Virus record (IMG/VR): IMGVR_UViG_3300043418_000226
Strand: one strand, 5' to 3'
DNA: 64,000 nucleotides
Source: a virus
Lineage: Duplodnaviria > Heunggongvirae > Uroviricota > Caudoviricetes
Shown here: positions 1-64,000 of the stretch, piece after piece
Numbering within the stretch: position 1 is the stretch's first letter
Layout: the number at the start of each line of letters is the position of its first letter
Translations under genes and position numbers: made by a program
Notes under the pieces: generated by a model
The model's database searches: none
What the model was told of the DNA's origin: nothing
Seen by the model: only the letters and a program-made list of their open reading frames with translations

Positions 1-267
1 AACATGGCGTTAGAATTGGGGTTCTACCCAAGAGATTTATTTATCTTAACTTCTAAGATGAGAATAAATAGTTTTGGTACAAAATGGACAAAACAAGAAC
101 ACGCTCGTAAATACCATTCTTACTTTTGGGTATTTGAAAAAGTTAAACCAAAAGTGAAATACGATTTCTCAAAGATGGAACCGTACAATAAAGAAACAAC
201 AATAAATTACGCAAGTGATTTAGAAAAATCTATTGAACAGGATTCTGAGGAGTTCCCAAATACATAG
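1..267 (+). CDS. C-terminal part of a probable DNA methyltransferase-like protein (5' truncated)
   Basis: GFYPRDLFIL...QEHARKYHSYFWVFEK resembles the end of phage N4/N6 MTase-like proteins; catalytic motifs are not in the window. Confidence 0.4.
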   Translation, partial: NMALELGFYPRDLFILTSKMRINSFGTKWTKQEHARKYHSYFWVFEKVKPKVKYDFSKMEPYNKETTINYASDLEKSIEQDSEEFPNT

Positions 268-592
268 ACACTTTATCACCAATTTTCCAATTGGTGGACG
301 TACCGGCAGGGAATTCGATAACGTGGTCACCGATACCCGTATATCTAGGTAAATTAAGTTTATTCCCTGCTGGTGGACAGTCAGGATGTATTCGACTAAT
401 ACGATTATTAGAAACAAAAACAATGTCAAGTGGTATTAAACAGTCCTTCATCCAAAATGAATGATGACCTTTTCCCATTTTAAAAACCATACAACCGTTC
501 AAAGATTCTCTACCCATCATTCCTCTACGAATTTCTTCTGGTTCTGATAGGTACTCTGCCGGAAATGTTTTACTGTTAATGTGTACTGACAT
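230..592 (-). CDS. DUF192 family protein
   Basis: RGMMGRESL..CMVF, SFWMKDCLIPLDIVF, VIEFPAG motifs. Confidence 0.85.
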   Translation of the reverse strand: MSVHINSKTFPAEYLSEPEEIRRGMMGRESLNGCMVFKMGKGHHSFWMKDCLIPLDIVFVSNNRISRIHPDCPPAGNKLNLPRYTGIGDHVIEFPAGTSTNWKIGDKVSMYLGTPQNPVQ

Positions 593-603
593 ATTAATAA
601 TTA

Positions 604-635
604 TTTGGTTTTTTGGAAATAATTTAATATCTTTG
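604..635 (+). promoter_or_regulatory. Bacteroidota-type primary sigma promoter (-33 TTTG / -7 TAnnTTTG)
   Basis: TTTG 604-607, 20 nt, TATCTTTG 628-635; the -7 element recurs at 7256, 10654 (TATTTTTG), 13198, 17252, 18942, 22956, 29507, 34111, 42306, 45607, 48739, 52011, 55007, 56957, 60350, mostly with TTTG 19-20 nt upstream. Confidence 0.85.
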
Positions 636-649
636 TAAAAACAATTATC

Positions 650-820
650 ATGAATTTAAGAAAGTTAGTATATGTGATGATGATTATCACAGGAATTATG
701 ATTGAAAAGTATGGACTTAAGACTAACAATCCTAATCTGGAGATGTACTTTGGATTTGGGATGATATCTTTAGGTTCGTTGAACATTGTCTTAGAATTTT
801 TTAAGAAACGTAAAAAGTAA
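650..820 (+). CDS. Small membrane protein (56 aa, not in ORF track)
   Basis: ATG just after the promoter; MNLRKLVYVMMIITGIMI...VLEFFKKRKK with two hydrophobic stretches. Confidence 0.65.
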   Translation: MNLRKLVYVMMIITGIMIEKYGLKTNNPNLEMYFGFGMISLGSLNIVLEFFKKRKK

Positions 821-824
821 CGTT

Positions 825-1130
825 ATGGCTAGAAGTTTAGATGGGTTAGAAAATGACATGCAAAACTATCAAAAGGTAAAAGATTTAGTGTTGGCTAAAT
901 TAGTGGACGAAGGGTTAGTTGACCGTGACGACGCTAAAGAATTCAGCGATAGATGTCAAGTGTTAGTTTATAAAGGTAATTGGTTCTCAAAATGGTTCGA
1001 TAAGAACGTAAAAACCGAAGACCCAAATGCGGATAAGTCGGAATACTACATGAGAATTGTGGAATTGAATGAAAGAGAAGATGAGGTCGATAGATTAATG
1101 AGAAGAACAACAGGAAACTACGATGAATAA
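825..1130 (+). CDS. Hypothetical protein
   Basis: In-operon ORF with phage-like codon usage. Confidence 0.7.
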   Translation: MARSLDGLENDMQNYQKVKDLVLAKLVDEGLVDRDDAKEFSDRCQVLVYKGNWFSKWFDKNVKTEDPNADKSEYYMRIVELNEREDEVDRLMRRTTGNYDE

Positions 1131-1815
1131 AAAATACTATTGGGATTTTTTCATATATAATAAAAAACTACATTGGTTTTTAATACCAACTGTGGTTTTC
1201 TATTATCGAAAAAATGAAGATTTACATGTAACTGATTCATTACGTACGTTCGGTTTAACAATAAGATTCCTAACTTATATGATAGGAATTCAAATAGAAC
1301 AAGAATTCGATGAGAAATCTAATTTGTAGAGTACGAGGACACAAATATTCATATAACTTTGGTTGGATGCCAACGAAATGTTATTGTAAAAGATGTGGAA
1401 TGAAATGGAAGACAGAAAATAATCCTGAATACATTCCGGGTAAATCAAATCCAATCGAAACCGATATCTTTATTTGGGTGGAGGATAAAAAAGAAACTAA
1501 TGAGTGAAGAAAAAATTGAAAAATTAGAAAGTGAAATCGTCGAGTTAAAATTTGATTTGAAGAAGTCTAAAGATAAAGAAATGATTTATTTGGATATTTT
1601 ATCAAACATTGACAATTCACTAAAAATATTATTCAAACGTGAAGAAGAAAATAAAAGGTTTAACTTGGGTGACAATATTGATTTTAGGGAATCAGTGGTT
1701 AACCTAAAAACGGCGATGAATGAATATAAACGTGTTTTTAAATTAAGATTATGAAAATAATTTCATTCCTAATTGGGTTAATTTTAGATAAATTTAAAAG
1801 AAAAAAGAAAAGTAA

Positions 1816-2145
1816 ATGGGAGTTATAAATAAACTAGATAAACAATATACCGACTTACTCCAAGACATTCTTGACAACGGAGTAACAAAACAAGACAGAA
1901 CCGGAACCGGTACAATTTCAGTATTCGGAAGACAAATACGTCATAACATGAAAGATGGTTTCCCATTACTTACAACTAAGAAAATGGCATGGAAAACTAT
2001 GGTAGTTGAACTATTATGGTTTCTAAGAGGCGATACCAACATTAAATTTTTAATTGATAATAATTGTCATATTTGGGATGGGGACGCTTACCAAGCGTAC
2101 CTAAGAGAATGTGAAAAATTAAAAAAAGATGGGGAAAATATGTAA
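1816..2145 (+). CDS. thyA: Thymidylate synthase, N-terminal piece
   Basis: [29 protein letters not shown] motifs; stops in the variable loop. Confidence 0.93.
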
Positions 2146-2163
2146 TTTTTATATCCATCACCA

Positions 2164-2171
2164 TATTTATA
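2164..2171 (+). promoter_or_regulatory. Putative phage late promoter TATTTAT(A/T)
   Basis: Same motif just upstream of starts at 14531, 15851, 18636, 22036, 35963, 45335, 47490. Confidence 0.55.
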
Positions 2172-2183
2172 TAAAAAAAGAAT

Positions 2184-2906
2184 ATGGGAACAAAATACTA
2201 TTTGTATATTAAGACAAGTCCGTTAGGGTTGAGATACCTTGGTAAAACAACAAAAGACCCAATTACCTATTTAGGTAGTGGTAAGATTTGGAAACGACAC
2301 ATTAAAAAACATAATTTAACCATTGATGATATTGAAACAGAAATTGTATTTGAAACAAATAATGTTGATGAGTTAATTAAAAAAGGTATAGAATTAAGTA
2401 ATTTATATGATATTGTTGAATCAAAGGAATGGGCTAATTTAAGAGAAGAGGCTGGCGATGGTGGAGATACTAGTAAGTTTATTGATTTTTCAAACCCATC
2501 TTTCCACAACCCAAATAGAAGTAAACATTTGAATATTTGGTTAAATGAAGTGACAGAAGAAGAGAGAAAAAAAATTTTAAGAGATAGAATTAGTAAAGTG
2601 GATTTTGAAGAAAGAGATAAAAAAACAAAAGAAAATACAGATTGGGATAGTTGGCGAGAATCCATCAAAAATAGGAAAACTGACTATTCTAAATTCCTAA
2701 ACAAAGTACACGAAAAGAATAAGAAACCTGTTTTACAATTTGATTTAGATAATAATTTTATGCGAGAATTTGATAGTGCTGCGTCCGCATCTAAATCATT
2801 AGGTTACAATAATGGTGGGAACATAACAAATTGTTGTAAGGGTAGGTGTAAATCTACTTTAGGGTATAAATGGAAATATAAAAATATAGAAAATGAAAGC
2901 AAATAA
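2184..2906 (+). CDS. Homing endonuclease, GIY-YIG/Seg-like with C-terminal NUMOD1 domain
   Basis: YYLY..RYLGKT..YLGSG N-terminus; KPVLQFDLDNNFMREFDSAASAS...ITNCCKG..GYKWKY C-terminus. Confidence 0.85.
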   Translation: MGTKYYLYIKTSPLGLRYLGKTTKDPITYLGSGKIWKRHIKKHNLTIDDIETEIVFETNNVDELIKKGIELSNLYDIVESKEWANLREEAGDGGDTSKFIDFSNPSFHNPNRSKHLNIWLNEVTEEERKKILRDRISKVDFEERDKKTKENTDWDSWRESIKNRKTDYSKFLNKVHEKNKKPVLQFDLDNNFMREFDSAASASKSLGYNNGGNITNCCKGRCKSTLGYKWKYKNIENESK

Positions 2907-3921
2907 AAATGATTTACACGAAAGCGGCAGACCACTTACAAAAGAGGAGTTTACCAACAAAATCAAAACAGATGATGAGTTTGCTAATAAGTGGGGTGAG
3001 TTAGGTCCAATCTATGGTAAGCAGTGGAGAAATTGGAGAGGTCAAGATGGTATGATTGGTGAAAAGGATGAAAACGGAACAAGAATTATTACGTGGAATC
3101 AAATAGACCAAATCCAAAACCTAATCAACGACCTTAAAACAAACCCAGACTCAAGACGATTAATGGTTAATGCTTGGAATTGTTCGGAACTGGACCAAAT
3201 GGTTCTTCCACCTTGTCACTATGGGTTTCAAGTTTATACAAGAGAGTTGAGTTTAGAAGAACGTATAGAATTAGCTTTTAAATCAATTGAAACTACAGAT
3301 GGAAACAGTGCTGCTTTACTTTGGGAGTTATCTTGTCAAGGGAAAAAAGAATCTGAGATAGTAGAATCATTGAACAATTCACCAAGAAATATCCCAACCA
3401 GAGCAATCTCTTTAATGTGGAACCAAAGATCGGTAGATACATTCTTAGGTTTACCATTCAACATTGCTTCTTATGGATTGTTATTAGAAATTATAGCTCA
3501 AGAAGTAAACATGGTTCCGGATGAATTGATTGGAAATTTAGGTGATGTTCACTTGTATTCAAACCATATCGAAGCGGCTAAAGAACAAATTGGTAGAAAA
3601 TACACTCCTGAAGAAAGAATCAATATGTTAAAAGATGCGATGAGTTGGCGTTTATATAATAAGGCGGTTAATGAATTAGTACCGTTTGGTGGAGGGATGA
3701 GTGAATATTATGATTTACATAAAATCCCAACAAGGACAAGAGAACCGTTTCCATTACCAACCGTTAGAATAACTCATAGACAATGGTACCAACACGAAAA
3801 AGTTAAAGAACATTTGGGTGAAAAATCTTTAAATGAAAAATTACTTTCACTTAGGTTAGATTGTTTCGAATTAATCGATTATCAATCACATTCTGGAATT
3901 AAAGCACCTTTATCGAATTAA
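2893..3921 (+). CDS. thyA: Thymidylate synthase, C-terminal catalytic piece
   Basis: GELGPIYGKQWR, PDSRR, LPPCH, QRSVD.FLGLPFN, GDVHLY motifs. Confidence 0.95.
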   Translation: MKANKNDLHESGRPLTKEEFTNKIKTDDEFANKWGELGPIYGKQWRNWRGQDGMIGEKDENGTRIITWNQIDQIQNLINDLKTNPDSRRLMVNAWNCSELDQMVLPPCHYGFQVYTRELSLEERIELAFKSIETTDGNSAALLWELSCQGKKESEIVESLNNSPRNIPTRAISLMWNQRSVDTFLGLPFNIASYGLLLEIIAQEVNMVPDELIGNLGDVHLYSNHIEAAKEQIGRKYTPEERINMLKDAMSWRLYNKAVNELVPFGGGMSEYYDLHKIPTRTREPFPLPTVRITHRQWYQHEKVKEHLGEKSLNEKLLSLRLDCFELIDYQSHSGIKAPLSN

Positions 3922-3922
3922 C

Positions 3923-4111
3923 ATGAAGAGTCCACTTTCAGGAAAAGAAATGAAGTTAGTTTCAGAACTTAGAACACTAACAATAAAGGGAAAAGAATAC
4001 GAAGTTATTCAATACTACTATCTATGTGAATTATCAAATGAAGGATTCACAACGACAGAATTAGACGAGGAAAATTTAAAAGAAATACAAAAAACAACAC
4101 AAAATGAGTAA
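3923..4111 (+). CDS. YgiT/MqsA-N-like zinc-ribbon-type small protein (degenerate)
   Basis: SPLSGKEM...YYLCELSNEGFTT pattern; most Cys ligands are lost. Confidence 0.45.
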   Translation: MKSPLSGKEMKLVSELRTLTIKGKEYEVIQYYYLCELSNEGFTTTELDEENLKEIQKTTQNE

Positions 4112-5183
4112 ACAATTTTTGAAAGAATACCTAAATGCGTATTCACCGGTTGCACAAGAAACAGAAGGACAAAACGTATGGATTAATTACGTTAAACAAT
4201 TTACTAACAATGTAAATTTAGATGCGTACGGAACAGCATATGCAATCTTAAAAGGTTCACAACCTAATTTATCACATCGACTTGGGGAACCTTACAAAGT
4301 GGTGTTAGAGGCACATTGTGATGAGATTGCTTGGATAGTTTCATACATTGAAAAAGACGGGTTCGTACGTGTTAAAACACATGGAGGTTCTGACAATATG
4401 ATTGCACCATCAAAGACAGTTATGGTTCACACACATAACGGAACTAAGGTACCTGGTTTATTTGGTTCACCGGCAATTCATGTTAGAGAAAAAAGAACTG
4501 AGATGGGTTCAGAAGTTCATGAACTATGGTTAGACTTAGGTGTTGATTCGGACGAGAAAGTAAAAGAACTTGGAATTGAAGTTGGTAATGTTGTTACGTT
4601 CGACACTCAATTCAGTGAGTTAGGTGACTACTACGTTGGTCGTTCATTGGATAACAAAATAGGTGGTTACATCATCGCAGAAACTTTACGTAATTTAGAA
4701 AATGTTAAATTACCTTTTGACTTGTACGTTGTTAACTCGGTTCAAGAAGAAGTTGGTTTATATGGTGCAAGAATGATTGCCAAGAAATTACAAGCGGATA
4801 TTGCGTTGGTACATGACGTTTGTCATAACACTAATCACCCTAAGATGAATAAATCTAAAGATGGGGACATTAAAGGTGGTGAAGGTCCGTGTTTAGAATA
4901 CACCGCACAAAATCATAGAAAAATCATTAACAAATTCAAAGAGGTTGCTAATCATAGTGAAATTCCATTACAAAATACGATTGGTTCATATGGTAACGAT
5001 ACTATGTCATTCTTCTTAGAGAATACACCAACAGCAATTTTAGCGTCACCATTAAAATACATGCACACCACAGTTGAAATGGTACATAAAAAAGATGTCG
5101 AGAACGCGATTACTCTTTTCACAAATGTGTTAACGTCAATCACACCTGAGTGGATTGAGGATGTAAAAAATCCTAAAATTTAA
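4104..5183 (+). CDS. M42 family metallo-aminopeptidase
   Basis: AHCDEI, LDNKIG, VQEEVGL, HDV, YMHTTVE metal-ligand motifs. Confidence 0.9.
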   Translation: MSKQFLKEYLNAYSPVAQETEGQNVWINYVKQFTNNVNLDAYGTAYAILKGSQPNLSHRLGEPYKVVLEAHCDEIAWIVSYIEKDGFVRVKTHGGSDNMIAPSKTVMVHTHNGTKVPGLFGSPAIHVREKRTEMGSEVHELWLDLGVDSDEKVKELGIEVGNVVTFDTQFSELGDYYVGRSLDNKIGGYIIAETLRNLENVKLPFDLYVVNSVQEEVGLYGARMIAKKLQADIALVHDVCHNTNHPKMNKSKDGDIKGGEGPCLEYTAQNHRKIINKFKEVANHSEIPLQNTIGSYGNDTMSFFLENTPTAILASPLKYMHTTVEMVHKKDVENAITLFTNVLTSITPEWIEDVKNPKI

Positions 5184-5189
5184 AACATT

Positions 5190-5570
5190 ATGAAAGCAAT
5201 ATTGGCCATAAATACTAAAGGGTACATTGGATTAAAAGGTGAGTTACCTTGGAAATGTACTGAAGATTTAAATCACTTCAAAAAAGAAACAATGGGGGGT
5301 AAATTATTGGTAGGTTATAGAACCGCACAAACATTACCTAAATTACCTGGTCGGGAAGTGATTGTTTACGATAAATTTAGTGACGAGGACTATACTAATG
5401 TTGATTGGTGTATCGGTGGTAAGTCCACATATGAGAAGTTCTGTCATTTATTTACTGAACTTCATGTCTCAATGATTGACGATGATACCATTGGAGATGT
5501 TATGAGTCCAGATTTAAGAAACTTAAACCCCGACTGTGTCATTTTTGAATATTACTTTAAAAAAGATTAA
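5190..5570 (+). CDS. folA: Dihydrofolate reductase
   Basis: IGLKGELPW..EDLNHFK, LPGR, IGG motifs; near thyA. Confidence 0.9.
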   Translation: MKAILAINTKGYIGLKGELPWKCTEDLNHFKKETMGGKLLVGYRTAQTLPKLPGREVIVYDKFSDEDYTNVDWCIGGKSTYEKFCHLFTELHVSMIDDDTIGDVMSPDLRNLNPDCVIFEYYFKKD

Positions 5571-5572
5571 CT

Positions 5573-5887
5573 ATGTCAAAACCAAAGATAAAAAAAATCG
5601 TTAAAGAATATAAAGAAGCCACCAACTTAGAAATTTGGGAAGGGTTAAGAGATAATTTTGTTTTTGGATTTTTAGGTGCAACATTAGTTGTCTTTATAGC
5701 AACCAGAACTGACATTGCAGTTTTTTTAGGTTATTTGGTCTACTATTTTTATATGGGTCGAATAGTTAATAGACCAAAATATGTAACTGATTTGGGGAAA
5801 TTAATAGTTTTTCCAATTCCTTCGGCTCTTGGTGCGTATACGGGTTATAAACTATCTTACATAATTTTACTATCTATAACACATTAA
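5573..5887 (+). CDS. Membrane protein
   Basis: Three hydrophobic segments. Confidence 0.6.
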   Translation: MSKPKIKKIVKEYKEATNLEIWEGLRDNFVFGFLGATLVVFIATRTDIAVFLGYLVYYFYMGRIVNRPKYVTDLGKLIVFPIPSALGAYTGYKLSYIILLSITH

Positions 5888-6114
5888 AATATGAAACGTT
5901 TAATAAGAAAATTTATATCATTTTTTATTAAGAAACCTGATAGACTTTTAACTTGGTCCACCGAAGATTTTGAGTGGGCTAAAAGATGGTGTAAGTGCCA
6001 AGATCACCCATATTCGAAAAATTTAACATTATGGGAATATGTATATAATACACAAGATGATTCTTGTTGGACACTTAACAACGTCAATAATTATTTAGAA
6101 TTAAAATAAAGAAT

Positions 6115-6654
6115 ATGATTAAATTAATGGACATGATTAACGAAAGCGAAAAACCAAAATATGAATTTGGTTGTGTCATGTTGTACTTTGATTTTCCTGA
6201 AATGGAATCGATGCACAGTAAAATAAACCAAGATGATATCTACACAAGTGAAGGTGGTTTTGGATTAGAAGATGAACCACACACTACATTATTATTTGGG
6301 TTACACAAAGAAGTAACCGATGAACAAATAAAAGATGTGTTAGGTAGACATACATTTGGCGACTGTCAATTACATAACGCATCGTTATTTGAAAATCCTG
6401 ACTACGATGTTTTAAAATTTGATGTTAAAGGTAAAGGTTTACATGAATGTAATTCAGATTTAACCAAACATCCACACACAACAAGTTTTCCTGATTATCA
6501 TCCACACCTTACTATAGGTTATTTAAAACCCGGTACAGGTAAGAAACATACCGAATTATTTAATGGATTAGAATACACTTTAAAACCACGATATGCAATG
6601 TATTCAAAACCCGATGGAACCAAATCAAAATTGGAGATAGGGGTTAGTGAATGA
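6115..6654 (+). CDS. 2H phosphoesterase, Acb1/T4 gp57B-like
   Basis: Two HxT motifs: EPHTTL and HPHLTI. Confidence 0.75.
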   Translation: MIKLMDMINESEKPKYEFGCVMLYFDFPEMESMHSKINQDDIYTSEGGFGLEDEPHTTLLFGLHKEVTDEQIKDVLGRHTFGDCQLHNASLFENPDYDVLKFDVKGKGLHECNSDLTKHPHTTSFPDYHPHLTIGYLKPGTGKKHTELFNGLEYTLKPRYAMYSKPDGTKSKLEIGVSE

Positions 6655-7082
6655 AAAGGTTAATGTTGATGGTGTTACTAATAACATCACTTAACTCATA
6701 CGGTCAATATGTTGCCGATTCCACAATGAATGGTTTTATAAAGGAATGGATAGGTAAACCATATAGATTAGGAGGAAATACTAAAAGAGGAATCGATTGT
6801 TCCCAATTTAGTAAAAGATTCTACAGAGATGTGTTCAATCTCGAATTAGTGGGCGTGTGTTATAAACAATGGAACCAGACCAAACGAATCTTAAGAGATA
6901 GTTTAACAATTGGAGATGTTTTATTCTTTAGAAGTAAATCAAGTCCAAGTGGATGGCACTGTGGTGTCTACATTGGAGAAAGAAAATTTGTTCACGCAGC
7001 TAATCGCTTAGAAGGTGTTAAAATTAGTTCAATAGATGAACTAAAATATATAAAAAGGTATAGGGGTGCTGGTAGGTTATAA
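6651..7082 (+). CDS. NlpC/P60 cysteine peptidase with signal peptide
   Basis: GKPYRLGG, GIDCS, GDVLFF, HCGVYIG, FVHA. Confidence 0.9.
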   Translation: MKRLMLMVLLITSLNSYGQYVADSTMNGFIKEWIGKPYRLGGNTKRGIDCSQFSKRFYRDVFNLELVGVCYKQWNQTKRILRDSLTIGDVLFFRSKSSPSGWHCGVYIGERKFVHAANRLEGVKISSIDELKYIKRYRGAGRL

Positions 7083-7214
7083 TTATCTACCTTGACCTCT
7101 ATATTTTTTTGGTTTCTCATCTTTTGGTCCGTAATTCTTTTTAGCCTTACCACTGGTTTTTTTACCAAATATAACTTTTACTGAACTTGAAGAGGAAGTT
7201 TTTGCCTTTGCCAT
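7083..7214 (-). CDS. Small basic protein (43 aa, not in ORF track)
   Basis: MAKAKTSSSSSVKVIFGKK...KKYRGQGR; TACTTATA late-like motif upstream on the - strand. Confidence 0.7.
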   Translation of the reverse strand: MAKAKTSSSSSVKVIFGKKTSGKAKKNYGPKDEKPKKYRGQGR

Positions 7215-7288
7215 AATATTTTTTTTTATTATAAGTATTATGAACTTTTATTTTGTATATTTGCATCAGAACTTAATAAATTATAACG

Positions 7289-9166
7289 ATGGAAGAAATA
7301 TTATCACAGAGATTTAACTACGCTCAAATTGTTCCATATCGAAACTATTGTCGACTTGACGAAAAAAATCCACAATTTAACGGGACTACATTTAATTCAG
7401 ATTTAGATGATTTAGATTTAGATTTAGACTCAACTGATATTACAGATAAAAAAATAAGTGGACATAATTGGGGAAGATTTTCTATCGAGACACAAAGAAT
7501 CGGTAGAATTATGTCATTACCCCAAAAAAGAGGTAATAGAAAAACTTGTTTTTTTTATGATGGTTCAGATATAACAGAGAATTTCCAATTAAACTACGTG
7601 TTTAAAAAGGGAACACACAATTTTGACACAACTAAAGACCAACAAATTAAAAGACACTACGGTAATCCATTTAGTTCAATAAATGTTAATACAATGGAAA
7701 GGTCAATAAGAAGACATGGTGATAAAGTCACCATTAAAATTTATAACCAAACCAAAAATCGAGGATTTAATTCTAAGTTCTTTAAAAAGAGTTTTTCCGT
7801 ACATTCATTGACTATCAATACGGTAACCGGTAATGTGACGGCACTATCAATGTCTAACAGTGCTAAACGAAAAATACAATCATTTAGAACGAACTCATTT
7901 GGGTCCATTAATGAAATATTAAAGAACATCGGTCTAATTGATAGTCGTGGTGGATACATCGATAAAACCTCAAGAGTGTACCCTGAATATCTTAAAATGT
8001 TTGATACGGATATTTTCCTAAAAACGATTTATGAAACCCTTGAGTTACCGGGAGATGATATTGAAGATATTGAAGAATCATTGATTCAAAAATTTGTTGA
8101 AAAAAAGAAAATAAAGGTATCAAACAATTATCGATATTGGATTGAAAACTTTTATCCAACTGAGAAGTTCCTTAAAAAGAATGATAGGAAATTAATTGCG
8201 TCAATTTTAGATATGTTTAAGATTAAATCTAAAGTTACAATTAAAATAATGCACGAAAATAATTTTGTGGACATTTTCTCATTAGCGGAACTTTGTTATT
8301 TCCTCGGAGATAATTTTTCAAAGTATGTTGGAAATATTAACACAAATTTATTCAGTAATAATTCACCAGAAGAAGGTGTTTATCCCGCAAGTTATAAAAG
8401 TACATTTCATGTCGGTAAAAAAGATAATTTTGAAATTAGTGATGTTGAAAAAGAGAACATTGTTAAAATTATAAATGAGTCTAACATGAGGATAAACCCT
8501 AAGTTTATTGGTGAATTAAATGACCACTTTAATATGATAAAAAAGTTACGTCATTATTCACCTGATTTACGTATGAACGCAAGGACTCAAATGGAATTTC
8601 ATCATGAACATTTGGAATTAAGTAAGATGATGAGTTTCATTAAGAAGGGGTGGGTTATTGAATATAAATTTTCAGATAAAATGGTCGATGCCATTGAAAA
8701 ACCCGTTACCGTTCAAATAGACCTAACAGAATACGATAAAGATAATCAACCAATCGGTCCAGTTAAGTCCGATAATATCACATTTTATCCTTACATATTG
8801 AAACGTGAGGAAGAGTATGATGAAGAGGGCAGAACAATGCACCATTGTGTTGCGAGTTATTCAGATAAAGATAGATCCATAATAGTTTCGTTAAGAACTA
8901 AGGATTTATCGGATAGAGTTACTTGTGAGTTTGATTGTCAAACTGGTAATATGATACAGGCGAGACATTTTTGTAATAAACGTCCACCTGGAGACATGGA
9001 ATTGGCAATATCGGAACTACAGGATAGGGCGAAATACTATGCTAGAATTGGACTGTTACATTCTTTAGAAAAGAAAAAGGTACCCGTTAAAATTAACGGT
9101 ATTGAGATTATACCTGAAGTTAAGGAACCGAGAAGATTCCAAGATGAATTTAACTTATTTATTTAA
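7289..9166 (+). CDS. PcfJ-like domain protein
   Basis: C-terminal EEGRTMHHCVASY...IQARHFCN. Confidence 0.7.
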   Translation: MEEILSQRFNYAQIVPYRNYCRLDEKNPQFNGTTFNSDLDDLDLDLDSTDITDKKISGHNWGRFSIETQRIGRIMSLPQKRGNRKTCFFYDGSDITENFQLNYVFKKGTHNFDTTKDQQIKRHYGNPFSSINVNTMERSIRRHGDKVTIKIYNQTKNRGFNSKFFKKSFSVHSLTINTVTGNVTALSMSNSAKRKIQSFRTNSFGSINEILKNIGLIDSRGGYIDKTSRVYPEYLKMFDTDIFLKTIYETLELPGDDIEDIEESLIQKFVEKKKIKVSNNYRYWIENFYPTEKFLKKNDRKLIASILDMFKIKSKVTIKIMHENNFVDIFSLAELCYFLGDNFSKYVGNINTNLFSNNSPEEGVYPASYKSTFHVGKKDNFEISDVEKENIVKIINESNMRINPKFIGELNDHFNMIKKLRHYSPDLRMNARTQMEFHHEHLELSKMMSFIKKGWVIEYKFSDKMVDAIEKPVTVQIDLTEYDKDNQPIGPVKSDNITFYPYILKREEEYDEEGRTMHHCVASYSDKDRSIIVSLRTKDLSDRVTCEFDCQTGNMIQARHFCNKRPPGDMELAISELQDRAKYYARIGLLHSLEKKKVPVKINGIEIIPEVKEPRRFQDEFNLFI

Positions 9167-9201
9167 CTACACAATTCAAATAAATCCATATATATTTCTA
9201 T

Positions 9202-10596
9202 ATGGATTTATTATTTAAACACAATCAAGAAAAAGTAGACAGAAAAAGTGGGTCAAGGTCGTATTGTGATTTGAAAGTATTTTACGATGGGACAAATATA
9301 AATTACATGGGAGTATTTGACTTCGATTACCAAAGGTACGGAGTTAAGAGACATGTTATTTTCGAACACGCACTTACTGTTGACACTGTTACTGGTAATA
9401 TTAATGTTGTATATAGATTGATAAATGATGAATTAACAAATGATTCATTATTCAGGTCGATGGTTAAGAATAAAAAAAACGATTTTAGTTTATTTGCTGA
9501 CTTAACACATACCGGATTTTTAAAGGGTGAAAAACGTGCAGGTTTTTGGGGAGTACGATACGGAAGAGCAACTGATAAGATTGTGACTATCATTCAAGAC
9601 ATCCTCAAACCAAAATTTAAAAATGAATTCCATTCACAAAGAGATTATATTAAAAAATATGATGTAAATCCATTATACGATATGATTGTCGATTTCCATT
9701 TAGACCGTAAAGGAATAAAAGGACACGATGGAATTTATCAAGACATCCAAGGATCGTACCCAAATAAAAAGTGGTTAGTAAAAAATGATTATAAGTTCTT
9801 ACCTGCAATATTAGATTCCTATGGGATTAAATCAAAATACCTAATTGGAAAATTAAATAAAAGATACGATAAGACAATCCAACTTGATACATTAAACTAT
9901 ATTTGTAAACTGTTTGGTGAAAACTATCTTGATTATTTAAAACAAATAAAATGGGAAGACCACTGTTTTGACGGTACACCAAATAGAAAAATACACACAT
10001 TAAGAAACGAATCTGAAAAAAGAAGTATGGTCCAAACCATTAATAAATGGGAAAAGGATACTCTTAAATCGGATTCATTAATTTACTCAGTTAATAGACT
10101 TCTATCAATCAGAGAGTCATTAAAAGATATAGACATTGACTTAAAATTCAAATGTAAAAATGATTCTGAGTTCGATAACTTAATGGAAGTTTGGGTAGGG
10201 ACAAGACTATACTATTCAAGAGGATACAAATTAATGTATGGTTTACCTAAAGAATTTATAGACGAAATTGAGGAAGATATTATTGTTGACGGAGAACTAT
10301 TCAAACCTAAAATGATTTTAACTGACGAATCATTTAGAGTAGAAGGGTTTAATATGAAGAACTGTATGTCTAAACAATTTCCACATGGGGTAATTTACTT
10401 ATATGTTGCATTGGAAAACAAAAGAACGAGGATTAATTTACAATTCAGGAAAGGACTTTTAATTCAATCATATGGTAAGGCGAATACACCGGTCATTCCG
10501 TTCTTCACCAAGGCAGTTGAAGTGTTAAGTGATAGGTTTAGAAAACATCCGCACATTTCATGGAAGAAGGAAAAATATGACATTTTAAAAGATTAA
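9202..10596 (+). CDS. PcfJ-like domain protein, paralog of the upstream gene
   Basis: EGFNMKNCM...QSYGKAN; shares YPxxKxLxKNDxK..ILD..IKSK with 7289..9166. Confidence 0.65.
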   Translation: MDLLFKHNQEKVDRKSGSRSYCDLKVFYDGTNINYMGVFDFDYQRYGVKRHVIFEHALTVDTVTGNINVVYRLINDELTNDSLFRSMVKNKKNDFSLFADLTHTGFLKGEKRAGFWGVRYGRATDKIVTIIQDILKPKFKNEFHSQRDYIKKYDVNPLYDMIVDFHLDRKGIKGHDGIYQDIQGSYPNKKWLVKNDYKFLPAILDSYGIKSKYLIGKLNKRYDKTIQLDTLNYICKLFGENYLDYLKQIKWEDHCFDGTPNRKIHTLRNESEKRSMVQTINKWEKDTLKSDSLIYSVNRLLSIRESLKDIDIDLKFKCKNDSEFDNLMEVWVGTRLYYSRGYKLMYGLPKEFIDEIEEDIIVDGELFKPKMILTDESFRVEGFNMKNCMSKQFPHGVIYLYVALENKRTRINLQFRKGLLIQSYGKANTPVIPFFTKAVEVLSDRFRKHPHISWKKEKYDILKD

Positions 10597-11738
10597 TAAT
10601 CAGTCACTTATTTTTATTTTAAAAAATAATTTGGTACTATGATTTAAATTATGTATTTTTGTTTAGAATTAAAAACAAAGCAATGATACAACCAAAAGAA
10701 TCAAAATCAAACAGTCACTTCTGGATTAGTCTCGTTAAGTCGGGTCTTAGATTTGGAGCGTGTTTCACTCTTTATTACTTAAATTTTACAGGAGCAGCAT
10801 TACTACTCGGACTTGCGGAAGTCTTAGGTGTTGCCGAAGAAATCTTTTAAACATTAAAAATGACTACCGAAAGAAAACTTAAAGTTATTATAACGTTACT
10901 CGTTATAGGTCAAATTACCGGAATTTTCCTATTGTTTACAAATGAACGTATCCATAGAATACAAATGGAACAATTGAAAACGGAAAAGTCCAAACAGTTA
11001 AATGAGATGTATTTCCTTTATGATGAATTATTCATTGAGAAATCTGAAAATGGAAGACATGAATTAACAAGAGAAGAAGTTCTCAACAAATACCCCAAAG
11101 TGAAAACCGAATACGAACATTATTACGAACACGAAACAGAATAAATGATAAAAGATATACACATCGGAGGTTCCGATTACGTCAATATTAAAACCAGTAC
11201 TGTGGTTAAATTAAGGGAAGACTTCACAATAATGTCTGAAGAAGGACCAATTACAATATCGGTGGATATTAATGCAGATTTTGTTGGGATACCTCAGAAG
11301 TATCATGAAATTTTCCTTAACGTACTTACATCAAAGTACTTAAATAAAGTTTCTTACGGTGATAATCAATTCTCACAATGTAAACCTGTGACAAAAAGGA
11401 AGTGGTTTCAATTTTGGAAATCAAAATACTTCTCACAACAATAAACAATTTAAATAAAATATTATGCCAGACTTTAGTGTAGACGATTTGGATATCGATC
11501 CAGATGAATTTTTAGATGCATGTAGCGTTCGAGAAATAAAAGAAGTAATTGAATGGTTAGTCGACAATAACCACATTTCAAAATCAACAATTGAAAGTGT
11601 TGGTAACAATGCCTTAAATATTAACGACATTATGTTTCAAGAAAATTTGGATGCAATTTCCAAATCAAAATTGTTACTTTCAATTGAAGAGGAAGAAGTT
11701 ATCAATAGGATTGGGGAAAAATTTAAATACCTTTATTA

Positions 11739-12353
11739 ATGAAGGTTCTTGAATTATTTGCCGGTAGTAGGTCCGTAGGTAAAATTGCCGAACAGTTGGG
11801 TATGGAAGTATTCTCATCTGATTTAACTCCGTTTGATGGTATCCATTACGCGGTTAGTATATTGGATTTTGATGTCACTAAAGTACCTTTCCAACCGGAC
11901 ATTATTTGGGCTTCACCACCTTGTACTGGGTTTAGTGTCGCGGCACTTGGACATCATTGGACAGGTGGTAAAGGAGCGTACATTCCAAAGACAGACACGG
12001 CTCGTTTAGGTATTGAGTTAGCTAAGAAAACAATTGAGGTCATCAATCATTTTCAACCAAAGTATTGGTTCATTGAAAATCCAAGAGGAGTTCTTCGTAA
12101 GATGGATTTCATGGAGGACTTCAAAAGAAATACCGTTACGTATTGTCAATATGGTGACGATAGAATGAAACCAACTGACATATGGACAAACAGTGAAGTA
12201 TGGGTTCCAAGACCAATGTGTAAAAATGGTTCACCATGTCACGTTGCGGCACCGAGAGGTTCTAAAACGGGAACACAAGGACGTTCAAACGCATATGAGA
12301 GAAGTAAAATTCCCGAAGACTTATGTTTTGAAATTTTAAAAAGTTGTGTGTAA
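11739..12353 (+). CDS. Short C5 DNA cytosine methyltransferase-like protein
   Basis: LELFAGS (motif I), ASPPC (IV), IENP (VI). Confidence 0.85.
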   Translation: MKVLELFAGSRSVGKIAEQLGMEVFSSDLTPFDGIHYAVSILDFDVTKVPFQPDIIWASPPCTGFSVAALGHHWTGGKGAYIPKTDTARLGIELAKKTIEVINHFQPKYWFIENPRGVLRKMDFMEDFKRNTVTYCQYGDDRMKPTDIWTNSEVWVPRPMCKNGSPCHVAAPRGSKTGTQGRSNAYERSKIPEDLCFEILKSCV

Positions 12354-12700
12354 TGAGAAGTTTTAAATTCTACAAACAAGACGATAGATGGTACGTTGAT
12401 TTACCCGAATGGGAAGGTGAACAATGGGAACTTGAAATGGTAATGGGTGCCGATACGTTTCTTGACATTTTAGCTCAAGGTGAAGATGAGGTGTATGTTA
12501 CAATGTCAACCGAACCGTTCGAAAATTGTGAGACACTTCAGTTTATAGAATTGGGTAGACTTGAGGGACCTGAACTTGGAGAAGGGTCTTGGTATTTTTT
12601 AAACGAATATCAAGGAAATAGTTTTACTTTATCGCTTTGGTTATGTCACGTGACCACCTTTGTTTTCGGGGAATACCCCAATAGAATCTATTTCAAATAA
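12353..12700 (+). CDS. Conserved hypothetical protein (DUF6717-like)
   Basis: WYVDLPEW, LEMVMGADTFLD, LWLCHVT.FVFG.YP; true start probably the ATG at 12353. Confidence 0.55.
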   Translation: MRSFKFYKQDDRWYVDLPEWEGEQWELEMVMGADTFLDILAQGEDEVYVTMSTEPFENCETLQFIELGRLEGPELGEGSWYFLNEYQGNSFTLSLWLCHVTTFVFGEYPNRIYFK

Positions 12701-12774
12701 AATATAAATTATTTTAGAAAAGGTGGGATTATTTCCACCTTTCTTAGTATATATGTATATCAAAAATACATATA

Positions 12775-13173
12775 ATGCCGGAAGAATTTGTACCTTATCA
12801 CCAACATCTATTAGTTAAGTGTTGGGTTACTAACCCCCCTAAAAAGGAGGAACAATTAAACAAATGGTTTATTCACTTAGTTAACACGGTGGGTATGAAA
12901 GTCGTTGGTGGACCAACCAGTGTTTACGTATCTGACCCAGGTAATGAAGGATTAACGGGAACGGTTACTTTAGCCACCTCACATTCTTCTGTACACATTT
13001 GGGATAACCTTGAATTACCCATGGTACAATTTGACATCTACAGTTGTAAATGTTTCGACTTGGAACAAGTAATGAAGTGTTTTGAACTTTGGGGAATTGT
13101 AAATGCCGAATGGGTTATGATTGACAGAAACAACAAACCAACAATCATATCTGAAGGTGTTTGGGTTGCTTAA
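12775..13173 (+). CDS. speD: S-adenosylmethionine decarboxylase proenzyme-like
   Basis: GLTGTVTLATSHSSVHIW and FDIYSC; self-cleavage Ser retained. Confidence 0.75.
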   Translation: MPEEFVPYHQHLLVKCWVTNPPKKEEQLNKWFIHLVNTVGMKVVGGPTSVYVSDPGNEGLTGTVTLATSHSSVHIWDNLELPMVQFDIYSCKCFDLEQVMKCFELWGIVNAEWVMIDRNNKPTIISEGVWVA

Positions 13174-13209
13174 TTTGATTTTTTAAATTAAATTACCTAT
13201 ATTTGTCTA

Positions 13210-13755
13210 ATGAAGATAATTTTTTTAGATATAGACGGTGTTTTAGCCACACATTTGGAATATTCGAGACCGAGACATAAGTTTCAGGACAAATATGACG
13301 TTGCAAGAACTTTAAGGGTTCCATACCCATTCAATGCAAAATGTGTTGAAATTTTCAATGAAATATTAGAAAAAACAGGTGCAGAAATCGTATTGAGTTC
13401 TGATTGGAGAATGCATTGGAACTTGGAAGAGTTAGGTGAAATATTTAGACTTAATGGTGTTATTAAGTCACCAATTGATGTTACCCACCAATACAAACGT
13501 AAAATGTCGTCATCATTGGAAGATGATAGAGGACATCAGATTCTAACTTGGATTGAGAAAAATAAACCCGATACTTGGATTGCAATTGATGATTTAAAAT
13601 TATGGTCATTTGAACCCGAATATTTGGATAAGTTTTTTTTAACGAGGGACCAAGAAGGATTGAAACAATTAAGTCTTAAAGGTAAAATCATTAAAAAATT
13701 AAACCATGAGCAGGAGCAAGAGAAAACCGATAATCAAAGACCGACCGAGGAATAA
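13210..13755 (+). CDS. HAD phosphatase (RNA-repair 'Swiss army knife' type)
   Basis: FLDIDGVL, IVLSSDWR, AIDD. Confidence 0.8.
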   Translation: MKIIFLDIDGVLATHLEYSRPRHKFQDKYDVARTLRVPYPFNAKCVEIFNEILEKTGAEIVLSSDWRMHWNLEELGEIFRLNGVIKSPIDVTHQYKRKMSSSLEDDRGHQILTWIEKNKPDTWIAIDDLKLWSFEPEYLDKFFLTRDQEGLKQLSLKGKIIKKLNHEQEQEKTDNQRPTEE

Positions 13756-14126
13756 AAAGAAATCCACACTGTATTGGAGAATAGTTCGTAGAGTTATTAA
13801 CGGTAGAGTGAGAACATTAAAAGACAACCCGACCGAAGAACAACTTCCCGAACCAAAAGAAATTGTTAATGATTATGATTACTGTGATTGGATAAGTGAC
13901 TTTAGAGACCCATTTTGGACTCAATTTAGGGACAAAGAATACATAGAGAAAAAGAAGAGAAAATAGATATGGGACGTTACATTACATTTGGGATTATATT
14001 TTTTATTTTAATCATTGTAGTATGGAGATGGGTAACCGCGATTGATTATATGGACAAAAACCACCCTGATTATAAAGGAGATGATTTATTTGGTGAATTC
14101 ACTGACGAAGATAAAGACCACTTAAT

Positions 14127-14522
14127 ATGAAAGAAAGTAAAAAACCTGACATGGTTGTTTGGGACGATAACCGTGGTTATTATCAAAATCAATTAACTTA
14201 TGGGTCCAATCACAGTGCTCCTGCAATTAAATTAGACGATGTGACAGGTTGGAAACAATCCCAAATACTTTCGGCAAATAAACAATTTAACACAAAATAC
14301 GAAGAACTCAAGGAAGAATTTAGAAAACTTGTTGAGGAGGTTAATATTAGTGAGATGTTATATTCGGCTAAATGTAACTTCCTACCAATTGTTGGGGAAA
14401 CCTATCATTTATATGAAGGTAAAGATGGTTTATTTTTGTCATTAATTGAACCCAATAGTTGGAATCAAAAATATGTTGGTTCATATAAACTGAATTCAAC
14501 ACAAAAATGGACAAAAGTATAA
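14127..14522 (+). CDS. DUF2452-like protein
   Basis: YSAKCNFLPIVGETYHLY..FLSLIEP.SW. Confidence 0.65.
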   Translation: MKESKKPDMVVWDDNRGYYQNQLTYGSNHSAPAIKLDDVTGWKQSQILSANKQFNTKYEELKEEFRKLVEEVNISEMLYSAKCNFLPIVGETYHLYEGKDGLFLSLIEPNSWNQKYVGSYKLNSTQKWTKV

Positions 14523-14543
14523 TATTTGTATATTTATAGGAGT

Positions 14544-15842
14544 ATGAAACAGACATTAAAAGAAGATTTAGAGAGAATCCACACCCTTACGTACGGTAAA
14601 CCGTTAACCGAGGGTACGTTTATGGATAAAATATTAAAATCGATAGGAATAAATAAAGACGAGAAGAAAGCGGACGTAGTTAGTGCAGATGTTGAAGAAT
14701 TCTTTAAAACTCTCGAAAATGCCTCAACAGGTAATGGAATTACTCAACAAGAAAAAGGTTCAATGAATTTCCAAAAAGAAGTTGAATCGATGCAAATTGG
14801 TTTAGAATTACTTGGATATGAATTACCAACCTATGGGGTTGATGGACTTTTTGGTCCCGAAACGGCAAGGGCGGTTAGTAAATTTAAGAAAGATCACCTA
14901 ACAATAAACGAAGCGGCATCTGAAATTAGTTCTACCGCAAGTGAATTAGGTTATTCAATCAAGGGTGGACAATTAAATAGTGGTGGTGAGGTAACTGATA
15001 ACATAAGTGGTATTGTTGCCGACATACTAAAAGAATTTAAATCGACTAACCCGAAAACAAAGGTTACAGTAACGGCAGGTAACGATACTTTTCATAAGAA
15101 ATTAGGATATAAAAGTAAACACGTTGAGGGTAATGCAATTGACGTTACGTTAACACCTTATAACAATAACACGTCAAATGCGTTTATTGAGGTATTAAAC
15201 AAATACAAACAACAAAACCCTAACTTTAGTTTTATGGATGAATATAAACATCCATCATCATCTGCAACCGGAGGACATTTCCATTTACAATACGGTAAAG
15301 GAGGTTCAACAGGCACCTCAACTGCGTTAGTAAGTGCGGAACCTGCAATGTTAATTAAGTTAATTGAATTACTTAAACAAAAAGGAGTTAAATCTGAAGA
15401 TTTGAAAGCACACACCAATGTCGGTGCAATTGCTAAATACGCAGGTTCAAACGATGATGATTTTTATAAAGCGATTCTTGAAGGTTTAGCGGCACCAATA
15501 TCCAAAGAAAATATGAAATTTATTTATGGTTGGAGACAAGCTGAGGGTAAGTCGGGTAACTATAACCCATTCAACACCACATGGAAAATGCCAAATTCGA
15601 CATCAGTAAATTCACACGGTGTTCAATCATATGCCAGTGCACAAGATGGTTTAGTGGCCACACTTAAAACTTTAAAAATGGGTAGATATAGTTGTATAAC
15701 TGAAGGTCTTAGAAGAGACATCGGAGCAGATAACATAGCACAATGTGAGTCTTTGAAAACATGGGGAACAGGTGATTTAGTTGTTAAAGTGTTAACAGCA
15801 TATAACTCAGGTGCACAACCAAAGGTACCGGCATTAGCATAA
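14544..15842 (+). CDS. Multidomain peptidoglycan hydrolase (PG-binding + M15-like Zn peptidase + lysozyme-like domain)
   Basis: GVDGLFGPETARAV; SKHVEGNAID..GGHFH; WRQAEG..NPFNTT; start at ATG 14544 after TATTTATA. Confidence 0.65.
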   Translation: MKQTLKEDLERIHTLTYGKPLTEGTFMDKILKSIGINKDEKKADVVSADVEEFFKTLENASTGNGITQQEKGSMNFQKEVESMQIGLELLGYELPTYGVDGLFGPETARAVSKFKKDHLTINEAASEISSTASELGYSIKGGQLNSGGEVTDNISGIVADILKEFKSTNPKTKVTVTAGNDTFHKKLGYKSKHVEGNAIDVTLTPYNNNTSNAFIEVLNKYKQQNPNFSFMDEYKHPSSSATGGHFHLQYGKGGSTGTSTALVSAEPAMLIKLIELLKQKGVKSEDLKAHTNVGAIAKYAGSNDDDFYKAILEGLAAPISKENMKFIYGWRQAEGKSGNYNPFNTTWKMPNSTSVNSHGVQSYASAQDGLVATLKTLKMGRYSCITEGLRRDIGADNIAQCESLKTWGTGDLVVKVLTAYNSGAQPKVPALA

Positions 15843-15889
15843 ATCTTATCTATTTATAGAGTAACAAAAAACATTAAAAAAATCACAAA

Positions 15890-17152
15890 ATGGAACATAT
15901 ATCAAAAACAAATAAAATCTCATTATTAGAATCATTAGACATTAATGAGATGCCAGCTTACGTTCCCGGTAAAATGGAGAAAAAACCATGGGAAGACGAT
16001 GAAGAAGGTACAGATAAAGGAAAAAAGGAAAAACTATCAAAGGCAAAACCAGGTTGGTTAGGTCAAGTTGACCCAAGAGACCCGAATCGTCCGGCTCCTG
16101 ATTTTTATTTGTATAACCCAACAAAAACTGAAGAAGGTGTTAAGACAGGTATTGTAACGTTAGGTGAAGCCGAAGCGGAACAATTTATCCAAACACATGG
16201 TAAGTTTATGGAATGGTTAAATAAAACCACAAACAATAGAGTTCACTTACTTAACATTTCAAAAACACATTACGACCCTGCGAAAGGTAACACACCTAAA
16301 GCAAAGGAATTACAATCATTAATTGGTAACTACGGTGAAACTGAAGGTAAACCAATTAGTGTTAAAGAAAAAATATTAAGAGGAGGTATCAACCCAATAT
16401 TAAGAAAATATTTGGCAACACCTGAAGTTAATGAACATTTAAAACAATCAGGTTACCCACCAATCAATATGCCGGACCAATTCTACAAGAATCAAAAGGC
16501 GGCAATTGATAGATATAGTAAAGTTTCAAATGAAGAAGTAAATTGGGGTGGTCATAACTACGCATTTTATAATAGTGTACCTGATTTTGCTAAGGCATCT
16601 CAAGAATTATTATTTGGTGACGATGTAAGTGTACCAGTTGAGGTGACTCACATGCCACGTCAGTTTAATCCAAGAGCAAACTGGAGTCCATTGAGACCAA
16701 CTCAAAAAATGGATGTCAACTATAAAGAAAATCCATTGACACCAATCTTAAAATTACCTAAGAGAGGTTTTAGAGAAGAAGATAGAGACGTTGCAGTTTC
16801 AAACAGTATCAATGTTAAGGGTGTAGAATCGGATGGTGAAAACGGAACTAAAGTTTATACTTGGACAGTTCAATTCTCAACAGGTTTAGGTAAGAAATTA
16901 CAAGACGATGTTAGATTGAATGATAATGGTTTAATCGAAGATAAAAACTTCACAGCAACTGAACGTACAGAACCGATGGAGAGTGTTGAAGGACCAGACG
17001 GTTCAATCGCATCAAACCCAATTGTAATGGATTCACTTAAAAAGGCGTTAGAAAGTGTTAACTCACAAATTATGTCAATCGACCCTGAAGAGGAATTAAT
17101 TCCAAGAACTCGTGTTGATAGAAACGACTTAACAAGAAAAGTAGATCAATAG
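15890..17152 (+). CDS. Hypothetical protein, possibly virion/internal
   Basis: Late-type motif upstream; N-terminal LLES/INE. Confidence 0.5.
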   Translation: MEHISKTNKISLLESLDINEMPAYVPGKMEKKPWEDDEEGTDKGKKEKLSKAKPGWLGQVDPRDPNRPAPDFYLYNPTKTEEGVKTGIVTLGEAEAEQFIQTHGKFMEWLNKTTNNRVHLLNISKTHYDPAKGNTPKAKELQSLIGNYGETEGKPISVKEKILRGGINPILRKYLATPEVNEHLKQSGYPPINMPDQFYKNQKAAIDRYSKVSNEEVNWGGHNYAFYNSVPDFAKASQELLFGDDVSVPVEVTHMPRQFNPRANWSPLRPTQKMDVNYKENPLTPILKLPKRGFREEDRDVAVSNSINVKGVESDGENGTKVYTWTVQFSTGLGKKLQDDVRLNDNGLIEDKNFTATERTEPMESVEGPDGSIASNPIVMDSLKKALESVNSQIMSIDPEEELIPRTRVDRNDLTRKVDQ

Positions 17153-17202
17153 TTGTCCCCCTCTATGGATAGTATCCTTAGACCGACACGAAAGTGTTTC
17201 AG

Positions 17203-17231
17203 AATCCTCACAGAAATGTGGGGATTTTTTT
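17203..17231 (+). terminator. Intrinsic terminator
   Basis: AATCCTCACA-GAAA-TGTGGGGATT plus T-tract. Confidence 0.8.
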
Positions 17232-17280
17232 GTTTATTAAAATATAATGTGTATCTTTGTAGAAATTAAAACACTGTAAG

Positions 17281-17937
17281 ATGTTAAAGATAGAAAATAC
17301 AAGAAAAGTGTGGGTAACATCGGACACACATTTTGCTCACGGTAACATTTGCCGTGGAACAACTAATTGGAGATTACCTAACGGCGACATTCCCGAAGAC
17401 CAAACAAGAGACTTTCTTACCTTAGATAAGATGAACGATACAATTGTCAACAACATCAATGAAGTTGTTGGTCAAGATGACGTGTTAATTCATTTTGGTG
17501 ACTGGTCATTTGGTGGGTTCGAAAATATTCAAACATTGAGAGACAGAATTATTTGTCAGGAGATTCATTTAATATTAGGTAATCACGACCATCACATCGA
17601 TAGAAATAGAGAGAACTGTCAAAGTCTATTCAGTAGTGTCCAATGGTTCCTACAATTGAACTACATGGGTGAAACGATAGAATGTATGCATTTCCCTATA
17701 AGTTCTTGGAATGGTCTTAATAAGGGTCGCATTCACTTACATGGACACCAACACTTACCACATCACAGAAAGATTACCAATGGTAGACGTATGGACGTTG
17801 GTATGGACGGTCACCCTGAGTTTAGACCTTACGATTTACACCGTGAGATTATAAACCCAATGAAAAAGTTAGCAATAGGTTCGGAAATGGGAAGTCACGA
17901 CCATCACCTTGATGATATTAAAGGAATTGTTGGTTAA
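17281..17937 (+). CDS. Calcineurin-like metallophosphoesterase
   Basis: SDTH, GD, GNHD, HGHQH motifs. Confidence 0.9.
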   Translation: MLKIENTRKVWVTSDTHFAHGNICRGTTNWRLPNGDIPEDQTRDFLTLDKMNDTIVNNINEVVGQDDVLIHFGDWSFGGFENIQTLRDRIICQEIHLILGNHDHHIDRNRENCQSLFSSVQWFLQLNYMGETIECMHFPISSWNGLNKGRIHLHGHQHLPHHRKITNGRRMDVGMDGHPEFRPYDLHREIINPMKKLAIGSEMGSHDHHLDDIKGIVG

Positions 17938-17988
17938 TATTTGGTAATGTCGAATTTTTTAATTATATTATAACAAATAAAGAAACGT

Positions 17989-18426
17989 ATGAACATTAAA
18001 CAAGCACTTAAACAAAAGAATAAACTTGTAGGTTTAATCTCTGAGGAGTTTAACAAAGCGGCAAAGTATAACGTTGTCGACGAAGGAAATCCACGTCCAT
18101 ATTCTGCAACTGAATCTATTGCTAAATGGATGACTTTGACGGATGAGTTAGTTGAATTAAAAACAAAGATTCATAAGGCAAATCAACCAATGTATAGTCG
18201 TATCTTCAGATTAGCTGAGTGTAAAAACCAAGTTAAGTATTTGAAGAGTTTAGATTGTACTTCAGGTAAAGTGGCCAATCGTTGGGATTCAACAGAACCA
18301 ACAGTTAAACATGCCGAAATCAATATTATTGAAAGAGATAATATGGTTAAGACATTGGAATCTCAAATTGAATTTATTCAAGATGAATTAGACCAATGGA
18401 ACCATAATACCACTATTGAGGATTAA
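17989..18426 (+). CDS. DIP1984-like coiled-coil protein
   Basis: MNIKQALK..LKTKIHKAN..IQDELDQWNHNT pattern. Confidence 0.55.
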   Translation: MNIKQALKQKNKLVGLISEEFNKAAKYNVVDEGNPRPYSATESIAKWMTLTDELVELKTKIHKANQPMYSRIFRLAECKNQVKYLKSLDCTSGKVANRWDSTEPTVKHAEINIIERDNMVKTLESQIEFIQDELDQWNHNTTIED

Positions 18427-18432
18427 GGACTT

Positions 18433-18623
18433 GGTTGGGGGACGAGTGATTTTAGATAATCAAATACCTATGGTATTTAACTACATGATATATGTTGTGT
18501 TCTGATAACTTGATGAAGATTTCGAATTCAAACTTAAATTTTCATATAGTCAACATTACGTTAACGTCAACACATAAAATTCTTTTACGATTATTTTAAA
18601 AGAACTCTGAACCCAACCTTTTT
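18433..18623 (+). ncRNA. Candidate structured ncRNA / 3' element
   Basis: GGTTGGG (18433) pairs with CCCAACC (18612) and GAGT with ACTC, then a T-tract; no annotated ORF. Confidence 0.35.
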
Positions 18624-18657
18624 ATACTTTCAGTGTATTTATATATAAATTAAGAAA

Positions 18658-18861
18658 ATGGCAAACGTAGTTAAAATAAAACAATCAGATATCGTAGACA
18701 TGGCGGTTAACATTATTAAAGAAAACGCTAACATGATGGGTAATAATCAAGAAATTGACGAACAAGCTAACGAAATTGGTATTTTAATTGGTAAAGGTGA
18801 AGATGGGTTCTATTATGCCTATAACCCTGAAACAGGAGACGTATTGGGAAGAACTAAATAA
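18658..18861 (+). CDS. Small protein, possibly capsid-internal
   Basis: TATTTATA upstream; VVKIKQSDI..IIKE N-terminus. Confidence 0.5.
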   Translation: MANVVKIKQSDIVDMAVNIIKENANMMGNNQEIDEQANEIGILIGKGEDGFYYAYNPETGDVLGRTK

Positions 18862-18880
18862 AAACACACACTATATAATT

Positions 18881-18908
18881 AACCTCACAGAAATGTGGGG
18901 TTTTTTTA
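18881..18908 (+). terminator. Intrinsic terminator, near-identical to 17203
   Basis: AACCTCACA-GAAA-TGTGGGGTT plus T-tract. Confidence 0.8.
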
Positions 18909-18953
18909 TGCTTTTTTTTTGGTTAATAAAAATATTATGATTATCTTTGTCAG

Positions 18954-19424
18954 ATGAAAAGTGAATATAAGATTTATTGTGACATGGACGGAGTCCTTGT
19001 TGACTTTGATAAGGGTTATAAAGATTTAACCGGTGTCGAATTAGATGGTGAACATCGTAGTGATGATCACTTTTGGGACCCCATTAATGATGCGGGATAC
19101 GATTTTTGGATTAACCTTCCGTGGGCATCGGATGGTAAAAGATTATGGAAGTATATTGAAAAATACAGTCCTGAGTTATTGTCCGCACCTTCGAGACAAA
19201 CAGAATCGAGAGTGGCAAAAAATGATTGGGTTAACAGGGAATTACCTGGTACTCATTTAATTTTAAGAAGTGCAAAACATAAGAAAGACTTCGCAGCACC
19301 TAACGCAATATTAATTGACGACCGTCTGGATAACATCCAAGGTTGGAGAGATGCTGGCGGTATCGGAATTCACCATATTAATACTAAACACACAATTGAC
19401 CAATTAAAATCATTAGGACTATGA
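18954..19424 (+). CDS. 5'(3')-deoxyribonucleotidase, HAD family
   Basis: DMDGVLVDF, LSAP, LIDD..DN...W..AGG.GI. Confidence 0.85.
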   Translation: MKSEYKIYCDMDGVLVDFDKGYKDLTGVELDGEHRSDDHFWDPINDAGYDFWINLPWASDGKRLWKYIEKYSPELLSAPSRQTESRVAKNDWVNRELPGTHLILRSAKHKKDFAAPNAILIDDRLDNIQGWRDAGGIGIHHINTKHTIDQLKSLGL

Positions 19425-19681
19425 AAAAATTATTATTTGCAATCATCTGTATCGGATTCGTAAGTTGCACAGACAATCAAATGGCACGTAACTTTGGTGG
19501 TACTGAAATTATTAATTTAGAACCGGGTAAACGATTAGTTAACATTACATGGAAAGGTAATGATAATGCGAGTTTATGGATTCTAACAAAACAAGATACC
19601 ACGGCACCATCAACTTACTCATTTAAAGAGAAGTCAGGTTTTGGAAATATTGAAGGTGAAGTAATCATTAAGGAACAATAA
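19421..19681 (+). CDS. Lipoprotein
   Basis: Signal peptide with lipobox FVSC. Confidence 0.7.
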   Translation: MKKLLFAIICIGFVSCTDNQMARNFGGTEIINLEPGKRLVNITWKGNDNASLWILTKQDTTAPSTYSFKEKSGFGNIEGEVIIKEQ

Positions 19682-19682
19682 G

Positions 19683-20543
19683 ATGAAAAAATTAATTAGA
19701 AAGGGTGTATTTGAAACTAACAGTTCATCTTCCCACTCAATTGCAATTGCAACTGAAGACAAGGAGTTTGTATTAGACACAATTTATCCTGACCAAAATG
19801 GTATCGTTACAATTCAAGGTGACGAATATGGTTGGGAATGGTTTAAACATAATGATTCAGAGACTAAAGCATCATATGCTGCACAATCGTTCGCTAATGA
19901 TGATGACCAATTGGATGTTTTGAGAGAAGTTATTATGGAACAAACAGGAGCCAACGATGTTATATTCGAAGGACTTGATGACGGTTATATTGACCACGAT
20001 TCATATGGTACAGCACCGAGAAGTAAGTACGAGTTAAAGAACTTTATCTTCAATAAGAACTCTTGGTTGTTCGGAGGTAACGATAATAGTTCACCTGACC
20101 CAACGTTCTATCACGTACCTGAAATTCGTGATGGTAAAATGATTCAACCGGTATACAAGTTTGAATTATCAATTGAAGGATTAGAAAGAACAACTAAGTT
20201 CTTAACTGAACCATCTGAAGAAGAATTGGGAGATGCAATATCAACCATTCTTGACGATTCACTTTTAACTGAAGGTGGCGATTTTATTACTGACAACAGT
20301 ATCATGTGGCAAATCAGTCGAAGTAAAGATTATTATAAGTTATCTTATAATATAACACAAGATTACACAACTAATGAGGTTATCTTCATTAAGGAATCAT
20401 TTAACACGTATTCGTTGAATAAAGAATATGAAAAGGAAATGGAAGGAATGAATTGGAACGATAAAAGTATTTTTATCTCAAATAAAATTCTCGAAATTCC
20501 TGGAGTAACAAAGAAAGTTAAATTCACATTAAAAGAAATCTAA
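19683..20543 (+). CDS. Conserved phage protein with RxxxFETNSSSxHS motif
   Basis: N-terminal IRKGVFETNSSSSHS; GYIDHDS. Confidence 0.6.
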   Translation: MKKLIRKGVFETNSSSSHSIAIATEDKEFVLDTIYPDQNGIVTIQGDEYGWEWFKHNDSETKASYAAQSFANDDDQLDVLREVIMEQTGANDVIFEGLDDGYIDHDSYGTAPRSKYELKNFIFNKNSWLFGGNDNSSPDPTFYHVPEIRDGKMIQPVYKFELSIEGLERTTKFLTEPSEEELGDAISTILDDSLLTEGGDFITDNSIMWQISRSKDYYKLSYNITQDYTTNEVIFIKESFNTYSLNKEYEKEMEGMNWNDKSIFISNKILEIPGVTKKVKFTLKEI

Positions 20544-21156
20544 TGTCAGAAAAAACTATCATATTAGAGAAAGATGCGGAAGGATTAATCGAGTTGGTTA
20601 ACCTTGAGGCATGGAAAGTTAATGAACAAAAATATTTCATTAAAAAAGAGAAAGCAATTGAGTTTGTTATCACACATAAAAAATGTGAGTGTGGTGAATT
20701 AATGGACAAATATCGTTCATTGTGTCATCATTGTCAAACTGTTGAGTGGAATAAACAATCCGATGGACGTTATCTAAAGATGCCATTCAAAGAATGGGAC
20801 GGTAAAACCTATTTGGTTATACATGATGGAGACGATTTCTTCAGTGATGAAAGTGAGATTGAAGATTACCTCGCAGTAAACGAAATTAAACTTGAGGATT
20901 TGAAGTTATGTATTTGTGAACCAAATCATTTACCTCAAATAAATTACGACGAATTATGTGATGACATCATGCCTGAGAATGAAGATGACCTTAACAAATT
21001 ATGTCCAGAGGTATTAAAGAAGATTGATGAGTTAAATGAATTCATTAGTAATCAAAAACCAATCAGTTGGACTGAAGGAATTTATCGAACGACGGTAAAA
21101 CTTGGGAATAAAGAAGACATCACAGACAAAGATTTATTTAGTTAAAAACAAATAAG

Positions 21157-22035
21157 ATGATAAAATATCAAAACGGAAATAGTACGGTTGAACTTAGTAA
21201 AGATGGTACCAGAGTTATTACATTTGAAGATACACTTCAATTAGAATATCCTTTGAATATCGACATTCGTGTTAGTACTGCGTGTTCGTTAGGTTTTAAT
21301 CCTAACACAAACAAGGCAACGTGTGAATTTTGTCATGAATCTGCAAGAACTGATGGTACTGAATGTGACTATCAAGGATTAATTGATAAGTTACAAGGAT
21401 TACCTAAAGGAATTGAATTAGCCATCGGTGGGAATAAACTCACCGTCGGTTTAATTGGTTTCATTATGTGGGCAAAAAGGGAAGGTTATATCTGTAACTT
21501 AACTGTTAACCACTTACACATCAATCGAGAATCAGATACATTAAAGATGTTACTTGAAAATGATTTATTGGGTGGATTAGGTATCTCATATAGAAAAGGT
21601 TACCCGTTAAATTTTGACGAGTATTTTCTTAATCACCCTAACGTTGTTGCACATGTAATCGCCGGTATAGATGATGTGGATGATGTTGTGGCGTCCCCAT
21701 TCAAAAAAGTGTTGGTATTGGGATATAAAACATTTGGATTCGGAGTTGATTACTACGATGATGAAGTTAAAGACGGTATTCAAAAATGGTATTGGTGGAT
21801 TAAGAAAGTCATCGACTCTAAGGATGTTGTATCATTTGACAACTTAGCACTCGAACAACTTAACATTAAGAGATTCTTACCCGATGAACAATGGGAAGAA
21901 TTCAACCAAAATGAGCACAGCCTTTATATCAACGCAGTTGAAGGTTACTTATCCCCATCAAGTCGATGTCACGATAAAACAAATTGGGAAGATATAACAA
22001 TAAAAGATTATTTTTTAGAGAAAGAAAAATCGTAG
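21157..22035 (+). CDS. Radical SAM-like protein
   Basis: C-x12-C-x2-C (CSLGFNPNTNKATCEFC), AIGG, NLTVN. Confidence 0.65.
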   Translation: MIKYQNGNSTVELSKDGTRVITFEDTLQLEYPLNIDIRVSTACSLGFNPNTNKATCEFCHESARTDGTECDYQGLIDKLQGLPKGIELAIGGNKLTVGLIGFIMWAKREGYICNLTVNHLHINRESDTLKMLLENDLLGGLGISYRKGYPLNFDEYFLNHPNVVAHVIAGIDDVDDVVASPFKKVLVLGYKTFGFGVDYYDDEVKDGIQKWYWWIKKVIDSKDVVSFDNLALEQLNIKRFLPDEQWEEFNQNEHSLYINAVEGYLSPSSRCHDKTNWEDITIKDYFLEKEKS

Positions 22036-22082
22036 TATTTATAATCAGGAAGAATATTCTGATAAATAAATAAAAAAATACG

Positions 22083-22922
22083 ATGATAATCTATAGAATA
22101 AAGTCAAAAATAAATAATAAATGTTACATCGGGGTATGTAAAAATTTTTATATTAGAAAAAGAACACATTTACAACATCTAAATAAAAATAATCATCATT
22201 CCATCAAGTTACAACGAGCGTGGAATAAGTATGGGTCAGATAATTTTATTTTTGAAATATTAGAATCTGACATCGATGAAAATGTAATTTTTAAAAAAGA
22301 AATTGAGTTTATAAAAAATTATAATACGTTTAAAACCGGTTATAATTGCACAATTGGGGGCGAAGGTACGTTAGGTCGGTTTGGTTCAAAACACCACAAT
22401 TCAAAATATTATCACATCTATAATATTCATGGTGATTATGTAACAAAAAAATTAATGTTAAAGGGAATACAGGATTTTACAGGAAAAACATTTAGAATAT
22501 CAAATAAAGGATTTAGCATTTCTGGCGAATATGTTATTACTAAAAAATATGAAGGTAAAAAATTTACAAAACATCACAAAATTTTCAAATACAATTTAAA
22601 TGGAGACATGGTAAATTCTTATTTATCAACCAGTTTTATAAAAGATTTTGACATTGATGATGTATATAAAAGTATTCGTACAAACACCGCGATAAACGGT
22701 ATTTTTTGGAAAACAAATAGGACCGAACAACAAAAAAAACAATTTAACAATTACAAAGTAAAAATTGGTATGTACACTAAAGAAGGCATTTTTGAACAAT
22801 CATTTGAATCTGTTACCGACGCTTATGATTTTCTATCTATCCCAATAAACGGTAACATTAGTAAATGTTTAAAAAATAAACAAAAAACCGCATATGGACA
22901 TATTTGGTTATTTGATAAATAA
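22083..22922 (+). CDS. GIY-YIG homing endonuclease with NUMOD1
   Basis: IIYRI..CYIG, R..H, GYN..GGEG; C-terminal ISKCLK..TAYGHIW. Confidence 0.9.
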   Translation: MIIYRIKSKINNKCYIGVCKNFYIRKRTHLQHLNKNNHHSIKLQRAWNKYGSDNFIFEILESDIDENVIFKKEIEFIKNYNTFKTGYNCTIGGEGTLGRFGSKHHNSKYYHIYNIHGDYVTKKLMLKGIQDFTGKTFRISNKGFSISGEYVITKKYEGKKFTKHHKIFKYNLNGDMVNSYLSTSFIKDFDIDDVYKSIRTNTAINGIFWKTNRTEQQKKQFNNYKVKIGMYTKEGIFEQSFESVTDAYDFLSIPINGNISKCLKNKQKTAYGHIWLFDK

Positions 22923-22983
22923 TCCAATTTATTTGGTATTCCTCTTTTTTTAGTTTACATTTGTCTAATAAAATACATTTAAT

Positions 22984-23175
22984 ATGTCAAAAAATAGTTC
23001 AAGCTCCAATGGGGTTGGTTTTTTCGGACTTCTTTTCCTATTATTTTTAGGGTTGAAGTTAACAAATAATATTGATTGGTCATGGTGGTGGGTAACCGCA
23101 CCGTTATGGGGTGGATTTGTTTTAACAATACTGGTTGTATTTGTTTTACTTATCATAAAAGAGATGATGTCATGA
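22984..23175 (+). CDS. Small two-helix membrane protein
   Basis: LKLT..IDWSWWWVTAPLW. Confidence 0.7.
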   Translation: MSKNSSSSNGVGFFGLLFLLFLGLKLTNNIDWSWWWVTAPLWGGFVLTILVVFVLLIIKEMMS

Positions 23176-23843
23176 TTTATATTTCTATAGATATTGAAAC
23201 CACGGGTCTTGACTCGGAAAAAAATAAAGTAATTTCAGTTGCGGCTGTAATTGAAGATACTGAAAAGAAATTACCATTTGAAGAATGTCCTAAGTTTAAT
23301 GTGGCGGTTCTTCAAAATGAATTGATTGGTTCGGCAAGAGCCATCACAATTAATAAACAATTAATTTCAGAAATTGCAGACTATCAGGACGCAAATGATG
23401 AGACTAGAATGTTAATTGACACTGAAAGTGATTACAAATTCATTAGAGAAGATGATGTTGCCAAAGAATTCTATTGGTTCTTAGAACAGAATGGTTTTGG
23501 CGGCCCTATTTTCGATAATAGTGGAGGTTATAGTATCATCAAAGATGGTAAAATTAAAACGATGATTAACGGGGCAACTAAACCCATAACAATTAATGTT
23601 GCCGGTAAGAACTTTGCAACATTCGATAAGTTATTCTTGGAACAATTACCTTGGTGGAAGAAACTAATTAAGATTCGTCAAAGAGTTTTAGACCCGGCGA
23701 TTCTTGTGGTTGATTGGAAAAACGATACGTCGTTACCTAACTTGAAACAGTGTAAGGAACGAACAGGTGTTGAAGGTATAGTTACCCATAACGCATTAGA
23801 AGATGCGTGGGACGTTATCGAAGTAATGAGAAAATTTTATTAA
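23172..23843 (+). CDS. DEDDh 3'-5' exonuclease
   Basis: DIETTG, NFATFD, HNALEDA; start at ATG 23172. Confidence 0.85.
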   Translation: MIYISIDIETTGLDSEKNKVISVAAVIEDTEKKLPFEECPKFNVAVLQNELIGSARAITINKQLISEIADYQDANDETRMLIDTESDYKFIREDDVAKEFYWFLEQNGFGGPIFDNSGGYSIIKDGKIKTMINGATKPITINVAGKNFATFDKLFLEQLPWWKKLIKIRQRVLDPAILVVDWKNDTSLPNLKQCKERTGVEGIVTHNALEDAWDVIEVMRKFY

Positions 23844-24023
23844 TATTATATGTTAAAACACATTTTAGGTTCTGCACTTTACGTAGTGATTATTTTGTCC
23901 GTTCTCGGACATGTGCCAACTACAAATCATGAGAGGTCGATATTCATTGCGTTCCTCTTATTGATGAATCTTATGTTGTGGTTAATATCGAAAGAGGAAA
24001 ACAAACTTAAAAAATAATGTGTC

Positions 24024-24680
24024 GTGATAAACAATATTGAATTAATAAAACCATTATTGAATTTTGAACAAAGTGGGGATTTTTATATGTTATACGTTTT
24101 TAAACGTAAGAAAGACCAACCAGAAGGGGAAAGAGATAATCATCAATCAGTGAGAACAATAAAGACCTATTGTATAGAGAGTATTGACCATCTAGAAAGG
24201 AGGTTTGATGAAATCATTCAGTTATGTGAAATGTTTAAAGCACGAGCATATATCCATGTTCAGAAACAAAATCATTTTGATGTGTCTTTGAACATGATGG
24301 TTTCATTGGCACAACGTATTCAAAACGGACAACATAGTCAAAAAGGTTTATTCGATTCAGTTGTTGGTCAAATTAAAACCAACGAGAAGAGGTGGATAAT
24401 TGACGTGGACGATATGATGGAAGCAAGTCCAATGATGATGGCACATATCGAATATGAATGTAAACCATATACTGAAGTTGATTTTGACGCTGCCGGTCTT
24501 CCAACAGGTTATAAGGTTGGACCAAAGATTGAAGCAATCATTCCAACTAAGAACGGTCATCACCTAATCACTAAGAAATTTGATGTGATGAAGTTTAAGG
24601 AATTGTATCCTGATTTGGACATTCAAAAGAAAAACCCAACTTTATTGTATTATCCAAACTCATTAGAAAATGTTTCCTGA
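24024..24680 (+). CDS. Conserved phage protein, possible AEP/PrimPol-like fold
   Basis: WIIDVD and TKNGHHL motifs. Confidence 0.4.
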   Translation: MINNIELIKPLLNFEQSGDFYMLYVFKRKKDQPEGERDNHQSVRTIKTYCIESIDHLERRFDEIIQLCEMFKARAYIHVQKQNHFDVSLNMMVSLAQRIQNGQHSQKGLFDSVVGQIKTNEKRWIIDVDDMMEASPMMMAHIEYECKPYTEVDFDAAGLPTGYKVGPKIEAIIPTKNGHHLITKKFDVMKFKELYPDLDIQKKNPTLLYYPNSLENVS

Positions 24681-25073
24681 ATTAAACATTCCCGAAGATA
24701 AACAATCGAACAATCAAGTTTCGTTAATTATAGACCCATTTGTCCAAGATTCACTTAAAAGTGTTTCCATAAATTATAACAAAAGTTCATTTGACAATTC
24801 AACATATTGGTATGCTAGACTTTCATTTGAAAATGGTGCAACAAAAGGTGAACAGAGAATCGACAATTGTCCCACCTTTGAGGAAATTGTTGTTAAAGTA
24901 AAACAAATTTTAGATGAGGTTAAAAATAAAACAATATGAATAAATTCATAAACAACATAAGTTGGGAAAGAGTAATCGATATCGTGTTAATTGCTGCGAT
25001 TTGTTTCTTATCGTATAATGATAAAGATGGTTGGGGTTGGTTAATATTATTATTGATATTAAAGAATTAAATT

Positions 25074-25760
25074 ATGGGAAGTAAGAGAACATTTGTCACC
25101 ACAGATACACATGGTGAATTAGAAAAATTAAAGAACTGTCTCGAACAGGCGAACTTTGATTACGAGGTAGATGAATTGATACATATTGGCGACGTTGTAG
25201 ACAGAGGTCCCGACAGTTATGGTGTGGTAGAATTACTATTATCAATTAAGAATCTAATTTCAATTAGGGGAAATCACGATGAGTGGATGTTAATGTTTAT
25301 TAACACTGGAGAACATCCGGCAATCGGATATTTCAAAGAAACGTTAGCGTCATATCACAAAGGAACGGGACCAACATTAAACATTCCCGATACACATAAA
25401 AAGTTTTTCAGTAATCAAATCAATTATTATATTGATTCGAATAATAGATTGTTTGTACATGCGGGTATTAACCCACTTGAATTTATTCACGAACAATACG
25501 AAGAGGATTTCTATTGGGATAGAGAAATGATTAAATATGCCGTTCGTGTTGAATCGGGTAAACGAATGATGGACGTAAATGGATTTAAACAAATCTTCAT
25601 TGGTCACACACCAACGTTAAATTTCAAATGGCACCCTGAAAATGATAAACCAATCTATGTCGCTCAGGTAATTGATTGTGACACCGGAGCATGTTTCGGA
25701 GGTAAATTATCATTAATTGATATCACAACGGATGAACATATATTATACCAATCAGAATGA
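25074..25760 (+). CDS. PPP-family Ser/Thr phosphatase-like metallophosphoesterase
   Basis: DTHG, GDVVDRG, RGNHD, HAG, GHTP, DTG. Confidence 0.9.
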   Translation: MGSKRTFVTTDTHGELEKLKNCLEQANFDYEVDELIHIGDVVDRGPDSYGVVELLLSIKNLISIRGNHDEWMLMFINTGEHPAIGYFKETLASYHKGTGPTLNIPDTHKKFFSNQINYYIDSNNRLFVHAGINPLEFIHEQYEEDFYWDREMIKYAVRVESGKRMMDVNGFKQIFIGHTPTLNFKWHPENDKPIYVAQVIDCDTGACFGGKLSLIDITTDEHILYQSE

Positions 25761-26251
25761 AAGTAATTTTTTTAGATATAGACGGTGTTTTAAATGTAAT
25801 CCCACAAGGTTATGACGACTTCGGTGGGATTTTTCATTCCAACTTTGTTGATAACCTTCGTAGGATTATCGATGAGACAGGAGCACAGATAGTGGTTTCA
25901 AGTAGTTGGAGATTTAGTGGGTTAACCAAAATAAAAGATATGTGGTATGTCCGCAATTTACCTGGTAAAGTAATCGATATCACAGTTGATACTCGGGATT
26001 TAATTAGACAAGGTAAATTTAAGTTTCACGATGAAATTATGAGAGGTCATGAAATCCAAGAATGGATAGATAAGACACCTGAATTAGAAAATTATCTTAT
26101 CTTAGATGATGACAATGATTTCCTACCAAACCAACTTAATAATTTTGTTAGAACGGCTAACAATCAGGACCATCCAGATTGTATTGACATCGGATATGGG
26201 TTAACAAATATCTGTACGGAAATGGCAATTGAAATATTAAATAAAAAATAA
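25757..26251 (+). CDS. HAD phosphatase (RNA-repair type), paralog of 13210
   Basis: FLDIDGVL, VVSSSWR, RGHEI, ILDD. Confidence 0.8.
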   Translation: MKVIFLDIDGVLNVIPQGYDDFGGIFHSNFVDNLRRIIDETGAQIVVSSSWRFSGLTKIKDMWYVRNLPGKVIDITVDTRDLIRQGKFKFHDEIMRGHEIQEWIDKTPELENYLILDDDNDFLPNQLNNFVRTANNQDHPDCIDIGYGLTNICTEMAIEILNKK

Positions 26252-26315
26252 TACAAATAATATTTGTACATTAGGTAAAATTGTTTTACTTTTACCGACA
26301 TAAAAGATTTACACT

Positions 26316-27065
26316 ATGGTTTTTACATTTTACGAGGTAGGAGGGAAAATACGTGACGAAATTCTTGGATTAGAATCTAAGGATGTTGATTATGTTGCAG
26401 TACCACACGAAACATTATTAGAACAACACACAGAAGCAGAGGATATGTTTAACGTCTTGGTTGATTATTTGACTAGAGAAGGGTTTACCATTTTCCTTAT
26501 AACTGCAAATTGTTTCACCGTTAGGGCAATGTTTCCTAAAGGACATAAGTACACGGGTGTTGCGGACTTCGTAATGGCCCGTAAAGAGATTGGGTATGTC
26601 GAAGGTACAAGAACACCTATCGTTAAACCAGGGTCATTATATGACGATTTAGAACGTAGAGATTTTACCTTAAATGCGTTGGCTAAAGGTGAGGACGGAG
26701 TTATAATTGACTACTTCAATGGACAATTGGATTTAGAGAGAGGAATACTTAGAACTCCATTAGATGCAAACGTAACAATGATGGACGACCCATTGAGAAT
26801 TCTGAGAGCATTACGTTTTTCAATTACTAAAGGGTTTGACATTCATCCGGATATCTACCAAGCAATGGAACAACCAAACATACTTAAGAAATTAGAATTG
26901 ACGGTTAGTGGTGAGAGAATTAGGGAAGAATTAATTAAAATGTTTAAACACGATACTGTCAAAACACTTAGACGTTTGGACGATATTGATGAAAATGTTG
27001 TTAATGGGTTTCATGAAATAATTTTTAATAATGGATTGTGGTTAAAACCAACATTTGAACAATAA
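26316..27065 (+). CDS. cca: tRNA nucleotidyltransferase (CCA-adding) / poly(A) polymerase family
   Basis: VGG.IRD, DVD, DL.RRDFTLNA, DDPLRILRA.RF, ERI.EEL. Confidence 0.9.
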   Translation: MVFTFYEVGGKIRDEILGLESKDVDYVAVPHETLLEQHTEAEDMFNVLVDYLTREGFTIFLITANCFTVRAMFPKGHKYTGVADFVMARKEIGYVEGTRTPIVKPGSLYDDLERRDFTLNALAKGEDGVIIDYFNGQLDLERGILRTPLDANVTMMDDPLRILRALRFSITKGFDIHPDIYQAMEQPNILKKLELTVSGERIREELIKMFKHDTVKTLRRLDDIDENVVNGFHEIIFNNGLWLKPTFEQ

Positions 27066-27260
27066 TGACACAGGACCAATTCAATAGAGCGGAACAAATC
27101 TTAGAACAAATATCTAAGTTGAAAAGATTAAGAGGACGAATACTCAACACACACAAAAAACATAAGAACGATGTGGAGATGATGGAAGTGATGAACGATT
27201 GTTTAAGTGCTGTAGATGTATTAATTGAAATTGACGAAAAAAAATTTAAAGATTTATAAC

Positions 27261-29171
27261 ATGAGTAAATTCACCCCTAGCAAATATCAAAAAGATATTT
27301 TTAATTTTATTAAAAATGGTACAGAGAATGCTATAATTTCTGCCGTTGCTGGTAGTGGTAAGACTACAACTTTAGTTAAAGCACTTGAACAGATTCCGTC
27401 TAATAAGACGGTGCTGTTCTTGGCGTTTAATAAAAGTATTGCCGATGAATTAAAAGTGAGGGTTCCACAAACAAGTAACATTACGGTTAAGACTGTACAT
27501 GGTTTTGGATATTCTGTTTTAAGGAATCAATTCGAAGTGGAAATCGATAATAAAAAATACGGTAAGATGTTGAAGGACATTATATCGTTCCACACAAATA
27601 AAACCAAGTCGTCAATTGAGAAATACAAATTCGATAAAACACATTTAGGTTACATTTCTAAAATGGCATCGGCAGTTAAAACTGATGAAGGTGACAATAA
27701 AGATTTCTTCGGTGACGTTATTAACTTAACTAACTTAGGGAGATTACATTTGATTGACACAGAAATTAAATTAAATGGTATCGAGAAACTAAATGAATTA
27801 GCGAGAATACATTCAGTTGGAAATGAGGATGGTGAGAGTGAAGTTGCATGGTACCTAATCAAATTAGGTTCAACTTATGTAAGCGAAATTGATTACACTG
27901 ACATGGTGTACTTACCAAACGTTCTTCATGTTCTTCAAACTGAAGTTTACGATTTTGTTTTCATCGATGAGTGTCAAGATTTGAATACATGTCAAAGACA
28001 TTTGATGGAGAAAGCAATCAAACCTGAGACAGGTAGATTCATTGCCGTTGGTGACCCTAAACAGGCCATCTATGGTTTCGCAGGTGCCGACTACGAATCA
28101 TTTAAAAAGTTATGTGACATTCCAAACACAATACAATTACCATTGTCGGTTACATATCGTTGTGGTACCAGTATTATTGATATGATTAAACACATTAATC
28201 CATTCATTAAGACGGTCACTAAGGCAAGGGCGGGTGAAGTAATTCATCAGTTCTCATATAAGAATATTGAAGACGGAGACATGGTTCTTTGTCGACAAAC
28301 GTTTCCGGTTGTGTCATTGTGTATTAAACTTTTGAGTGAAGGTAAACGAGCTTACATTGTTGGTTCGGATATTGGTTTATCATTAATAAAAATGATTGGA
28401 GATTGTCAAAGAGTTTCCGAGGAGTTTAATATGACAAATGTATTCTCAAGATTATACAATGAGAAATCAAAGATAATCGAGAAATTAATGAAGAACCATA
28501 ACATCTCAAAATCAGAGGCGTTAGAAGATTCATTTGTTATTATGTACAATGAGAAGATACAAGTAATCGAAGCACTATCAAAAGATATTACTGACCCGAA
28601 TGAGGTCATTGCAAAAATTCATGGTATATTCTCCGACACTAAAAAGGTTGGGATTTGTTTAAGTACAATTCACAAGTCTAAAGGTCTCGAATCTGATAGG
28701 GTATTCATTTTACAACGTGAGTTAATGCCATCAAAGTACGCAACTCTACCATGGCAAATGGAACAGGAAGATAACCTTATGTACGTTGCATACACAAGAG
28801 CAAAGAACACATTAGGTTTCATTAGTGACTACGACGCTTGGAAGACACATAAGTCTGAAAGTGAGAATGTAGTTCCGGTTATGGAAAGTAAACATATCGG
28901 TGCAGTTGGTATGAAAATGAATTTGAAACTTACGGTTTTAAACATTAAGAAGATAGACGGACAGTACGGTGAGACGTTGATATACGAAATGAAAGACGAT
29001 AAGAATAATATCTTCTCAAAGTTCGGTGAGATTAATCCAAGATTCCTAAGTGAAGGTAATGAGAAAGAAGTTAAAGTAGGTTCATCATTAAACTTTTATG
29101 GTATTATATCCGGTCATTCGGAATTCAGAGGAACTAAAAACACTAAAATCGGGAGAATATCTCAACACTAA
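27261..29171 (+). CDS. UvrD/Rep-like SF1 helicase with C-terminal extension
   Basis: AGSGKTT, IDECQD, GDPKQAIY, STIHKSKGLE, YVAYTRA; start at ATG 27261. Confidence 0.9.
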   Translation: MSKFTPSKYQKDIFNFIKNGTENAIISAVAGSGKTTTLVKALEQIPSNKTVLFLAFNKSIADELKVRVPQTSNITVKTVHGFGYSVLRNQFEVEIDNKKYGKMLKDIISFHTNKTKSSIEKYKFDKTHLGYISKMASAVKTDEGDNKDFFGDVINLTNLGRLHLIDTEIKLNGIEKLNELARIHSVGNEDGESEVAWYLIKLGSTYVSEIDYTDMVYLPNVLHVLQTEVYDFVFIDECQDLNTCQRHLMEKAIKPETGRFIAVGDPKQAIYGFAGADYESFKKLCDIPNTIQLPLSVTYRCGTSIIDMIKHINPFIKTVTKARAGEVIHQFSYKNIEDGDMVLCRQTFPVVSLCIKLLSEGKRAYIVGSDIGLSLIKMIGDCQRVSEEFNMTNVFSRLYNEKSKIIEKLMKNHNISKSEALEDSFVIMYNEKIQVIEALSKDITDPNEVIAKIHGIFSDTKKVGICLSTIHKSKGLESDRVFILQRELMPSKYATLPWQMEQEDNLMYVAYTRAKNTLGFISDYDAWKTHKSESENVVPVMESKHIGAVGMKMNLKLTVLNIKKIDGQYGETLIYEMKDDKNNIFSKFGEINPRFLSEGNEKEVKVGSSLNFYGIISGHSEFRGTKNTKIGRISQH

Positions 29172-29174
29172 ATT

Positions 29175-29498
29175 ATGGATAAAGAATATATTTTATGTGC
29201 AGCAATTTGGTGTAAAGAAATTCCATTGAAAAAAGTTATACCTGGAGTTTTACCAGTAAACTGTGACAGAGGAATTGTAGTGACAGGTCACAGACATGGT
29301 CAGTGTATATGGACAATTGGTTGTTTAACTGGTTTACGTGCAGTTACATTTGCTGAAGATGGAATTGGAGAAAATGAACAAGGATTCTTAACAAATAAAA
29401 ATAGATTTGTTAGTAGATCCGAAGGTGCGGACATTGCATTTGCCGCAGGACAAATAGAAAATCAAAAAGAAACGTTATATAGTGAGGATTTATATTAA
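29175..29498 (+). CDS. Conserved phage hypothetical protein
   Basis: ILCAAI, GHRH, QGFLT..RFV.R, LYSEDLY. Confidence 0.6.
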   Translation: MDKEYILCAAIWCKEIPLKKVIPGVLPVNCDRGIVVTGHRHGQCIWTIGCLTGLRAVTFAEDGIGENEQGFLTNKNRFVSRSEGADIAFAAGQIENQKETLYSEDLY

Positions 29499-29530
29499 AT
29501 AATCCCTATATTTGCCTAAATTATATTAAA

Positions 29531-30037
29531 ATGAGTAATAGAACATATAGAATGTACGGGTTAGTCCCTTACAACATTAGTCCAATCCAACAAGGTATCC
29601 AATTCGGACATGCTGTAGTTGAATATGGTTTGCAATTTGGTACCATTCCGGAATACCAAAAATGGGCTAAACAAGACAAAACCTTTATCATCTTGAATGG
29701 TGGTACAACCAACACAAGATTCAATATTGAAGATGGGTTACCATTTGGTTCATTAAATAATCACCTATTGACTCTTGTATTAAATAAGACACAAGTTGCA
29801 ACTTTCTTTGAACCAGATTTAGGTGACCAATTAACTGCCATTGTTTTTTTAGTTGACGATAGAGTTTTTGATAAGAAAAATTGGCCAGATTATGAAGGAC
29901 CATATCTTGACGACATGAATTCAATTCCTGTTACTTCATTCTATAATGAATGGTTGAATAAATTCTCAACTATTAGGTCTGAAGCTGAGAACATTTTATT
30001 TTTGAGAGATTATTTGAAACAATTTAGATTCGCATAA
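29531..30037 (+). CDS. Peptidyl-tRNA hydrolase 2-like protein
   Basis: IQFGHAV, KTFIIL, F.EPDLGDQLTA. Confidence 0.6.
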   Translation: MSNRTYRMYGLVPYNISPIQQGIQFGHAVVEYGLQFGTIPEYQKWAKQDKTFIILNGGTTNTRFNIEDGLPFGSLNNHLLTLVLNKTQVATFFEPDLGDQLTAIVFLVDDRVFDKKNWPDYEGPYLDDMNSIPVTSFYNEWLNKFSTIRSEAENILFLRDYLKQFRFA

Positions 30038-30514
30038 GATGAATTTTTTTAATAAACCAAAACCGATGTCGACACTATCTCGAATAGAGAAGTTAAACGA
30101 ATACAAAAAGAAAAGAAACGTGTACTATTATGAATTGATTAAATCAATCATGGACGGTGCTGTTAGTCAATGTACTAGTGTCGTTCTTTTGGAACCAATT
30201 AAAAATCATTATCCACATTATTCATATAATGGTGTTATGATTTATTATGATGAAGATATACATAAAATGTTATTAGAAGATGATATCGCAGCATATGCGG
30301 ATTCAAGTAATCACATTGTTGTAACGGTGGACCCACAAAGAGTTTCACAATTTAAAAAGAAATAAGATGAGTAATTTAAAAATTAATATTAGATTTCTTA
30401 AATGGCATTTTCAGGTAACAACCGAATGGAAATGTTCATGGACATATAACGATTACCATAAAAATTTGGACCATGGATGGTTCGACATTTGTGAATTTAA
30501 ACCATTTAAATAAG

Positions 30515-31324
30515 ATGAAAGACGCATTAGGAGATAGAATGAAAAATTTCTATGAGGACAGAACAAGATTTAAATTAGCGAGAAGAACTAATACAATAAT
30601 TCGTATTGACGGTAAGGCATTTCACACATATACTAAAGGTTTACCAAGACCATTCGATTCTGGTTTAATTGAGGATATGAATAACACTACTGCTTACCTT
30701 TGTAAAAACATACAAGGTGTTAAGTTTGGTTATGTTCAATCAGATGAGATTAGTTTATTGTTAACAGATTATGATACTCAGGATACGCACTCATGGTTTG
30801 ACAGTAACCTACAGAAAATGTGTAGTGTTGCATCATCTATGGCAACATCAGAGTTTAATCGACTAAGATTGATTAGAAAATGTATGGGTGGAGACATTGA
30901 GGGTTACGTTGATGCAATCGATTTGTCAGAATTCAAAATGGCAGAATTTGATGCACGTGTATTCCAAATACCATCGTCAATTGAAGTGGAAAACTATTTT
31001 ATTTGGAGACAACAAGATGCCACACGTAATAGTATTTCATCAGTCGCTCAAAGTCTATATTCACCTAAACAATTGAATGGTGTTAAGACAGATAAGATGC
31101 AAGAAATGATTTTCCAAAAGGGAATCAATTGGAATGACTATTCGTATCGTGAAAAACGAGGAACCGTTATTACTAAAGTAAAGGAAACAACCACAACACC
31201 ACTTCCTAATATTAGTGGTGAAGTAACGTACACAAGAAACAAATGGAAAGCAGTGGAAACACCAATCTTTTCACAAGATAGAGAATTTATTAAATCAATC
31301 ATGACAAATGAAAGTAATCAGTAA
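30515..31324 (+). CDS. thg1: tRNA(His) guanylyltransferase Thg1-like
   Basis: RIDGKAFH, QSDEIS, FDAR, WRQQDA.RNS; start at ATG 30515. Confidence 0.92.
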   Translation: MKDALGDRMKNFYEDRTRFKLARRTNTIIRIDGKAFHTYTKGLPRPFDSGLIEDMNNTTAYLCKNIQGVKFGYVQSDEISLLLTDYDTQDTHSWFDSNLQKMCSVASSMATSEFNRLRLIRKCMGGDIEGYVDAIDLSEFKMAEFDARVFQIPSSIEVENYFIWRQQDATRNSISSVAQSLYSPKQLNGVKTDKMQEMIFQKGINWNDYSYREKRGTVITKVKETTTTPLPNISGEVTYTRNKWKAVETPIFSQDREFIKSIMTNESNQ

Positions 31325-31532
31325 CACAAAAACAGAAAAATACGAAGAACTTGTAGTAGAAGATACTTGGTTCTTATTTTTTAAACGTAGGTCGACTTAC
31401 AGAAGATATACGGAAAAGGATGGTGCAAAACGAACATCCACATTCCAATATTACGGAGACAACAATTTCCGTGAGTTAGGTATGTTTGAACATTATCTTA
31501 TTGCCGATTTATTCAGAGTAATATTATAAAAG

Positions 31533-32552
31533 ATGGAAAGAAAATTAGCAACACTCAAAACAATTGAAAACATTTTACCAATCGAAGGTGCGGATAAAAT
31601 TGAACTGGCAGTTGTTGGTGGATGGAAAGTAGTCGTAGGTAAAGACGTTGGTCACAAAGTAGGTGACATGGTTGTTTACTGTGAAGTAGATTCATTCTTA
31701 CCTATTAAAGAAGAGTTTGAATTCTTACGTAAGAGTTCTTACAAAAAAATGGGAGACTTAGAAGGATTCCGTTTAAAAACTATTAAACTTCGTGGACAAC
31801 TTTCACAAGGATTAATCTTACCTTTAGTTGAAACGTTCGGTGATTTTTCATGGACAGCATACGAAGGGTTAGATGTTACGGAACGTTTAGGTATTATTAA
31901 ATATGAACCACCAATCCCCGCTGAACTTGCAGGTCAAGTTATCGGAGGGTTCCCATCGTTCATTAGAAAGACAGATGAGGAAAGAATTCAAAACCTATCC
32001 GCTGAGTACGATGAATTAAAAACATTGGAATACTATGTAACTGAAAAGTTAGACGGTACATCTTCAACATTCTATTTTAACAACGGTACCTTTGGTGTAT
32101 GTGGACGTAATTGGGAATATGCCGAAACGGAAACTAACACCTATTGGAAAGTTGCAAGAAAATTGGACTTAGAAGAGAAGATGAAATCATTAGGATATAA
32201 TGTTTGTTTTCAAGGTGAGTTAGTGGGTGAAGGTATCCAAGGTAATCCTTATAAGTTAAAAGGACAAACAGTTTATTTCTACAACGTATTCAACATCGAT
32301 ACACAGGAATATCTTAACTTAAATGATTTTGTATTAACGATGACATCTGCATTTTATAGTATGTTGGAATTTGTACCGGTTATTGTTAGATACTTTAAGT
32401 TACCCGAAACAATTGATGAACTACTAATATTGGCAGACGGTAAGTCGGTATTATGTAACACGACCGACCGAGAAGGTTTGGTTATTAGAACAATTGACCG
32501 TAAACATTCATTCAAAGTAATTAGTAACAATTTTTTATTAAACGAAAAATAA
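31533..32552 (+). CDS. ATP-dependent RNA ligase, Rnl2/DRB0094 family
   Basis: N-terminal OB-like PIEGADKIE..SQGL; TEKLDGTS, GE, EGLV, FKVIS. Confidence 0.9.
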   Translation: MERKLATLKTIENILPIEGADKIELAVVGGWKVVVGKDVGHKVGDMVVYCEVDSFLPIKEEFEFLRKSSYKKMGDLEGFRLKTIKLRGQLSQGLILPLVETFGDFSWTAYEGLDVTERLGIIKYEPPIPAELAGQVIGGFPSFIRKTDEERIQNLSAEYDELKTLEYYVTEKLDGTSSTFYFNNGTFGVCGRNWEYAETETNTYWKVARKLDLEEKMKSLGYNVCFQGELVGEGIQGNPYKLKGQTVYFYNVFNIDTQEYLNLNDFVLTMTSAFYSMLEFVPVIVRYFKLPETIDELLILADGKSVLCNTTDREGLVIRTIDRKHSFKVISNNFLLNEK

Positions 32553-33630
32553 CATGGAAATTTTAAAAGAAGTTCTCGCAGCAATTATTGTTTTAGGTAT
32601 AGTATTGTTTATGGTATCAGGTATAATTCATATTATACTTTATTCACTAAACATTAGAGATAAGATTAGTATCGTAATTAAACTACCAAAACCAAAAAAA
32701 TACCTAACTAAGGTCAATCCAATTTATGAATTGGTTGAGGGATATGGTGATTATCATATTCGTAAATGGGAATTAGGTTACAAAGAATTGGTTGGTGTAC
32801 AATTTCTTTTAATTTTTATACCATACCCAATTGATTTACTTTTTTATCGATATGATATTAAAAATACATTATATCTTTGTGAAATTGAAGACCTTAAAGA
32901 TGTTACACGTCCATTAGAAGAAATCTTTGAGGAGAAATACAAAGTGATTAACGCTGAGGAGTTGGAAAAAGATAGAATTAAAACCGAACGTCAAAATAAA
33001 ATTGACAAATTAAATAAAGTATTCACCGAAAATTACGAATAACATGGAAACATTTAAAACTATTGTTGGTATTATAACATCATTCTTTTTTGGATTTGGG
33101 TTATGGTTTTTGGTTTTTTGGTTTATCACAATGGAACCGAATCTGTTCATTTGGGGAATGTGGACTAAAGTAACCTATTTGATATTATCATTTCTGGCGT
33201 CCGCTGGGTTCTCAAGAGAAGTACTAGAAGATTAATATAGAATATGAAAAAATTAAGTGATAGTGTAATTAATGACTTCGCAATTTTCTATAAGAATAAA
33301 TTGATGAAGGCTCAACGTAATGTTGAAAGGATTAAACGTTTTTATAACGATGATGATTCCTTTGATGTGTTAATTAAGAGAGTCATAGATAAACTCATGG
33401 TATCAACTCAACCATGGATTGTTCTTTATTCATTAATTGACTTAGTGGAAGCCGAAGGTGTAGAGGTTGAACCGTTAGATGGTTTAACTGAAAACTTCCC
33501 AAGTGTTCTAATTGAATATAAAGGATGGACATTTGCCCGAACACATGGTCAAGGAGTTGTTATTTCAATATACGATAAAAATAAAACCCTAATTTACAGG
33601 GATTAATAAACCAAATATAAAGACTAAACT

Positions 33631-34083
33631 ATGTCAACTTACAAACCACCAACGAATATTGCACTTCGTAACAGTGCACGTAAATCAGTTTTCTTAGCGG
33701 GATCCATCGAAATGGGTGTTGCCGAAAATTGGCAAGAAGAGGTTGGAAACTATTTCCATAAACAAGGATGGGATGTATTCAATCCTCGTAGAGAGGAATG
33801 GGATTCATCATGGGAACAGATATTTGAAAACCCACAATTCTATCAACAAGTTAATTGGGAATTAAATGCGTTAGAAAATTCTGACCTTATCGTTTTATAC
33901 TTCGACCCGAATACCAAATCACCAATTTCATTATTAGAACTTGGTTTATTTGCTCGTTCAGGTAAATTAAAAGTCATTTGTCCTGACGGATTTTGGAGAA
34001 AAGGTAACGTTGCGATAACTTGTAACTACTATAATATCCCACTTTACAACAATTTAACAACTTTATTTTTAGATTTAGGTTAA
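33631..34083 (+). CDS. Nucleoside 2-deoxyribosyltransferase-like protein
   Basis: VFLAGSI, FNPRR, QVNWEL, SPISLLELG. Confidence 0.8.
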   Translation: MSTYKPPTNIALRNSARKSVFLAGSIEMGVAENWQEEVGNYFHKQGWDVFNPRREEWDSSWEQIFENPQFYQQVNWELNALENSDLIVLYFDPNTKSPISLLELGLFARSGKLKVICPDGFWRKGNVAITCNYYNIPLYNNLTTLFLDLG

Positions 34084-34139
34084 AAAATTTGTTTGTAAAG
34101 AAATATTCACTACATTTGTCCATCAAAAATTAGGAAACT

Positions 34140-34949
34140 ATGAAAATATCATTAGAAAAAGAACTTAAAAAGAAAGTTCAAGAAAAGAAAAAGGAATTAG
34201 AATTTGACCCAATCAAAGAGGTTAAGTTGTTATTAGCTAATGACGATGCAGAGGATGTAAAAATTCTTAGAAACTTGTCGAGAAACTCACAGTTCAATAG
34301 GATTGAGAGAATTCAAGGGGAGCACATGGAGTTAGAAAAGATTGAAAATGATTTCCATGGTGAAATTTATACTATTGACCAAATTAAAGATTTGGCAATT
34401 AAGTATAAGTTAAGGTTCTTAAGTTCACAATACTATACTGGGACATATGACGTTCAAGTAACGGCAAAAATTAAAGATTTTGCAAGGAAAGTGAATGTGG
34501 AATTAACTGAATATAACCTTAGAGAAAAGTTCTCTATTTTGGCTCCAGAAAAAATGTTTACTTTGACAGATGAAAAATACGTCACAAAGAAACAATTGGA
34601 CCCATTAATGTTTTATAGAGTCGATAGTGAACATTATCGATTAGTTCATAAGTGGGGTGACGATTTTACCATACTTCGTTACTTAACCGGGTTCAGATGG
34701 AAAAGTTATTGGAATTACCATTTCTTTAACACTATGTTATGTCTACCGATTGTTGCAACTATATTAACGTCAATCTTTGGTTTCTATACCGAGGTACCTT
34801 TAGTTATTGTGTTTGTGTTCATGACGTTATTTCTTAGTAATTTGGCTTCTTATTTGTTTTTCGGTTGGAATAAATCAGATGATGGAGATATTATTCAAAG
34901 TTTCTTCACACCGAACAATTGGAACTCAACGAAAAAGATTAGAAATTAA
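34140..34949 (+). CDS. Hypothetical protein with C-terminal membrane helices
   Basis: DPLMF..LVHKWG followed by two hydrophobic segments. Confidence 0.55.
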   Translation: MKISLEKELKKKVQEKKKELEFDPIKEVKLLLANDDAEDVKILRNLSRNSQFNRIERIQGEHMELEKIENDFHGEIYTIDQIKDLAIKYKLRFLSSQYYTGTYDVQVTAKIKDFARKVNVELTEYNLREKFSILAPEKMFTLTDEKYVTKKQLDPLMFYRVDSEHYRLVHKWGDDFTILRYLTGFRWKSYWNYHFFNTMLCLPIVATILTSIFGFYTEVPLVIVFVFMTLFLSNLASYLFFGWNKSDDGDIIQSFFTPNNWNSTKKIRN

Positions 34950-35294
34950 TTTTAATAATTCACAATATGAAAAAGTTATTAGTACCTGGTTTTTTTATCC
35001 TATCAATTTTATTAACTGCGTTTGTTACAACTGCTGTGGCAACAGTTAAACTTGAGGACGGTGAAGTTGAATTCAGAACATTGAGTCACACTTTAAGTGA
35101 TACTGAAATTAATGAAGCGAACACCAAAAAATTGTACACCTCTAATATTGAACTTAAAGAGGGTTATGAGAATGTTCGAAAAGATGAAGTTAAGATTACC
35201 AAACATAAAAAAATTATTGGTTGGGAATCAAAAGTGGACACATTAAAAACATATGTAACCCAAGAATATTGTGGTTGCAATTAAAAAATAAAAG

Positions 35295-35756
35295 ATGCCA
35301 TTAAAAGAAAAAATAAATGCAGATTTCATTATTGCAATGAAAGCAAAGGCCTTAGTTGTTAAGTCAGCATTGAGTAGTATCAAAGCGAAAATAACTGAAG
35401 GTGAAAAGTTAAATGGTAACACTGAACTATCTGACCAAGAAGTTCTTAAAGTCATTACCACGGCAATTAAACAACGTAAACAATCATATGATGCGTTCAT
35501 GTTGGGGAACCGTGAAGACTTGGCAATTAATGAACAAGAAGAAATGAAAGTTCTTGAGATTTATTTACCAAAACAAATGACCGAGGAAGAAATTGAATCG
35601 GCAGTTACAACAATCGTACAAGAAATGTCTGCAATCGGTCTTGTTAATCCACAAGCACTTATTGGTAAAACAATTGGTGAGTTTAATAAACAATACCAAG
35701 GTATGGCCGACATCGCCGTAGTTAAATCAATCGTAAACAATTTAATTAATCAATAA
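35295..35756 (+). CDS. GatB/YqeY domain protein
   Basis: AMKAK, KQRKQS, REDLA..E..E..YLPKQM. Confidence 0.9.
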   Translation: MPLKEKINADFIIAMKAKALVVKSALSSIKAKITEGEKLNGNTELSDQEVLKVITTAIKQRKQSYDAFMLGNREDLAINEQEEMKVLEIYLPKQMTEEEIESAVTTIVQEMSAIGLVNPQALIGKTIGEFNKQYQGMADIAVVKSIVNNLINQ

Positions 35757-35984
35757 TATGGAAACTATCGGATTACTATTGGCAATCGTAACATTACCAT
35801 TATCACTTTTCTTCACCATTGCAAACGTAACGGGAGGAAATGGATTAAATAAATTCTTTGCAAGATTATTAGGTATTGGTGGGGTTGTCCTTTCAATTAT
35901 TTACATACTAAAATATAACAATTTAATATAACTGATTGATACAAACTTTAGATTTATATCCATATATTTATAATAAAAGATATT

Positions 35985-36485
35985 ATGGAACTAGTAAGAA
36001 AAAAAGTTTGCTCAACTTGTAAAGTTGAAAAAGAAATAACCGAATTTTCAAAAGACAAAACCGAAAAAGATGGTTACACCTATAGTTGTAAAGTTTGTAG
36101 AAATAAACGATATAATGATTGGGCGAAAGAGAATAAAGACAAAGTTCGTGAAAGGAACGCTAAAAGAGCTGAAGAAAGACAAGCGTACTATCAAAGTGAA
36201 CGAGGGATAGAATCGTCGAGACGTGCTCACCTTAAGAGAAAATATAATATGACGTTAGAAGAATATGATGTCATATTAGAAAGTCAAAATGGGGTATGTG
36301 ACATTTGTAAAGAACCTGAAAGTTATGGTAGAGCATCTTTTTTGGCTGTTGACCATTGTCATAATGACGAAACAATTAGAGGGTTACTTTGTAATAATTG
36401 TAACAGGGCAATTGGTTTACTTAAAGACAACATTGAAGTTCTTGAAAACGCAGTTAAATATTTGAAAAAACATAAACAAAAATAA
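35985..36485 (+). CDS. Endonuclease VII-like HNH homing endonuclease
   Basis: CxxC pairs; Q.G.C.IC, LAVDHCH, RGLLC..CN. Confidence 0.88.
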   Translation: MELVRKKVCSTCKVEKEITEFSKDKTEKDGYTYSCKVCRNKRYNDWAKENKDKVRERNAKRAEERQAYYQSERGIESSRRAHLKRKYNMTLEEYDVILESQNGVCDICKEPESYGRASFLAVDHCHNDETIRGLLCNNCNRAIGLLKDNIEVLENAVKYLKKHKQK

Positions 36486-36488
36486 ATT

Positions 36489-38081
36489 ATGAATCCACTA
36501 TTATTAACCGATGGTTATAAAACATCACACCACCAAATGTACCCTCCTGGTACTAATTTAGTTTATTCAAACTTCACACCTCGTAGTAACAAGTACGCAC
36601 CGAAAGGTTGTGAACAGGTTGTTTCGTTTGGTCAACAAATGGTTATGGTTCAAATCCACGAAGCATTCAAAAATGAATTCTTCTCTAAACCAAAAGAAGA
36701 AGTTTGTGGTGAAATGAAACGTGAGTTATCGATGTACTTAGGTACTGACTACGATGTTACTCACTTCGAGAAATTACACGACCTTGGTTACTTACCAATT
36801 CACGTTAAAGGTATTGAAGAAGGGACATTGGTTCCAATGAAAGTACCTGTGTTAACAATATACAATACACATCCTAATTTCTATTGGGTAACAAATTACT
36901 TGGAGACAATCCTTTCTAACTTGTTATGGAAACCGATGACATCAGCAACTATTGCTCACCAATATCGTAAGGTGTTGACTAAATGGCAAGAGAAGACCGA
37001 CACAGAGAAAAGTTGGTTCATCGATTGGCAAGGACACGACTTCTCAATGAGAGGTATGGATTCAGTTGAAGCTGTAATCAGTTCAGGTCTTGGTCACTTA
37101 ACATCATTCTCAGGTTCAGATTCGTTACCAACAATCTACGGAGCAAGAAAGTATTATGGTGAACAAGGTGCCGTTTGTGGTTCAGTTAACGCAACTGAAC
37201 ACTCAGTAATGTGTGCGGGTGGTGCCGACGATGAGGTTGGTACATTCAAACGTTTATTGGAAACATATCCAACGGGAATTCTATCTGTTGTTTCAGACAC
37301 TTGGGACTTGTGGAAGGTATGTACCGAACACGTTGTAACATTGAAAGAAGAGATCTTATCACGTGACGGTAAGTTAGTTATCAGACCTGATAGTGGTGAC
37401 CCAGTTGATATTTTATGTGGTAAACAAATTCCAAAATTTGAAAACACAAAAGAAATTTTAGATTTTTATTCCCCATTCTCAGAAACCGAATTACATTTCC
37501 CGTTATTTTATTTAGAAGATAAGTTGTATAAAATACATTTATCAAAAGAAGACAATGGTAGAATTGAATGGAACTTATATACTATTGAACCATCAGATAA
37601 AGGTGTAATCGAATTACTTTGGGATGCATTTGGCGGAACAATCAACGAACAAGGTTACAAAGTTCTTGACTCACACATCGGAGCAATCTATGGAGATTCA
37701 ATCACAATCGATAGAGCCAATGAGATTTGTAGAAGATTAGAAGCAAAAGGATTCGCATCTACAAACGTTGTATTAGGTATTGGTTCATTCACATATCAAT
37801 TCAACACAAGAGATACATTTGGTTTCGCAATGAAAGCAACTTATGTTGAACTAGAAGGTGTTGGTAGAGAAATCTTTAAAGACCCAATCACCGATGATGG
37901 TACTAAGAAATCTGCAACGGGTTTGTTACGTGTAGATAAAAATTTAAACGGTAACATTACATTATTTGATAAGGTTAATTGGGACGATGAGAATATGGGT
38001 TTATTAAAAACCATATACAAAGATGGTGAGTTCCAAAACCAAACGACCTTGACTGAAATCAGAGAACGTTTAAAACAATAA
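36489..38081 (+). CDS. nadV: Nicotinamide phosphoribosyltransferase-like (NAMPT/Namat)
   Basis: TDGYK.SH, HDFS.RG, ATEHSVM, SVVSDTWD, IRPDSGDP, YGDSI, RDTFGFAMK. Confidence 0.92.
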   Translation: MNPLLLTDGYKTSHHQMYPPGTNLVYSNFTPRSNKYAPKGCEQVVSFGQQMVMVQIHEAFKNEFFSKPKEEVCGEMKRELSMYLGTDYDVTHFEKLHDLGYLPIHVKGIEEGTLVPMKVPVLTIYNTHPNFYWVTNYLETILSNLLWKPMTSATIAHQYRKVLTKWQEKTDTEKSWFIDWQGHDFSMRGMDSVEAVISSGLGHLTSFSGSDSLPTIYGARKYYGEQGAVCGSVNATEHSVMCAGGADDEVGTFKRLLETYPTGILSVVSDTWDLWKVCTEHVVTLKEEILSRDGKLVIRPDSGDPVDILCGKQIPKFENTKEILDFYSPFSETELHFPLFYLEDKLYKIHLSKEDNGRIEWNLYTIEPSDKGVIELLWDAFGGTINEQGYKVLDSHIGAIYGDSITIDRANEICRRLEAKGFASTNVVLGIGSFTYQFNTRDTFGFAMKATYVELEGVGREIFKDPITDDGTKKSATGLLRVDKNLNGNITLFDKVNWDDENMGLLKTIYKDGEFQNQTTLTEIRERLKQ

Positions 38082-38950
38082 CATTATGGCAATATCACCG
38101 GAAGTATTAACTCAAAGTTTTAAGAGAGAAGCTGATGACTTTGAAAAAATTATTGATAGTATCCTATCGAGTAAATCCTTAGGACCTGGTGGGTCGATTA
38201 CAATTAATACACCCAAGGGAATAACAAGTAAACACTTTGAGATATTATCTGAAAGATACAAATCGGCTGGGTGGGGTGAAATAGGAAGGTCCTATGGAAG
38301 TCAAAGAGATCCGGGAGATTGGTTAACCTTTAAATTATAAACTATGTGGTGGTATCTTATCATATATGTCGTAGGTATTGTTGTTTCATTATATTCAATC
38401 CATAAATGGAAGAATAGTCTGAAAGTCAGTGACTACGATAGTGAAGAAAATATGTACGGTGATTGGGAAAGTAATGCTGAGGCTTTTATGGCTTTCAGTA
38501 TTGCTTGGCCACTTTTTTGGGGTCTACAGTTATTAATATATCTTTACAACTTACTATTAAAACTTTCAATTATAATTGAAAAGGAAATTTCTAAACAAGA
38601 TAAAAAACAATAACTATGACATCATTAATTATCGTCCCCTTAATTTACATATTCGTAACCGAATTTTCATCGTATTCAGTATACGGTAAATTTCTAAAAG
38701 ATGAAATTGTAATCAAATATTTGGAAGATTTTGAACCATTCTCTGTTAATCCATTTGATAGTAGTATCATTTCACCTGAAATTAATTTCAAGAAGAATGG
38801 TTTTGATTTTGAAAGACTACATAATTCTAAATTCATTGTGAAAATTTCATTTTGTATCGGTTCAAAATATTATATTAGTACTTTAGGTCGAGTACCGAGA
38901 TGGTCTAAATCACACAAATTAATTAACGAACTTTATAAAAATACAAAGTA

Positions 38951-39451
38951 ATGATAAACTGGATTAAAAGATTATTCGGAATTGAAAAAAAAGAGGAAAA
39001 CAAAAACGTTATCCCCAATTTTAAACATGTACCACCACCACCTCCAAGAAAAAGATTCGAGACACCGGTAAGGGAAGAATCTAAGTTAAGACGTGTGTAT
39101 GATACACTAACACCACAAAGAGATAATAGTGGCGACTTTCTAACTTCGATGTTAGTTGCTGAAGCTACGGATTCCACATTGATGGGAGCATTAGTTGGTG
39201 GTGACATAGTTGGGGCAATGATTGGCGATTCATTAAACGATTCGGATTCGAGTTCTAACAATTCCGATAGTGGTTTTGACGGTGGATTCGGAGGAGGAGA
39301 TTTCTCAGGTGGAGGTTCAGAAGGTTCTTGGGACGACAGTAGTTCAAGTTCTTCCGACTCATCATCAGATTATTCATCAAGTGATAGTTCATACGATTCA
39401 TCTTCCAGTTATGATAGTAGTGATTCATCATCTTCAAGTTCAGATTGGTAA
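38951..39451 (+). CDS. Protein with Gly/Ser/Asp low-complexity tail
   Basis: GFDGGFGGGDFSGGGS.GSW then an SSSD-rich tail. Confidence 0.7.
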   Translation: MINWIKRLFGIEKKEENKNVIPNFKHVPPPPPRKRFETPVREESKLRRVYDTLTPQRDNSGDFLTSMLVAEATDSTLMGALVGGDIVGAMIGDSLNDSDSSSNNSDSGFDGGFGGGDFSGGGSEGSWDDSSSSSSDSSSDYSSSDSSYDSSSSYDSSDSSSSSSDW

Positions 39452-39678
39452 TGAGTAGTTTATTAATTCACACAGTAATTGTCCTATTTTTTAATTTGTT
39501 TTGGTTATACCAACGCAAATGGGACGGATTAAAAGAAATTTATGGGTTAACAGACATCCAATACACAGAAATACAAAAACAATTAATAACTTTATTAAGG
39601 TTTTATAGTTTATCTGGATTATTAACCTTACTTTTGTACCTTTATAAAACATTTCAGTAACTCATTAAATTAAGAAAG

Positions 39679-40239
39679 ATGAACATGACACAATGGTGTA
39701 TTGACCAACACAGAAATACAAATCATATGTACGATACCTATCTACCATATGAATTCCATTTAAGAATGGTACATGAAGTTGCAATTGATTTCAAACATCT
39801 ATTGGACGATACTGTTGATTATTTCACAGGTGAACCATATAGAGGACCACTACAAGACCAGGTTACTTTAAGAACCGCTTGTTTAAGGGCAGTATGGGGT
39901 CACGACCTTATTGAGGATTGTAGAATATCATATAATGATGTTAAAACACATTTAGGTCAAGAGGCAGCGGACATTGTTTTTGCTGTTAGTAATGAGAAAG
40001 GTAAAACAAGAAAAGATAGGGCGAATGAAAAATACTATAAAGGTATCTACGAAACACCTGGCGCTGTCTTTGTAAAACTTTGTGACCGAATTGCAAACGT
40101 ACAATATTCTAAAATGACAAAGTCACGTATGTTTGAAATGTACAAAAAGGAATATGATGAATTCAAAAAAAGTCTTCATTCGGATGGACATCCAACTCAA
40201 CCAATGTGGGATGAGTTAGAAAAATTATTTAACGATTAA
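39679..40239 (+). CDS. HD-domain hydrolase, Mesh1/SpoT-like
   Basis: PY.FHL, HDLIED, VKLCDRIAN. Confidence 0.8.
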   Translation: MNMTQWCIDQHRNTNHMYDTYLPYEFHLRMVHEVAIDFKHLLDDTVDYFTGEPYRGPLQDQVTLRTACLRAVWGHDLIEDCRISYNDVKTHLGQEAADIVFAVSNEKGKTRKDRANEKYYKGIYETPGAVFVKLCDRIANVQYSKMTKSRMFEMYKKEYDEFKKSLHSDGHPTQPMWDELEKLFND

Positions 40240-40250
40240 AATATAAACCA

Positions 40251-41114
40251 ATGACTTTAGACTTAGTTAATCAAGAAAAATCAGATATCAAATACAAGAT
40301 ATCATCGTTCCCCGATGGTCAACAAACTGTTGACTTAACAGACACAATAAAACAATACAATGACCCAATTTATTTGAAGTCACGGTTAAATTCATTCAAA
40401 GACCTTGAATTAATTATTTGTGCAACTCAAGCAATAAGAAATCAGATACCTAATAAAGAGATTAAATTATATGTTCCATATTTTTTAGGTTCACGTAGTG
40501 ATAGAAAATTTCAAGACGGTGGTGTCAATTATTTGAAACAAGTAATCTGTCCCATCATTAATAGTCAAAACTACAGTAGTGTAACCGTAATGGACCCACA
40601 TAGTGATGTACTTGAGGCTTGTCTTAACAATTACAATAAAGAAAATAACTTTAAGTTAGTTAAGTTCGCCCTTAGTAATATTGACAACAAAGACGGTGCA
40701 CAAGATAGAATTTGTTTGGTTAGTCCTGACGCAGGAGCATACAAAAAAATCTTCGATGTTGCCAAGTTCTATGGTATTAGTAATATCATTACGGCAACAA
40801 AAGTAAGAGACATGAAGACTGGAAACATTCTTCACACTGAGATTCCCGTACTTGACCAACACAATGATTTAACATATGTTATCGTTGATGATATTTGTGA
40901 TGGTGGTAGAACCTTTGTTGAACTTGCTAAAGTAATCAAAGCTGGTAGACCAACCGCTAAAGTATATCTTGTGGTAACTCATGGTATCTTCAGTGCTGGG
41001 TTTAAAGTATTGAATGAATATCTTGATGGTGTTTACTGTACGAACAGTTACAGAGATGTTGCTGACGATGAGTACGAAGTTAAAACGAATGTTAAACAAT
41101 TAAACGTACTATAA
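40251..41114 (+). CDS. prs: Ribose-phosphate pyrophosphokinase-like (Prs/Adps)
   Basis: FPDG, PY...RSDR, DPHS, SPDAGA, VDDICDGGRTF, THGIFS. Confidence 0.9.
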   Translation: MTLDLVNQEKSDIKYKISSFPDGQQTVDLTDTIKQYNDPIYLKSRLNSFKDLELIICATQAIRNQIPNKEIKLYVPYFLGSRSDRKFQDGGVNYLKQVICPIINSQNYSSVTVMDPHSDVLEACLNNYNKENNFKLVKFALSNIDNKDGAQDRICLVSPDAGAYKKIFDVAKFYGISNIITATKVRDMKTGNILHTEIPVLDQHNDLTYVIVDDICDGGRTFVELAKVIKAGRPTAKVYLVVTHGIFSAGFKVLNEYLDGVYCTNSYRDVADDEYEVKTNVKQLNVL

Positions 41115-41587
41115 TGAGAACAACAGACAAACATGTATTTTTTTGGGACGGAATTTATTCCCAATGGTACTGGGCTGACATGGTTATTGACAATATTGAA
41201 TATAATTCATGTGAACAATATATGATGCATCAAAAGGCATTGTTATTTGGCGATACCGATATTGCCGAATTAATTATGCAAGAAACAAATCCTCGTGAAC
41301 AAAAGAAATTTGGTCGTCAAATTAAAGGTTTTGATAAATCAATTTGGGATAAAAACTGTATGTCGATTGTATACGAAGGTAACTATGCCAAATTTACACA
41401 GAACCCTGAATTAAAGGAACAACTATTGGCAACCGGTGACCGTGTTTTAGTGGAAGCATCTCCATTTGATAACATATGGGGAATTGGAATGGGTGAGAAC
41501 GATGAAAATGTAGATGATCCTTCATTTTGGTTGGGTCTTAACCTATTGGGTTCGGCAATTATGTTAGTTAGAAATCAAATTAAGTAA
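41114..41587 (+). CDS. NADAR family protein
   Basis: SQW, EQYMM.QKA..F.D, K..GR, KFTQN, LVEASP.D.IWGIG, G.NLLG. Confidence 0.92.
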   Translation: MRTTDKHVFFWDGIYSQWYWADMVIDNIEYNSCEQYMMHQKALLFGDTDIAELIMQETNPREQKKFGRQIKGFDKSIWDKNCMSIVYEGNYAKFTQNPELKEQLLATGDRVLVEASPFDNIWGIGMGENDENVDDPSFWLGLNLLGSAIMLVRNQIK

Positions 41588-41749
41588 CCATGAAAAAAAG
41601 AAGATTATTAAATCTAATTGCACCATTCTATTTGGGATTTGCGTTGGCTCAGTTTGCAAACATTGATTTTCTTAATTGGAAATTTTATGCCATTATAGTG
41701 CCATTTTTTATTTTAGTGTTAATAACCGGTTTCAATAAAGAAGATTAGT

Positions 41750-42265
41750 ATGTACAATGAAATTGATGGTGACTTAATCACCTTAGCAAAAGAAGGAAAG
41801 TTCGACGTTATAACCCATGGTTGTAATTGTTTATCCAATATGGGTGCGGGTATCGCCCCACAAATGGCGAAAGCATTTGGTGTGAATACATTTGAAATGG
41901 AAAGACGCGGTCCGGACATTGAAAAACTTGGATGTATTGATTACAAAACATTTGTTCTCGGTGAAAATACAGTTTGGTCTTTGGATGATTATAAGAACAA
42001 CAAAAACGAACCCGAACTTACGGTTGTGAATTCATATACTCAATATAGATACGGTAGAAATCATGCCGATGGTACATCAAGACCATTAGATTATGAGGCA
42101 CTTACTTTGTGTATGAGAAAAATTAACAACGTCTTTGAAGGTCAACACATTGGATTACCCAAAATCGGTGCAGGTCTTGCCGGTGGTGACTGGAATAGAA
42201 TCAAATCTATTATCCAAACAGAACTTAAAGACTGTGATGTTACCGTGGTTAATTATAAACCATAA
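41750..42265 (+). CDS. Macrodomain protein (Poa1-like ADP-ribose hydrolase)
   Basis: GDL, HGCNC...MGAGIA, PKIGAGLAGGDW. Confidence 0.9.
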   Translation: MYNEIDGDLITLAKEGKFDVITHGCNCLSNMGAGIAPQMAKAFGVNTFEMERRGPDIEKLGCIDYKTFVLGENTVWSLDDYKNNKNEPELTVVNSYTQYRYGRNHADGTSRPLDYEALTLCMRKINNVFEGQHIGLPKIGAGLAGGDWNRIKSIIQTELKDCDVTVVNYKP

Positions 42266-42344
42266 AATAATTCAAAAAATATTTGGTACATTAATAATAT
42301 TGTTATATATTTGTCCAATAAATCATTAATTAAAACAGAAAAAA

Positions 42345-42734
42345 ATGGAAACATTCGGTAGAGTAGTAGTTGGAATTCTAATCTTCATTGGACTTTCAGT
42401 ATTGGTAGTAACTTGTAACGTTGGTGGTATCTTTACCAAACACGCATACAATTCAATGGAGAACGCAGTCATTTCATATGACGAGTATCAAAACATCTAT
42501 GCTGCTTGTCAACAAGTAGACACAGATTTGGCAACAATTAGAGAGACACCTGACAACGATAAACAATTCGAACAGTTCAGTAAGGCTTCTATGATTAACG
42601 CTAAAAAACAAAAGTTAAGTCGTTTAGTAAACGATTACAATGCGTTGAGTAAACATATCGACAAAAAATGGTGGAAGTCAAGTACATTACCATATGAATT
42701 AACCGTGAATCAATTTACAAACTATAACAAATAA
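42345..42734 (+). CDS. Membrane-anchored protein
   Basis: N-terminal TM helix followed by a helical domain. Confidence 0.6.
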   Translation: METFGRVVVGILIFIGLSVLVVTCNVGGIFTKHAYNSMENAVISYDEYQNIYAACQQVDTDLATIRETPDNDKQFEQFSKASMINAKKQKLSRLVNDYNALSKHIDKKWWKSSTLPYELTVNQFTNYNK

Positions 42735-42742
42735 AAAAAAAC

Positions 42743-43330
42743 ATGAAAAAGTACATCCTATTATTCGTAACAATACTTGCATTTGCAAGTTGTGACATTC
42801 CTGAACACCAAGATAACGTGTCAGCAATCAATGAACAAAAACACACAGAGACAAATCAACAAAATCTTAATCAGATTCAACCACCACCAACTATTACTTG
42901 GTCATTGGAAAGAGACAATTTGATTAAACGTTTTAAATTACAAAACGATAGAGCGGTTATGTTCTACATGTATGTGTTTATCGAAGGTGTTAGTCAACCA
43001 ATTGGTTATTACCAAGTAAATAAAGTGAGTTCAGTTAACAGTCAATTAACTAATACTGAACAAATTATATCAGGACAATCGCCAAATAATAATTTACCTA
43101 ACGGTACAGCAATTGCAATTCCATCACCGGCAGAGGACGGTTCATACGGTACGAATGGTGACGGTATATTCGGTTTCACACCTGAAGATATCTACATCGA
43201 AACCAACATGAAATATATAACATCAACGGTTCCATTACATTTTGCAACACCTGTTACTAAATTGGCATTAATCAATTCAGACGAGGCTCAGAAAATGTTA
43301 AATGTTGCTAAATCAGCAATGAATAAATAA
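42743..43330 (+). CDS. Lipoprotein
   Basis: Lipobox FASC; KVSS.NSQLT, EDGSYG.NG.GIF. Confidence 0.7.
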   Translation: MKKYILLFVTILAFASCDIPEHQDNVSAINEQKHTETNQQNLNQIQPPPTITWSLERDNLIKRFKLQNDRAVMFYMYVFIEGVSQPIGYYQVNKVSSVNSQLTNTEQIISGQSPNNNLPNGTAIAIPSPAEDGSYGTNGDGIFGFTPEDIYIETNMKYITSTVPLHFATPVTKLALINSDEAQKMLNVAKSAMNK

Positions 43331-43336
43331 CAAATC

Positions 43337-43990
43337 ATGCAAGTAACATTAAACAAAGATAGTTGGCATTATAAGTACTATAGTGCCATGGTTGGCTCAA
43401 AACCACCAAGAACATTATGTCCGTACTTTTGGATTATGGTCGCGTTAATTATTATCTCACCTATTGTTGGGTCGATATTTTTAATTGGTAAGATAACAAG
43501 TTTCATTAGTAAGGGATACAATAAACTTAAACCTAAGAAAGTAAAACCATCTGAAACGTATGAGGAAACTCTTGCAAGATGGGATAAAGAACGTGCTGCT
43601 GAAACTAAAAGATATCTCTTTTGGGGTAAAGTAGGTGACATTTGTTTTAAATTATTTAAATGGGTTATCATACCGGTAATAGGAATCACTATATTATACG
43701 TACTATCATCGTCCGCATATCAAATGGGTTGGTTAGTCACATTAATAACGATTTCAATTATATTATTTTTAATTGGAATTATGTTATCAATATATTGGTT
43801 AATTGATAGATATGGTGAAGTTGTTGGAGGTGGTTTTATCAGATTGGTTGTTACCATTTTTAAATTCATCAATCCATTCAATTGGAAAATAACAATGATT
43901 ATCGGTGAGATGATTAAAGCGGGGTACACTAAAGCCTGTCCACTAATTCAATGGGACGAAAATTTAGAAGAATCAAAAAATAATTTATAA
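43337..43990 (+). CDS. Membrane protein
   Basis: SWHY, LCPYFW, several TM segments, KACPLI. Confidence 0.6.
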   Translation: MQVTLNKDSWHYKYYSAMVGSKPPRTLCPYFWIMVALIIISPIVGSIFLIGKITSFISKGYNKLKPKKVKPSETYEETLARWDKERAAETKRYLFWGKVGDICFKLFKWVIIPVIGITILYVLSSSAYQMGWLVTLITISIILFLIGIMLSIYWLIDRYGEVVGGGFIRLVVTIFKFINPFNWKITMIIGEMIKAGYTKACPLIQWDENLEESKNNL

Positions 43991-44002
43991 AAATAATAGG
44001 TC

Positions 44003-45088
44003 ATGTCAAGAATTAAGGAACTAAAGTCACATTCAAGTAATAATTTTAATTTAGTTGAATTTTTGGAATTGTTCAGTCCCGATAAGAAATCAAAGTACAC
44101 CGAAATGTTACTTCGTTTAATGAAGAACACTCCGAACATTAATGAACACGCTAAGGAAATTAAAGCGGAGTTACTTAAAAGATTCGATTTCATTAATAAA
44201 GAAGACTTGGAGAATCTTCAACCAATGCAGACTATGTTAATTTATAGATTCATTGATAGTTTCTTTAATGATGCTGACTTAATTAACTTCAGAAAGTTCT
44301 CTGAATATAATGAAAGAGGTATCGTAGACCAAAACGATTTGACAACATACAAATCATTTGAGGATGTGATGTTACAATTAGGTTTGGCTGAGTTGAAAGC
44401 AGAGACTAAGAATCTTGAGAATGAAATCATAAAAGTATATGAGAACGAAGAATGGTTATTACTTCGTCCATTAACTTATTTGGCATCTAAAAAGTACGGT
44501 TCAAACACTAAATGGTGTACAACCTCTGAAGGTAATCCAGATTACTTCTTAAAGTACACTTCACGTGGTGTCTTGATTTATTGTATCAATAAAAAATCAG
44601 GATATAAAGTGGCATCATTCTGTTCATTGGATAAGAAAGAACCTGAGTTTTCATTTTGGAATCAAAAGGATACTCGTATCGATTCATTGGAAACAGAATT
44701 GACTGATGAGTTACGTGTAATCATTCGTGAGGAAAGTTTAGGTAAGGGAGCTAAGACAAATAGATACTTACTATCTGACGAACAAAGAATGAAAGAAGAT
44801 AAGGTCTTAAACACTAAGTCATCTTATAAGATACTTGCACCTGAACCAGATGAAGTTGAAAGACCTCTAAGAAATAGAATCCAAGACGCAATTCGTAGAG
44901 AAAATTACGAGGCTGATGTGGATGTTACTGAAAATGTTACCGAAGAAATTAGTGAATCTCCATATATGGGGGAATCTGAAGCTGTAAATGTAAGAAGGTA
45001 CGAAGATATTCCTAATGGTCAAGACATGGGAGAAAATATCGTTTCTGAAAATAACACATTAGGTACTGTTAGTAGAGGTAATTGGTAA
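44003..45088 (+). CDS. Conserved phage protein with YGxxTKWC motif
   Basis: ASKKYGSNTKWCT; paralog of 48769. Confidence 0.6.
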   Translation: MSRIKELKSHSSNNFNLVEFLELFSPDKKSKYTEMLLRLMKNTPNINEHAKEIKAELLKRFDFINKEDLENLQPMQTMLIYRFIDSFFNDADLINFRKFSEYNERGIVDQNDLTTYKSFEDVMLQLGLAELKAETKNLENEIIKVYENEEWLLLRPLTYLASKKYGSNTKWCTTSEGNPDYFLKYTSRGVLIYCINKKSGYKVASFCSLDKKEPEFSFWNQKDTRIDSLETELTDELRVIIREESLGKGAKTNRYLLSDEQRMKEDKVLNTKSSYKILAPEPDEVERPLRNRIQDAIRRENYEADVDVTENVTEEISESPYMGESEAVNVRRYEDIPNGQDMGENIVSENNTLGTVSRGNW

Positions 45089-45108
45089 TTAAAAATTAAT
45101 TATAATTG

Positions 45109-45145
45109 ATTAAGGGACATCTTTGTTACATTGGTGTCCCTTAAT
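45109..45145. terminator. Hairpin, possible terminator
   Basis: ATTAAGGGACA / TGTCCCTTAAT inverted repeat. Confidence 0.55.
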
Positions 45146-45345
45146 TATTTAAAGTAAACAATATGTGGAACAAAATTATAGTATCAATTGAGTGGATAAT
45201 AATCTTTGGGTTAATATTTTCAATCATAATACCCGATTGGAATAAGGTACCCGTAGTAAAGGATTACTTCGCTTTACTTATAATGGGTGAACTTGGTCTT
45301 GACCTTTATGTTAGGTTAAAACAGAAATTATAGATATTTATTAAT

Positions 45346-45576
45346 ATGAAAATCATTATCACCGAAGCACAATATAAATTAATTGAAGAAGAATATAATC
45401 CTGATAAATTATATGATAGGGATAGAATTATTCAAAGATTAAAGAAGGCACCAAAATATGTTAGAGAATATGGTAAAAATTTACCATACATTGATTGTAC
45501 CGACCCAAACGGTAATCAAACCATTTGTACCAAACTTCCACAAATATTATATCAATATTTTATGGGAAATTTCTAA
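45346..45576 (+). CDS. Small protein, possibly capsid-internal
   Basis: MKIIITEAQYKLIEE N-terminus, late-type motif upstream. Confidence 0.55.
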   Translation: MKIIITEAQYKLIEEEYNPDKLYDRDRIIQRLKKAPKYVREYGKNLPYIDCTDPNGNQTICTKLPQILYQYFMGNF

Positions 45577-45618
45577 AAATAATTTGGCACATTAAAATTA
45601 TTGTCTTATCTTTGTCAC

Positions 45619-46179
45619 ATGAAAAAGACATTAATTATACATCCGAAAGATCCATCGACGACATTTTTAGACATTGTCTATAAAGATGTACCTAATCAAA
45701 CATTGATTACCGGTGGAGTTACCAAGAGTGAATTGAACGAACTAATCGAATCTCATGATAGAGTTTTAATGATGGGACACGGTTCACCGAGTGGGTTATT
45801 TGCTGTCGGTCAATTTCTATTAGATACTGCACCGTATAGTGGATATATTATCGACCAAACTACAGTTCCATTATTGGAAAAGAAAGAAGGTAACGTGTTT
45901 ATTTGGTGTAACGCCGATAGATTCGTAGACACTTACAAACTGAAAGGTTTTTATACCGGTATGTTTATCAGTGAAGTAGGTGAGGCAATTTATTGTGGAC
46001 TACCTGGTACACAACAAGAAGAGGTTGACGAATCTAATTACGGTTTCTGTGAAATCATTAGTAAGTACATCAACGAAGACACGGAAAACATCCATGAAAA
46101 TGTAACCAAAGAATACGGAGTCATCGCAGACGAAAACCCTGTTGCACTTTACAATCACAATCGTTTATACAAAGCATAA
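45619..46179 (+). CDS. Hypothetical protein, possible caspase/gingipain-fold Cys peptidase
   Basis: VLMMGHGS and VFIWCNA; start at ATG 45619. Confidence 0.4.
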   Translation: MKKTLIIHPKDPSTTFLDIVYKDVPNQTLITGGVTKSELNELIESHDRVLMMGHGSPSGLFAVGQFLLDTAPYSGYIIDQTTVPLLEKKEGNVFIWCNADRFVDTYKLKGFYTGMFISEVGEAIYCGLPGTQQEEVDESNYGFCEIISKYINEDTENIHENVTKEYGVIADENPVALYNHNRLYKA

Positions 46180-47258
46180 TATGGTAGAGAAATTTGAATT
46201 CAGTGAAGAAGAATTGAGTGATATTGGATTGTTCGCCAAGAGATTCAAAGAACTTGTTAAGATTATTAACAAAAATTTTGCCGGTGATAAGAAAATAGAA
46301 CTATCTAATCTTATGAGGTCAATTAGAAATCAGGAGAAAGGAATGGCATCAATTGAAGGACAAAATAGAGCAAGACCTGTTAAGGAAATTAGAACCTTAA
46401 GTCCATTACCTTATATGATTCAAAATGGGGTTGAACTTTTTATTGAATTAAATGATAAGTTTAAACTACAAGATATCAACTTGAAAATCGATGAGTTGTA
46501 TCAATATTATGTTGACACAACAGACCTTGAAATCACACCTAAGTTATTTTCTAATCTTAATTATTTGATTGAGTATTATGAAGATAAGGAAGAGTTTGAA
46601 AAGTGTATAACGTTACAAAAATTGAGTAAATCAATTGAGGAACTAAAAAAATAGAGTATGGTTGCGGAGTACGAAAGTTCAATTTTATGTGGTGGAAGTT
46701 TATTCTTTTGTGAAAAACTTACATTCACCGATACAACCATAACATGGGATAAAGACCATGGACCTTTTGGTATTTTCACCAAATCGATGACAGTTCCACG
46801 AAGTGGTTTACATAACGTTATTGTCGATGAAAGAATATTGGGTTCCAATATCCATTTAATCTTTAAAGGACCTAATGATTTTAGTTCTTATACGATTATC
46901 GGGTCGGGATTTGATAGTGACGAAGCGGAAGAGATTCGTTATAACTTAATGTTAAAATAATCAATAAATTTTATATTATGAAAGCAATTTTAATTAGTGG
47001 TGACGGTGACTATTGTGCTGTTCACTTTGAAAACAAATTCGGTGGTACACCTGTGAGTGACATTATCCAACACCCTGAATCTTTTTATCCTGACTACGAC
47101 GATGAGGATGAAGGTGAAACTTGGTCAATCGAAATTATTGAGGTCGGTGAAGTTGACCCAAGATTTGTATCGTTTATTAGAAGTAACATTGAGGACTATG
47201 ACACTTCAAAGAACGTTACTTTCTATTTGGAAAACGAAAAAGTTAGGAAATAAAAAAT

Positions 47259-47334
47259 AAAAACACCCGCTACGTAGTCACGGCCGGATAACACGTACAG
47301 ACAAGGAAGAAAAGGTCAGTCCGGGTGTTTTTTT
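47259..47334. other. GC-richer stem-loop element
   Basis: AAAAACACCCG / CGGGTGTTTTT stem enclosing ~52 nt. Confidence 0.5.
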
Positions 47335-47347
47335 AAAATAACATATC

Positions 47348-47467
47348 ATGACACAACAACCATCAGAGGCACCAACTAAGCCTACCACGAAACCAGGTAC
47401 TAGACCTGAGAAACCAAAAAGAGAGAATCCTTTCGAACCTAAACACACACCGAAACCAAAAGCATAA
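47348..47467 (+). CDS. Pro/Lys-rich peptide (39 aa, not in ORF track)
   Basis: MTQQPSEAPTKPTTKPGTRPEKPKRENPFEPKHTPKPKA. Confidence 0.6.
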   Translation: MTQQPSEAPTKPTTKPGTRPEKPKRENPFEPKHTPKPKA

Positions 47468-47500
47468 TTTAACTATTGGTTTATTTCTGTATTTATTACC

Positions 47501-48190
47501 ATGAATATAAAAGATAAAGTAACAATCGTAATTCCTTGTTATAACGAGGAAAGGTATATAACTAGAACCATTATGTCGATTGCCAAACAATCAAACATTT
47601 ATGGTACTACTGTTATTATTGTTGATGGATTCAGTACAGATAAAACCAGAGAAAAAGTTAGAGCTTTAAAAAATACTTTCAGTAACGTAATTGACATTGA
47701 AATGGTTGACGGTGGTAGAGTTGCGTTTGCAAGAAATTACGGAGCATCCTTAGTATCAACCAAGTACACTTTGTTTATCGACGCAGATACCATTCTAATT
47801 GATAGTGATTTAATCGATACTACATTAAAAGAAATGTATCATTTTCATTTACATCTGTTAACATGTAAATTAACATCTTCAGATAATGACATCATTAGTA
47901 AATTTAGTCACTTCTGTTACAATGTTTTAAATTACTTTATATCGTGGAAGAAACCATACGCAATTGGAAAGTACTTTTTAACAAACACAAACAAGTTTAA
48001 AGAGTTAGGTGGATTCGATGAGAAACTTTATTGTAACGAAGACTATGACTTATCTAACAAATATGAGGTGAATCATTTCAGAGTATCAAAAAAATATATC
48101 GGTCTAGATAGTGAGAAATTAAAAAAGAAGGGTTACCTTTACACCATTAAGTCACTTATCAATAAACATTTAAAAAATGGACGAATTTAA
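47501..48190 (+). CDS. GT2 family glycosyltransferase
   Basis: IPCYNEE, VDGFSTD, ARNYG, FIDAD, GGFDE..ED. Confidence 0.9.
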   Translation: MNIKDKVTIVIPCYNEERYITRTIMSIAKQSNIYGTTVIIVDGFSTDKTREKVRALKNTFSNVIDIEMVDGGRVAFARNYGASLVSTKYTLFIDADTILIDSDLIDTTLKEMYHFHLHLLTCKLTSSDNDIISKFSHFCYNVLNYFISWKKPYAIGKYFLTNTNKFKELGGFDEKLYCNEDYDLSNKYEVNHFRVSKKYIGLDSEKLKKKGYLYTIKSLINKHLKNGRI

Positions 48191-48373
48191 TTATGTGATT
48201 GCCAGAAAATGGTCGGATAAAGATAACCGATTAAATTGTTACACATTTCATACCACAGTGTTTTATGGTGATATGGAAGATGCCAAAAATACTTTAGAAT
48301 TCATTAGAGGTCGAGCCGACAATCCACCGGAACAATACTCCATTTTCAAAATCGACGAAACACCTATTACATA

Positions 48374-48712
48374 ATGTTACCGTTTAAATTTTTTCAAAAT
48401 ACAGACTCATCTTCTATTTTGGATGACTATCCTGGTTGGACATGGACTGAAACAGATATGATGACCAGACGAGTTCGTCGTAATCACGAAATAGTTGATA
48501 TGAATTATTTTGCGGAGAGTTATCGTATACATGGAATTATTAATTTCTTAAGATTATTTAATCGAACCGATAGCGTTTACATATATTCAATGGAATGTAA
48601 CGGTATTAGAATTTTTCATGATAACAACGAACAAGGATGGCCATGGGATATTACCACAGAATTAATTACATTTGAGGCAATTATTATCCCAAGGGAAAGA
48701 TTTTTTCTATAA
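48374..48712 (+). CDS. FKF-tag family protein (WPWDI subfamily)
   Basis: MLPFKFFQ start. Confidence 0.7.
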   Translation: MLPFKFFQNTDSSSILDDYPGWTWTETDMMTRRVRRNHEIVDMNYFAESYRIHGIINFLRLFNRTDSVYIYSMECNGIRIFHDNNEQGWPWDITTELITFEAIIIPRERFFL

Positions 48713-48768
48713 TATTTTGTAGTTTATAAAATATTGGTTATATTTGTATAAATTTTAATACATTTCCT

Positions 48769-49767
48769 ATGTCAAGATTAGACAAACTTAAAGAATTACA
48801 TCCCGAGTTAGCTAAGGTTTCAGTGATGGATATAATCGCATCTGCCGACCCGTCTACTACATACAAATATTGTGACTTCTTAGTTAAGATGTTCAAAAGA
48901 AACTTCACCCATATCGAAAATGGTCAGGTGTTAACTTCATTTATATCGGGACAATTATTTGGTAATGAATTTGTCGAAACGTTAAACAAATTTGAAGATC
49001 ACCACAAAGCCAAGAGAATTAGGATTAAAGACATTTCTTTATATTCATCATATGATGACATTAAAGTCCAAGTTGAAGAGGCTGATGAAGTTGTTCGTAT
49101 TAAAGAACTTGAGAAAGATGCTAATAAAATCTATAACGATTCAGAATGGTTAGTTCTTATTCCTAAGACATATGAATCGGCAATGCTGTATGCTAACAAC
49201 ACAAAGTGGTGCATCACACAAAAGAGTTATTGGAATGATTATAAAAAACATACGAGGATAATTTTCGTTATCAATAAAAAAACAGATGATAAGTTTGCAA
49301 TATCAAAAAGATTTGACGATAAAGTAATCCAAGGTTGGGATGCTAGAGACATTGAGACTTCACCATTGTTATGGGATTTCAATGATAACATATGGAAAGT
49401 TCTCCGTAAAGAATTAAAGAAATCTAAAATTGAAATTCAATTGGATGAATTACCAAACGGAATGATTTTCGGAAAGTCTAATTTAATGATTCCGTACGAA
49501 GATGCAACTTTACAAGAATTAGAAAGTTTCTTTAAAAAATTCGGAGATTGTCTTGAGGAAGAATTTAAAAATAAAATTGTCACTAAAGGTAGAGAACTGA
49601 GAGAGTTAGATGAAATTGAGAAGAGGTCAATTAAAAAGTTTAGTTCATTACCAACAAAGAAAATATTAGATGAAACAGATTTATATCGTTGGATTAATAA
49701 TGGTGATTCTGATTTAAACATTGACGACATATTAAAAACCTATTTAACAGGCAAGTATTATGAGTAG
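48769..49767 (+). CDS. Conserved phage protein with YxxxTKWC motif
   Basis: MSRLDKLKE, DPS..YKY, SAMLYANNTKWCI; paralog of 44003. Confidence 0.6.
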   Translation: MSRLDKLKELHPELAKVSVMDIIASADPSTTYKYCDFLVKMFKRNFTHIENGQVLTSFISGQLFGNEFVETLNKFEDHHKAKRIRIKDISLYSSYDDIKVQVEEADEVVRIKELEKDANKIYNDSEWLVLIPKTYESAMLYANNTKWCITQKSYWNDYKKHTRIIFVINKKTDDKFAISKRFDDKVIQGWDARDIETSPLLWDFNDNIWKVLRKELKKSKIEIQLDELPNGMIFGKSNLMIPYEDATLQELESFFKKFGDCLEEEFKNKIVTKGRELRELDEIEKRSIKKFSSLPTKKILDETDLYRWINNGDSDLNIDDILKTYLTGKYYE

Positions 49768-50263
49768 AATAACGCACAGACCAGATTGGTGGAGAATAGA
49801 ATACCAACTTCTAAAAAATAAAATTATGAACGATACTCCTAAACGTTTTAAAGACTGTCAACATAAATTAGAAAGACTCCACAGTATAATACCAAAAAAC
49901 GAAACGTTTAGGGATGTTGCATTTGGTAACTTTATTGATAACACATATCGTAAAGATTCTGATTACATCAATTTTAAAAATCAACATAATAAACCGAGTG
50001 GTACCAGTTCGTTAGCGGGTTCTAATTCAATTACAACTTCATTGAATAATTCTGTGACACCAATAGATACCACAATGGGAAGTGATACTGAATCGGTTAA
50101 ACCAAAACACAAACATGGACACGTTGAGCCATATGTTTTTTCAGTTGAGCCGGTTAAAGAACCATCGAAAATTAAAAGTAACGTTAAGGGATTGGTAAAA
50201 ACAATTCTTAAACCACAAATTGATGCAGTGAATACAGTGGTAAAATTAATAACGAACAAGTAG

Positions 50264-50614
50264 GTGAAAAGATTTAAATTCTTGGAGGATAACGTCAATA
50301 GTGAATATGAAGAAGAATATTTAGGTTTTGACGTTGGGGTTGAGGAACAAAACGTATATGAATACGGTGAATACTCCGCAAGTTGGATGTGGACAAGAGA
50401 TATGATTATATCACAACCTTATGAAATTCAAACTATAAATTGTTTGGGTATCGGTGATTTCTTATCACAATTTCCAAATCACTTTATTGTAGCGATAAAT
50501 TCAATTTCATCAAATGGAGTTGAGGTAACTCGTGACATTAATCACGATAACATTTGGCCATGGGATATTCATAACGACCCATTAACAATAGAATACTTAG
50601 AATTTATACCTTAA
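50264..50614 (+). CDS. FKF-tag family protein (WPWDI subfamily)
   Basis: MKRFKFL start (GTG). Confidence 0.7.
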   Translation: MKRFKFLEDNVNSEYEEEYLGFDVGVEEQNVYEYGEYSASWMWTRDMIISQPYEIQTINCLGIGDFLSQFPNHFIVAINSISSNGVEVTRDINHDNIWPWDIHNDPLTIEYLEFIP

Positions 50615-50616
50615 TT

Positions 50617-50895
50617 ATGGTTAACAATTTTAAATTTTTTAGTAAAGTAGTTTTGATTGGACATGATGGACATAAGATATCTATCGGTCAAACTTTTTAT
50701 TCGGTCACTAAACAACGTATTGATGGTTTCTTAATGTCAACACCAAAATATCAGATTAAGGAATTGGTTATGACTGAAGAAATGTTAGAAACATTCATAC
50801 CCGACCACGCATATTATTGGTACTTTGGAAGTATAACAAACGCAGAATGGTTAATTAATATTTGGAAAAAACAAGATAGAGAAGATGGGATATAG
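50617..50895 (+). CDS. FKF-tag family protein
   Basis: MVNNFKFF start. Confidence 0.7.
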   Translation: MVNNFKFFSKVVLIGHDGHKISIGQTFYSVTKQRIDGFLMSTPKYQIKELVMTEEMLETFIPDHAYYWYFGSITNAEWLINIWKKQDREDGI

Positions 50896-51565
50896 AACTT
50901 ATGTCGGCACAATGCCAAAGAGAGAATACAATAAAATAAAATCAATGACCAAAGACCAATTGATCGAACATTACAAAATAGAACGTGATGACTTTGAAAT
51001 TGAAGAAGGTTATATAGGAATGGGTGTTTACGATTTTGGTAAACCTTTATATGAGTTTGGTAAGTATACCGAATTCGAACCACCAAAAGGTTCACAAAAA
51101 ACATTCTTCAAAAACAAAGAATTAAACAAGTATTATACAAATGACCACGACTTTGCAATCGTTACACCTGAGTTTCTTGAGTACATTATTGACAGTTACA
51201 AGAAAAGAGTTGAGGACTATTACAATAAAATGATGGTTCCGTTCTTTGGTGAAAAAGAAGATAGATACAGTAGAGATAAACCGACTGACTTTCTTAATTC
51301 AGTTAAGGTTGAATACAATTTCCCAAACAACAAATATGTGTTTGACTTCTCAAAGATTACCCAAGATGAACAAAACGCTTTGTGGGATATTATTGACCAT
51401 GTAAGAACTATGAGGTTCGAATGGGTACAGACAAAACCTTACGATTTAACTAGAGGTGATGAAGTAACAACCAGTTGGAAGTATGAGTACATCATCTTTG
51501 AATTGGTTAGAATCTATAAGACGTTTGATTGGAAGAAAAACGTTATGGTTTATTATGGATATTAA
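50885..51565 (+). CDS. Hypothetical protein
   Basis: 226 aa ORF, MGYRTY start. Confidence 0.7.
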   Translation: MGYRTYVGTMPKREYNKIKSMTKDQLIEHYKIERDDFEIEEGYIGMGVYDFGKPLYEFGKYTEFEPPKGSQKTFFKNKELNKYYTNDHDFAIVTPEFLEYIIDSYKKRVEDYYNKMMVPFFGEKEDRYSRDKPTDFLNSVKVEYNFPNNKYVFDFSKITQDEQNALWDIIDHVRTMRFEWVQTKPYDLTRGDEVTTSWKYEYIIFELVRIYKTFDWKKNVMVYYGY

Positions 51566-51972
51566 TGAAAACATTTAAATTTTTTTCTAACAATGAACCA
51601 ATACTTGAATACGATGCCTTTGGGGGTCCTTTTCAAATACAACCAAGGACTTGGATAGGGTCGAGTGCAGGTGTCCCAAAATGGATTAACGGACCAACCG
51701 GAATGATATATTATATGGAGTTCGTTGGTGTTGTTGTTGATCCCGTAAATGATAATCAAATGCCTGAGATAAGTTCCCAACTTCAAAGTAAAATGATAAC
51801 TGTTGCCACATACGGTCCACACAATTACCAAGAATTTTTAGATGCACATCGGAATCATCACATTTGGATTTATAGTGTTAACACTGAAACATCAGTATAT
51901 AACGAACATAATATCAATGACTTACCAATCGGTGAACCTGTTATGATTCGAGCACATATCGAAACAGAATAA
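51565..51972 (+). CDS. FKF-tag family protein
   Basis: MKTFKFF at ATG 51565 (TAATG overlap). Confidence 0.7.
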   Translation: MKTFKFFSNNEPILEYDAFGGPFQIQPRTWIGSSAGVPKWINGPTGMIYYMEFVGVVVDPVNDNQMPEISSQLQSKMITVATYGPHNYQEFLDAHRNHHIWIYSVNTETSVYNEHNINDLPIGEPVMIRAHIETE

Positions 51973-52029
51973 AAACTGTTAAATTATTAGGCAGGTGTGA
52001 ATTTTATTAATACATTTGACAAATAATTT

Positions 52030-52329
52030 ATGAACATGAGTTTTAAGTTTCTTAATAATAAAAAAACACATCGAATGTTAGTGCCATTTAGTTCAACTCA
52101 AATGATGATTGAAATTGATACTGACATGGGTTATGAACAGTTTGTAAATTACATGAATGAAAATGTGATTTGTGAAAGATGGTCAAGTGACCCTGCGTTT
52201 GGTATATTCACATTAAGAAGAGTAATTCGTTTAAGGTTGATGTTTCATTTTGGTAATGTTAGAACCTACGGATTAATGATTGATGGTGTCTTAACGAGAA
52301 TGTTCCGTGACGACGAAAGAGTTGAATAA
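52030..52329 (+). CDS. FKF-tag family protein
   Basis: MNMSFKFL start. Confidence 0.7.
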   Translation: MNMSFKFLNNKKTHRMLVPFSSTQMMIEIDTDMGYEQFVNYMNENVICERWSSDPAFGIFTLRRVIRLRLMFHFGNVRTYGLMIDGVLTRMFRDDERVE

Positions 52330-54983
52330 TTTTAAAATAGTAAAGATATGGTAACGAGTTTTGGAGACATATTCCTAATTGGAATGTTATCCGGGTTTTG
52401 TGTAGGGGTAACCCTTGTTGTGATTTTGTGGTCTAATTCTAAAAGTAAATAAGATGGGATTATTAGGTGCCAGAGGTTGTATGTACTGTGAGGGTGACGT
52501 GTGTACTAAAGAATGTATTGAAGATATACATTCTCCACTTCATGAGTTTACTCAAAAAAAATTAATGGGTGTACATAATCCAGTTGTTCGTGAACATATT
52601 TCCAATGGTATTCGTTATGGTTCCGAATGGGAAAGAAGTAGATTGTTCACCAAGGAAGATATGTTAAAGGCAGTTAAGTTTGGTGAACTATATCAAACAG
52701 AAGGCTCAAAGTCTTTATTTGAAAAAAGAGGAACAACTCCTTCAGAAGTATTAAACAAATGGTTGGATAGTTTTAAAAAGAAATAATGAACATCAGACAA
52801 TACAAGAAGAAGTTTGCAATCTGTAAAGATGACAACGGTAAAACCATATACAAGGGTGATATTGTAAAGATATGGATGGCCATGGAAACCAATACAGGTC
52901 ACGTATCAAGAGTCTACCACAATATGTTAGATGGTGCATTTGTATTGGGTTCACCGGCACATGCATTTATGAATGATGGTAAACAAACACATCGACCTTT
53001 ACGTGATTATTTAAATCAGAAACCAATACCCGTTCACGAATGGGGTGTTGACGAACCGACGTATCGAAAAGGATATTGTATTAAAGTTAGGTCGTTTAAT
53101 AAACCAATTAAAGGAAAGTAAGTTATGATATCAAGAGAAGAACATTTAAAACAAGTTAATCGTTTTCACGATATGTTGGAGAAGGTTGATAATGGAATTC
53201 AAGAAAAGATTAAATCTGGTGAGAACGATGGGTATGAATTATATCACAAGTACTTTATTTTGTCCGCAAAGATTTGGCCACTTGTGGATGATAATATTGA
53301 AAGAATTAAAAATAGATTAGACGATTTTGAAGAATTTAATGAGTAAACAAACCTACTTTAGAGTATGTCATAAAGATACGTTACAAGGTCTTTGGTACGC
53401 ATTTAATGGTGAGTTCACCGGACTTATCCACGACGAGTTTAGTTTCTGTACTAACACCGAATTGAAAATGGATTTCGACCCCGAGATTGTGGGTTGGGTG
53501 TCTGCAGTTGAAACGTTGGATTTACTATGGAATTGGTTTAGTAAAGAAGATGTTATTAAATTACAAGAACATGGGTGGTTCGTTCATGAATATGAGTCTG
53601 AGGATATTAAATTCTACGAAAGATTCCAACATACTGTAATCAAACAGGAAACGTCAAAACCAATATTCATTTATAGTATTGGTCCGAACAATATTCTATA
53701 TAAAACTAAAACAAGTAAAGATGAATAAACTAACTTTAGAATATTATGACTGGTTTGATATCCAAAAAGAAATCTGTAAAGAAATGGGTATTGAAGAACA
53801 ATATTTCAGAGACTACCATAAATTAATTGGTGGCGAATATAAAGACCTATGGCATATTTGGTTGGAGTATTTTGAATCCATTCCGAATAATGATACAATT
53901 GTGTTTAACGATTTGGGTGAGGAAATGTCTAGTAAAATAGAGTGGATGACGATAAAAGGTGACGATTGGGCAATTCCATTTGTGGAAGCACTTTATAGGG
54001 TTTGGGATAAATTTGATATTGGATATATAAACTATAGTTGGTAATGGAACAAATACACAGACAAATATTTTCTTATCTACCTTACAGAGTGAAGTGTGAG
54101 ATATTAAATTACAAATCAGATTACGTCGGGTTAAGATACTCAACACTGAATGGGTTCTATGATATTATCGGTGAAACTCATTTCACTTATGATGGTGGAT
54201 CTACCGGTAAATCTATCAGGGACATGAAAATAATCCTAAGACCTTTTTCCGATATAACAAAGGAGATTGAAGTTAACGGTGAGAAGTTTGTTCCGTCAGA
54301 AAAAATTGGAATTCATTTATTTGATTATGATTTTATGTACATTTACAGAAAAGAAACGAATGGAATTCCTTTTTGGGTTGTTCAGAAACTACTCGAATGG
54401 AACATTGACGTGTACGGACTAATAGAATCAGATAACGCAATTAACATCAACACATTATGAAACAGTATTTAAAATATTTTCACCCTTTAGGGTTATTGAT
54501 TGTAGTATTAGTTATGTCGGTAACTTGGGCGTTCTATGATTTATATAAAAGTAATTTAAAATTTAAATATATTGTCATCGCCAATCGAACAATGTATAAG
54601 ACTATTAAGATTGATAGTATATCAAATGGTAATGCTTATTTTAAAGATAGACACGGTGACAATACAATGGTTAGTGGTTCATATGTAATTAAAGAAATAA
54701 ATAAAGATGGTTATGAGTAAAGAAAATGTTATTTTAGTTAAAGTCGATAAGTCATGTGACATGGCGGAAGTGTGGTTAAATGACGAATGTATTATGGAGG
54801 GTAATTTTTGGGACTTCCATCCAGGTTGTCACGGTATAAATGAGTATGGTGACTTTAAAGGTTATAGTGACTTAGCAAGAGCAATCGCATTAAGTTTACA
54901 TAAAGAAGGTGAGAGTTCCAAGATTGTTAATGAAGAATATAGTTACGAATAAACCTAATTGTTATAATTTTTTTCACCATTAG

Positions 54984-55014
54984 TTTGGTATATTAAAAAT
55001 TAGTTGTATATTTG
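54984..55014 (+). promoter_or_regulatory. Bacteroidota-type promoter heading the non-coding array
   Basis: TTTG 54984-87, 19 nt, TATATTTG 55007-14. Confidence 0.75.
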
Positions 55015-55179
55015 TACAAGAATTAAAAAACTACTTGAGTAGGTGGGAATGGTCAATCAACAACCCATTGAAGTTTCAGGTAATATATATTAAACGGGAC
55101 AGGCGAGCCTAGAATATAGTAATCCGCAAGTTAATGGTTTTTTAGGGGATTGAACCGGTTTTTTACATTAGCGAAATTT

Positions 55180-55355
55180 GGTCAGGTGGCGGAAAGGTAG
55201 ACGATTCCCATCAACACACATAGGGAGATTTAGATTGTTGTGTGTGCAGATTGTAGCACGTATTATAGCGTAAGTGACTGAAACTAAGGTCGTAGTATAA
55301 TCGTAGTGTATAGGTAAAGCAATCACTCACACAGGTTCGAATCCTGTCCTGACCA
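55180..55355 (+). ncRNA. tRNA-like element 1 (176 nt, large insert)
   Basis: GGTCAGG/CCTGACC acceptor, TGGCGGAAAGGTAGACG D arm, ACAGG-TTCGAAT-CCTGT T arm. Confidence 0.75.
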
Positions 55356-55394
55356 CCGAAGGTTGGTAACTCCTATAGGAATAAAAGTTACGTT

Positions 55395-55516
55395 AGTCAG
55401 GTGGCGGAATTGGTGTACGCAATGGTATGTTAAATGAGGGATTTCTCCTAAACCGAACCCTAATTAGGGCTAACCGTTGGAGTTTAAAACTACAGGTTCG
55501 AATCCTGTCTTGACTG
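55395..55516 (+). ncRNA. tRNA-like element 2 (122 nt, insert in anticodon loop)
   Basis: AGTCAGG/CTTGACT acceptor, Leu-type D arm, ATGGT/ACCGT stem around ~46 nt, variable hairpin, T arm. Confidence 0.75.
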
Positions 55517-55962
55517 CAAAAGGTTAAACATTGAATACCTTTGTAATAACTAAAGAACGGTAATCGTGAAACCAAGTAAGGGTAGAGGTGTTCATATAAG
55601 TTTTACATAAAGATACTATCAGTAATGGTGGTTGTGTTGTTCCCTTGAGAAAGGAATAAGTAGTAGTGACAAGAATGATTGAAATAACATCATATAGTAA
55701 CCAACACAAATGAGTTCTCAGCAAGTGGTTAAAAACAGACAGGTAGATGACTCAGATACTGATTCTGATAATGTTCCGATAGTCGTCCATTTAACTACGT
55801 GACCCTACTCTTATATGGGCGTAAATATAAAGAAACAGTCATATAAGAAAGAGGGTCTAAAACAATTTACTAATGCTCGCTGTTAGGTTGAACGTGGAAT
55901 AAAAAGGGTTTATATTAAGTTCAACAAACCAGAAACCCCGAAAGACCAAGGTTAGTAAAGGA

Positions 55963-56072
55963 AGTCAGGTGGCGGAATTGGCTATCGCACCTCACCTACT
56001 ATGGGGAGTATTGTTTCGACACAATTAATCAGCTGAGCGGCAAGCATACAGGTTCGAGTCCTGTCCTGACTA
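55963..56072 (+). ncRNA. tRNA-like element 3 (110 nt, expanded variable region)
   Basis: AGTCAGG/CCTGACT; CCTCA-cctacta-TGGGG arm lacking U33 and R37; T arm. Confidence 0.75.
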
Positions 56073-56136
56073 CAAGGGTTATGAGCAACGTGCCCCATTA
56101 ATTGCACAATGTTGACTGATGGAAAGACATCAAAAC
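56073..56136 (+). repeat. 64-nt structured spacer, copy A
   Basis: 60/64 identical to 56444-56507. Confidence 0.9.
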
Positions 56137-56193
56137 AGTCAGGTGGAAAGGCGGTTTCCTTTAGGTAAGCAGGTTCGAGTCCTGTCCTGACTA
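56137..56193 (+). ncRNA. tRNA-like element 4 (57 nt, minimal)
   Basis: Acceptor and T arm with a single short hairpin between. Confidence 0.7.
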
Positions 56194-56364
56194 CAAGACG
56201 GCCTGATTCCGGTGCACAGGATAGGGAACGAAGCTCTTGAATGACGGGTCTGTTATCTTAACATTATTTGACTTCGGTTTCAATAATGGATAACAGATTG
56301 GCGCGGAGGTCAACTAAATCGTTAGTTAGGATGGTGTTACAGCGTCGAGTAGACTGTAACAAAT

Positions 56365-56443
56365 GGTCAGGTGGGTGTAATGAGGGACGGTGCCCGAATC
56401 CAGTCAAATGGTTACTTATCCGGTTCGAGTCCGGCCCTGACTA
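56365..56443 (+). ncRNA. tRNA-like element 5 (79 nt, degenerate D/anticodon arms)
   Basis: GGTCAGG/CCTGACT; CCGG-TTCGAGT-CCGG T arm. Confidence 0.65.
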
Positions 56444-56507
56444 CAAGGGTTATGAACAACGTGTCCCCTTAATTACACAATGTTGACTGATGGAAAGACA
56501 TCAAAAC
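56444..56507 (+). repeat. 64-nt structured spacer, copy B
   Basis: Direct repeat of 56073-56136. Confidence 0.9.
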
Positions 56508-56676
56508 GGTTAGGTGGCGGAATGGTAGACGCACAAAGAGTAATGTCTTTGTTTGATTCAGCTCATTACTGAATCCCTCATATCGAGGTACGTGAGAGCA
56601 ATGTAATAGTGTACATAAAATCATTGAGGCAACAGAAGTAGATGTGTTGATACAGGTTCGAATCCTGTCCTGACTA
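56508..56676 (+). ncRNA. tRNA-like element 6 (169 nt, multi-hairpin insert)
   Basis: GGTTAGG/CCTGACT, TGGCGGAATGGTAGACGC D arm, CAAAG/CTTTG stem, T arm. Confidence 0.75.
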
Positions 56677-56803
56677 CGATTGCCAACACGTATGGTCAAT
56701 GTGTTAAAATTGTCGTGTAACAAGACCCGTAAAAAAATGAGGCAACGACTGGAAGGAAAGTCCACAACTAAACCTGCTTACACTTTGGAATGTAAAGTGA
56801 ATC

Positions 56804-56894
56804 GGTTAGCTTGGATAGAAGGTCGGTTCGATTCCGATGGAAGGTATTGGTACGGGTCGCCCCCTGGAGAGAGGTTCGAATCCTCTCCTAACCA
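56804..56894 (+). ncRNA. tRNA-like element 7 (degenerate, two T-loop hairpins)
   Basis: GGTTAG/CTAACC; AGAGG-TTCGAAT-CCTCT and internal TCGG-TTCGATT-CCGA. Confidence 0.55.
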
Positions 56895-56900
56895 CAAATT

Positions 56901-56935
56901 AAAATGTCATAATGAAAATTTATGACATTTTTTTT
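56901..56935 (+). terminator. Intrinsic terminator closing the array
   Basis: AAAATGTCATAA / TTATGACATTTT plus T-tract. Confidence 0.75.
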
Positions 56936-57215
56936 GTTTTAAAGAAAATTATTTTCTACATTTGTACGATATAAATTAACTTACTCATGGATAAAACATT
57001 TAAAGAACAAATTAAAGAAGAGGTTGACTCAATATGTGAGGAACATAATTTGAAACAACCAATAATAGTTCCTGCGGCCGCTAAGATTATTATGGAATAT
57101 CGTGGTTTGGATAGAGCAATCGAATTATTCGAAGGTGCCCTTAATCAAGAATCCGATTTATTTAAACGTTCAGCGTACAGAGCAACATTAGATGTAACCT
57201 TAAAAAGGGAATAAG

Positions 57216-57443
57216 ATGAAAATAGTTAAAATTACCAACCAACATAGAAGAGATTTTACTGCGGACATGGAATGTGAATTCTGTGGAGATAAAACCAAAC
57301 TTGATTCGGGATATGATGATGATTTTTATCACAGAAATGTTATTCCTGGTATGGTTTGTAAAAAATGTAATCAATCTACATTGACCGGTGGTGGAACCAT
57401 TGGTGATGTAACAACAAAATATCCTGAAGGATTTCAAGTTTAA
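57216..57443 (+). CDS. Small zinc-finger protein
   Basis: RRDF..CEFCG..GYDD..CKKC. Confidence 0.6.
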   Translation: MKIVKITNQHRRDFTADMECEFCGDKTKLDSGYDDDFYHRNVIPGMVCKKCNQSTLTGGGTIGDVTTKYPEGFQV

Positions 57444-57735
57444 ATAAAATGGAAAGAAACGAATTCTTAGAGATGGATGGTCTTTATTGGACCAGTGAAA
57501 CACACGAATGGTTTCACGATAAGTCATCGACCCAATACGCACAAAGTGATAATGGTCTCAATAAAGATGCACTTAAAAATATCTATTGTTTCATCACACG
57601 AAATATGGAAACCGGAGAGTACGATAGAGTAATGATGGATTCGAACACCAACGAGATTATTTACGATACAAAAGTACTTGAACAACTTGTATTTGAAATT
57701 GATAAAATGAAAATTGCAAAACGATTTAACATATA

Positions 57736-57966
57736 ATGGAAAAGTTTAAGTTTAAGTTCTTCCAAAAGGAAAATGAAAACATCATATGGACAAATGCCGT
57801 CGGTGTTGATATTCCCGTTACAAGATTGAGGAACGGACACATCTATAATATTATTGGATGTTTACGAGGACAAGGAAATAGGACCATACCTGAAATGTAT
57901 AATGGAAAATCCCACGAACAATGGTTACAAATAATGAATAACGAATTGAATAGGAGACATGCGTGA
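57736..57966 (+). CDS. FKF-tag family protein
   Basis: MEKFKFKFFQK start. Confidence 0.7.
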   Translation: MEKFKFKFFQKENENIIWTNAVGVDIPVTRLRNGHIYNIIGCLRGQGNRTIPEMYNGKSHEQWLQIMNNELNRRHA

Positions 57967-58273
57967 GTTTAAATTTTTCCAAAGGGACCCATTGAGTAGG
58001 TTACAAGGTGATACTATTGCAATTTTATCACTTGGTCCCCGACATTTCAACGATTGGATATCACATACCTTTCAAAATGAAGTTGTTGAAAGGATAACCA
58101 GTAGTCGTTATTTCATCAATGGAGTTAGATATGTTAACGTAAATAGAATGTCTCAAGTTATTGGATATGTATTTACGGATTGGTATATTATTGATGACAT
58201 ATTATTAACAAGGGAACAGTCACAAATTGTGGAACGTTTAAGATTAACAACTGGAAGACATGAAACAATTTAA
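57959..58273 (+). CDS. FKF-tag family protein
   Basis: MREFKFFQR start. Confidence 0.7.
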   Translation: MREFKFFQRDPLSRLQGDTIAILSLGPRHFNDWISHTFQNEVVERITSSRYFINGVRYVNVNRMSQVIGYVFTDWYIIDDILLTREQSQIVERLRLTTGRHETI

Positions 58274-58754
58274 GTTTTTAACAATAACGACAAGACCATT
58301 ACCTGATTTTGGTGTTGATATTTCTGAACTAGGTTTACTTAGAACAAGTAATATGATTGATTTTTTGGCCGATAACGAAACGATATATGAAAACGGTGAG
58401 GATGTTTATACGTTATTTGGTAAATTACTAGATAACAGAAGAAATTTAAGATTTGAGTCGATTGTTGGTGCCGACATCAATGGGTATTATAGAATTATAT
58501 CGTTATCTGGACGTGTCGTCATGCAAATTATAATACATTCATCTTTAGATAGGGAACTCTTCACTGAACGATTTAATGAATGGCACGATAGACAATACAA
58601 TAACATCGATACAGGAATCATAACTTGGAAAGATAAATTAATGAAAATTATGGCATCGTTAGAACATTATTTTATTCACGCGAAGATTGATGAAATAGAA
58701 ATTGAGGGCCATTCTGTACCAAATCCTTTTGAAGTCGCACATGAAACAGTTTAA
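58260..58754 (+). CDS. FKF-tag family protein
   Basis: MKQFKFL start. Confidence 0.7.
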   Translation: MKQFKFLTITTRPLPDFGVDISELGLLRTSNMIDFLADNETIYENGEDVYTLFGKLLDNRRNLRFESIVGADINGYYRIISLSGRVVMQIIIHSSLDRELFTERFNEWHDRQYNNIDTGIITWKDKLMKIMASLEHYFIHAKIDEIEIEGHSVPNPFEVAHETV

Positions 58755-58965
58755 GTTTTTAAGTAAAATCAATCCACTCACAATACCTCCCGAGAATCTC
58801 GGTGAAGATTATGAATTTATTGGTGTATCTCCCGTAATGTATGAACCAATATCATTTGACCAAGTTAAATTTTTATTATATCGAAGTATAACAACAGGTG
58901 CGGTGGCGAAAGGTGAGAATATAAGTCCCCAACATGAATTATGGAATTATCATGAAGAGGTTTAA
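58741..58965 (+). CDS. FKF-tag family protein
   Basis: MKQFKFL at ATG 58741. Confidence 0.7.
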   Translation: MKQFKFLSKINPLTIPPENLGEDYEFIGVSPVMYEPISFDQVKFLLYRSITTGAVAKGENISPQHELWNYHEEV

Positions 58966-59323
58966 GTTTTTTGAGAGTGAGAGACCAGAGGAAACTATTG
59001 ACACATGTCAAATATTTTTCCCAACCATGTCAGATAACAATAGAAATAGGAATTCAATTATAGTGTGGTCACATTCTGATAATATTGAATTGGATTATGT
59101 TGTTAGGATATATCAAGGAACCATAAGAAATTTTAGAACGGATTATGGTCTTAATAGAGTAATGTACAATATAGATCGTGATAGGGGTTTATACCTACCT
59201 GAAATACCGACAGTTAACTTTATTGAGACAACTACCGATGTTTATATTAATTTTAGAGAAATACACTTTGATAGTGGAGACCAAATGGTGGATATACATT
59301 ACAGAGAATATATTAACAATTAA
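58952..59323 (+). CDS. FKF-tag family protein
   Basis: MKRFKFF at ATG 58952. Confidence 0.7.
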   Translation: MKRFKFFESERPEETIDTCQIFFPTMSDNNRNRNSIIVWSHSDNIELDYVVRIYQGTIRNFRTDYGLNRVMYNIDRDRGLYLPEIPTVNFIETTTDVYINFREIHFDSGDQMVDIHYREYINN

Positions 59324-59577
59324 AAATTAAAAAGATGAAAAAGATTTTAGTAACAGGAATCAGTATGATTGTTTTAGGAATCATATTAATGTCAGCAACT
59401 TACAAACACAAAGTAACCCTTGTCAAATCGATGACATTTGAATCCAATTCTGACAACGTGGCCGAATATATTAGACAAAGAATCAGAGAAGGTTATACCT
59501 TAACTCATTTGGAAGGAGCGAACGACGGTGAATATGATTCAACGTGGATAATTGTAATGGAGAAAAACTAAATCAAT

Positions 59578-59997
59578 ATGAAAGTAAAAATTAAAGTAGA
59601 GAAGGAAGTGACAATAAGATATTGTCAGGTCGAAGCACATGTTAGATATTGGGAAGATGCCACGGTTGATGGTGTTGAGGATGTTATGGGAGATTTGATT
59701 CCATGTAGAAAAGGTGACATATGGGCTCCCGACATTGACATTGATTCTGGTGTAATTGTGAATTGGGAACAAGGAAAAACTGCTAAGGTTCACTACAAAG
59801 TATGTGATGAAGGTTCCTATTATCTATTGGATGAGAATCACGAGAGAATTTTATCTATCGAAGAGGATTACGTTCCAAATGATTTAATACCTGGCAAGTA
59901 CAATGATTATATCATTATGGATATTGATGAGAACGGAAAGATTGAACAGTGGAAAACACCGGCAAACCTAAACGATTTCATAGGTGATGACTATTAA
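59578..59997 (+). CDS. Conserved phage hypothetical protein
   Basis: VRYWEDA, W.P.ID...G...NW, HYKVCD.G.Y, YVP, DYI. Confidence 0.6.
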   Translation: MKVKIKVEKEVTIRYCQVEAHVRYWEDATVDGVEDVMGDLIPCRKGDIWAPDIDIDSGVIVNWEQGKTAKVHYKVCDEGSYYLLDENHERILSIEEDYVPNDLIPGKYNDYIIMDIDENGKIEQWKTPANLNDFIGDDY

Positions 59998-60006
59998 ATT
60001 GAATCG

Positions 60007-60309
60007 ATGAAAGACTTTAAATTTTTAACAAATAATGGTTCAACTCCCCCAATAACTGAGGGAGTTGTTTATGCCCCATATGTTCCGGCAACATTAACCC
60101 CAACCATGGAGGAAAGAGAAGTTGTTATGACAACTCGTACCATTGAACCAATGGAAAGAGAACTACGTAGACAAATCAATCCAAACTTTTTTGGTACACT
60201 TGGATATGATATTCATAATAATTTAGATTTATTCAGACGTACGGGATTATTGGAACCATCAAATGGTAGAATATCGATTGTTGATAGGTTAATGGGTGGA
60301 TTTAGGTAA
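60007..60309 (+). CDS. FKF-tag family protein with gp23-like capsid fragment
   Basis: MKDFKFL start; GVVYAPYVP. Confidence 0.65.
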   Translation: MKDFKFLTNNGSTPPITEGVVYAPYVPATLTPTMEEREVVMTTRTIEPMERELRRQINPNFFGTLGYDIHNNLDLFRRTGLLEPSNGRISIVDRLMGGFR

Positions 60310-60856
60310 AATATTCACAAATAAGTTTGTGTGCACAATATTTTCGCCATATCTTTGGACCATAATCTAATAATAAAGGATATGAGAAGAAAAAAAGACT
60401 ACATGGATGATTGTCACAAGACAACACCGGTAACGATTACTTACAAGTTCTACAATGATACCATTACAATGAAGAGGGACGTTTACGACCTATCAATCAG
60501 GGACTTGATGGAACTTAATAGAAGTATGGTTGTCAATGTATTCGATGAACAATCATATCAAGAGAACATTTTAAGAATAGCGAGAGAAATTAATAAAAAG
60601 AAAAGTTTCGTACGTAGAGTATGGGACCGATTAGATAGATGGTAATTATGGGATCAGTAGTATTAGGAATAATTGTGTTTGGGTTAGTGGGTTATTTTTT
60701 GTTAATGTACATAGAAGGAAATTACTCTGTAAGTTCTTCTGAAATAATCAAGGAAGGTGAAGTGGTTGATAGTCAAGGTAGAATCGTTGAACGTTACTAT
60801 TACATTAAAACAACATACGAAAGCGGTAGAATTAAAATAACTAAAAAATCAGTATA

Positions 60857-61477
60857 ATGAAAAACATACACGTGTTATCAACAGAGAAACCAAGTAGATT
60901 ATTTTATAATGTAGGCGGTACATTATTATTTACAAGTTATGAAAACCATAATGGAGTAAACATCTACATTACTTCTGATGAAGAAATTAAAGAAGGAGAT
61001 TATGCTTTACAATTTCACTATGGTAAAATTTCAATAGTAAAATGTGATTCTCAAAACAAATCTGTTATCAACAATTCTTCTTTAGATTTATACGCAATAA
61101 AAATTATCCTAACAACAGACCAAGACTTAATCAAAGATGGTGTACAAACTATTGATGATGATTTCCTTGAATGGTTTGTTAAAAATCCTACTTGTGAGAG
61201 AGTTGAAGTTGAGTATAATGAATACGAAATGTTTGGAAATAAAAGTAAAAAGTGGATAGATTCTCATAATTGTTACGAAATTATCATTCCACAAGAAGAA
61301 CCGACAACATGTGAATGTGGTGCGAATACCTCTTGTCAATGTGAACCTGAAAAACCGGTAAAAGACTTAGAGTATTGGAAGAACAATGCTGAGGAAGATT
61401 ATATGACCACACCGATTAGTGTATTAAGATACATTGGTGAGTTAGAAAAAGAAGTTGAACTATTAGAAAAGAAATAA
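60857..61477 (+). CDS. Conserved Bacteroidota-phage hypothetical protein
   Basis: NIYITSDEEIKEGD, KIILTTDQDLIKDGVQ.IDD.FLEWFVKNP. Confidence 0.6.
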   Translation: MKNIHVLSTEKPSRLFYNVGGTLLFTSYENHNGVNIYITSDEEIKEGDYALQFHYGKISIVKCDSQNKSVINNSSLDLYAIKIILTTDQDLIKDGVQTIDDDFLEWFVKNPTCERVEVEYNEYEMFGNKSKKWIDSHNCYEIIIPQEEPTTCECGANTSCQCEPEKPVKDLEYWKNNAEEDYMTTPISVLRYIGELEKEVELLEKK

Positions 61478-62327
61478 GATATGAAAACCAAAAATAGTCC
61501 ACCAAGTTCGGAGTTTGAATATAAAGATAAGTGTCCTTCTTGCGGTAGTTTTTGTAATATACATATAGATTTAGACGACAATGATGAATGTAATGATTGT
61601 CGAGCAACAGAATTTAAAAAGAAATAAGATGGAAAAGATATTAGTATGTGCAATATTTCAGTTGGTACTTTTCATACCCTTTTATCTAATTTGGAGAAAT
61701 GACTGTAAAAAAATAGGTAAAGACAATTTAGCTGTAAGTTTATCAGAAAGGTTTTTATACTGGTTACTTTTTTGTCCAATTTGGTTAGTAGGGGTTTTGG
61801 GTTGATTATTACACAAAAGATTTTGAACAATTAAAAAAGAATAAGATGAAACTATACAAACACGAGGGAAAAGGATTCTACATTGGTAGTTGTGTTATTG
61901 TAATGGCTGAGTCAATTGAAATGGCAACCATATTGATTGATAATGAATTGCATTCAATGGGATTATCTGATGAAACAATTAACATTGTGGAATTGGATGT
62001 AAGAGACGGGATTGTATATTCACATAACGGAGATTACTAAAATGAAACAAGGAGATAAAGTTGTTTGTATAAGTGAAGATTTCCCACAATGGAAAACCAC
62101 GGACGAAGATAAGACAAAAAATGGTACCCAACCAAATAATCACCCAATGAAAGGTGAAGTTCTAACCGTGGATGAAGTTCTTGGTGAGTTTATCAGATTC
62201 GATAGATATGATAATGATTTTCATAACTGGTGGAAGAGTGATAGATTTAGAAAGGTGGACCTACAGGAACTAATGAATGGTGAAAAGAAGACTGCGGACT
62301 TATATCAGAAACTAATTGATGAATTGA

Positions 62328-62759
62328 ATGAAAGACTTTAAATTTTTTCAGAAAGAGAAGAGACTGATGTTTTCCGGGTTAATTGAAAGTTTACGAACTG
62401 ACAATGGTGCCATTGATTTAACAACAAGAGGGACCGTTCGGGACTATTATAGAAATCAAATTGAGGGTACTTTTTACCCAAATGAAAATAATGAAATTGA
62501 CGATCAGGTTATTCGGATGGTGGATGAATATTTTAATGATAATCAAGGTATAGCCATACAAACTGAATTCCTACGGATGGAGATAACAAGTCATGAGATT
62601 AATAACAATTATCTTTACGATTCATTTGTTGATAATACTCACTTGATAAATGTCGATGTTCGAGTTAGAAACTCTCCCTACGGTCCAATCCAATATCTTC
62701 TCACTAAAAATGAGGGTGGATTCATTTACATTACAGAAAAAAGAATAGAAAGCCGATGA
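62328..62759 (+). CDS. FKF-tag family protein
   Basis: MKDFKFFQK start. Confidence 0.7.
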   Translation: MKDFKFFQKEKRLMFSGLIESLRTDNGAIDLTTRGTVRDYYRNQIEGTFYPNENNEIDDQVIRMVDEYFNDNQGIAIQTEFLRMEITSHEINNNYLYDSFVDNTHLINVDVRVRNSPYGPIQYLLTKNEGGFIYITEKRIESR

Positions 62760-63064
62760 TAGATTTTAAATTTTTTCAGAAAGATATTGAATCTTTACCA
62801 CATTTTCATCCGGATATGTTATTTAGATATCATTATCTTATTGACCGAGTATACACGGACAGGTTTGAAAATGAGGTACATGATATTGATAATATGAACA
62901 TATTTGATGACATATTTACCATGATTGAACGTGGTGAATTGGCTTCATTTAATTCTATAAGGGGATATATCGAACAAAGATACTATACCATAACCGGTAT
63001 TTTCATTTCCATTACGGATGAAAAACACAACCAATTAATGTACCAATCAACTTATTTAACATAA
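62756..63064 (+). CDS. FKF-tag family protein
   Basis: MIDFKFFQK start. Confidence 0.7.
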   Translation: MIDFKFFQKDIESLPHFHPDMLFRYHYLIDRVYTDRFENEVHDIDNMNIFDDIFTMIERGELASFNSIRGYIEQRYYTITGIFISITDEKHNQLMYQSTYLT

Positions 63065-63066
63065 GA

Positions 63067-63381
63067 ATGAAAGACTTTAAATTTTTCAGTAAAGATAAGG
63101 AAATTCCAATATATATTCGAAGATTACATGCGTTTAATTCTAAATTGGCTGAGTTGTATCATATGCGTACCAATTTCCCATATGATAGTAATGAGTTTGG
63201 AATAACGGTTTCCATTTGTGACAATGTAAACCGAGCCATTAATTCGGGACATGCGACTCGATACCAAGAGATATCGTGGTTTTATCACGCCAAGTTCCTT
63301 AATGAATTCAGTGTAGATTACCAACCAACAAGAGAGATAGTTGATTTAATAATAAATCAGGTAGAGAATGAAATCGTTTAA
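63067..63381 (+). CDS. FKF-tag family protein
   Basis: MKDFKFF start. Confidence 0.7.
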   Translation: MKDFKFFSKDKEIPIYIRRLHAFNSKLAELYHMRTNFPYDSNEFGITVSICDNVNRAINSGHATRYQEISWFYHAKFLNEFSVDYQPTREIVDLIINQVENEIV

Positions 63382-63607
63382 GTTTTTACGGAGTTCAACA
63401 ATTAGACGCGTAGACGTTCATGTCCATGGTTTACACATTGAAATACTGACGGATCTTCCAATGTATCAAATACGGACAATAATGTTTAATATACTTGACC
63501 CATTCCTATTCCAACCTTATCATATTATCAATAAAAATAGGGTACAACATATGTTAAATGAGAGATTCAATGGTAACGCAAATATAGTAGGGGATGAAAT
63601 CGTTTAA
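63368..63607 (+). CDS. FKF-tag family protein
   Basis: MKSFKFL start. Confidence 0.7.
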   Translation: MKSFKFLRSSTIRRVDVHVHGLHIEILTDLPMYQIRTIMFNILDPFLFQPYHIINKNRVQHMLNERFNGNANIVGDEIV

Positions 63608-64000
63608 GTTTTTTCAGAAAGAGGCGGTATCAATTAGTTTACCCACAGCAATGAGGGTGGAAGCAAGAACCATTGCTGGTGAACTTATGGCAGTTGAACC
63701 GGTGAGTCCACCATCAACCCCTGATTTTTGTCTTAGGGTATATAATGATAAAATCTTTACCAAATATAGTGATTATTATAATTTTCCCTTAGATAGTGAA
63801 GAACATTCACGAATGGTGTCCATATATGAAACCGCAAATGAATTCATTCATAACCGACATATTGTTAACTACGATGCATTAAGGAATTTTTACTACATAA
63901 ATTACGAAGATTTCCATAATACACCTAACGTTCCTCACCATTTGATGGAATATGTCATAACGGATGATGTTCACGATAGGATGATTGAAAACACGGAACG
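63594..64000 (+). CDS. FKF-tag family protein with Gol-like capsid peptide (3' truncated, not in ORF track)
   Basis: Open frame from ATG 63594 to the window end: MKSFKFFQKEAVSISLPTAMRVEARTIAGELMAVEPVSPPS... Confidence 0.7.
   Translation, partial: MKSFKFFQKEAVSISLPTAMRVEARTIAGELMAVEPVSPPSTPDFCLRVYNDKIFTKYSDYYNFPLDSEEHSRMVSIYETANEFIHNRHIVNYDALRNFYYINYEDFHNTPNVPHHLMEYVITDDVHDRMIENTE

Follow-up and report, generated by a model that had tools for sequence, protein, structure and literature searches.

The window, by which we mean the whole 64,000-nt stretch of DNA that was analyzed, comes from an uncultured giant T4-like phage, probably of Bacteroidota. In the translations of its ORFs, 16 reading frames on the plus strand between 48374 and 64000 open with M-x(2-3)-F-K-F-[F/L], the tagged share of the window genes being about 1 in 8. 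All 16 starts listed in an earlier note on this DNA have this form, including the FKFKFF reported at 57736 (MEKFKFKFF), and the single near-match that it named at 12353, MRSFKFY, is indeed the sole other start-proximal match in the window. The tagged ORFs, the nearby promoter-like sites and this near-match are as follows.

48374..48712, plus strand: tagged ORF, 112 aa, MLPFKFF; no lysine beyond the tag; body rich in beta structure; at least 45 representatives in its family
50264..50614, plus strand: tagged ORF, 116 aa, MKRFKFL; GTG start; paralog of 48374; lysine-free body
50617..50895, plus strand: tagged ORF, 92 aa, MVNNFKFF; exceptional in its normal lysine (7.5%), which its relatives share
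51565..51972, plus strand: tagged ORF, 135 aa, MKTFKFF
52030..52329, plus strand: tagged ORF, 99 aa, MNMSFKFL; lysine-free body
57736..57966, plus strand: tagged ORF, 76 aa, MEKFKFKFF
57959..58273, plus strand: tagged ORF, 104 aa, MREFKFF; lysine-free body; stop within the TTTAAG of the next gene
58260..58754, plus strand: tagged ORF, 164 aa, MKQFKFL; overlaps of 14 nt on both sides
58741..58965, plus strand: tagged ORF, 74 aa, MKQFKFL
58952..59323, plus strand: tagged ORF, 123 aa, MKRFKFF; lysine-free body
60007..60309, plus strand: tagged ORF, 100 aa, MKDFKFL; similar to the Gp23 C-terminus
62328..62759, plus strand: tagged ORF, 143 aa, MKDFKFFQKE
62756..63064, plus strand: tagged ORF, 102 aa, MIDFKFFQKD
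63067..63381, plus strand: tagged ORF, 104 aa, MKDFKFFSKD; four-helix model of low confidence, residues 1-12 unstructured
63368..63607, plus strand: tagged ORF, 79 aa, MKSFKFL
63594..64000, plus strand: tagged ORF, more than 135 aa, MKSFKFFQKE; cut by the window end; paralog of 63067
48716..48746, plus strand: promoter-like site TTTG-N-TAnnTTTG, in the gap behind the first tagged gene
56933..56964, plus strand: promoter-like site TTTG-N-TAnnTTTG, Bacteroidota-type, preceding the operon 56987-59323
60326..60357, plus strand: promoter-like site TTTG-N-TAnnTTTG, upstream of 60382
12353..12700, plus strand: DUF6717 protein, MRSFKFY; link to the tag doubtful, left out of the members

The GTG start of 50264 lies immediately after the upstream stop, and the operon at 56987-59323 contains five tagged genes. 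The promoter-like motif occurs at 20 sites versus 7.2 expected, 17 of them on the coding strand; its consensus is Bacteroidota-type. The ORF at 12353, which has moderate lysine content, matches the DUF6717 model (PF20475, E 7e-34), and its start follows the M-[RK]-x-[FY]-[KR]-F-Y pattern characteristic of DUF6717; because K and R are interchangeable at the start of that family, it was not counted as a seventeenth tagged member.

From the N-terminal residue frequencies of the untagged ORFs, about 0.02 tagged ORFs would be expected by chance in the window set of 127 (16 tagged and 111 untagged). The motif count against shuffled controls that had been suggested, run here on the window, returned 8 occurrences of the strict DNA form ATGAAANNNTTTAARTTTTT versus 0.00 in 100 shuffles, and the shuffles together with the untagged N-terminal frequencies rule out AT-rich start-proximal codon bias as the cause of the tag. 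The bodies behind it were said to be mostly unrelated, and blastp without the tag joins just two pairs among the 16 (48374/50264 and 63067/63594, E about 1e-6). No Pfam family was found for any of the 16 tagged proteins, a PHROGs search with them yielded nothing useful, and ESM Atlas look-alikes for 58260 and 62328 provided no usable lead. The literature that we searched held no description of the tag, which looks like a so far undescribed address label.

The tag lysine is encoded by AAA in nine and by AAG in seven of the 16 genes, and its fourth residue by TTT, TTC, TTA, TTG or CTT, in keeping with the synonymous variation pointed out earlier; relatives likewise use TTC, CTN and AAG. Among 46 ORF starts from the window and its relatives that lie within two mismatches of TTTAAATTTTTT, 34 of the 40 mismatches occupy the four wobble positions, and selection therefore acts on the peptide rather than on DNA, which upholds, across window and relatives, the view first taken in the earlier note. 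Comparison of 48374 with its ortholog gives a dN/dS of 0.14 at a dS of 0.37, and by this measure the tagged genes are real. Within the 48374 family (45 representatives less than 50% identical in pairwise comparison), F4 is conserved in 100%, K5 in 91% and F6 in 87%, equaling the invariant core residues, and the adjoining linker is variable (33%). A 445-aa repeat protein, P0174, gave a weak and probably spurious match to the 48374 profile (E 3e-4) and was not used.

Tagged proteins are laid out as tag, variable linker and domain, the linker being rich in Pro, Ser, Thr and acidic residues. Two structure models, both of low confidence (pLDDT 63 and 56), belong to different classes, beta versus helical, and both leave the tag without structure; Foldseek with the 48374 model found no match in the PDB at E <= 0.001. 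Of the proposal that the tag is a modular address label, the peptide-level selection, the multitude of bodies and the tag-linker-domain layout have stood, but no partner was found.

Arrays of small genes with this tag at their start occur in at least 13 IMG/VR contigs (G001, L079, L046, L188, L191, L212 and others). G001 is a complete T4-like phage of 335,630 bp, syntenic with the window, and has about 20 tagged genes; G002, also complete, has at least five by a non-exhaustive count. The 59 tagged proteins from the window and its relatives form 34 BLAST clusters. A blastn search of INPHARED phages with 57000-64000 gave no match, nor did the 332-aa array protein 48769 when searched against IMG/VR, and the tag is absent from the three cultured Bacteroidota phages that we examined.

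The earlier note overlooked the most informative feature of these proteins, namely, lysine-purged bodies alongside a lysine-bearing tag. Lysine makes up 1.5% of the tagged bodies (24 of 1566 residues) versus 8.7% in the 111 untagged ORFs (Fisher 6e-32, Mann-Whitney 2.5e-9), and arginine 6.8% versus 4.0%. Lysine and arginine stand at 9.3% and 3.8% in the 22 untagged ORFs that lie between the tagged ones in these 16 kb; in the G001 array, lysine amounts to 2.1% in tagged versus 9.6% in untagged proteins, and in tagged bodies on other contigs to 1.4-4.0%. Relative to the untagged level, AAR triplets stand at 0.18 as in-frame lysine codons, and at 0.64 and 0.84 in the other two frames. The first 12 residues of tagged proteins are 20% lysine, and the tag column stays K in 58 of the 59 proteins although the K-to-R trend is general; the tag lysine is not strictly needed, since some members that are lysine-poor and typical in all else have FRFF, FNFL, FIFL or FDFF instead. 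Most bodies are acidic to near-neutral in charge, and the 50617 family is tagged yet normal in lysine. Residues 5-65 of 60007 resemble the C-terminal 60 aa of the G001 Gp23 capsid protein, with the capsid lysines gone and KK turned into RR; this body comes from a capsid gene fragment, and tags are therefore joined to foreign bodies. To our knowledge, coupled lysine loss of this kind is seldom seen in bacteria or their viruses.

Shared end-tags on unrelated proteins serve to route proteins in cells and viruses, and in every case known to us they have exposed a machinery, be it the Sec system, the T4 head core or Prp. We tentatively favor a reading in which FKF[FL] is the N-terminal handle by which one shared reader, acting on lysine side chains, takes hold of the proteins. 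At residues 3-7, it would form a short linear tag on a free, flexible N-terminal tail, which would be put on dozens of unrelated small proteins by one clade of T4-like phages, uncultured, roughly 300 kb in size and probably infecting Bacteroidota. Because their promoters appear to be host-type, the tagged genes are probably transcribed early. One common reader would recognize the tag, and the reader, or the destination to which it takes the proteins, would act chemically on lysine side chains, possibly by modifying or ligating the tail lysine(s) covalently, or through cleavage by a lysine-specific protease; body lysines would have given way to arginine and histidine, so that only the tail is touched. 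While the tag, its peptide-level conservation, the modular layout, the spread in relatives and the coupled lysine depletion are observed, we infer the single reader, the lysine-directed chemistry and the early expression. That all of this constitutes an undescribed lysine-directed phage processing system, in which one enzyme or compartment would use the tail lysine to tether covalently, modify or mature dozens of different effectors, whose bodies would have evolved to be lysine-free and so be left untouched, is more doubtful; if true, it would be a bacterial-virus counterpart of the "degron plus lysine desert" logic. The depletion could also serve a purpose separate from the reader of the tag. 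As it stands, the lysine loss is a concrete, testable chemical clue to the reader, whose discovery would probably show how one large group of abundant, uncultured phages handles early or host-directed proteins, and the tag might become a tool for protein delivery or handling in Bacteroidota.

Lysine deserts have been described in ubiquitin-system and pupylation-system proteins and in toxin catalytic chains (PMC10665810, PMC10169902, PMC13696103), that is, as long lysine-free stretches in proteins that face lysine-directed conjugation, and the tagged bodies resemble them in this respect. Their depletion is strong enough to qualify as a lysine desert, and extra arginine makes up for the missing lysines. 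Unlike those cases, the phage desert is coupled to a lysine-bearing N-terminal tag, and the phage relatives yielded no conjugation machinery of the ubiquitin-like or Pup-like type. Another precedent is the Prp motif common to ribosomal protein L27 and, in staphylococcal phage 80alpha, to the capsid and scaffold proteins (PMC5744158). It, too, is N-terminal with Phe-Phe at its end, and one host protease reads it on proteins that are not homologous; it is, however, longer, is cut between F and A, and marks structural proteins rather than arrays of small ones.

Diverse small internal proteins of T4 carry a short conserved N-terminal capsid-targeting sequence, or CTS (Rao and Black 2010, PMC3012670), and the earlier note had drawn an analogy to it. 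It is unlikely, in our estimate, that the tag is a purely non-covalent label of this kind, by which proteins dock onto the scaffold core, are packaged into the prohead and are injected with the DNA. Both peptides are conserved at the N-termini of diverse, fast-evolving small proteins in phages with T4-type heads (G001 has Gp23, the S77 protease and the T4 portal), and the tag-linker-variable body layout would fit prohead loading. The analogy nevertheless fails at several points: the sequence is different, the [LI]xE site of the prohead protease is not enriched behind the tag (31% of tagged and 23% of untagged ORFs have it within residues 5-25), each genome encodes 16-20 or more tagged proteins, and the G001 head-cluster proteins are untagged and about 110 kb away from the tagged genes, which lie in operons with host-type promoters. 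T4 internal proteins are basic, unlike the mostly acidic to near-neutral, lysine-poor and arginine-rich tagged bodies, and prohead loading leaves the lysine depletion without explanation. Slightly less probable still is a basic-aromatic membrane anchor, or a signal for hand-off to a chaperone or protease, setting the location or half-life of early proteins through an acidic lipid, ClpX, Lon or FtsH, or trigger factor or DnaK. K-x-F-K-F-F-x-K is a basic-aromatic cluster sharing its repeat with (KFF)3K, a synthetic, membrane-active carrier peptide used with antisense peptide nucleic acids, and the strictly N-terminal position suits threading or co-translational capture. On the other hand, a generic amphipathic or chaperone motif would not be as strict as one that retains F in 59/59 and K in 58/59 proteins, and the exchange of lysine for arginine is left unexplained by all of these routes. 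Nor do the tagged sequences have the make-up of a Sec, Tat or lipoprotein signal peptide, which calls for a hydrophobic core of 7 or more residues behind the basic N-region and for an RR motif or lipobox Cys; polar or acidic linkers stand directly behind FKF[FL].

An effect on translation is improbable; in this view, initiation or re-initiation in an organism that lacks Shine-Dalgarno sequences would be raised by the nascent peptide or by A/U-rich first codons, and the scarcity of lysine codons would lessen the need for tRNA-Lys. At 6 of the 16 junctions, the upstream TAA lies within the TTT-AAR of the tag, with a 14-nt overlap, and these genes are therefore tightly coupled; TTT accounts for 88% of Phe codons in the first 12 codons of tagged genes, compared with 75% in those of untagged genes and 61% in untagged bodies, and the window is rich in RNA-repair genes. 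Against this, wobble sites are free and amino acids fixed, the tag alone has 1-4 lysine codons, and AAR is much less depleted out of frame than in frame. Economy of tRNA-Lys was rejected because the interleaved untagged ORFs have normal lysine. Least probable of all is that the tag has no shared function and is left over from common ancestry or arose as cassettes were shuffled at a conserved gene-start sequence: the tandem arrays, the paralogy of some members, a 20-nt start sequence that could support recombination, and two G001 ORFs that finish in a tag-like remnant would agree with such an origin, but not the peptide-level retention of the tag at the level of the invariant core next to a varying linker, the strong composition signature accompanying it, or the tagged body derived from a capsid gene fragment.

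Candidate readers were sought in the relatives. The complete genomes of G001 and G002 contain no ThiF-type E1, Prok-JAB, transglutaminase core, ATP-grasp_4, ClpS or Prp, the ThiF and Prok-JAB result covering these two phage genomes. The lack of ClpS, which is also missing from the Bacteroides thetaiotaomicron control, counts against a protease hand-off of the ClpS N-degron type, and Prp (PF04327) was likewise found in neither phage nor the Bacteroides control genome, from which the actual host may differ; the control for the Prp search was positive only in Bacillus, Thermotoga and Lactococcus. As a special case of the lysine-reader view, the tag might be a leader for a tailoring enzyme (radical SAM, 2OG oxygenase or ligase), which we consider as improbable as the translation effect. 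Tailored ribosomal peptides combine one conserved leader, many variable cores and one enzyme, and the tag follows a similar logic, with a single conserved recognition peptide at the N-terminus of many variable bodies; here, however, folded proteins of 70-165 aa make up the bodies, the tag has only about 7 residues, and no linked tailoring enzyme was found. Radical SAM genes number three in G001 and nine in G002, with none above the cut-off in the three untagged cultured Bacteroidota phages, and a G001 cluster encodes an Asp/Asn-hydroxylase-like protein, a 2OG-Fe(II) oxygenase and a TibC-like protein glycosyltransferase. These enzyme genes adjoin fiber and glycosylation genes and not the tag arrays (the radical SAM genes are more than 200 kb from tagged genes in G001 and at least 17 kb in G002), their number does not follow that of the tags found so far, and the G001 homolog of an ATP-grasp-like gene has no match in Pfam or the PDB. 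The M42 aminopeptidase at 4104-5183 in the window was dropped as a reader because G001 has no homolog, and a conserved 218-aa protein at 17281, though poor in lysine, is a metallophosphoesterase without an evident tie to the tag. The RNA-repair genes of the window code for Thg1, a CCA-adding enzyme, an RNA ligase and, twice, HAD_SAK_2.

All 16 starts listed in the earlier note, which had read the shared N-terminal F-K-F-[F/L] tag as an address label for modular cargo, are indeed present between 48374 and 64000, each opening an ORF on the + strand, 74 to 164 aa long (named here by its start coordinate), that begins M-x(2-3)-F-K-F-[F/L]. The start codon of 50264 is a GTG immediately 3' of the upstream stop, and it is supported by the fact that 50264 relatives in other phages are also tagged. 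In its strict DNA form, the tag appears eight times in the window as opposed to 0.00 in 100 shuffles, and, judging from the N-terminal residue frequencies of the 111 untagged ORFs, only about 0.02 tagged ORFs would be expected by chance. MRSFKFY at 12353 is, as originally reported, the sole near-match outside the tagged region of the window, and the bodies (the parts following residue 12) are mostly unrelated, since blastp without the tag finds just two pairs, 48374/50264 and 63067/63594; none of the 16 tagged proteins belongs to a Pfam family. The near-match belongs to a DUF6717 protein (12353-12700), a family present in Cellulophaga phages and Sphingomonas phage PAU, which has a tag-like family-wide start, M-[RK]-x-[FY]-[KR]-F-Y-[KR]-[DE], with K and R freely interchanged.

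From the window plus five related loci we took all ORF starts with no more than two mismatches from TTTAAATTTTTT (n = 46), and found that 34 of the 40 mismatches are located at four wobble positions, while two more are TTN-to-CTT changes preserving Leu. In relatives, the tag is spelled TTT-AAG-TTC-CTA, TTC-AAA-TTT-CTT and in other ways. Both observations indicate that selection acts on the tag peptide, as had been suspected from codon usage in the window. Some nucleotide-level constraint nevertheless accompanies the tag: at 6 of the 16 junctions adjacent genes share a 14-nt overlap, in which the upstream TAA stop is contained in the TTT-AAR of the tag. Runs of such overlaps are:

Window 57959-58965, + strand: exact 14-nt gene overlaps, with the upstream TAA inside the Phe-Lys codons of the next gene
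Window 62042-63607, + strand: exact 14-nt gene overlaps of the same kind

The overlap fixes TTT at the first Phe and causes the upstream proteins to end in -ETI, -ETV, -EEV or -EIV; protein ends of the same type (-NETI) are seen in G001, a complete T4-like phage relative. We read the overlap as a by-product of tight packing. The tagged genes are real: comparison of 48374 with an ortholog from another sample yields a dN/dS of 0.14 at a dS of 0.37.

To follow the spread of the tag, IMG/VR was scanned with the tag pattern, and matching contigs were then scanned for ORFs. Arrays were found within G001 (L088; 335,630 bp, rated complete), within a second large relative, G002 (L046; 323,865 bp), and at L079, L089, L118, L179, L188, L190, L191, L199, L204, L208 and L212, with tagged ORF densities of up to 16 per 10 kb. 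G001 is syntenic with the window, matching 27 of its 127 proteins over a counterpart region composed of 307-335 kb plus 1-18 kb, and carries about 20 tagged ORFs in the matching place (3.7-17.5 kb), with strays at 303, 323 and 335 kb. Its head genes include a T4-type capsid protein Gp23 (E 2e-72), an S77 prohead protease and a T4 portal. Tag arrays were absent from the four Bacteroidota-linked phage records checked (three cultured, one uncultured), and no description of the tag was found in the literature searched. At 8577-9044 and 322996-323403 of G001, ORFs ending in FKFFRG or FKFLSGGK lie directly before the next tagged gene, and probably represent what is left of decayed tagged genes that now form in-frame fusions.

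The 59 tagged proteins collected from six sources fall into 34 blastp clusters, including 22 singletons. Their tag columns are nearly invariant (F 59/59, K 58/59, F 58/59, followed by F in 40 or L in 19), and 42 of 59 have K or R two residues ahead of the first Phe, while the residues after the tag vary by phage, being Q-K in the window and x-G in relatives. The 48374 family profile retrieved 53 representatives with less than 50% mutual identity, 46 of which are tagged. In the 45 that were aligned, F4 (100%), K5 (91%) and F6 (87%) are on par with invariant core residues, and the top residue at linker positions 8-20 averages 33%, which gives a layout of tag, free linker and conserved domain. 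Two families yielded unlike, low-confidence models, one beta-rich (pLDDT 63) and the other four-helical (pLDDT 56), with the first 12-19 residues predicted to be unstructured in both.

The tagged bodies are strongly depleted in lysine. Beyond residue 12, the 16 tagged proteins contain 24 K in 1566 residues (1.5%), as opposed to 8.7% in the 111 untagged ORFs (Fisher 6e-32, Mann-Whitney 2.5e-9), while arginine is 6.8% versus 4.0% and histidine is doubled. This is not an effect of DNA composition, since in-frame lysine codons drop to 0.18 of the untagged level and out-of-frame AAA/AAG triplets only to 0.64 and 0.84; nor is it regional, since the 22 untagged ORFs interspersed among the tagged ones in this 16-kb stretch keep 9.3% K and 3.8% R, and the G001 array likewise shows 2.1% K in tagged versus 9.6% in untagged ORFs. 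The depletion recurs in every related contig (1.4-4.0% K). Exceptions to the pattern are the 50617 family, which is tagged but normal in lysine, and rare members whose tag reads FRFF, FNFL, FIFL or FDFF. In contrast to the bodies, residues 1-12 are K-rich (20%), and the tag lysine, as seen from the column counts, is hardly ever lost. An untagged 64-aa ORF (MKLYKHEGKGFY...) at 61846-62040, immediately upstream of tagged genes, likewise has zero K beyond residue 12.

In one case the source of the body can be recognized:

Window 60007-60309, + strand: tagged protein with a copy of the T4-type major capsid protein C-terminus

Residues 5-65 of 60007 align with the C-terminal 60 aa of the capsid protein in G001 (E 2e-6), and none of the six lysines that this capsid segment has outside the tag is left, with KK replaced by RR. 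Such a protein could act as a decoy, misleading a host sensor that detects the capsid protein.

The tag most likely works as a short linear motif, carried by a free N-terminal tail and recognized by one partner. A body purged of lysine next to a tail that keeps it is the pattern expected if this partner, or its surroundings, acted on lysine side chains, and we infer a lysine-directed action that the bodies would have been selected to escape; it might consist of modification or ligation at the tail, or of a lysine-specific cut. Lysine deserts are known in ubiquitin and pupylation systems (PMC10665810). The two complete relatives, G001 and G002, contain no ThiF-type E1, Prok-JAB, transglutaminase, ATP-grasp_4, ClpS or Prp. 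They do encode many proteins of the tailoring kind: radical SAM enzymes number three in G001 and nine in G002, and G001 additionally encodes 2OG oxygenases, an Asp/Asn-hydroxylase-like protein and a TibC-like glycosyltransferase. One cluster of such genes is the following:

G001 (L163), 280-300 kb: Asp/Asn-hydroxylase-like protein, 2OG-Fe(II) oxygenase, radical SAM, TibC-like GT9 and GT4-FkbM, beside fibre-like proteins

In G001 the tailoring genes adjoin those for fibre-like proteins and glycosyltransferases, and they are not located beside tag arrays in either relative. The G001 fibre-like proteins at 226-245 kb (890-1630 aa) contain little lysine or arginine (each about 1%).

Among known systems, the T4 capsid-targeting sequence (PMC3012670), the analogy drawn initially, is closest to the tag in its logic. 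The resemblance does not extend further: [LI]xE sites are not enriched behind the tag, none of the G001 head-gene products is tagged, and, unlike the basic T4 internal proteins, most tagged bodies range from acidic to near-neutral, besides being poor in lysine. Another parallel is the N-terminal motif common to non-homologous phage 80alpha proteins and ribosomal protein L27, which is cut by the host protease Prp (PMC5744158); it resembles the tag in being shared by unrelated proteins, but Prp is absent from the complete relatives.

Among cultured phages, those infecting Bacteroides, Chryseobacterium, Flavobacterium and Cellulophaga give the best matches to window proteins. The Bacteroidota promoter consensus, TTTG-N-TAnnTTTG, occurs at 20 sites in the window versus 7.2 expected, 17 of them on the coding strand and mostly intergenic, and one precedes the operon at 56987-59323, home of five tagged genes. 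Taken together, these matches and motifs indicate that the host probably belongs to the Bacteroidota, and that the tagged genes are probably transcribed by the host polymerase, i.e. early.

Another such motif, at 54984, lies in an ORF-free stretch of about 2 kb with higher GC (54953-56986), which contains several tRNA-like units with common acceptor stems (RGTYAGG...CCTGACY) and T arms, and very long inserts. Two of the units (110 and 122 nt) are scored as tRNA by Rfam; ARAGORN reports zero by default and three with introns allowed. A dense set of genes for RNA/NAD repair or salvage occupies 13210-13755 and 22000-36500, including HAD_SAK_2 (twice), a Thg1-like protein, a CCA-adding (PolyA_pol) enzyme, an RNA ligase with a PHA02142 OB-fold domain, a 2H/Acb1-like phosphoesterase, NADAR, NAMPT and a PRPP-synthetase-like protein, suggesting that the phage anticipates attacks against its tRNAs and against NAD. 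The ORFs scanned at 1-22 kb include one for a NUMOD1/I-HmuI-like endonuclease, and a GIY-YIG ORF is found at 22083. Finally, two neighbouring ORFs at 2184-3921 both match thymidylate synthase, and may represent a split or invaded gene.

What the first reader, a model, noticed from the sequence alone, without database searches (positions are those of the whole stretch)
54984..56935. Array of seven tRNA scaffolds each carrying different RNA cargo
Seen: a ~1.9 kb unit with no credible ORF, bounded by a host-type promoter and a terminator. It holds seven elements with RGTYAGG acceptor 5' strands (six followed by TGG; element 7 is degenerate) and GGTTCGARTCC T arms plus the acceptor 3' strand. Stems covary (A-T vs G-C first pair; ACAGG/CCTGT vs CCGG/CCGG vs AGAGG/CCTCT). 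Lengths run 57-176 nt, the middles are unrelated, none has a canonical anticodon loop and none encodes CCA. Known: the D arm TGGCGGAA(T)TGGTAGACGC is tRNA-Leu-like, and RNase P, RNase Z, CCA enzyme and EF-Tu read mainly the acceptor/T-arm half. Inference: selection keeps the processing-competent top half while the decoding half is swapped. These could be stable tRNA-scaffolded small RNAs, decoys for host anticodon nucleases or tRNA-sensing defences, or punctuation that releases the spacers.
Basis: partly seen in the sequence, partly recalled or inferred. Interest (0 to 1): 0.9.

Follow-up and report, generated by a model that had tools for sequence, protein, structure and literature searches.

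The report
Phage tRNA-shaped RNAs carrying swappable inserts
A large uncultured phage, probably of Bacteroidota, has a 1.9-kb gene-free island encoding seven RNAs that keep the top half of a leucine tRNA but carry unrelated folded inserts where the anticodon should be; they belong to a large, apparently undescribed phage RNA family whose job is unknown.

Summary
Window 54984-56935 has no credible ORF and holds seven tRNA-shaped elements, E1-E7, of 57-176 nt. ARAGORN calls none a tRNA; Rfam tRNA passes threshold for two. All seven fold into a 7-bp acceptor stem plus T arm. Four keep a tRNA-Leu-type D arm. None has a canonical anticodon loop or an encoded CCA.

The same chassis (AGTCAGG...ACAGGTTCGAATCCTGT-CCTGACT-A-C) occurs in at least 120 IMG/VR phage contigs and 25 MAG contigs, mostly Bacteroidota bins. 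I found it in no isolate genome and no GenBank phage.

Inserts are recurrent families with compensatory changes (E3, E5, E7; E6 is 94% identical elsewhere). The spacers are conserved modules too. One has its own promoter-like box and is homologous to an abundant, stable lncRNA of Cellulophaga phage phi14:2. Homology tracts start or stop in the constant chassis ends, so modules are shuffled like cassettes.

Chassis genes share the flank signature of real tRNAs in the same phages (U-1, A73, C74). I therefore infer RNase P and 3'-end processing into stable non-decoding RNAs. This was not tested: no RNA data were available.

Closest known are T5 RNA1/RNA2 and T4 rnaC. This scan had already noted the family in several other genomes.

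The parts
54985..55014 (+). Promoter-like site P1 (TTGGTA-16-TATATT; Bacteroidota-type -7 box TATATTTG at 55007-55014)
   Evidence: Consensus scan. TAnnTTTG boxes lie 19-33 nt before start codons at several intergenic sites of the window. Homology of the leader module M0 to other contigs begins 12 nt downstream, at 55026. Pattern match only.
55026..55179 (+). Leader module M0, a conserved non-coding stretch that always precedes a chassis element
   Evidence: 81-84% identical in L065, L033 and L048. Homology starts sharply at 55026 and ends inside the constant 5' part of the next chassis element, whose insert differs. Indels break any ORF. MFE z-score about 0.
55180..55355 (+). E1: chassis RNA, 176 nt, G1-C72, Leu-type D arm, A73, trailer CCG
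   Evidence: No relative of the whole insert was found. A 25-nt exact match of 55212-55236 occurs in L167/L168.
55356..55394 (+). Spacer S1 (39 nt)
   Evidence: S1 plus the E2 5' constant part is 81% identical in L030.
55395..55516 (+). E2: chassis RNA, 122 nt, Leu-type D arm, G73
   Evidence: Rfam tRNA 38 bits with a 42-nt insertion in the anticodon loop region. Fold. No relative of the insert found.
55519..55547 (+). Promoter-like site P2 (GGTTAAACATTGAATACCTTTGTAA; -7 box TACCTTTG 55536-55543)
   Evidence: The same block stands at the start of the homologous non-coding region of Cellulophaga phage phi14:2 and in L039.
55550..55880 (+). S2: separate lncRNA gene of the phi14:2 type. It includes module X (55634-55731) and a long hairpin (55801-55857).
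   Evidence: Aligned blocks are shared with the phi14:2 gp006-gp010 intergenic region and with L039. Module X occurs in 10 loci. One double change supports a loop-loop pairing (UGAGAA/UUCUCA becomes UGAUAA/UUAUCA in L018). The phi14:2 region is reported as a very abundant, stable lncRNA.
55848..55962 (+). S2b: leader module directly upstream of E3
   Evidence: 77% identical to Flavobacterium phage immuto 20097-20185, where it also directly precedes an odd tRNA-like gene. Also found in L006 and L080.
55963..56072 (+). E3: chassis RNA, 110 nt, Leu-type D arm, three insert hairpins
   Evidence: Rfam tRNA 41.9 bits. Family with L039 (88%), L053, L024 and L092: 9 of 27 pairs show double compensatory changes. 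The loop CCUACUA lacks U33 and R37.
56073..56136 (+). S3: 64-nt spacer module (copy 1)
   Evidence: The 96-nt direct repeat that contains it (56051-56146 vs 56422-56517) is 92% identical, and the repeat ends lie in chassis constant parts. 86% identical in L025, where it follows a canonical tRNA.
56137..56193 (+). E4: minimal chassis RNA, 57 nt, one small hairpin instead of D and anticodon arms
   Evidence: z-score -1.8. A similar 53-nt minimal element occurs in L049.
56194..56364 (+). S4: 171-nt spacer module
   Evidence: 87-90% identical in L059. Homology starts at the E4 3' end.
56365..56443 (+). E5: chassis RNA, 79 nt, no Leu D arm, T stem CCGG/CCGG
   Evidence: Family with L134, L097, L110 and L077: 4 of 20 pairs have double changes, including the T stem.
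56444..56507 (+). S5: 64-nt spacer module (copy 2 of S3)
56508..56676 (+). E6: chassis RNA, 169 nt, Leu-type D arm, five insert hairpins
   Evidence: 94% identical over 175 nt in L166. Homology stops at the element ends and the flanks are unrelated. Stem substitutions are mostly wobble-preserving.
56677..56803 (+). S6: 127-nt spacer module
   Evidence: Partly shared with L073 (69-87%).
56804..56894 (+). E7: chassis RNA, 91 nt, T stem AGAGG/CCUCU, insert with a nested T-arm-like hairpin (GGUCGGUUCGAUUCCGAU)
   Evidence: 83-85% identical in L018 and L073, which carry AGTCAG.../CCTGACT. The window copy has compensatory changes at pairs 1-72 and 4-69. Nested T-arm hairpins occur in 7-9 of 161 inserts against 0.12 in shuffles.
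56905..56936 (+). Intrinsic-terminator-like hairpin (AUGUCAUAA-UGAAAAU-UUAUGACAU) followed by U7
   Evidence: Read directly from the sequence. It is too A+U-rich for the scan's G+C rule.

Best explanation
The region is a phage non-coding RNA island. It is transcribed rightward from two Bacteroidota-type promoters to one terminator.

It encodes seven non-decoding RNAs built on one constant chassis derived from tRNA-Leu. The chassis has the acceptor stem AGUCAGG/CCUGACU, U8, usually the Leu-type D arm, the T arm ACAGG-UUCGAAU-CCUGU, A73 and C74. Its anticodon and variable region is replaced by different folded inserts.

These RNAs are interleaved with other conserved RNA modules, including a phi14:2-type lncRNA.

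Inferred mechanism:
- The chassis offers what host RNase P, the 3'-end trimming enzymes and a CCA-adding enzyme recognise. The phage encodes a CCA-adding-type enzyme of its own.
- The long transcripts are therefore cut at each chassis end.
- This yields stable tRNA-shaped RNAs that display their inserts and also frees the RNAs in between.
- Because the ends are nearly identical in sequence, they also serve as homology for exchanging modules between phages.

What the inserts do is unknown. The genomic company (RNA repair, NAD salvage, tRNA islands) points to host takeover or counter-defence.

Shown: anatomy, family membership, conservation, covariation and mosaicism.
Inferred: processing, stability and function.
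For: - The anatomy, and its excess over chance, are established.
- The elements do not look like decoders. ARAGORN makes 0 calls. Intron-mode calls give scattered anticodons and intron positions.
- The chassis is widespread and seen only in phage-type DNA.
- In 185,579 species genomes there are only 27 hits, all MAG contigs. Of these, 25 are chassis plus insert and none is a canonical donor tRNA.
- No cultured GenBank phage carries the full chassis.
- Flanks match those of tRNAs. Chassis genes (n=161): -1 U 84%, A73 92%, C74 99%, then A or U, then A. Canonical tRNAs of the same loci (n=258): -1 U 73%, C74 92%, then A 64% / U 26%, then A 75%.
- The tertiary core is kept: A14 88%, A15 92%, G18 89%, and U at position 48 in 83%, a position not forced by the search.
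- The review PMC9976931 lists these positions as E. coli LeuRS determinants. It also states that tRNA-Leu lacking the anticodon and variable arms is still charged.
- Inserts are under structural selection: E3 family 9/27 pairs, E5 4/20 and E7 3/24 show double changes. E6 has wobble-preserving changes.
- The locus is mosaic. Each module has its nearest relative in a different contig, and homology tracts begin or end in chassis constant parts.
- Flanking genes have relatives only in 300-434 kb phages, with no shared synteny. Those relatives carry 0 to 4 chassis copies.
- There is experimental precedent. T5 RNA1 and RNA2 and T4 rnaC are annotated stable RNAs in tRNA clusters and have the same architecture. 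The phi14:2 homologue of S2 is highly and stably expressed.
- The window encodes a CCA-adding-type nucleotidyltransferase, a Thg1-like protein, an RNA ligase, HAD_SAK_2 and a DEDD exonuclease.
Against: - There are no RNA data for this phage or any carrier of this exact chassis. Ends, CCA addition, abundance and charging are all untested.
- MFE z-scores of elements and spacers are not significant.
- Processing enzymes need shape, not sequence. The near-invariant acceptor sequence therefore asks for an additional explanation: a sequence-specific reader, gene conversion or recent spread.
- My family sample was fetched with an exact 3' motif, so conservation of the T arm and the 3' acceptor strand is partly ascertainment.
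- Spacer identity of 80-90% may reflect recent transfer rather than selection.
- Three of the seven elements lack the D arm and E2 has G73, so a single biochemical fate for all seven is not assured.
- No relatives were found for the inserts of E1, E2 and E4.
Confidence: 0.6

Rival explanations
1. The chassis itself is the active part. The RNAs are abundant non-decoding tRNA mimics that soak up or occupy factors reading the acceptor/T-arm half. Candidates are host toxins or immune nucleases that attack tRNA 3' ends or acceptor stems, LeuRS, EF-Tu, or repair enzymes. The inserts mainly prevent decoding.
For: - The acceptor stem, A73 and C74 are conserved at the sequence level, beyond what processing needs.
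- The kept positions coincide with published LeuRS determinants.
- The window and 10 other chassis loci carry tRNA-end repair genes: CCA-adding type, Thg1-like, RNA ligase, HAD_SAK_2 and exonuclease. Such genes are read as answers to host attacks on tRNA (PMC7824862).
Against: - The inserts are conserved families with compensatory changes, and they recur across phages. A pure decoy model does not need this.
- Three of the seven elements lack the D arm.
- Thg1-like genes are absent from 4 of 5 large chassis-bearing contigs checked.
- No anticodon-loop mimicry is present, so anticodon nucleases are unlikely targets.
Confidence: 0.2
2. The constant ends exist mainly as portable recombination sites. 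The array is then a cassette system in which about 25-nt identical ends let co-infecting phages swap small RNA modules. This would resemble the repeated promoter stem-loops (PeSL) that shuffle early genes in T4-like phages (recalled from the literature, not checked here). The tRNA shape would be a leftover of origin.
For: - Homology tracts start or stop in the constant parts.
- A 96-nt internal duplication runs from T loop to next acceptor.
- Each module has a different nearest relative.
- Canonical tRNA bodies occur with a chassis acceptor, for example the L084 tRNA-Ile body and the L050 tRNA-Lys.
- Copy number is patchy among related jumbo phages.
Against: - Recombination alone does not explain why stems stay paired through compensatory changes.
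- It does not explain why U48, A14, A15 and G18 are kept.
- It does not explain why the flanks match those of real tRNAs.
- It is compatible with the best explanation and is not really exclusive of it.
Confidence: 0.12
3. They are real decoding tRNAs whose inserts are removed as introns, like the 'enigmatic introns' reported for oversized tRNA genes of Lak megaphages. Alternatively, they read codons with unusual loops.
For: - Lak megaphages of Prevotella (Bacteroidota) have oversized tRNA genes that were interpreted as intron-bearing (PMC6784885).
- Rfam tRNA passes threshold for E2 and E3.
- A few family members do carry canonical anticodon arms, for example the 72-nt tRNA-Lys(UUU) in L050.
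Against: - ARAGORN in intron mode gives incoherent results. It calls Thr(agt), Ser(act) spanning two elements, and Phe(aaa) in the window. Across 161 members the anticodons and intron positions are scattered, and few calls are Leu despite a Leu body.
- E4 (57 nt) and E5 leave no room for an anticodon arm.
- The inserts are too short for group I introns, and no Rfam intron matched.
Confidence: 0.05
4. They are decaying tRNA-Leu pseudogenes with no function.
For: Phage tRNA clusters do contain degenerate copies. MFE z-scores are unremarkable.
Against: - The acceptor and T stems stay fully paired in all seven elements and in about 160 relatives.
- The inserts show compensatory changes.
- Identical architecture recurs in hundreds of contigs with conserved flank signals.
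Confidence: 0.03

Closest known systems
Phage T5 RNA1 and RNA2 (misc_RNA T5s03 30501-30644 and T5s06 32959-33083, annotated 'tRNA-like stable RNA with unknown functions')
   Same: - Both lie in a phage tRNA cluster.
- RNA1 has a terminal acceptor-like stem, a Leu-type D arm (UGCCGGAAUUGGUAGACGG), a T arm, and a roughly 75-nt insert where the anticodon and variable arms would be.
- RNA2 has the T arm GCAGGUUCGAAUCCUGU and a nested T-arm-like hairpin, like E7.
- They are annotated as stable RNAs and their function is unknown.
   Different: - There is no sequence homology to the AGUCAGG chassis beyond generic tRNA motifs.
- T5 has single genes, not a constant chassis reused with hundreds of inserts.
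- The host is Escherichia coli rather than Bacteroidota.
Phage T4 rnaC (species 1 RNA, 139 nt) and rnaD in the T4 tRNA cluster
   Same: - They are co-located with tRNA genes.
- rnaC carries a T arm (CCGGGUUCGAAUCCCGG) next to its terminal stem and a large structured interior.
- They are long known as stable RNAs without a known function.
   Different: - There is no D arm.
- The terminal stem is imperfect.
- rnaD has no T arm.
- They do not form a family with exchangeable inserts.
Engineered tRNA scaffolds for recombinant RNA (Ponchon and Dardel design; see PMC3753655, listed)
   Same: The insert replaces the anticodon arm. The tRNA body is meant to give correct processing and protection from nucleases.
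   Different: It is man-made. Here the design seems to occur naturally and at scale. Processing and stability are not yet shown for the phage RNAs.
tRNA punctuation, and plant mitochondrial t-elements (PMC1920247, listed)
   Same: tRNA-like structures inside long transcripts act as RNase P and RNase Z sites that define the ends of neighbouring RNAs.
   Different: t-elements are processing signals for mRNAs. Here both the tRNA-like units and the intervening RNAs are non-coding and conserved.
tmRNA and bacterial Y RNA YrlA (PMC4201824)
   Same: Both are tRNA-like domains joined to a non-tRNA domain, and neither decodes by an anticodon.
   Different: - tmRNA needs G3.U70, a tag ORF and pseudoknots. 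Here pair 3-70 is U-A and Rfam tmRNA gives no match.
- YrlA has the permuted topology, with its ends in the Ro-binding stem.
- No Ro gene was seen among the window proteins scanned.
Oversized tRNA genes with 'enigmatic introns' in Lak megaphages (PMC6784885)
   Same: These are huge phages of a Bacteroidota host with unclassifiable, over-long tRNA genes and highly expressed intergenic regions.
   Different: They were interpreted as introns in otherwise typable tRNAs. Here removing the insert does not give a coherent tRNA. Homology between the two was not tested.

Membership tests
Canonical tRNA (Rfam RF00005) | 7-bp acceptor stem and 5-bp T stem with a UUCRANU loop | tested here: met
   All seven elements have both.
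Canonical tRNA (Rfam RF00005) | Anticodon arm: 5-bp stem, 7-nt loop with U33 and R37, readable anticodon | tested here: not met
   ARAGORN makes 0 calls in the window. The E3 loop is CCUACUA, the E6 loop has 6 or 8 nt, and E4 and E5 have no such arm.
Canonical tRNA (Rfam RF00005) | Score at or above the Rfam gathering threshold (29 bits) | tested here: inconclusive
   E3 scores 41.9 and E2 scores 38, both passing. The alignments place 38-42 nt insertions, in the variable region for E3 and in the anticodon loop for E2. E1 scores 21.3 and E7 17.4, both failing. E4, E5 and E6 give no match.
Phage tRNA-Leu-chassis RNAs (uncatalogued family seen in IMG/VR; defined operationally here) | Acceptor RGUYAGG/CCUGAYY, U8 G9, T arm RCAGG-UUCGARU-CCUGU, A73, C74 not followed by CA | tested here: met
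   E1-E4 and E6 match. E5 and E7 have covarying T stems. E2 has G73. E7 has a covarying acceptor and homologues with the standard acceptor.
Phage tRNA-Leu-chassis RNAs | Interior replaced by a variable insert that recurs as families in other phages | tested here: met
   The E3, E5, E6 and E7 inserts have relatives. None was found for E1, E2 or E4.
Substrates of LeuRS (E. coli-type leucine identity) | A73, A14, A15-U48, G18G19 correctly placed, intact D/T-loop contacts; anticodon and variable arm dispensable (PMC9976931) | tested here: inconclusive
   At the sequence level, E3 and E6 have all of these. E1 has C48. E2 has G73, an antideterminant in E. coli tRNA-Ser. E4, E5 and E7 lack the D arm. 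The rules for Bacteroidota LeuRS are unknown and charging was not tested.
Intron-containing tRNA | Removing one insert leaves a coherent cloverleaf whose anticodon fits the body's identity | tested here: not met
   ARAGORN -i gives scattered identities and intron positions. No intron family matched in Rfam.
tmRNA (RF00023) | G3.U70, tag reading frame, pseudoknots, Rfam match | tested here: not met
   Pair 3-70 is U-A in all seven. No tmRNA match at E<=10.
GOLLD / ROOL large phage RNAs | Rfam match to RF02032 / RF03087 | tested here: not met
   There is no match in the window. GOLLD is present in L033 and L048, downstream of homologues of leader M0.
phi14:2-type phage lncRNA (uncatalogued) - applies to S2 only | Shared promoter block, module X (GUGUUG...CAACAC helix, CUUGAGAAA and UUCUCA loops) and the GACCCUACUCUUAU...AUAAGAAAGAGGGU hairpin | tested here: met
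   Alignment with phi14:2 and L039. Module X was found in 10 loci.
T4 rnaC / T5 RNA1-RNA2 type stable tRNA-like RNAs | Gene in a phage tRNA or ncRNA island; terminal stem plus adjacent T arm; non-tRNA interior | tested here: met
   The architecture was compared directly.
T4 rnaC / T5 RNA1-RNA2 type stable tRNA-like RNAs | Demonstrated stable, processed RNA species | not testable with these tools

The most novel reading that the evidence does not exclude
Phages of Bacteroidota maintain a natural 'RNA cassette system'. One invariant tRNA-Leu chassis was chosen because LeuRS, RNase P, the CCA enzyme and EF-Tu all ignore the anticodon. It is processed, CCA-tailed and possibly leucylated like a tRNA. 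It serves as a universal carrier that stabilises and presents hundreds of interchangeable RNA effector domains. Its identical ends let phages trade these domains by recombination, as a functional analogue of an integron or a synthetic tRNA-scaffold library, used in host takeover or counter-defence.
Probability: 0.2. Interest if true: 0.9.

Novelty: new variant of a known kind. Interest (0 to 1): 0.75.

Why it matters
Stable tRNA-like RNAs of phages T4 and T5 have had no known function for about fifty years. This locus belongs to a much larger lineage of the same kind. In that lineage one constant tRNA body carries many different conserved inserts and sits among other abundant phage RNAs.

If the inferred processing holds, three things follow:
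- Phages invented the 'tRNA scaffold' long before RNA engineers did.
- The family offers a ready library of natural, presumably protein- or RNA-binding, RNA domains to screen. Anti-defence activity is one obvious thing to look for.
- Current annotation miscalls or misses these genes. ARAGORN gives nothing or random anticodons, and GenBank phage records label comparable odd tRNA-like genes as tRNA-Cys, tRNA-Pro or tRNA-Undet.

Tried and rejected
- Nearest GenBank phages: none by megablast. Distant blastn gave only a 90-nt hit of S2b to Flavobacterium phage immuto.
- Orthologous loci through the flanking genes 54707-54952 and 56987-57214: eight relatives in 80-434 kb contigs, mostly jumbo phages of 300 kb or more. 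None has T-loop motifs within 6 kb and only the single gene is shared, so no true orthologous array could be compared.
- Own genome and sequencing runs: not available. Expression, RNA ends and CCA addition therefore could not be examined.
- Cellular donor tRNA: none in 185,579 species genomes. In 401 sampled Bacteroidota genomes only T-arm-sized matches appeared, for example to tRNA-Arg(CCU), and no insert or spacer had a relative.
- Intron reading: ARAGORN -i gave incoherent calls.
- Known RNA families: Rfam at E<=10 gave only tRNA and noise in the region.
- Micro-ORFs: the M0 frame is broken by indels in relatives. The 6-codon frame in S3/S5 is too short to judge.
- Thermodynamic support: z-scores of elements and spacers are not significant.
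- Link to Thg1-like genes: only 1 of 5 large chassis-bearing contigs has one.
- Relatives of the E1 insert: the viral scan found nothing. The metagenome scan found only a 25-nt identity in an unrelated context.
- Literature: six full-text searches found no description of this chassis family. A 2026 preprint on bacterial tRNA mimics concerns other motifs.


Full report
**What is there.** The stretch 54984-56935 lies in a window where every gene is on the + strand and G+C is about 33%. It has no credible + strand ORF.

Reading it and scanning for the T-loop motif (10 matches against 0.2 expected, eight of them here) gives seven elements:
- E1 55180-55355
- E2 55395-55516
- E3 55963-56072
- E4 56137-56193
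- E5 56365-56443
- E6 56508-56676
- E7 56804-56894

Their features are as follows.
- Each has a 7-bp acceptor stem (6/7 in E7), a T arm and a discriminator: A in six, G in E2.
- Each is followed by C and then not CA, so no CCA is encoded.
- E1, E2, E3 and E6 keep U8-G9 and the D arm GCGGAAU(U)GGUAGACGC. This is the bacterial tRNA-Leu type; compare T5 RNA1 and the review.
- E4, E5 and E7 have other hairpins in place of the D arm.
- Unconstrained folding recovers acceptor plus T arm in all seven. MFE z-scores are unremarkable.
- ARAGORN finds no tRNA in the whole window. Rfam tRNA passes its threshold only for E3 and E2, with 38-42 nt insertions.

One correction: E7 is not degenerate. It has 83-85% identical homologues in L018 and L073 with the standard acceptor, and the window copy carries two compensatory acceptor changes.

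**Transcription signals.**
- A Bacteroidota-type -7 box (TATATTTG) lies at 55007-55014. Similar boxes sit 19-33 nt before several start codons in the window, although the octamer is not enriched overall.
- A second block, GGTTAAACATTGAATACCTTTGTAA (55519-55547), follows E2. It is conserved at the head of the homologous regions in L039 and in Cellulophaga phage phi14:2.
- An A+U-rich hairpin plus U7 (56905-56936) ends the island.

**The family.** There are often several copies per contig, mixed with ordinary tRNAs. I extracted 161 distinct elements of 53-300 nt.

Positions not forced by the search are also conserved:

| Position | Base | Frequency |
|---|---|---|
| 1 | A | 93% |
| 8 | U | 98% |
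| 14 | A | 88% |
| 15 | A | 92% |
| 18 | G | 89% |
| 48 | U | 83% |
| 73 | A | 92% |
| 74 | C | 99% |
| -1 | U | 84% |

The 258 canonical tRNAs in the same loci show the same flanks: U-1 73%, C74 92%, then A or U, then A. This suggests that chassis genes go through the same maturation as real tRNAs. That is an inference.

Among 185,579 species genomes the pattern occurs 27 times. All hits are on MAG contigs, mostly Bacteroidota bins. Of these, 25 are chassis plus insert and none is a canonical cellular tRNA. A sample of 401 Bacteroidota genomes holds only T-arm-sized matches. No cultured GenBank phage has the full chassis. The chassis was therefore seen only in phage-type DNA, and the likely hosts are Bacteroidota.

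**Inserts and spacers are conserved, shuffled modules.**
- E3 has relatives in L039 (88%), L053, L024 and L092. All three insert hairpins are supported by compensatory changes: 9 of 27 pairs.
- E5 has relatives in L134, L097, L110 and L077, with 4 of 20 pairs changed on both sides, including a covarying T stem.
- E6 is 94% identical in L166. Homology ends at the element borders and the flanks are unrelated.
- I found no relatives for the inserts of E1, E2 and E4.

The spacers are conserved as well:
- Leader M0: L065, L033, L048.
- S1: L030.
- S2b: Flavobacterium phage immuto, L006, L080. In immuto it again directly precedes an odd tRNA-like gene.
- S3 = S5: L025.
- S4: L059, 87-90%.
- S6: L073.

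Most homology tracts start or stop inside the constant chassis ends. Within the window, a 96-nt duplication runs from the T loop of one element to the acceptor of the next.

The two flanking protein genes have relatives only in other large phage contigs (80-434 kb, mostly jumbo phages), with no array nearby and no synteny. The relatives I checked carry 0, 0, 1, 4 and 4 chassis-pattern matches, with three of the four in G009 forming one island. The island is thus an accessory, mosaic locus.

**S2 is a separate lncRNA gene.** Window 55517-55880 aligns in blocks with the gp006-gp010 intergenic region of the crAss-like Cellulophaga phage phi14:2 and with L039. The shared blocks are:
- the promoter block;
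- 'module X', a GUGUUG...CAACAC helix enclosing a UUCC-CUUGAGAAA-GGAA hairpin;
- a downstream UUCUCA loop;
- a long GACCCUACUC...GAGGGU hairpin.

In L018 the two loops change together (UGAUAA/UUAUCA), which supports a loop-loop pairing. Drobysheva et al. report that two long intergenic regions of phi14:2 are transcribed above most protein genes, early and stably, with function unknown. The other one contains a phage tmRNA.

Related loci L033 and L048 carry GOLLD RNA about 0.9 kb downstream of their M0 homologues. GOLLD and ROOL are known residents of phage tRNA islands.

**What it is not.**
- Intron-bearing tRNAs: ARAGORN's intron mode yields scattered identities, for example Thr(agt), a 'Ser' spanning two elements, and Phe(aaa). 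Intron positions range from 31 to 41, although the body is Leu-type.
- tmRNA: there is no G3.U70 and no Rfam match.
- Decaying pseudogenes: the stems stay paired, the inserts covary, and the architecture recurs widely.

**How it probably works.** The constant part equals what RNase P, 3'-end enzymes, CCA-adding enzymes and EF-Tu read. It also matches the published E. coli LeuRS determinants: A73, A14, A15-U48, G18G19 and the D/T-loop contacts. tRNA-Leu lacking the anticodon and variable arms is still charged.

I therefore favour a natural tRNA scaffold, with two roles:
- Transcripts from P1 and P2 are cut at each chassis, giving stable tRNA-shaped carriers of the inserts.
- The same cuts free the intervening RNAs, which is punctuation.

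The near-identity of the ends in sequence goes beyond what shape-reading enzymes need. It fits a second role as portable homology for cassette exchange, or a sequence-specific reader that remains unknown.

The window itself encodes a tRNA/RNA-repair toolkit:
- a DEDD exonuclease
- a phosphoesterase
- HAD_SAK_2
- a 249-aa CCA-adding-type nucleotidyltransferase
- a Thg1-like protein
- a DRB0094-type RNA ligase
- YqeY
- NAMPT and a PRPP-synthetase-like protein

Homologues of these lie within a few kb of chassis elements in 10 other loci. Such genes are read as answers to host attacks on the translation apparatus. A role in that conflict, including decoying of acceptor-end-directed effectors, is therefore plausible but unproven.

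**Comparison with known systems.** I checked the annotated stable RNAs of T5 and T4 directly.
- T5 RNA1 has a terminal stem, a Leu-type D arm, a T arm and a roughly 75-nt insert.
- T5 RNA2 has the T arm GCAGGUUCGAAUCCUGU and a nested T-arm-like hairpin, as in E7.
- T4 rnaC has a T arm next to its terminal stem.

Nested T-arm-like hairpins occur in 7-9 of 161 inserts against 0.12 in shuffles. The kind is therefore known, though its function is not. What is new:
- the single invariant chassis;
- the scale;
- the insert families;
- the cassette-like mosaicism.

Six literature searches found no description of this. The 'enigmatic introns' in oversized tRNA genes of Lak megaphages may be a glimpse of a related phenomenon.

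**Earlier notes of this scan.** The same family has been noted in several other genomes with a similar reading. I treated those notes as leads only. I re-derived the anatomy and the family here. I followed the phi14:2 and T5 leads and confirmed them on the sequences.

**Limits.**
- No RNA data were available.
- The family sample is biased by the exact 3' motif used to fetch it.
- Spacer conservation could reflect recent transfer rather than selection.
- The function of every insert remains unknown.

Noticed in passing
window 23076-36485 and 36489-41114: The window holds an RNA-repair / tRNA-end toolkit: DEDD exonuclease (23076-23843), metallophosphoesterase (25074-25760), HAD_SAK_2 (25757-26251), a short 249-aa CCA-adding-type nucleotidyltransferase (26316-27065), helicase (27225-29171), Thg1-like protein (30473-31324), DRB0094-type RNA ligase (31533-32552) and YqeY (35295-35756). 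Next to it lie NAMPT (36489-38081) and a PRPP-synthetase-like protein (40251-41114). Homologues occur near chassis elements in 10 other loci.
   Followed up: partly
window 55634-55731; L018:2483-2590, L090, L069, L029, L012, L053, L087, L039; phi14:2 (L165:1440-1530): 'Module X' is a conserved RNA with a GUGUUG/CAACAC closing helix and two loops (CUUGAGAAA and UUCUCA). The loops change together in L018, which suggests a kissing-loop pseudoknot. It often sits directly 5' of a chassis RNA or a tRNA. It is not in Rfam.
   Followed up: partly
L165 (Cellulophaga phage phi14:2 KC821624: 2905-3590 and 4031-4500): The two highly expressed 'long non-coding' intergenic regions of phi14:2 correspond to a homologue of window S2 and to a phage tmRNA (tag GSSVQKLAMVA*, ARAGORN; Rfam 46 bits, just under threshold). 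The small minus-strand ORFs annotated there (gp007-gp009, gp013, gp014) are probably spurious.
   Followed up: partly
L164 (Flavobacterium phage immuto MW353175 20097-20331); L157 (Tenacibaculum phage pT24 LC168164 191.5-192.5 kb): Cultured Bacteroidota phages carry comparable odd tRNA-like genes, annotated tRNA-Cys, tRNA-Pro or tRNA-Undet, with non-canonical anticodon regions. In immuto the gene is preceded by a homologue of window S2b. These phages are possible laboratory models.
   Followed up: partly
L048:4476-4887(-), L033:1477-1884(-); L048:2717-3112(+): GOLLD RNA lies on the same strand about 0.9 kb downstream of homologues of leader M0 and a chassis RNA. L048 also has a tmRNA.
   Followed up: no
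L050 (72-nt element), L084:4958 (72-nt element), L011:8-81: The chassis acceptor and T arm sometimes carry a fully canonical body. L050 has a tRNA-Lys(UUU). L084 has a tRNA-Ile(UAU) body identical to the ordinary tRNA-Ile of L011 but with the AGUCAGG acceptor. This is evidence of recombination between chassis and real tRNA genes.
   Followed up: partly
window 55212-55236; L167:977-1001, L168:1820-1844: A 25-nt exact match of part of the E1 insert occurs in two otherwise unrelated metagenome contigs. About 0.03 matches were expected by chance for the 22-mer searched. Its meaning is unknown.
   Followed up: partly
window 2184-2906 and 22083-22922: Two homing-endonuclease-like genes are present, one NUMOD1/I-HmuI-like and one GIY-YIG. 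Relatives of the first lie near chassis elements in L002, L037, L077 and L111. T4 has segB inside its tRNA cluster.
   Followed up: no
window 56073-56136 and 56444-56507: Both copies of the 64-nt spacer keep a 6-codon ATG frame (MSNVPH* and MNNVSP*) that ends at the same TAA. It is too short to judge.
   Followed up: no
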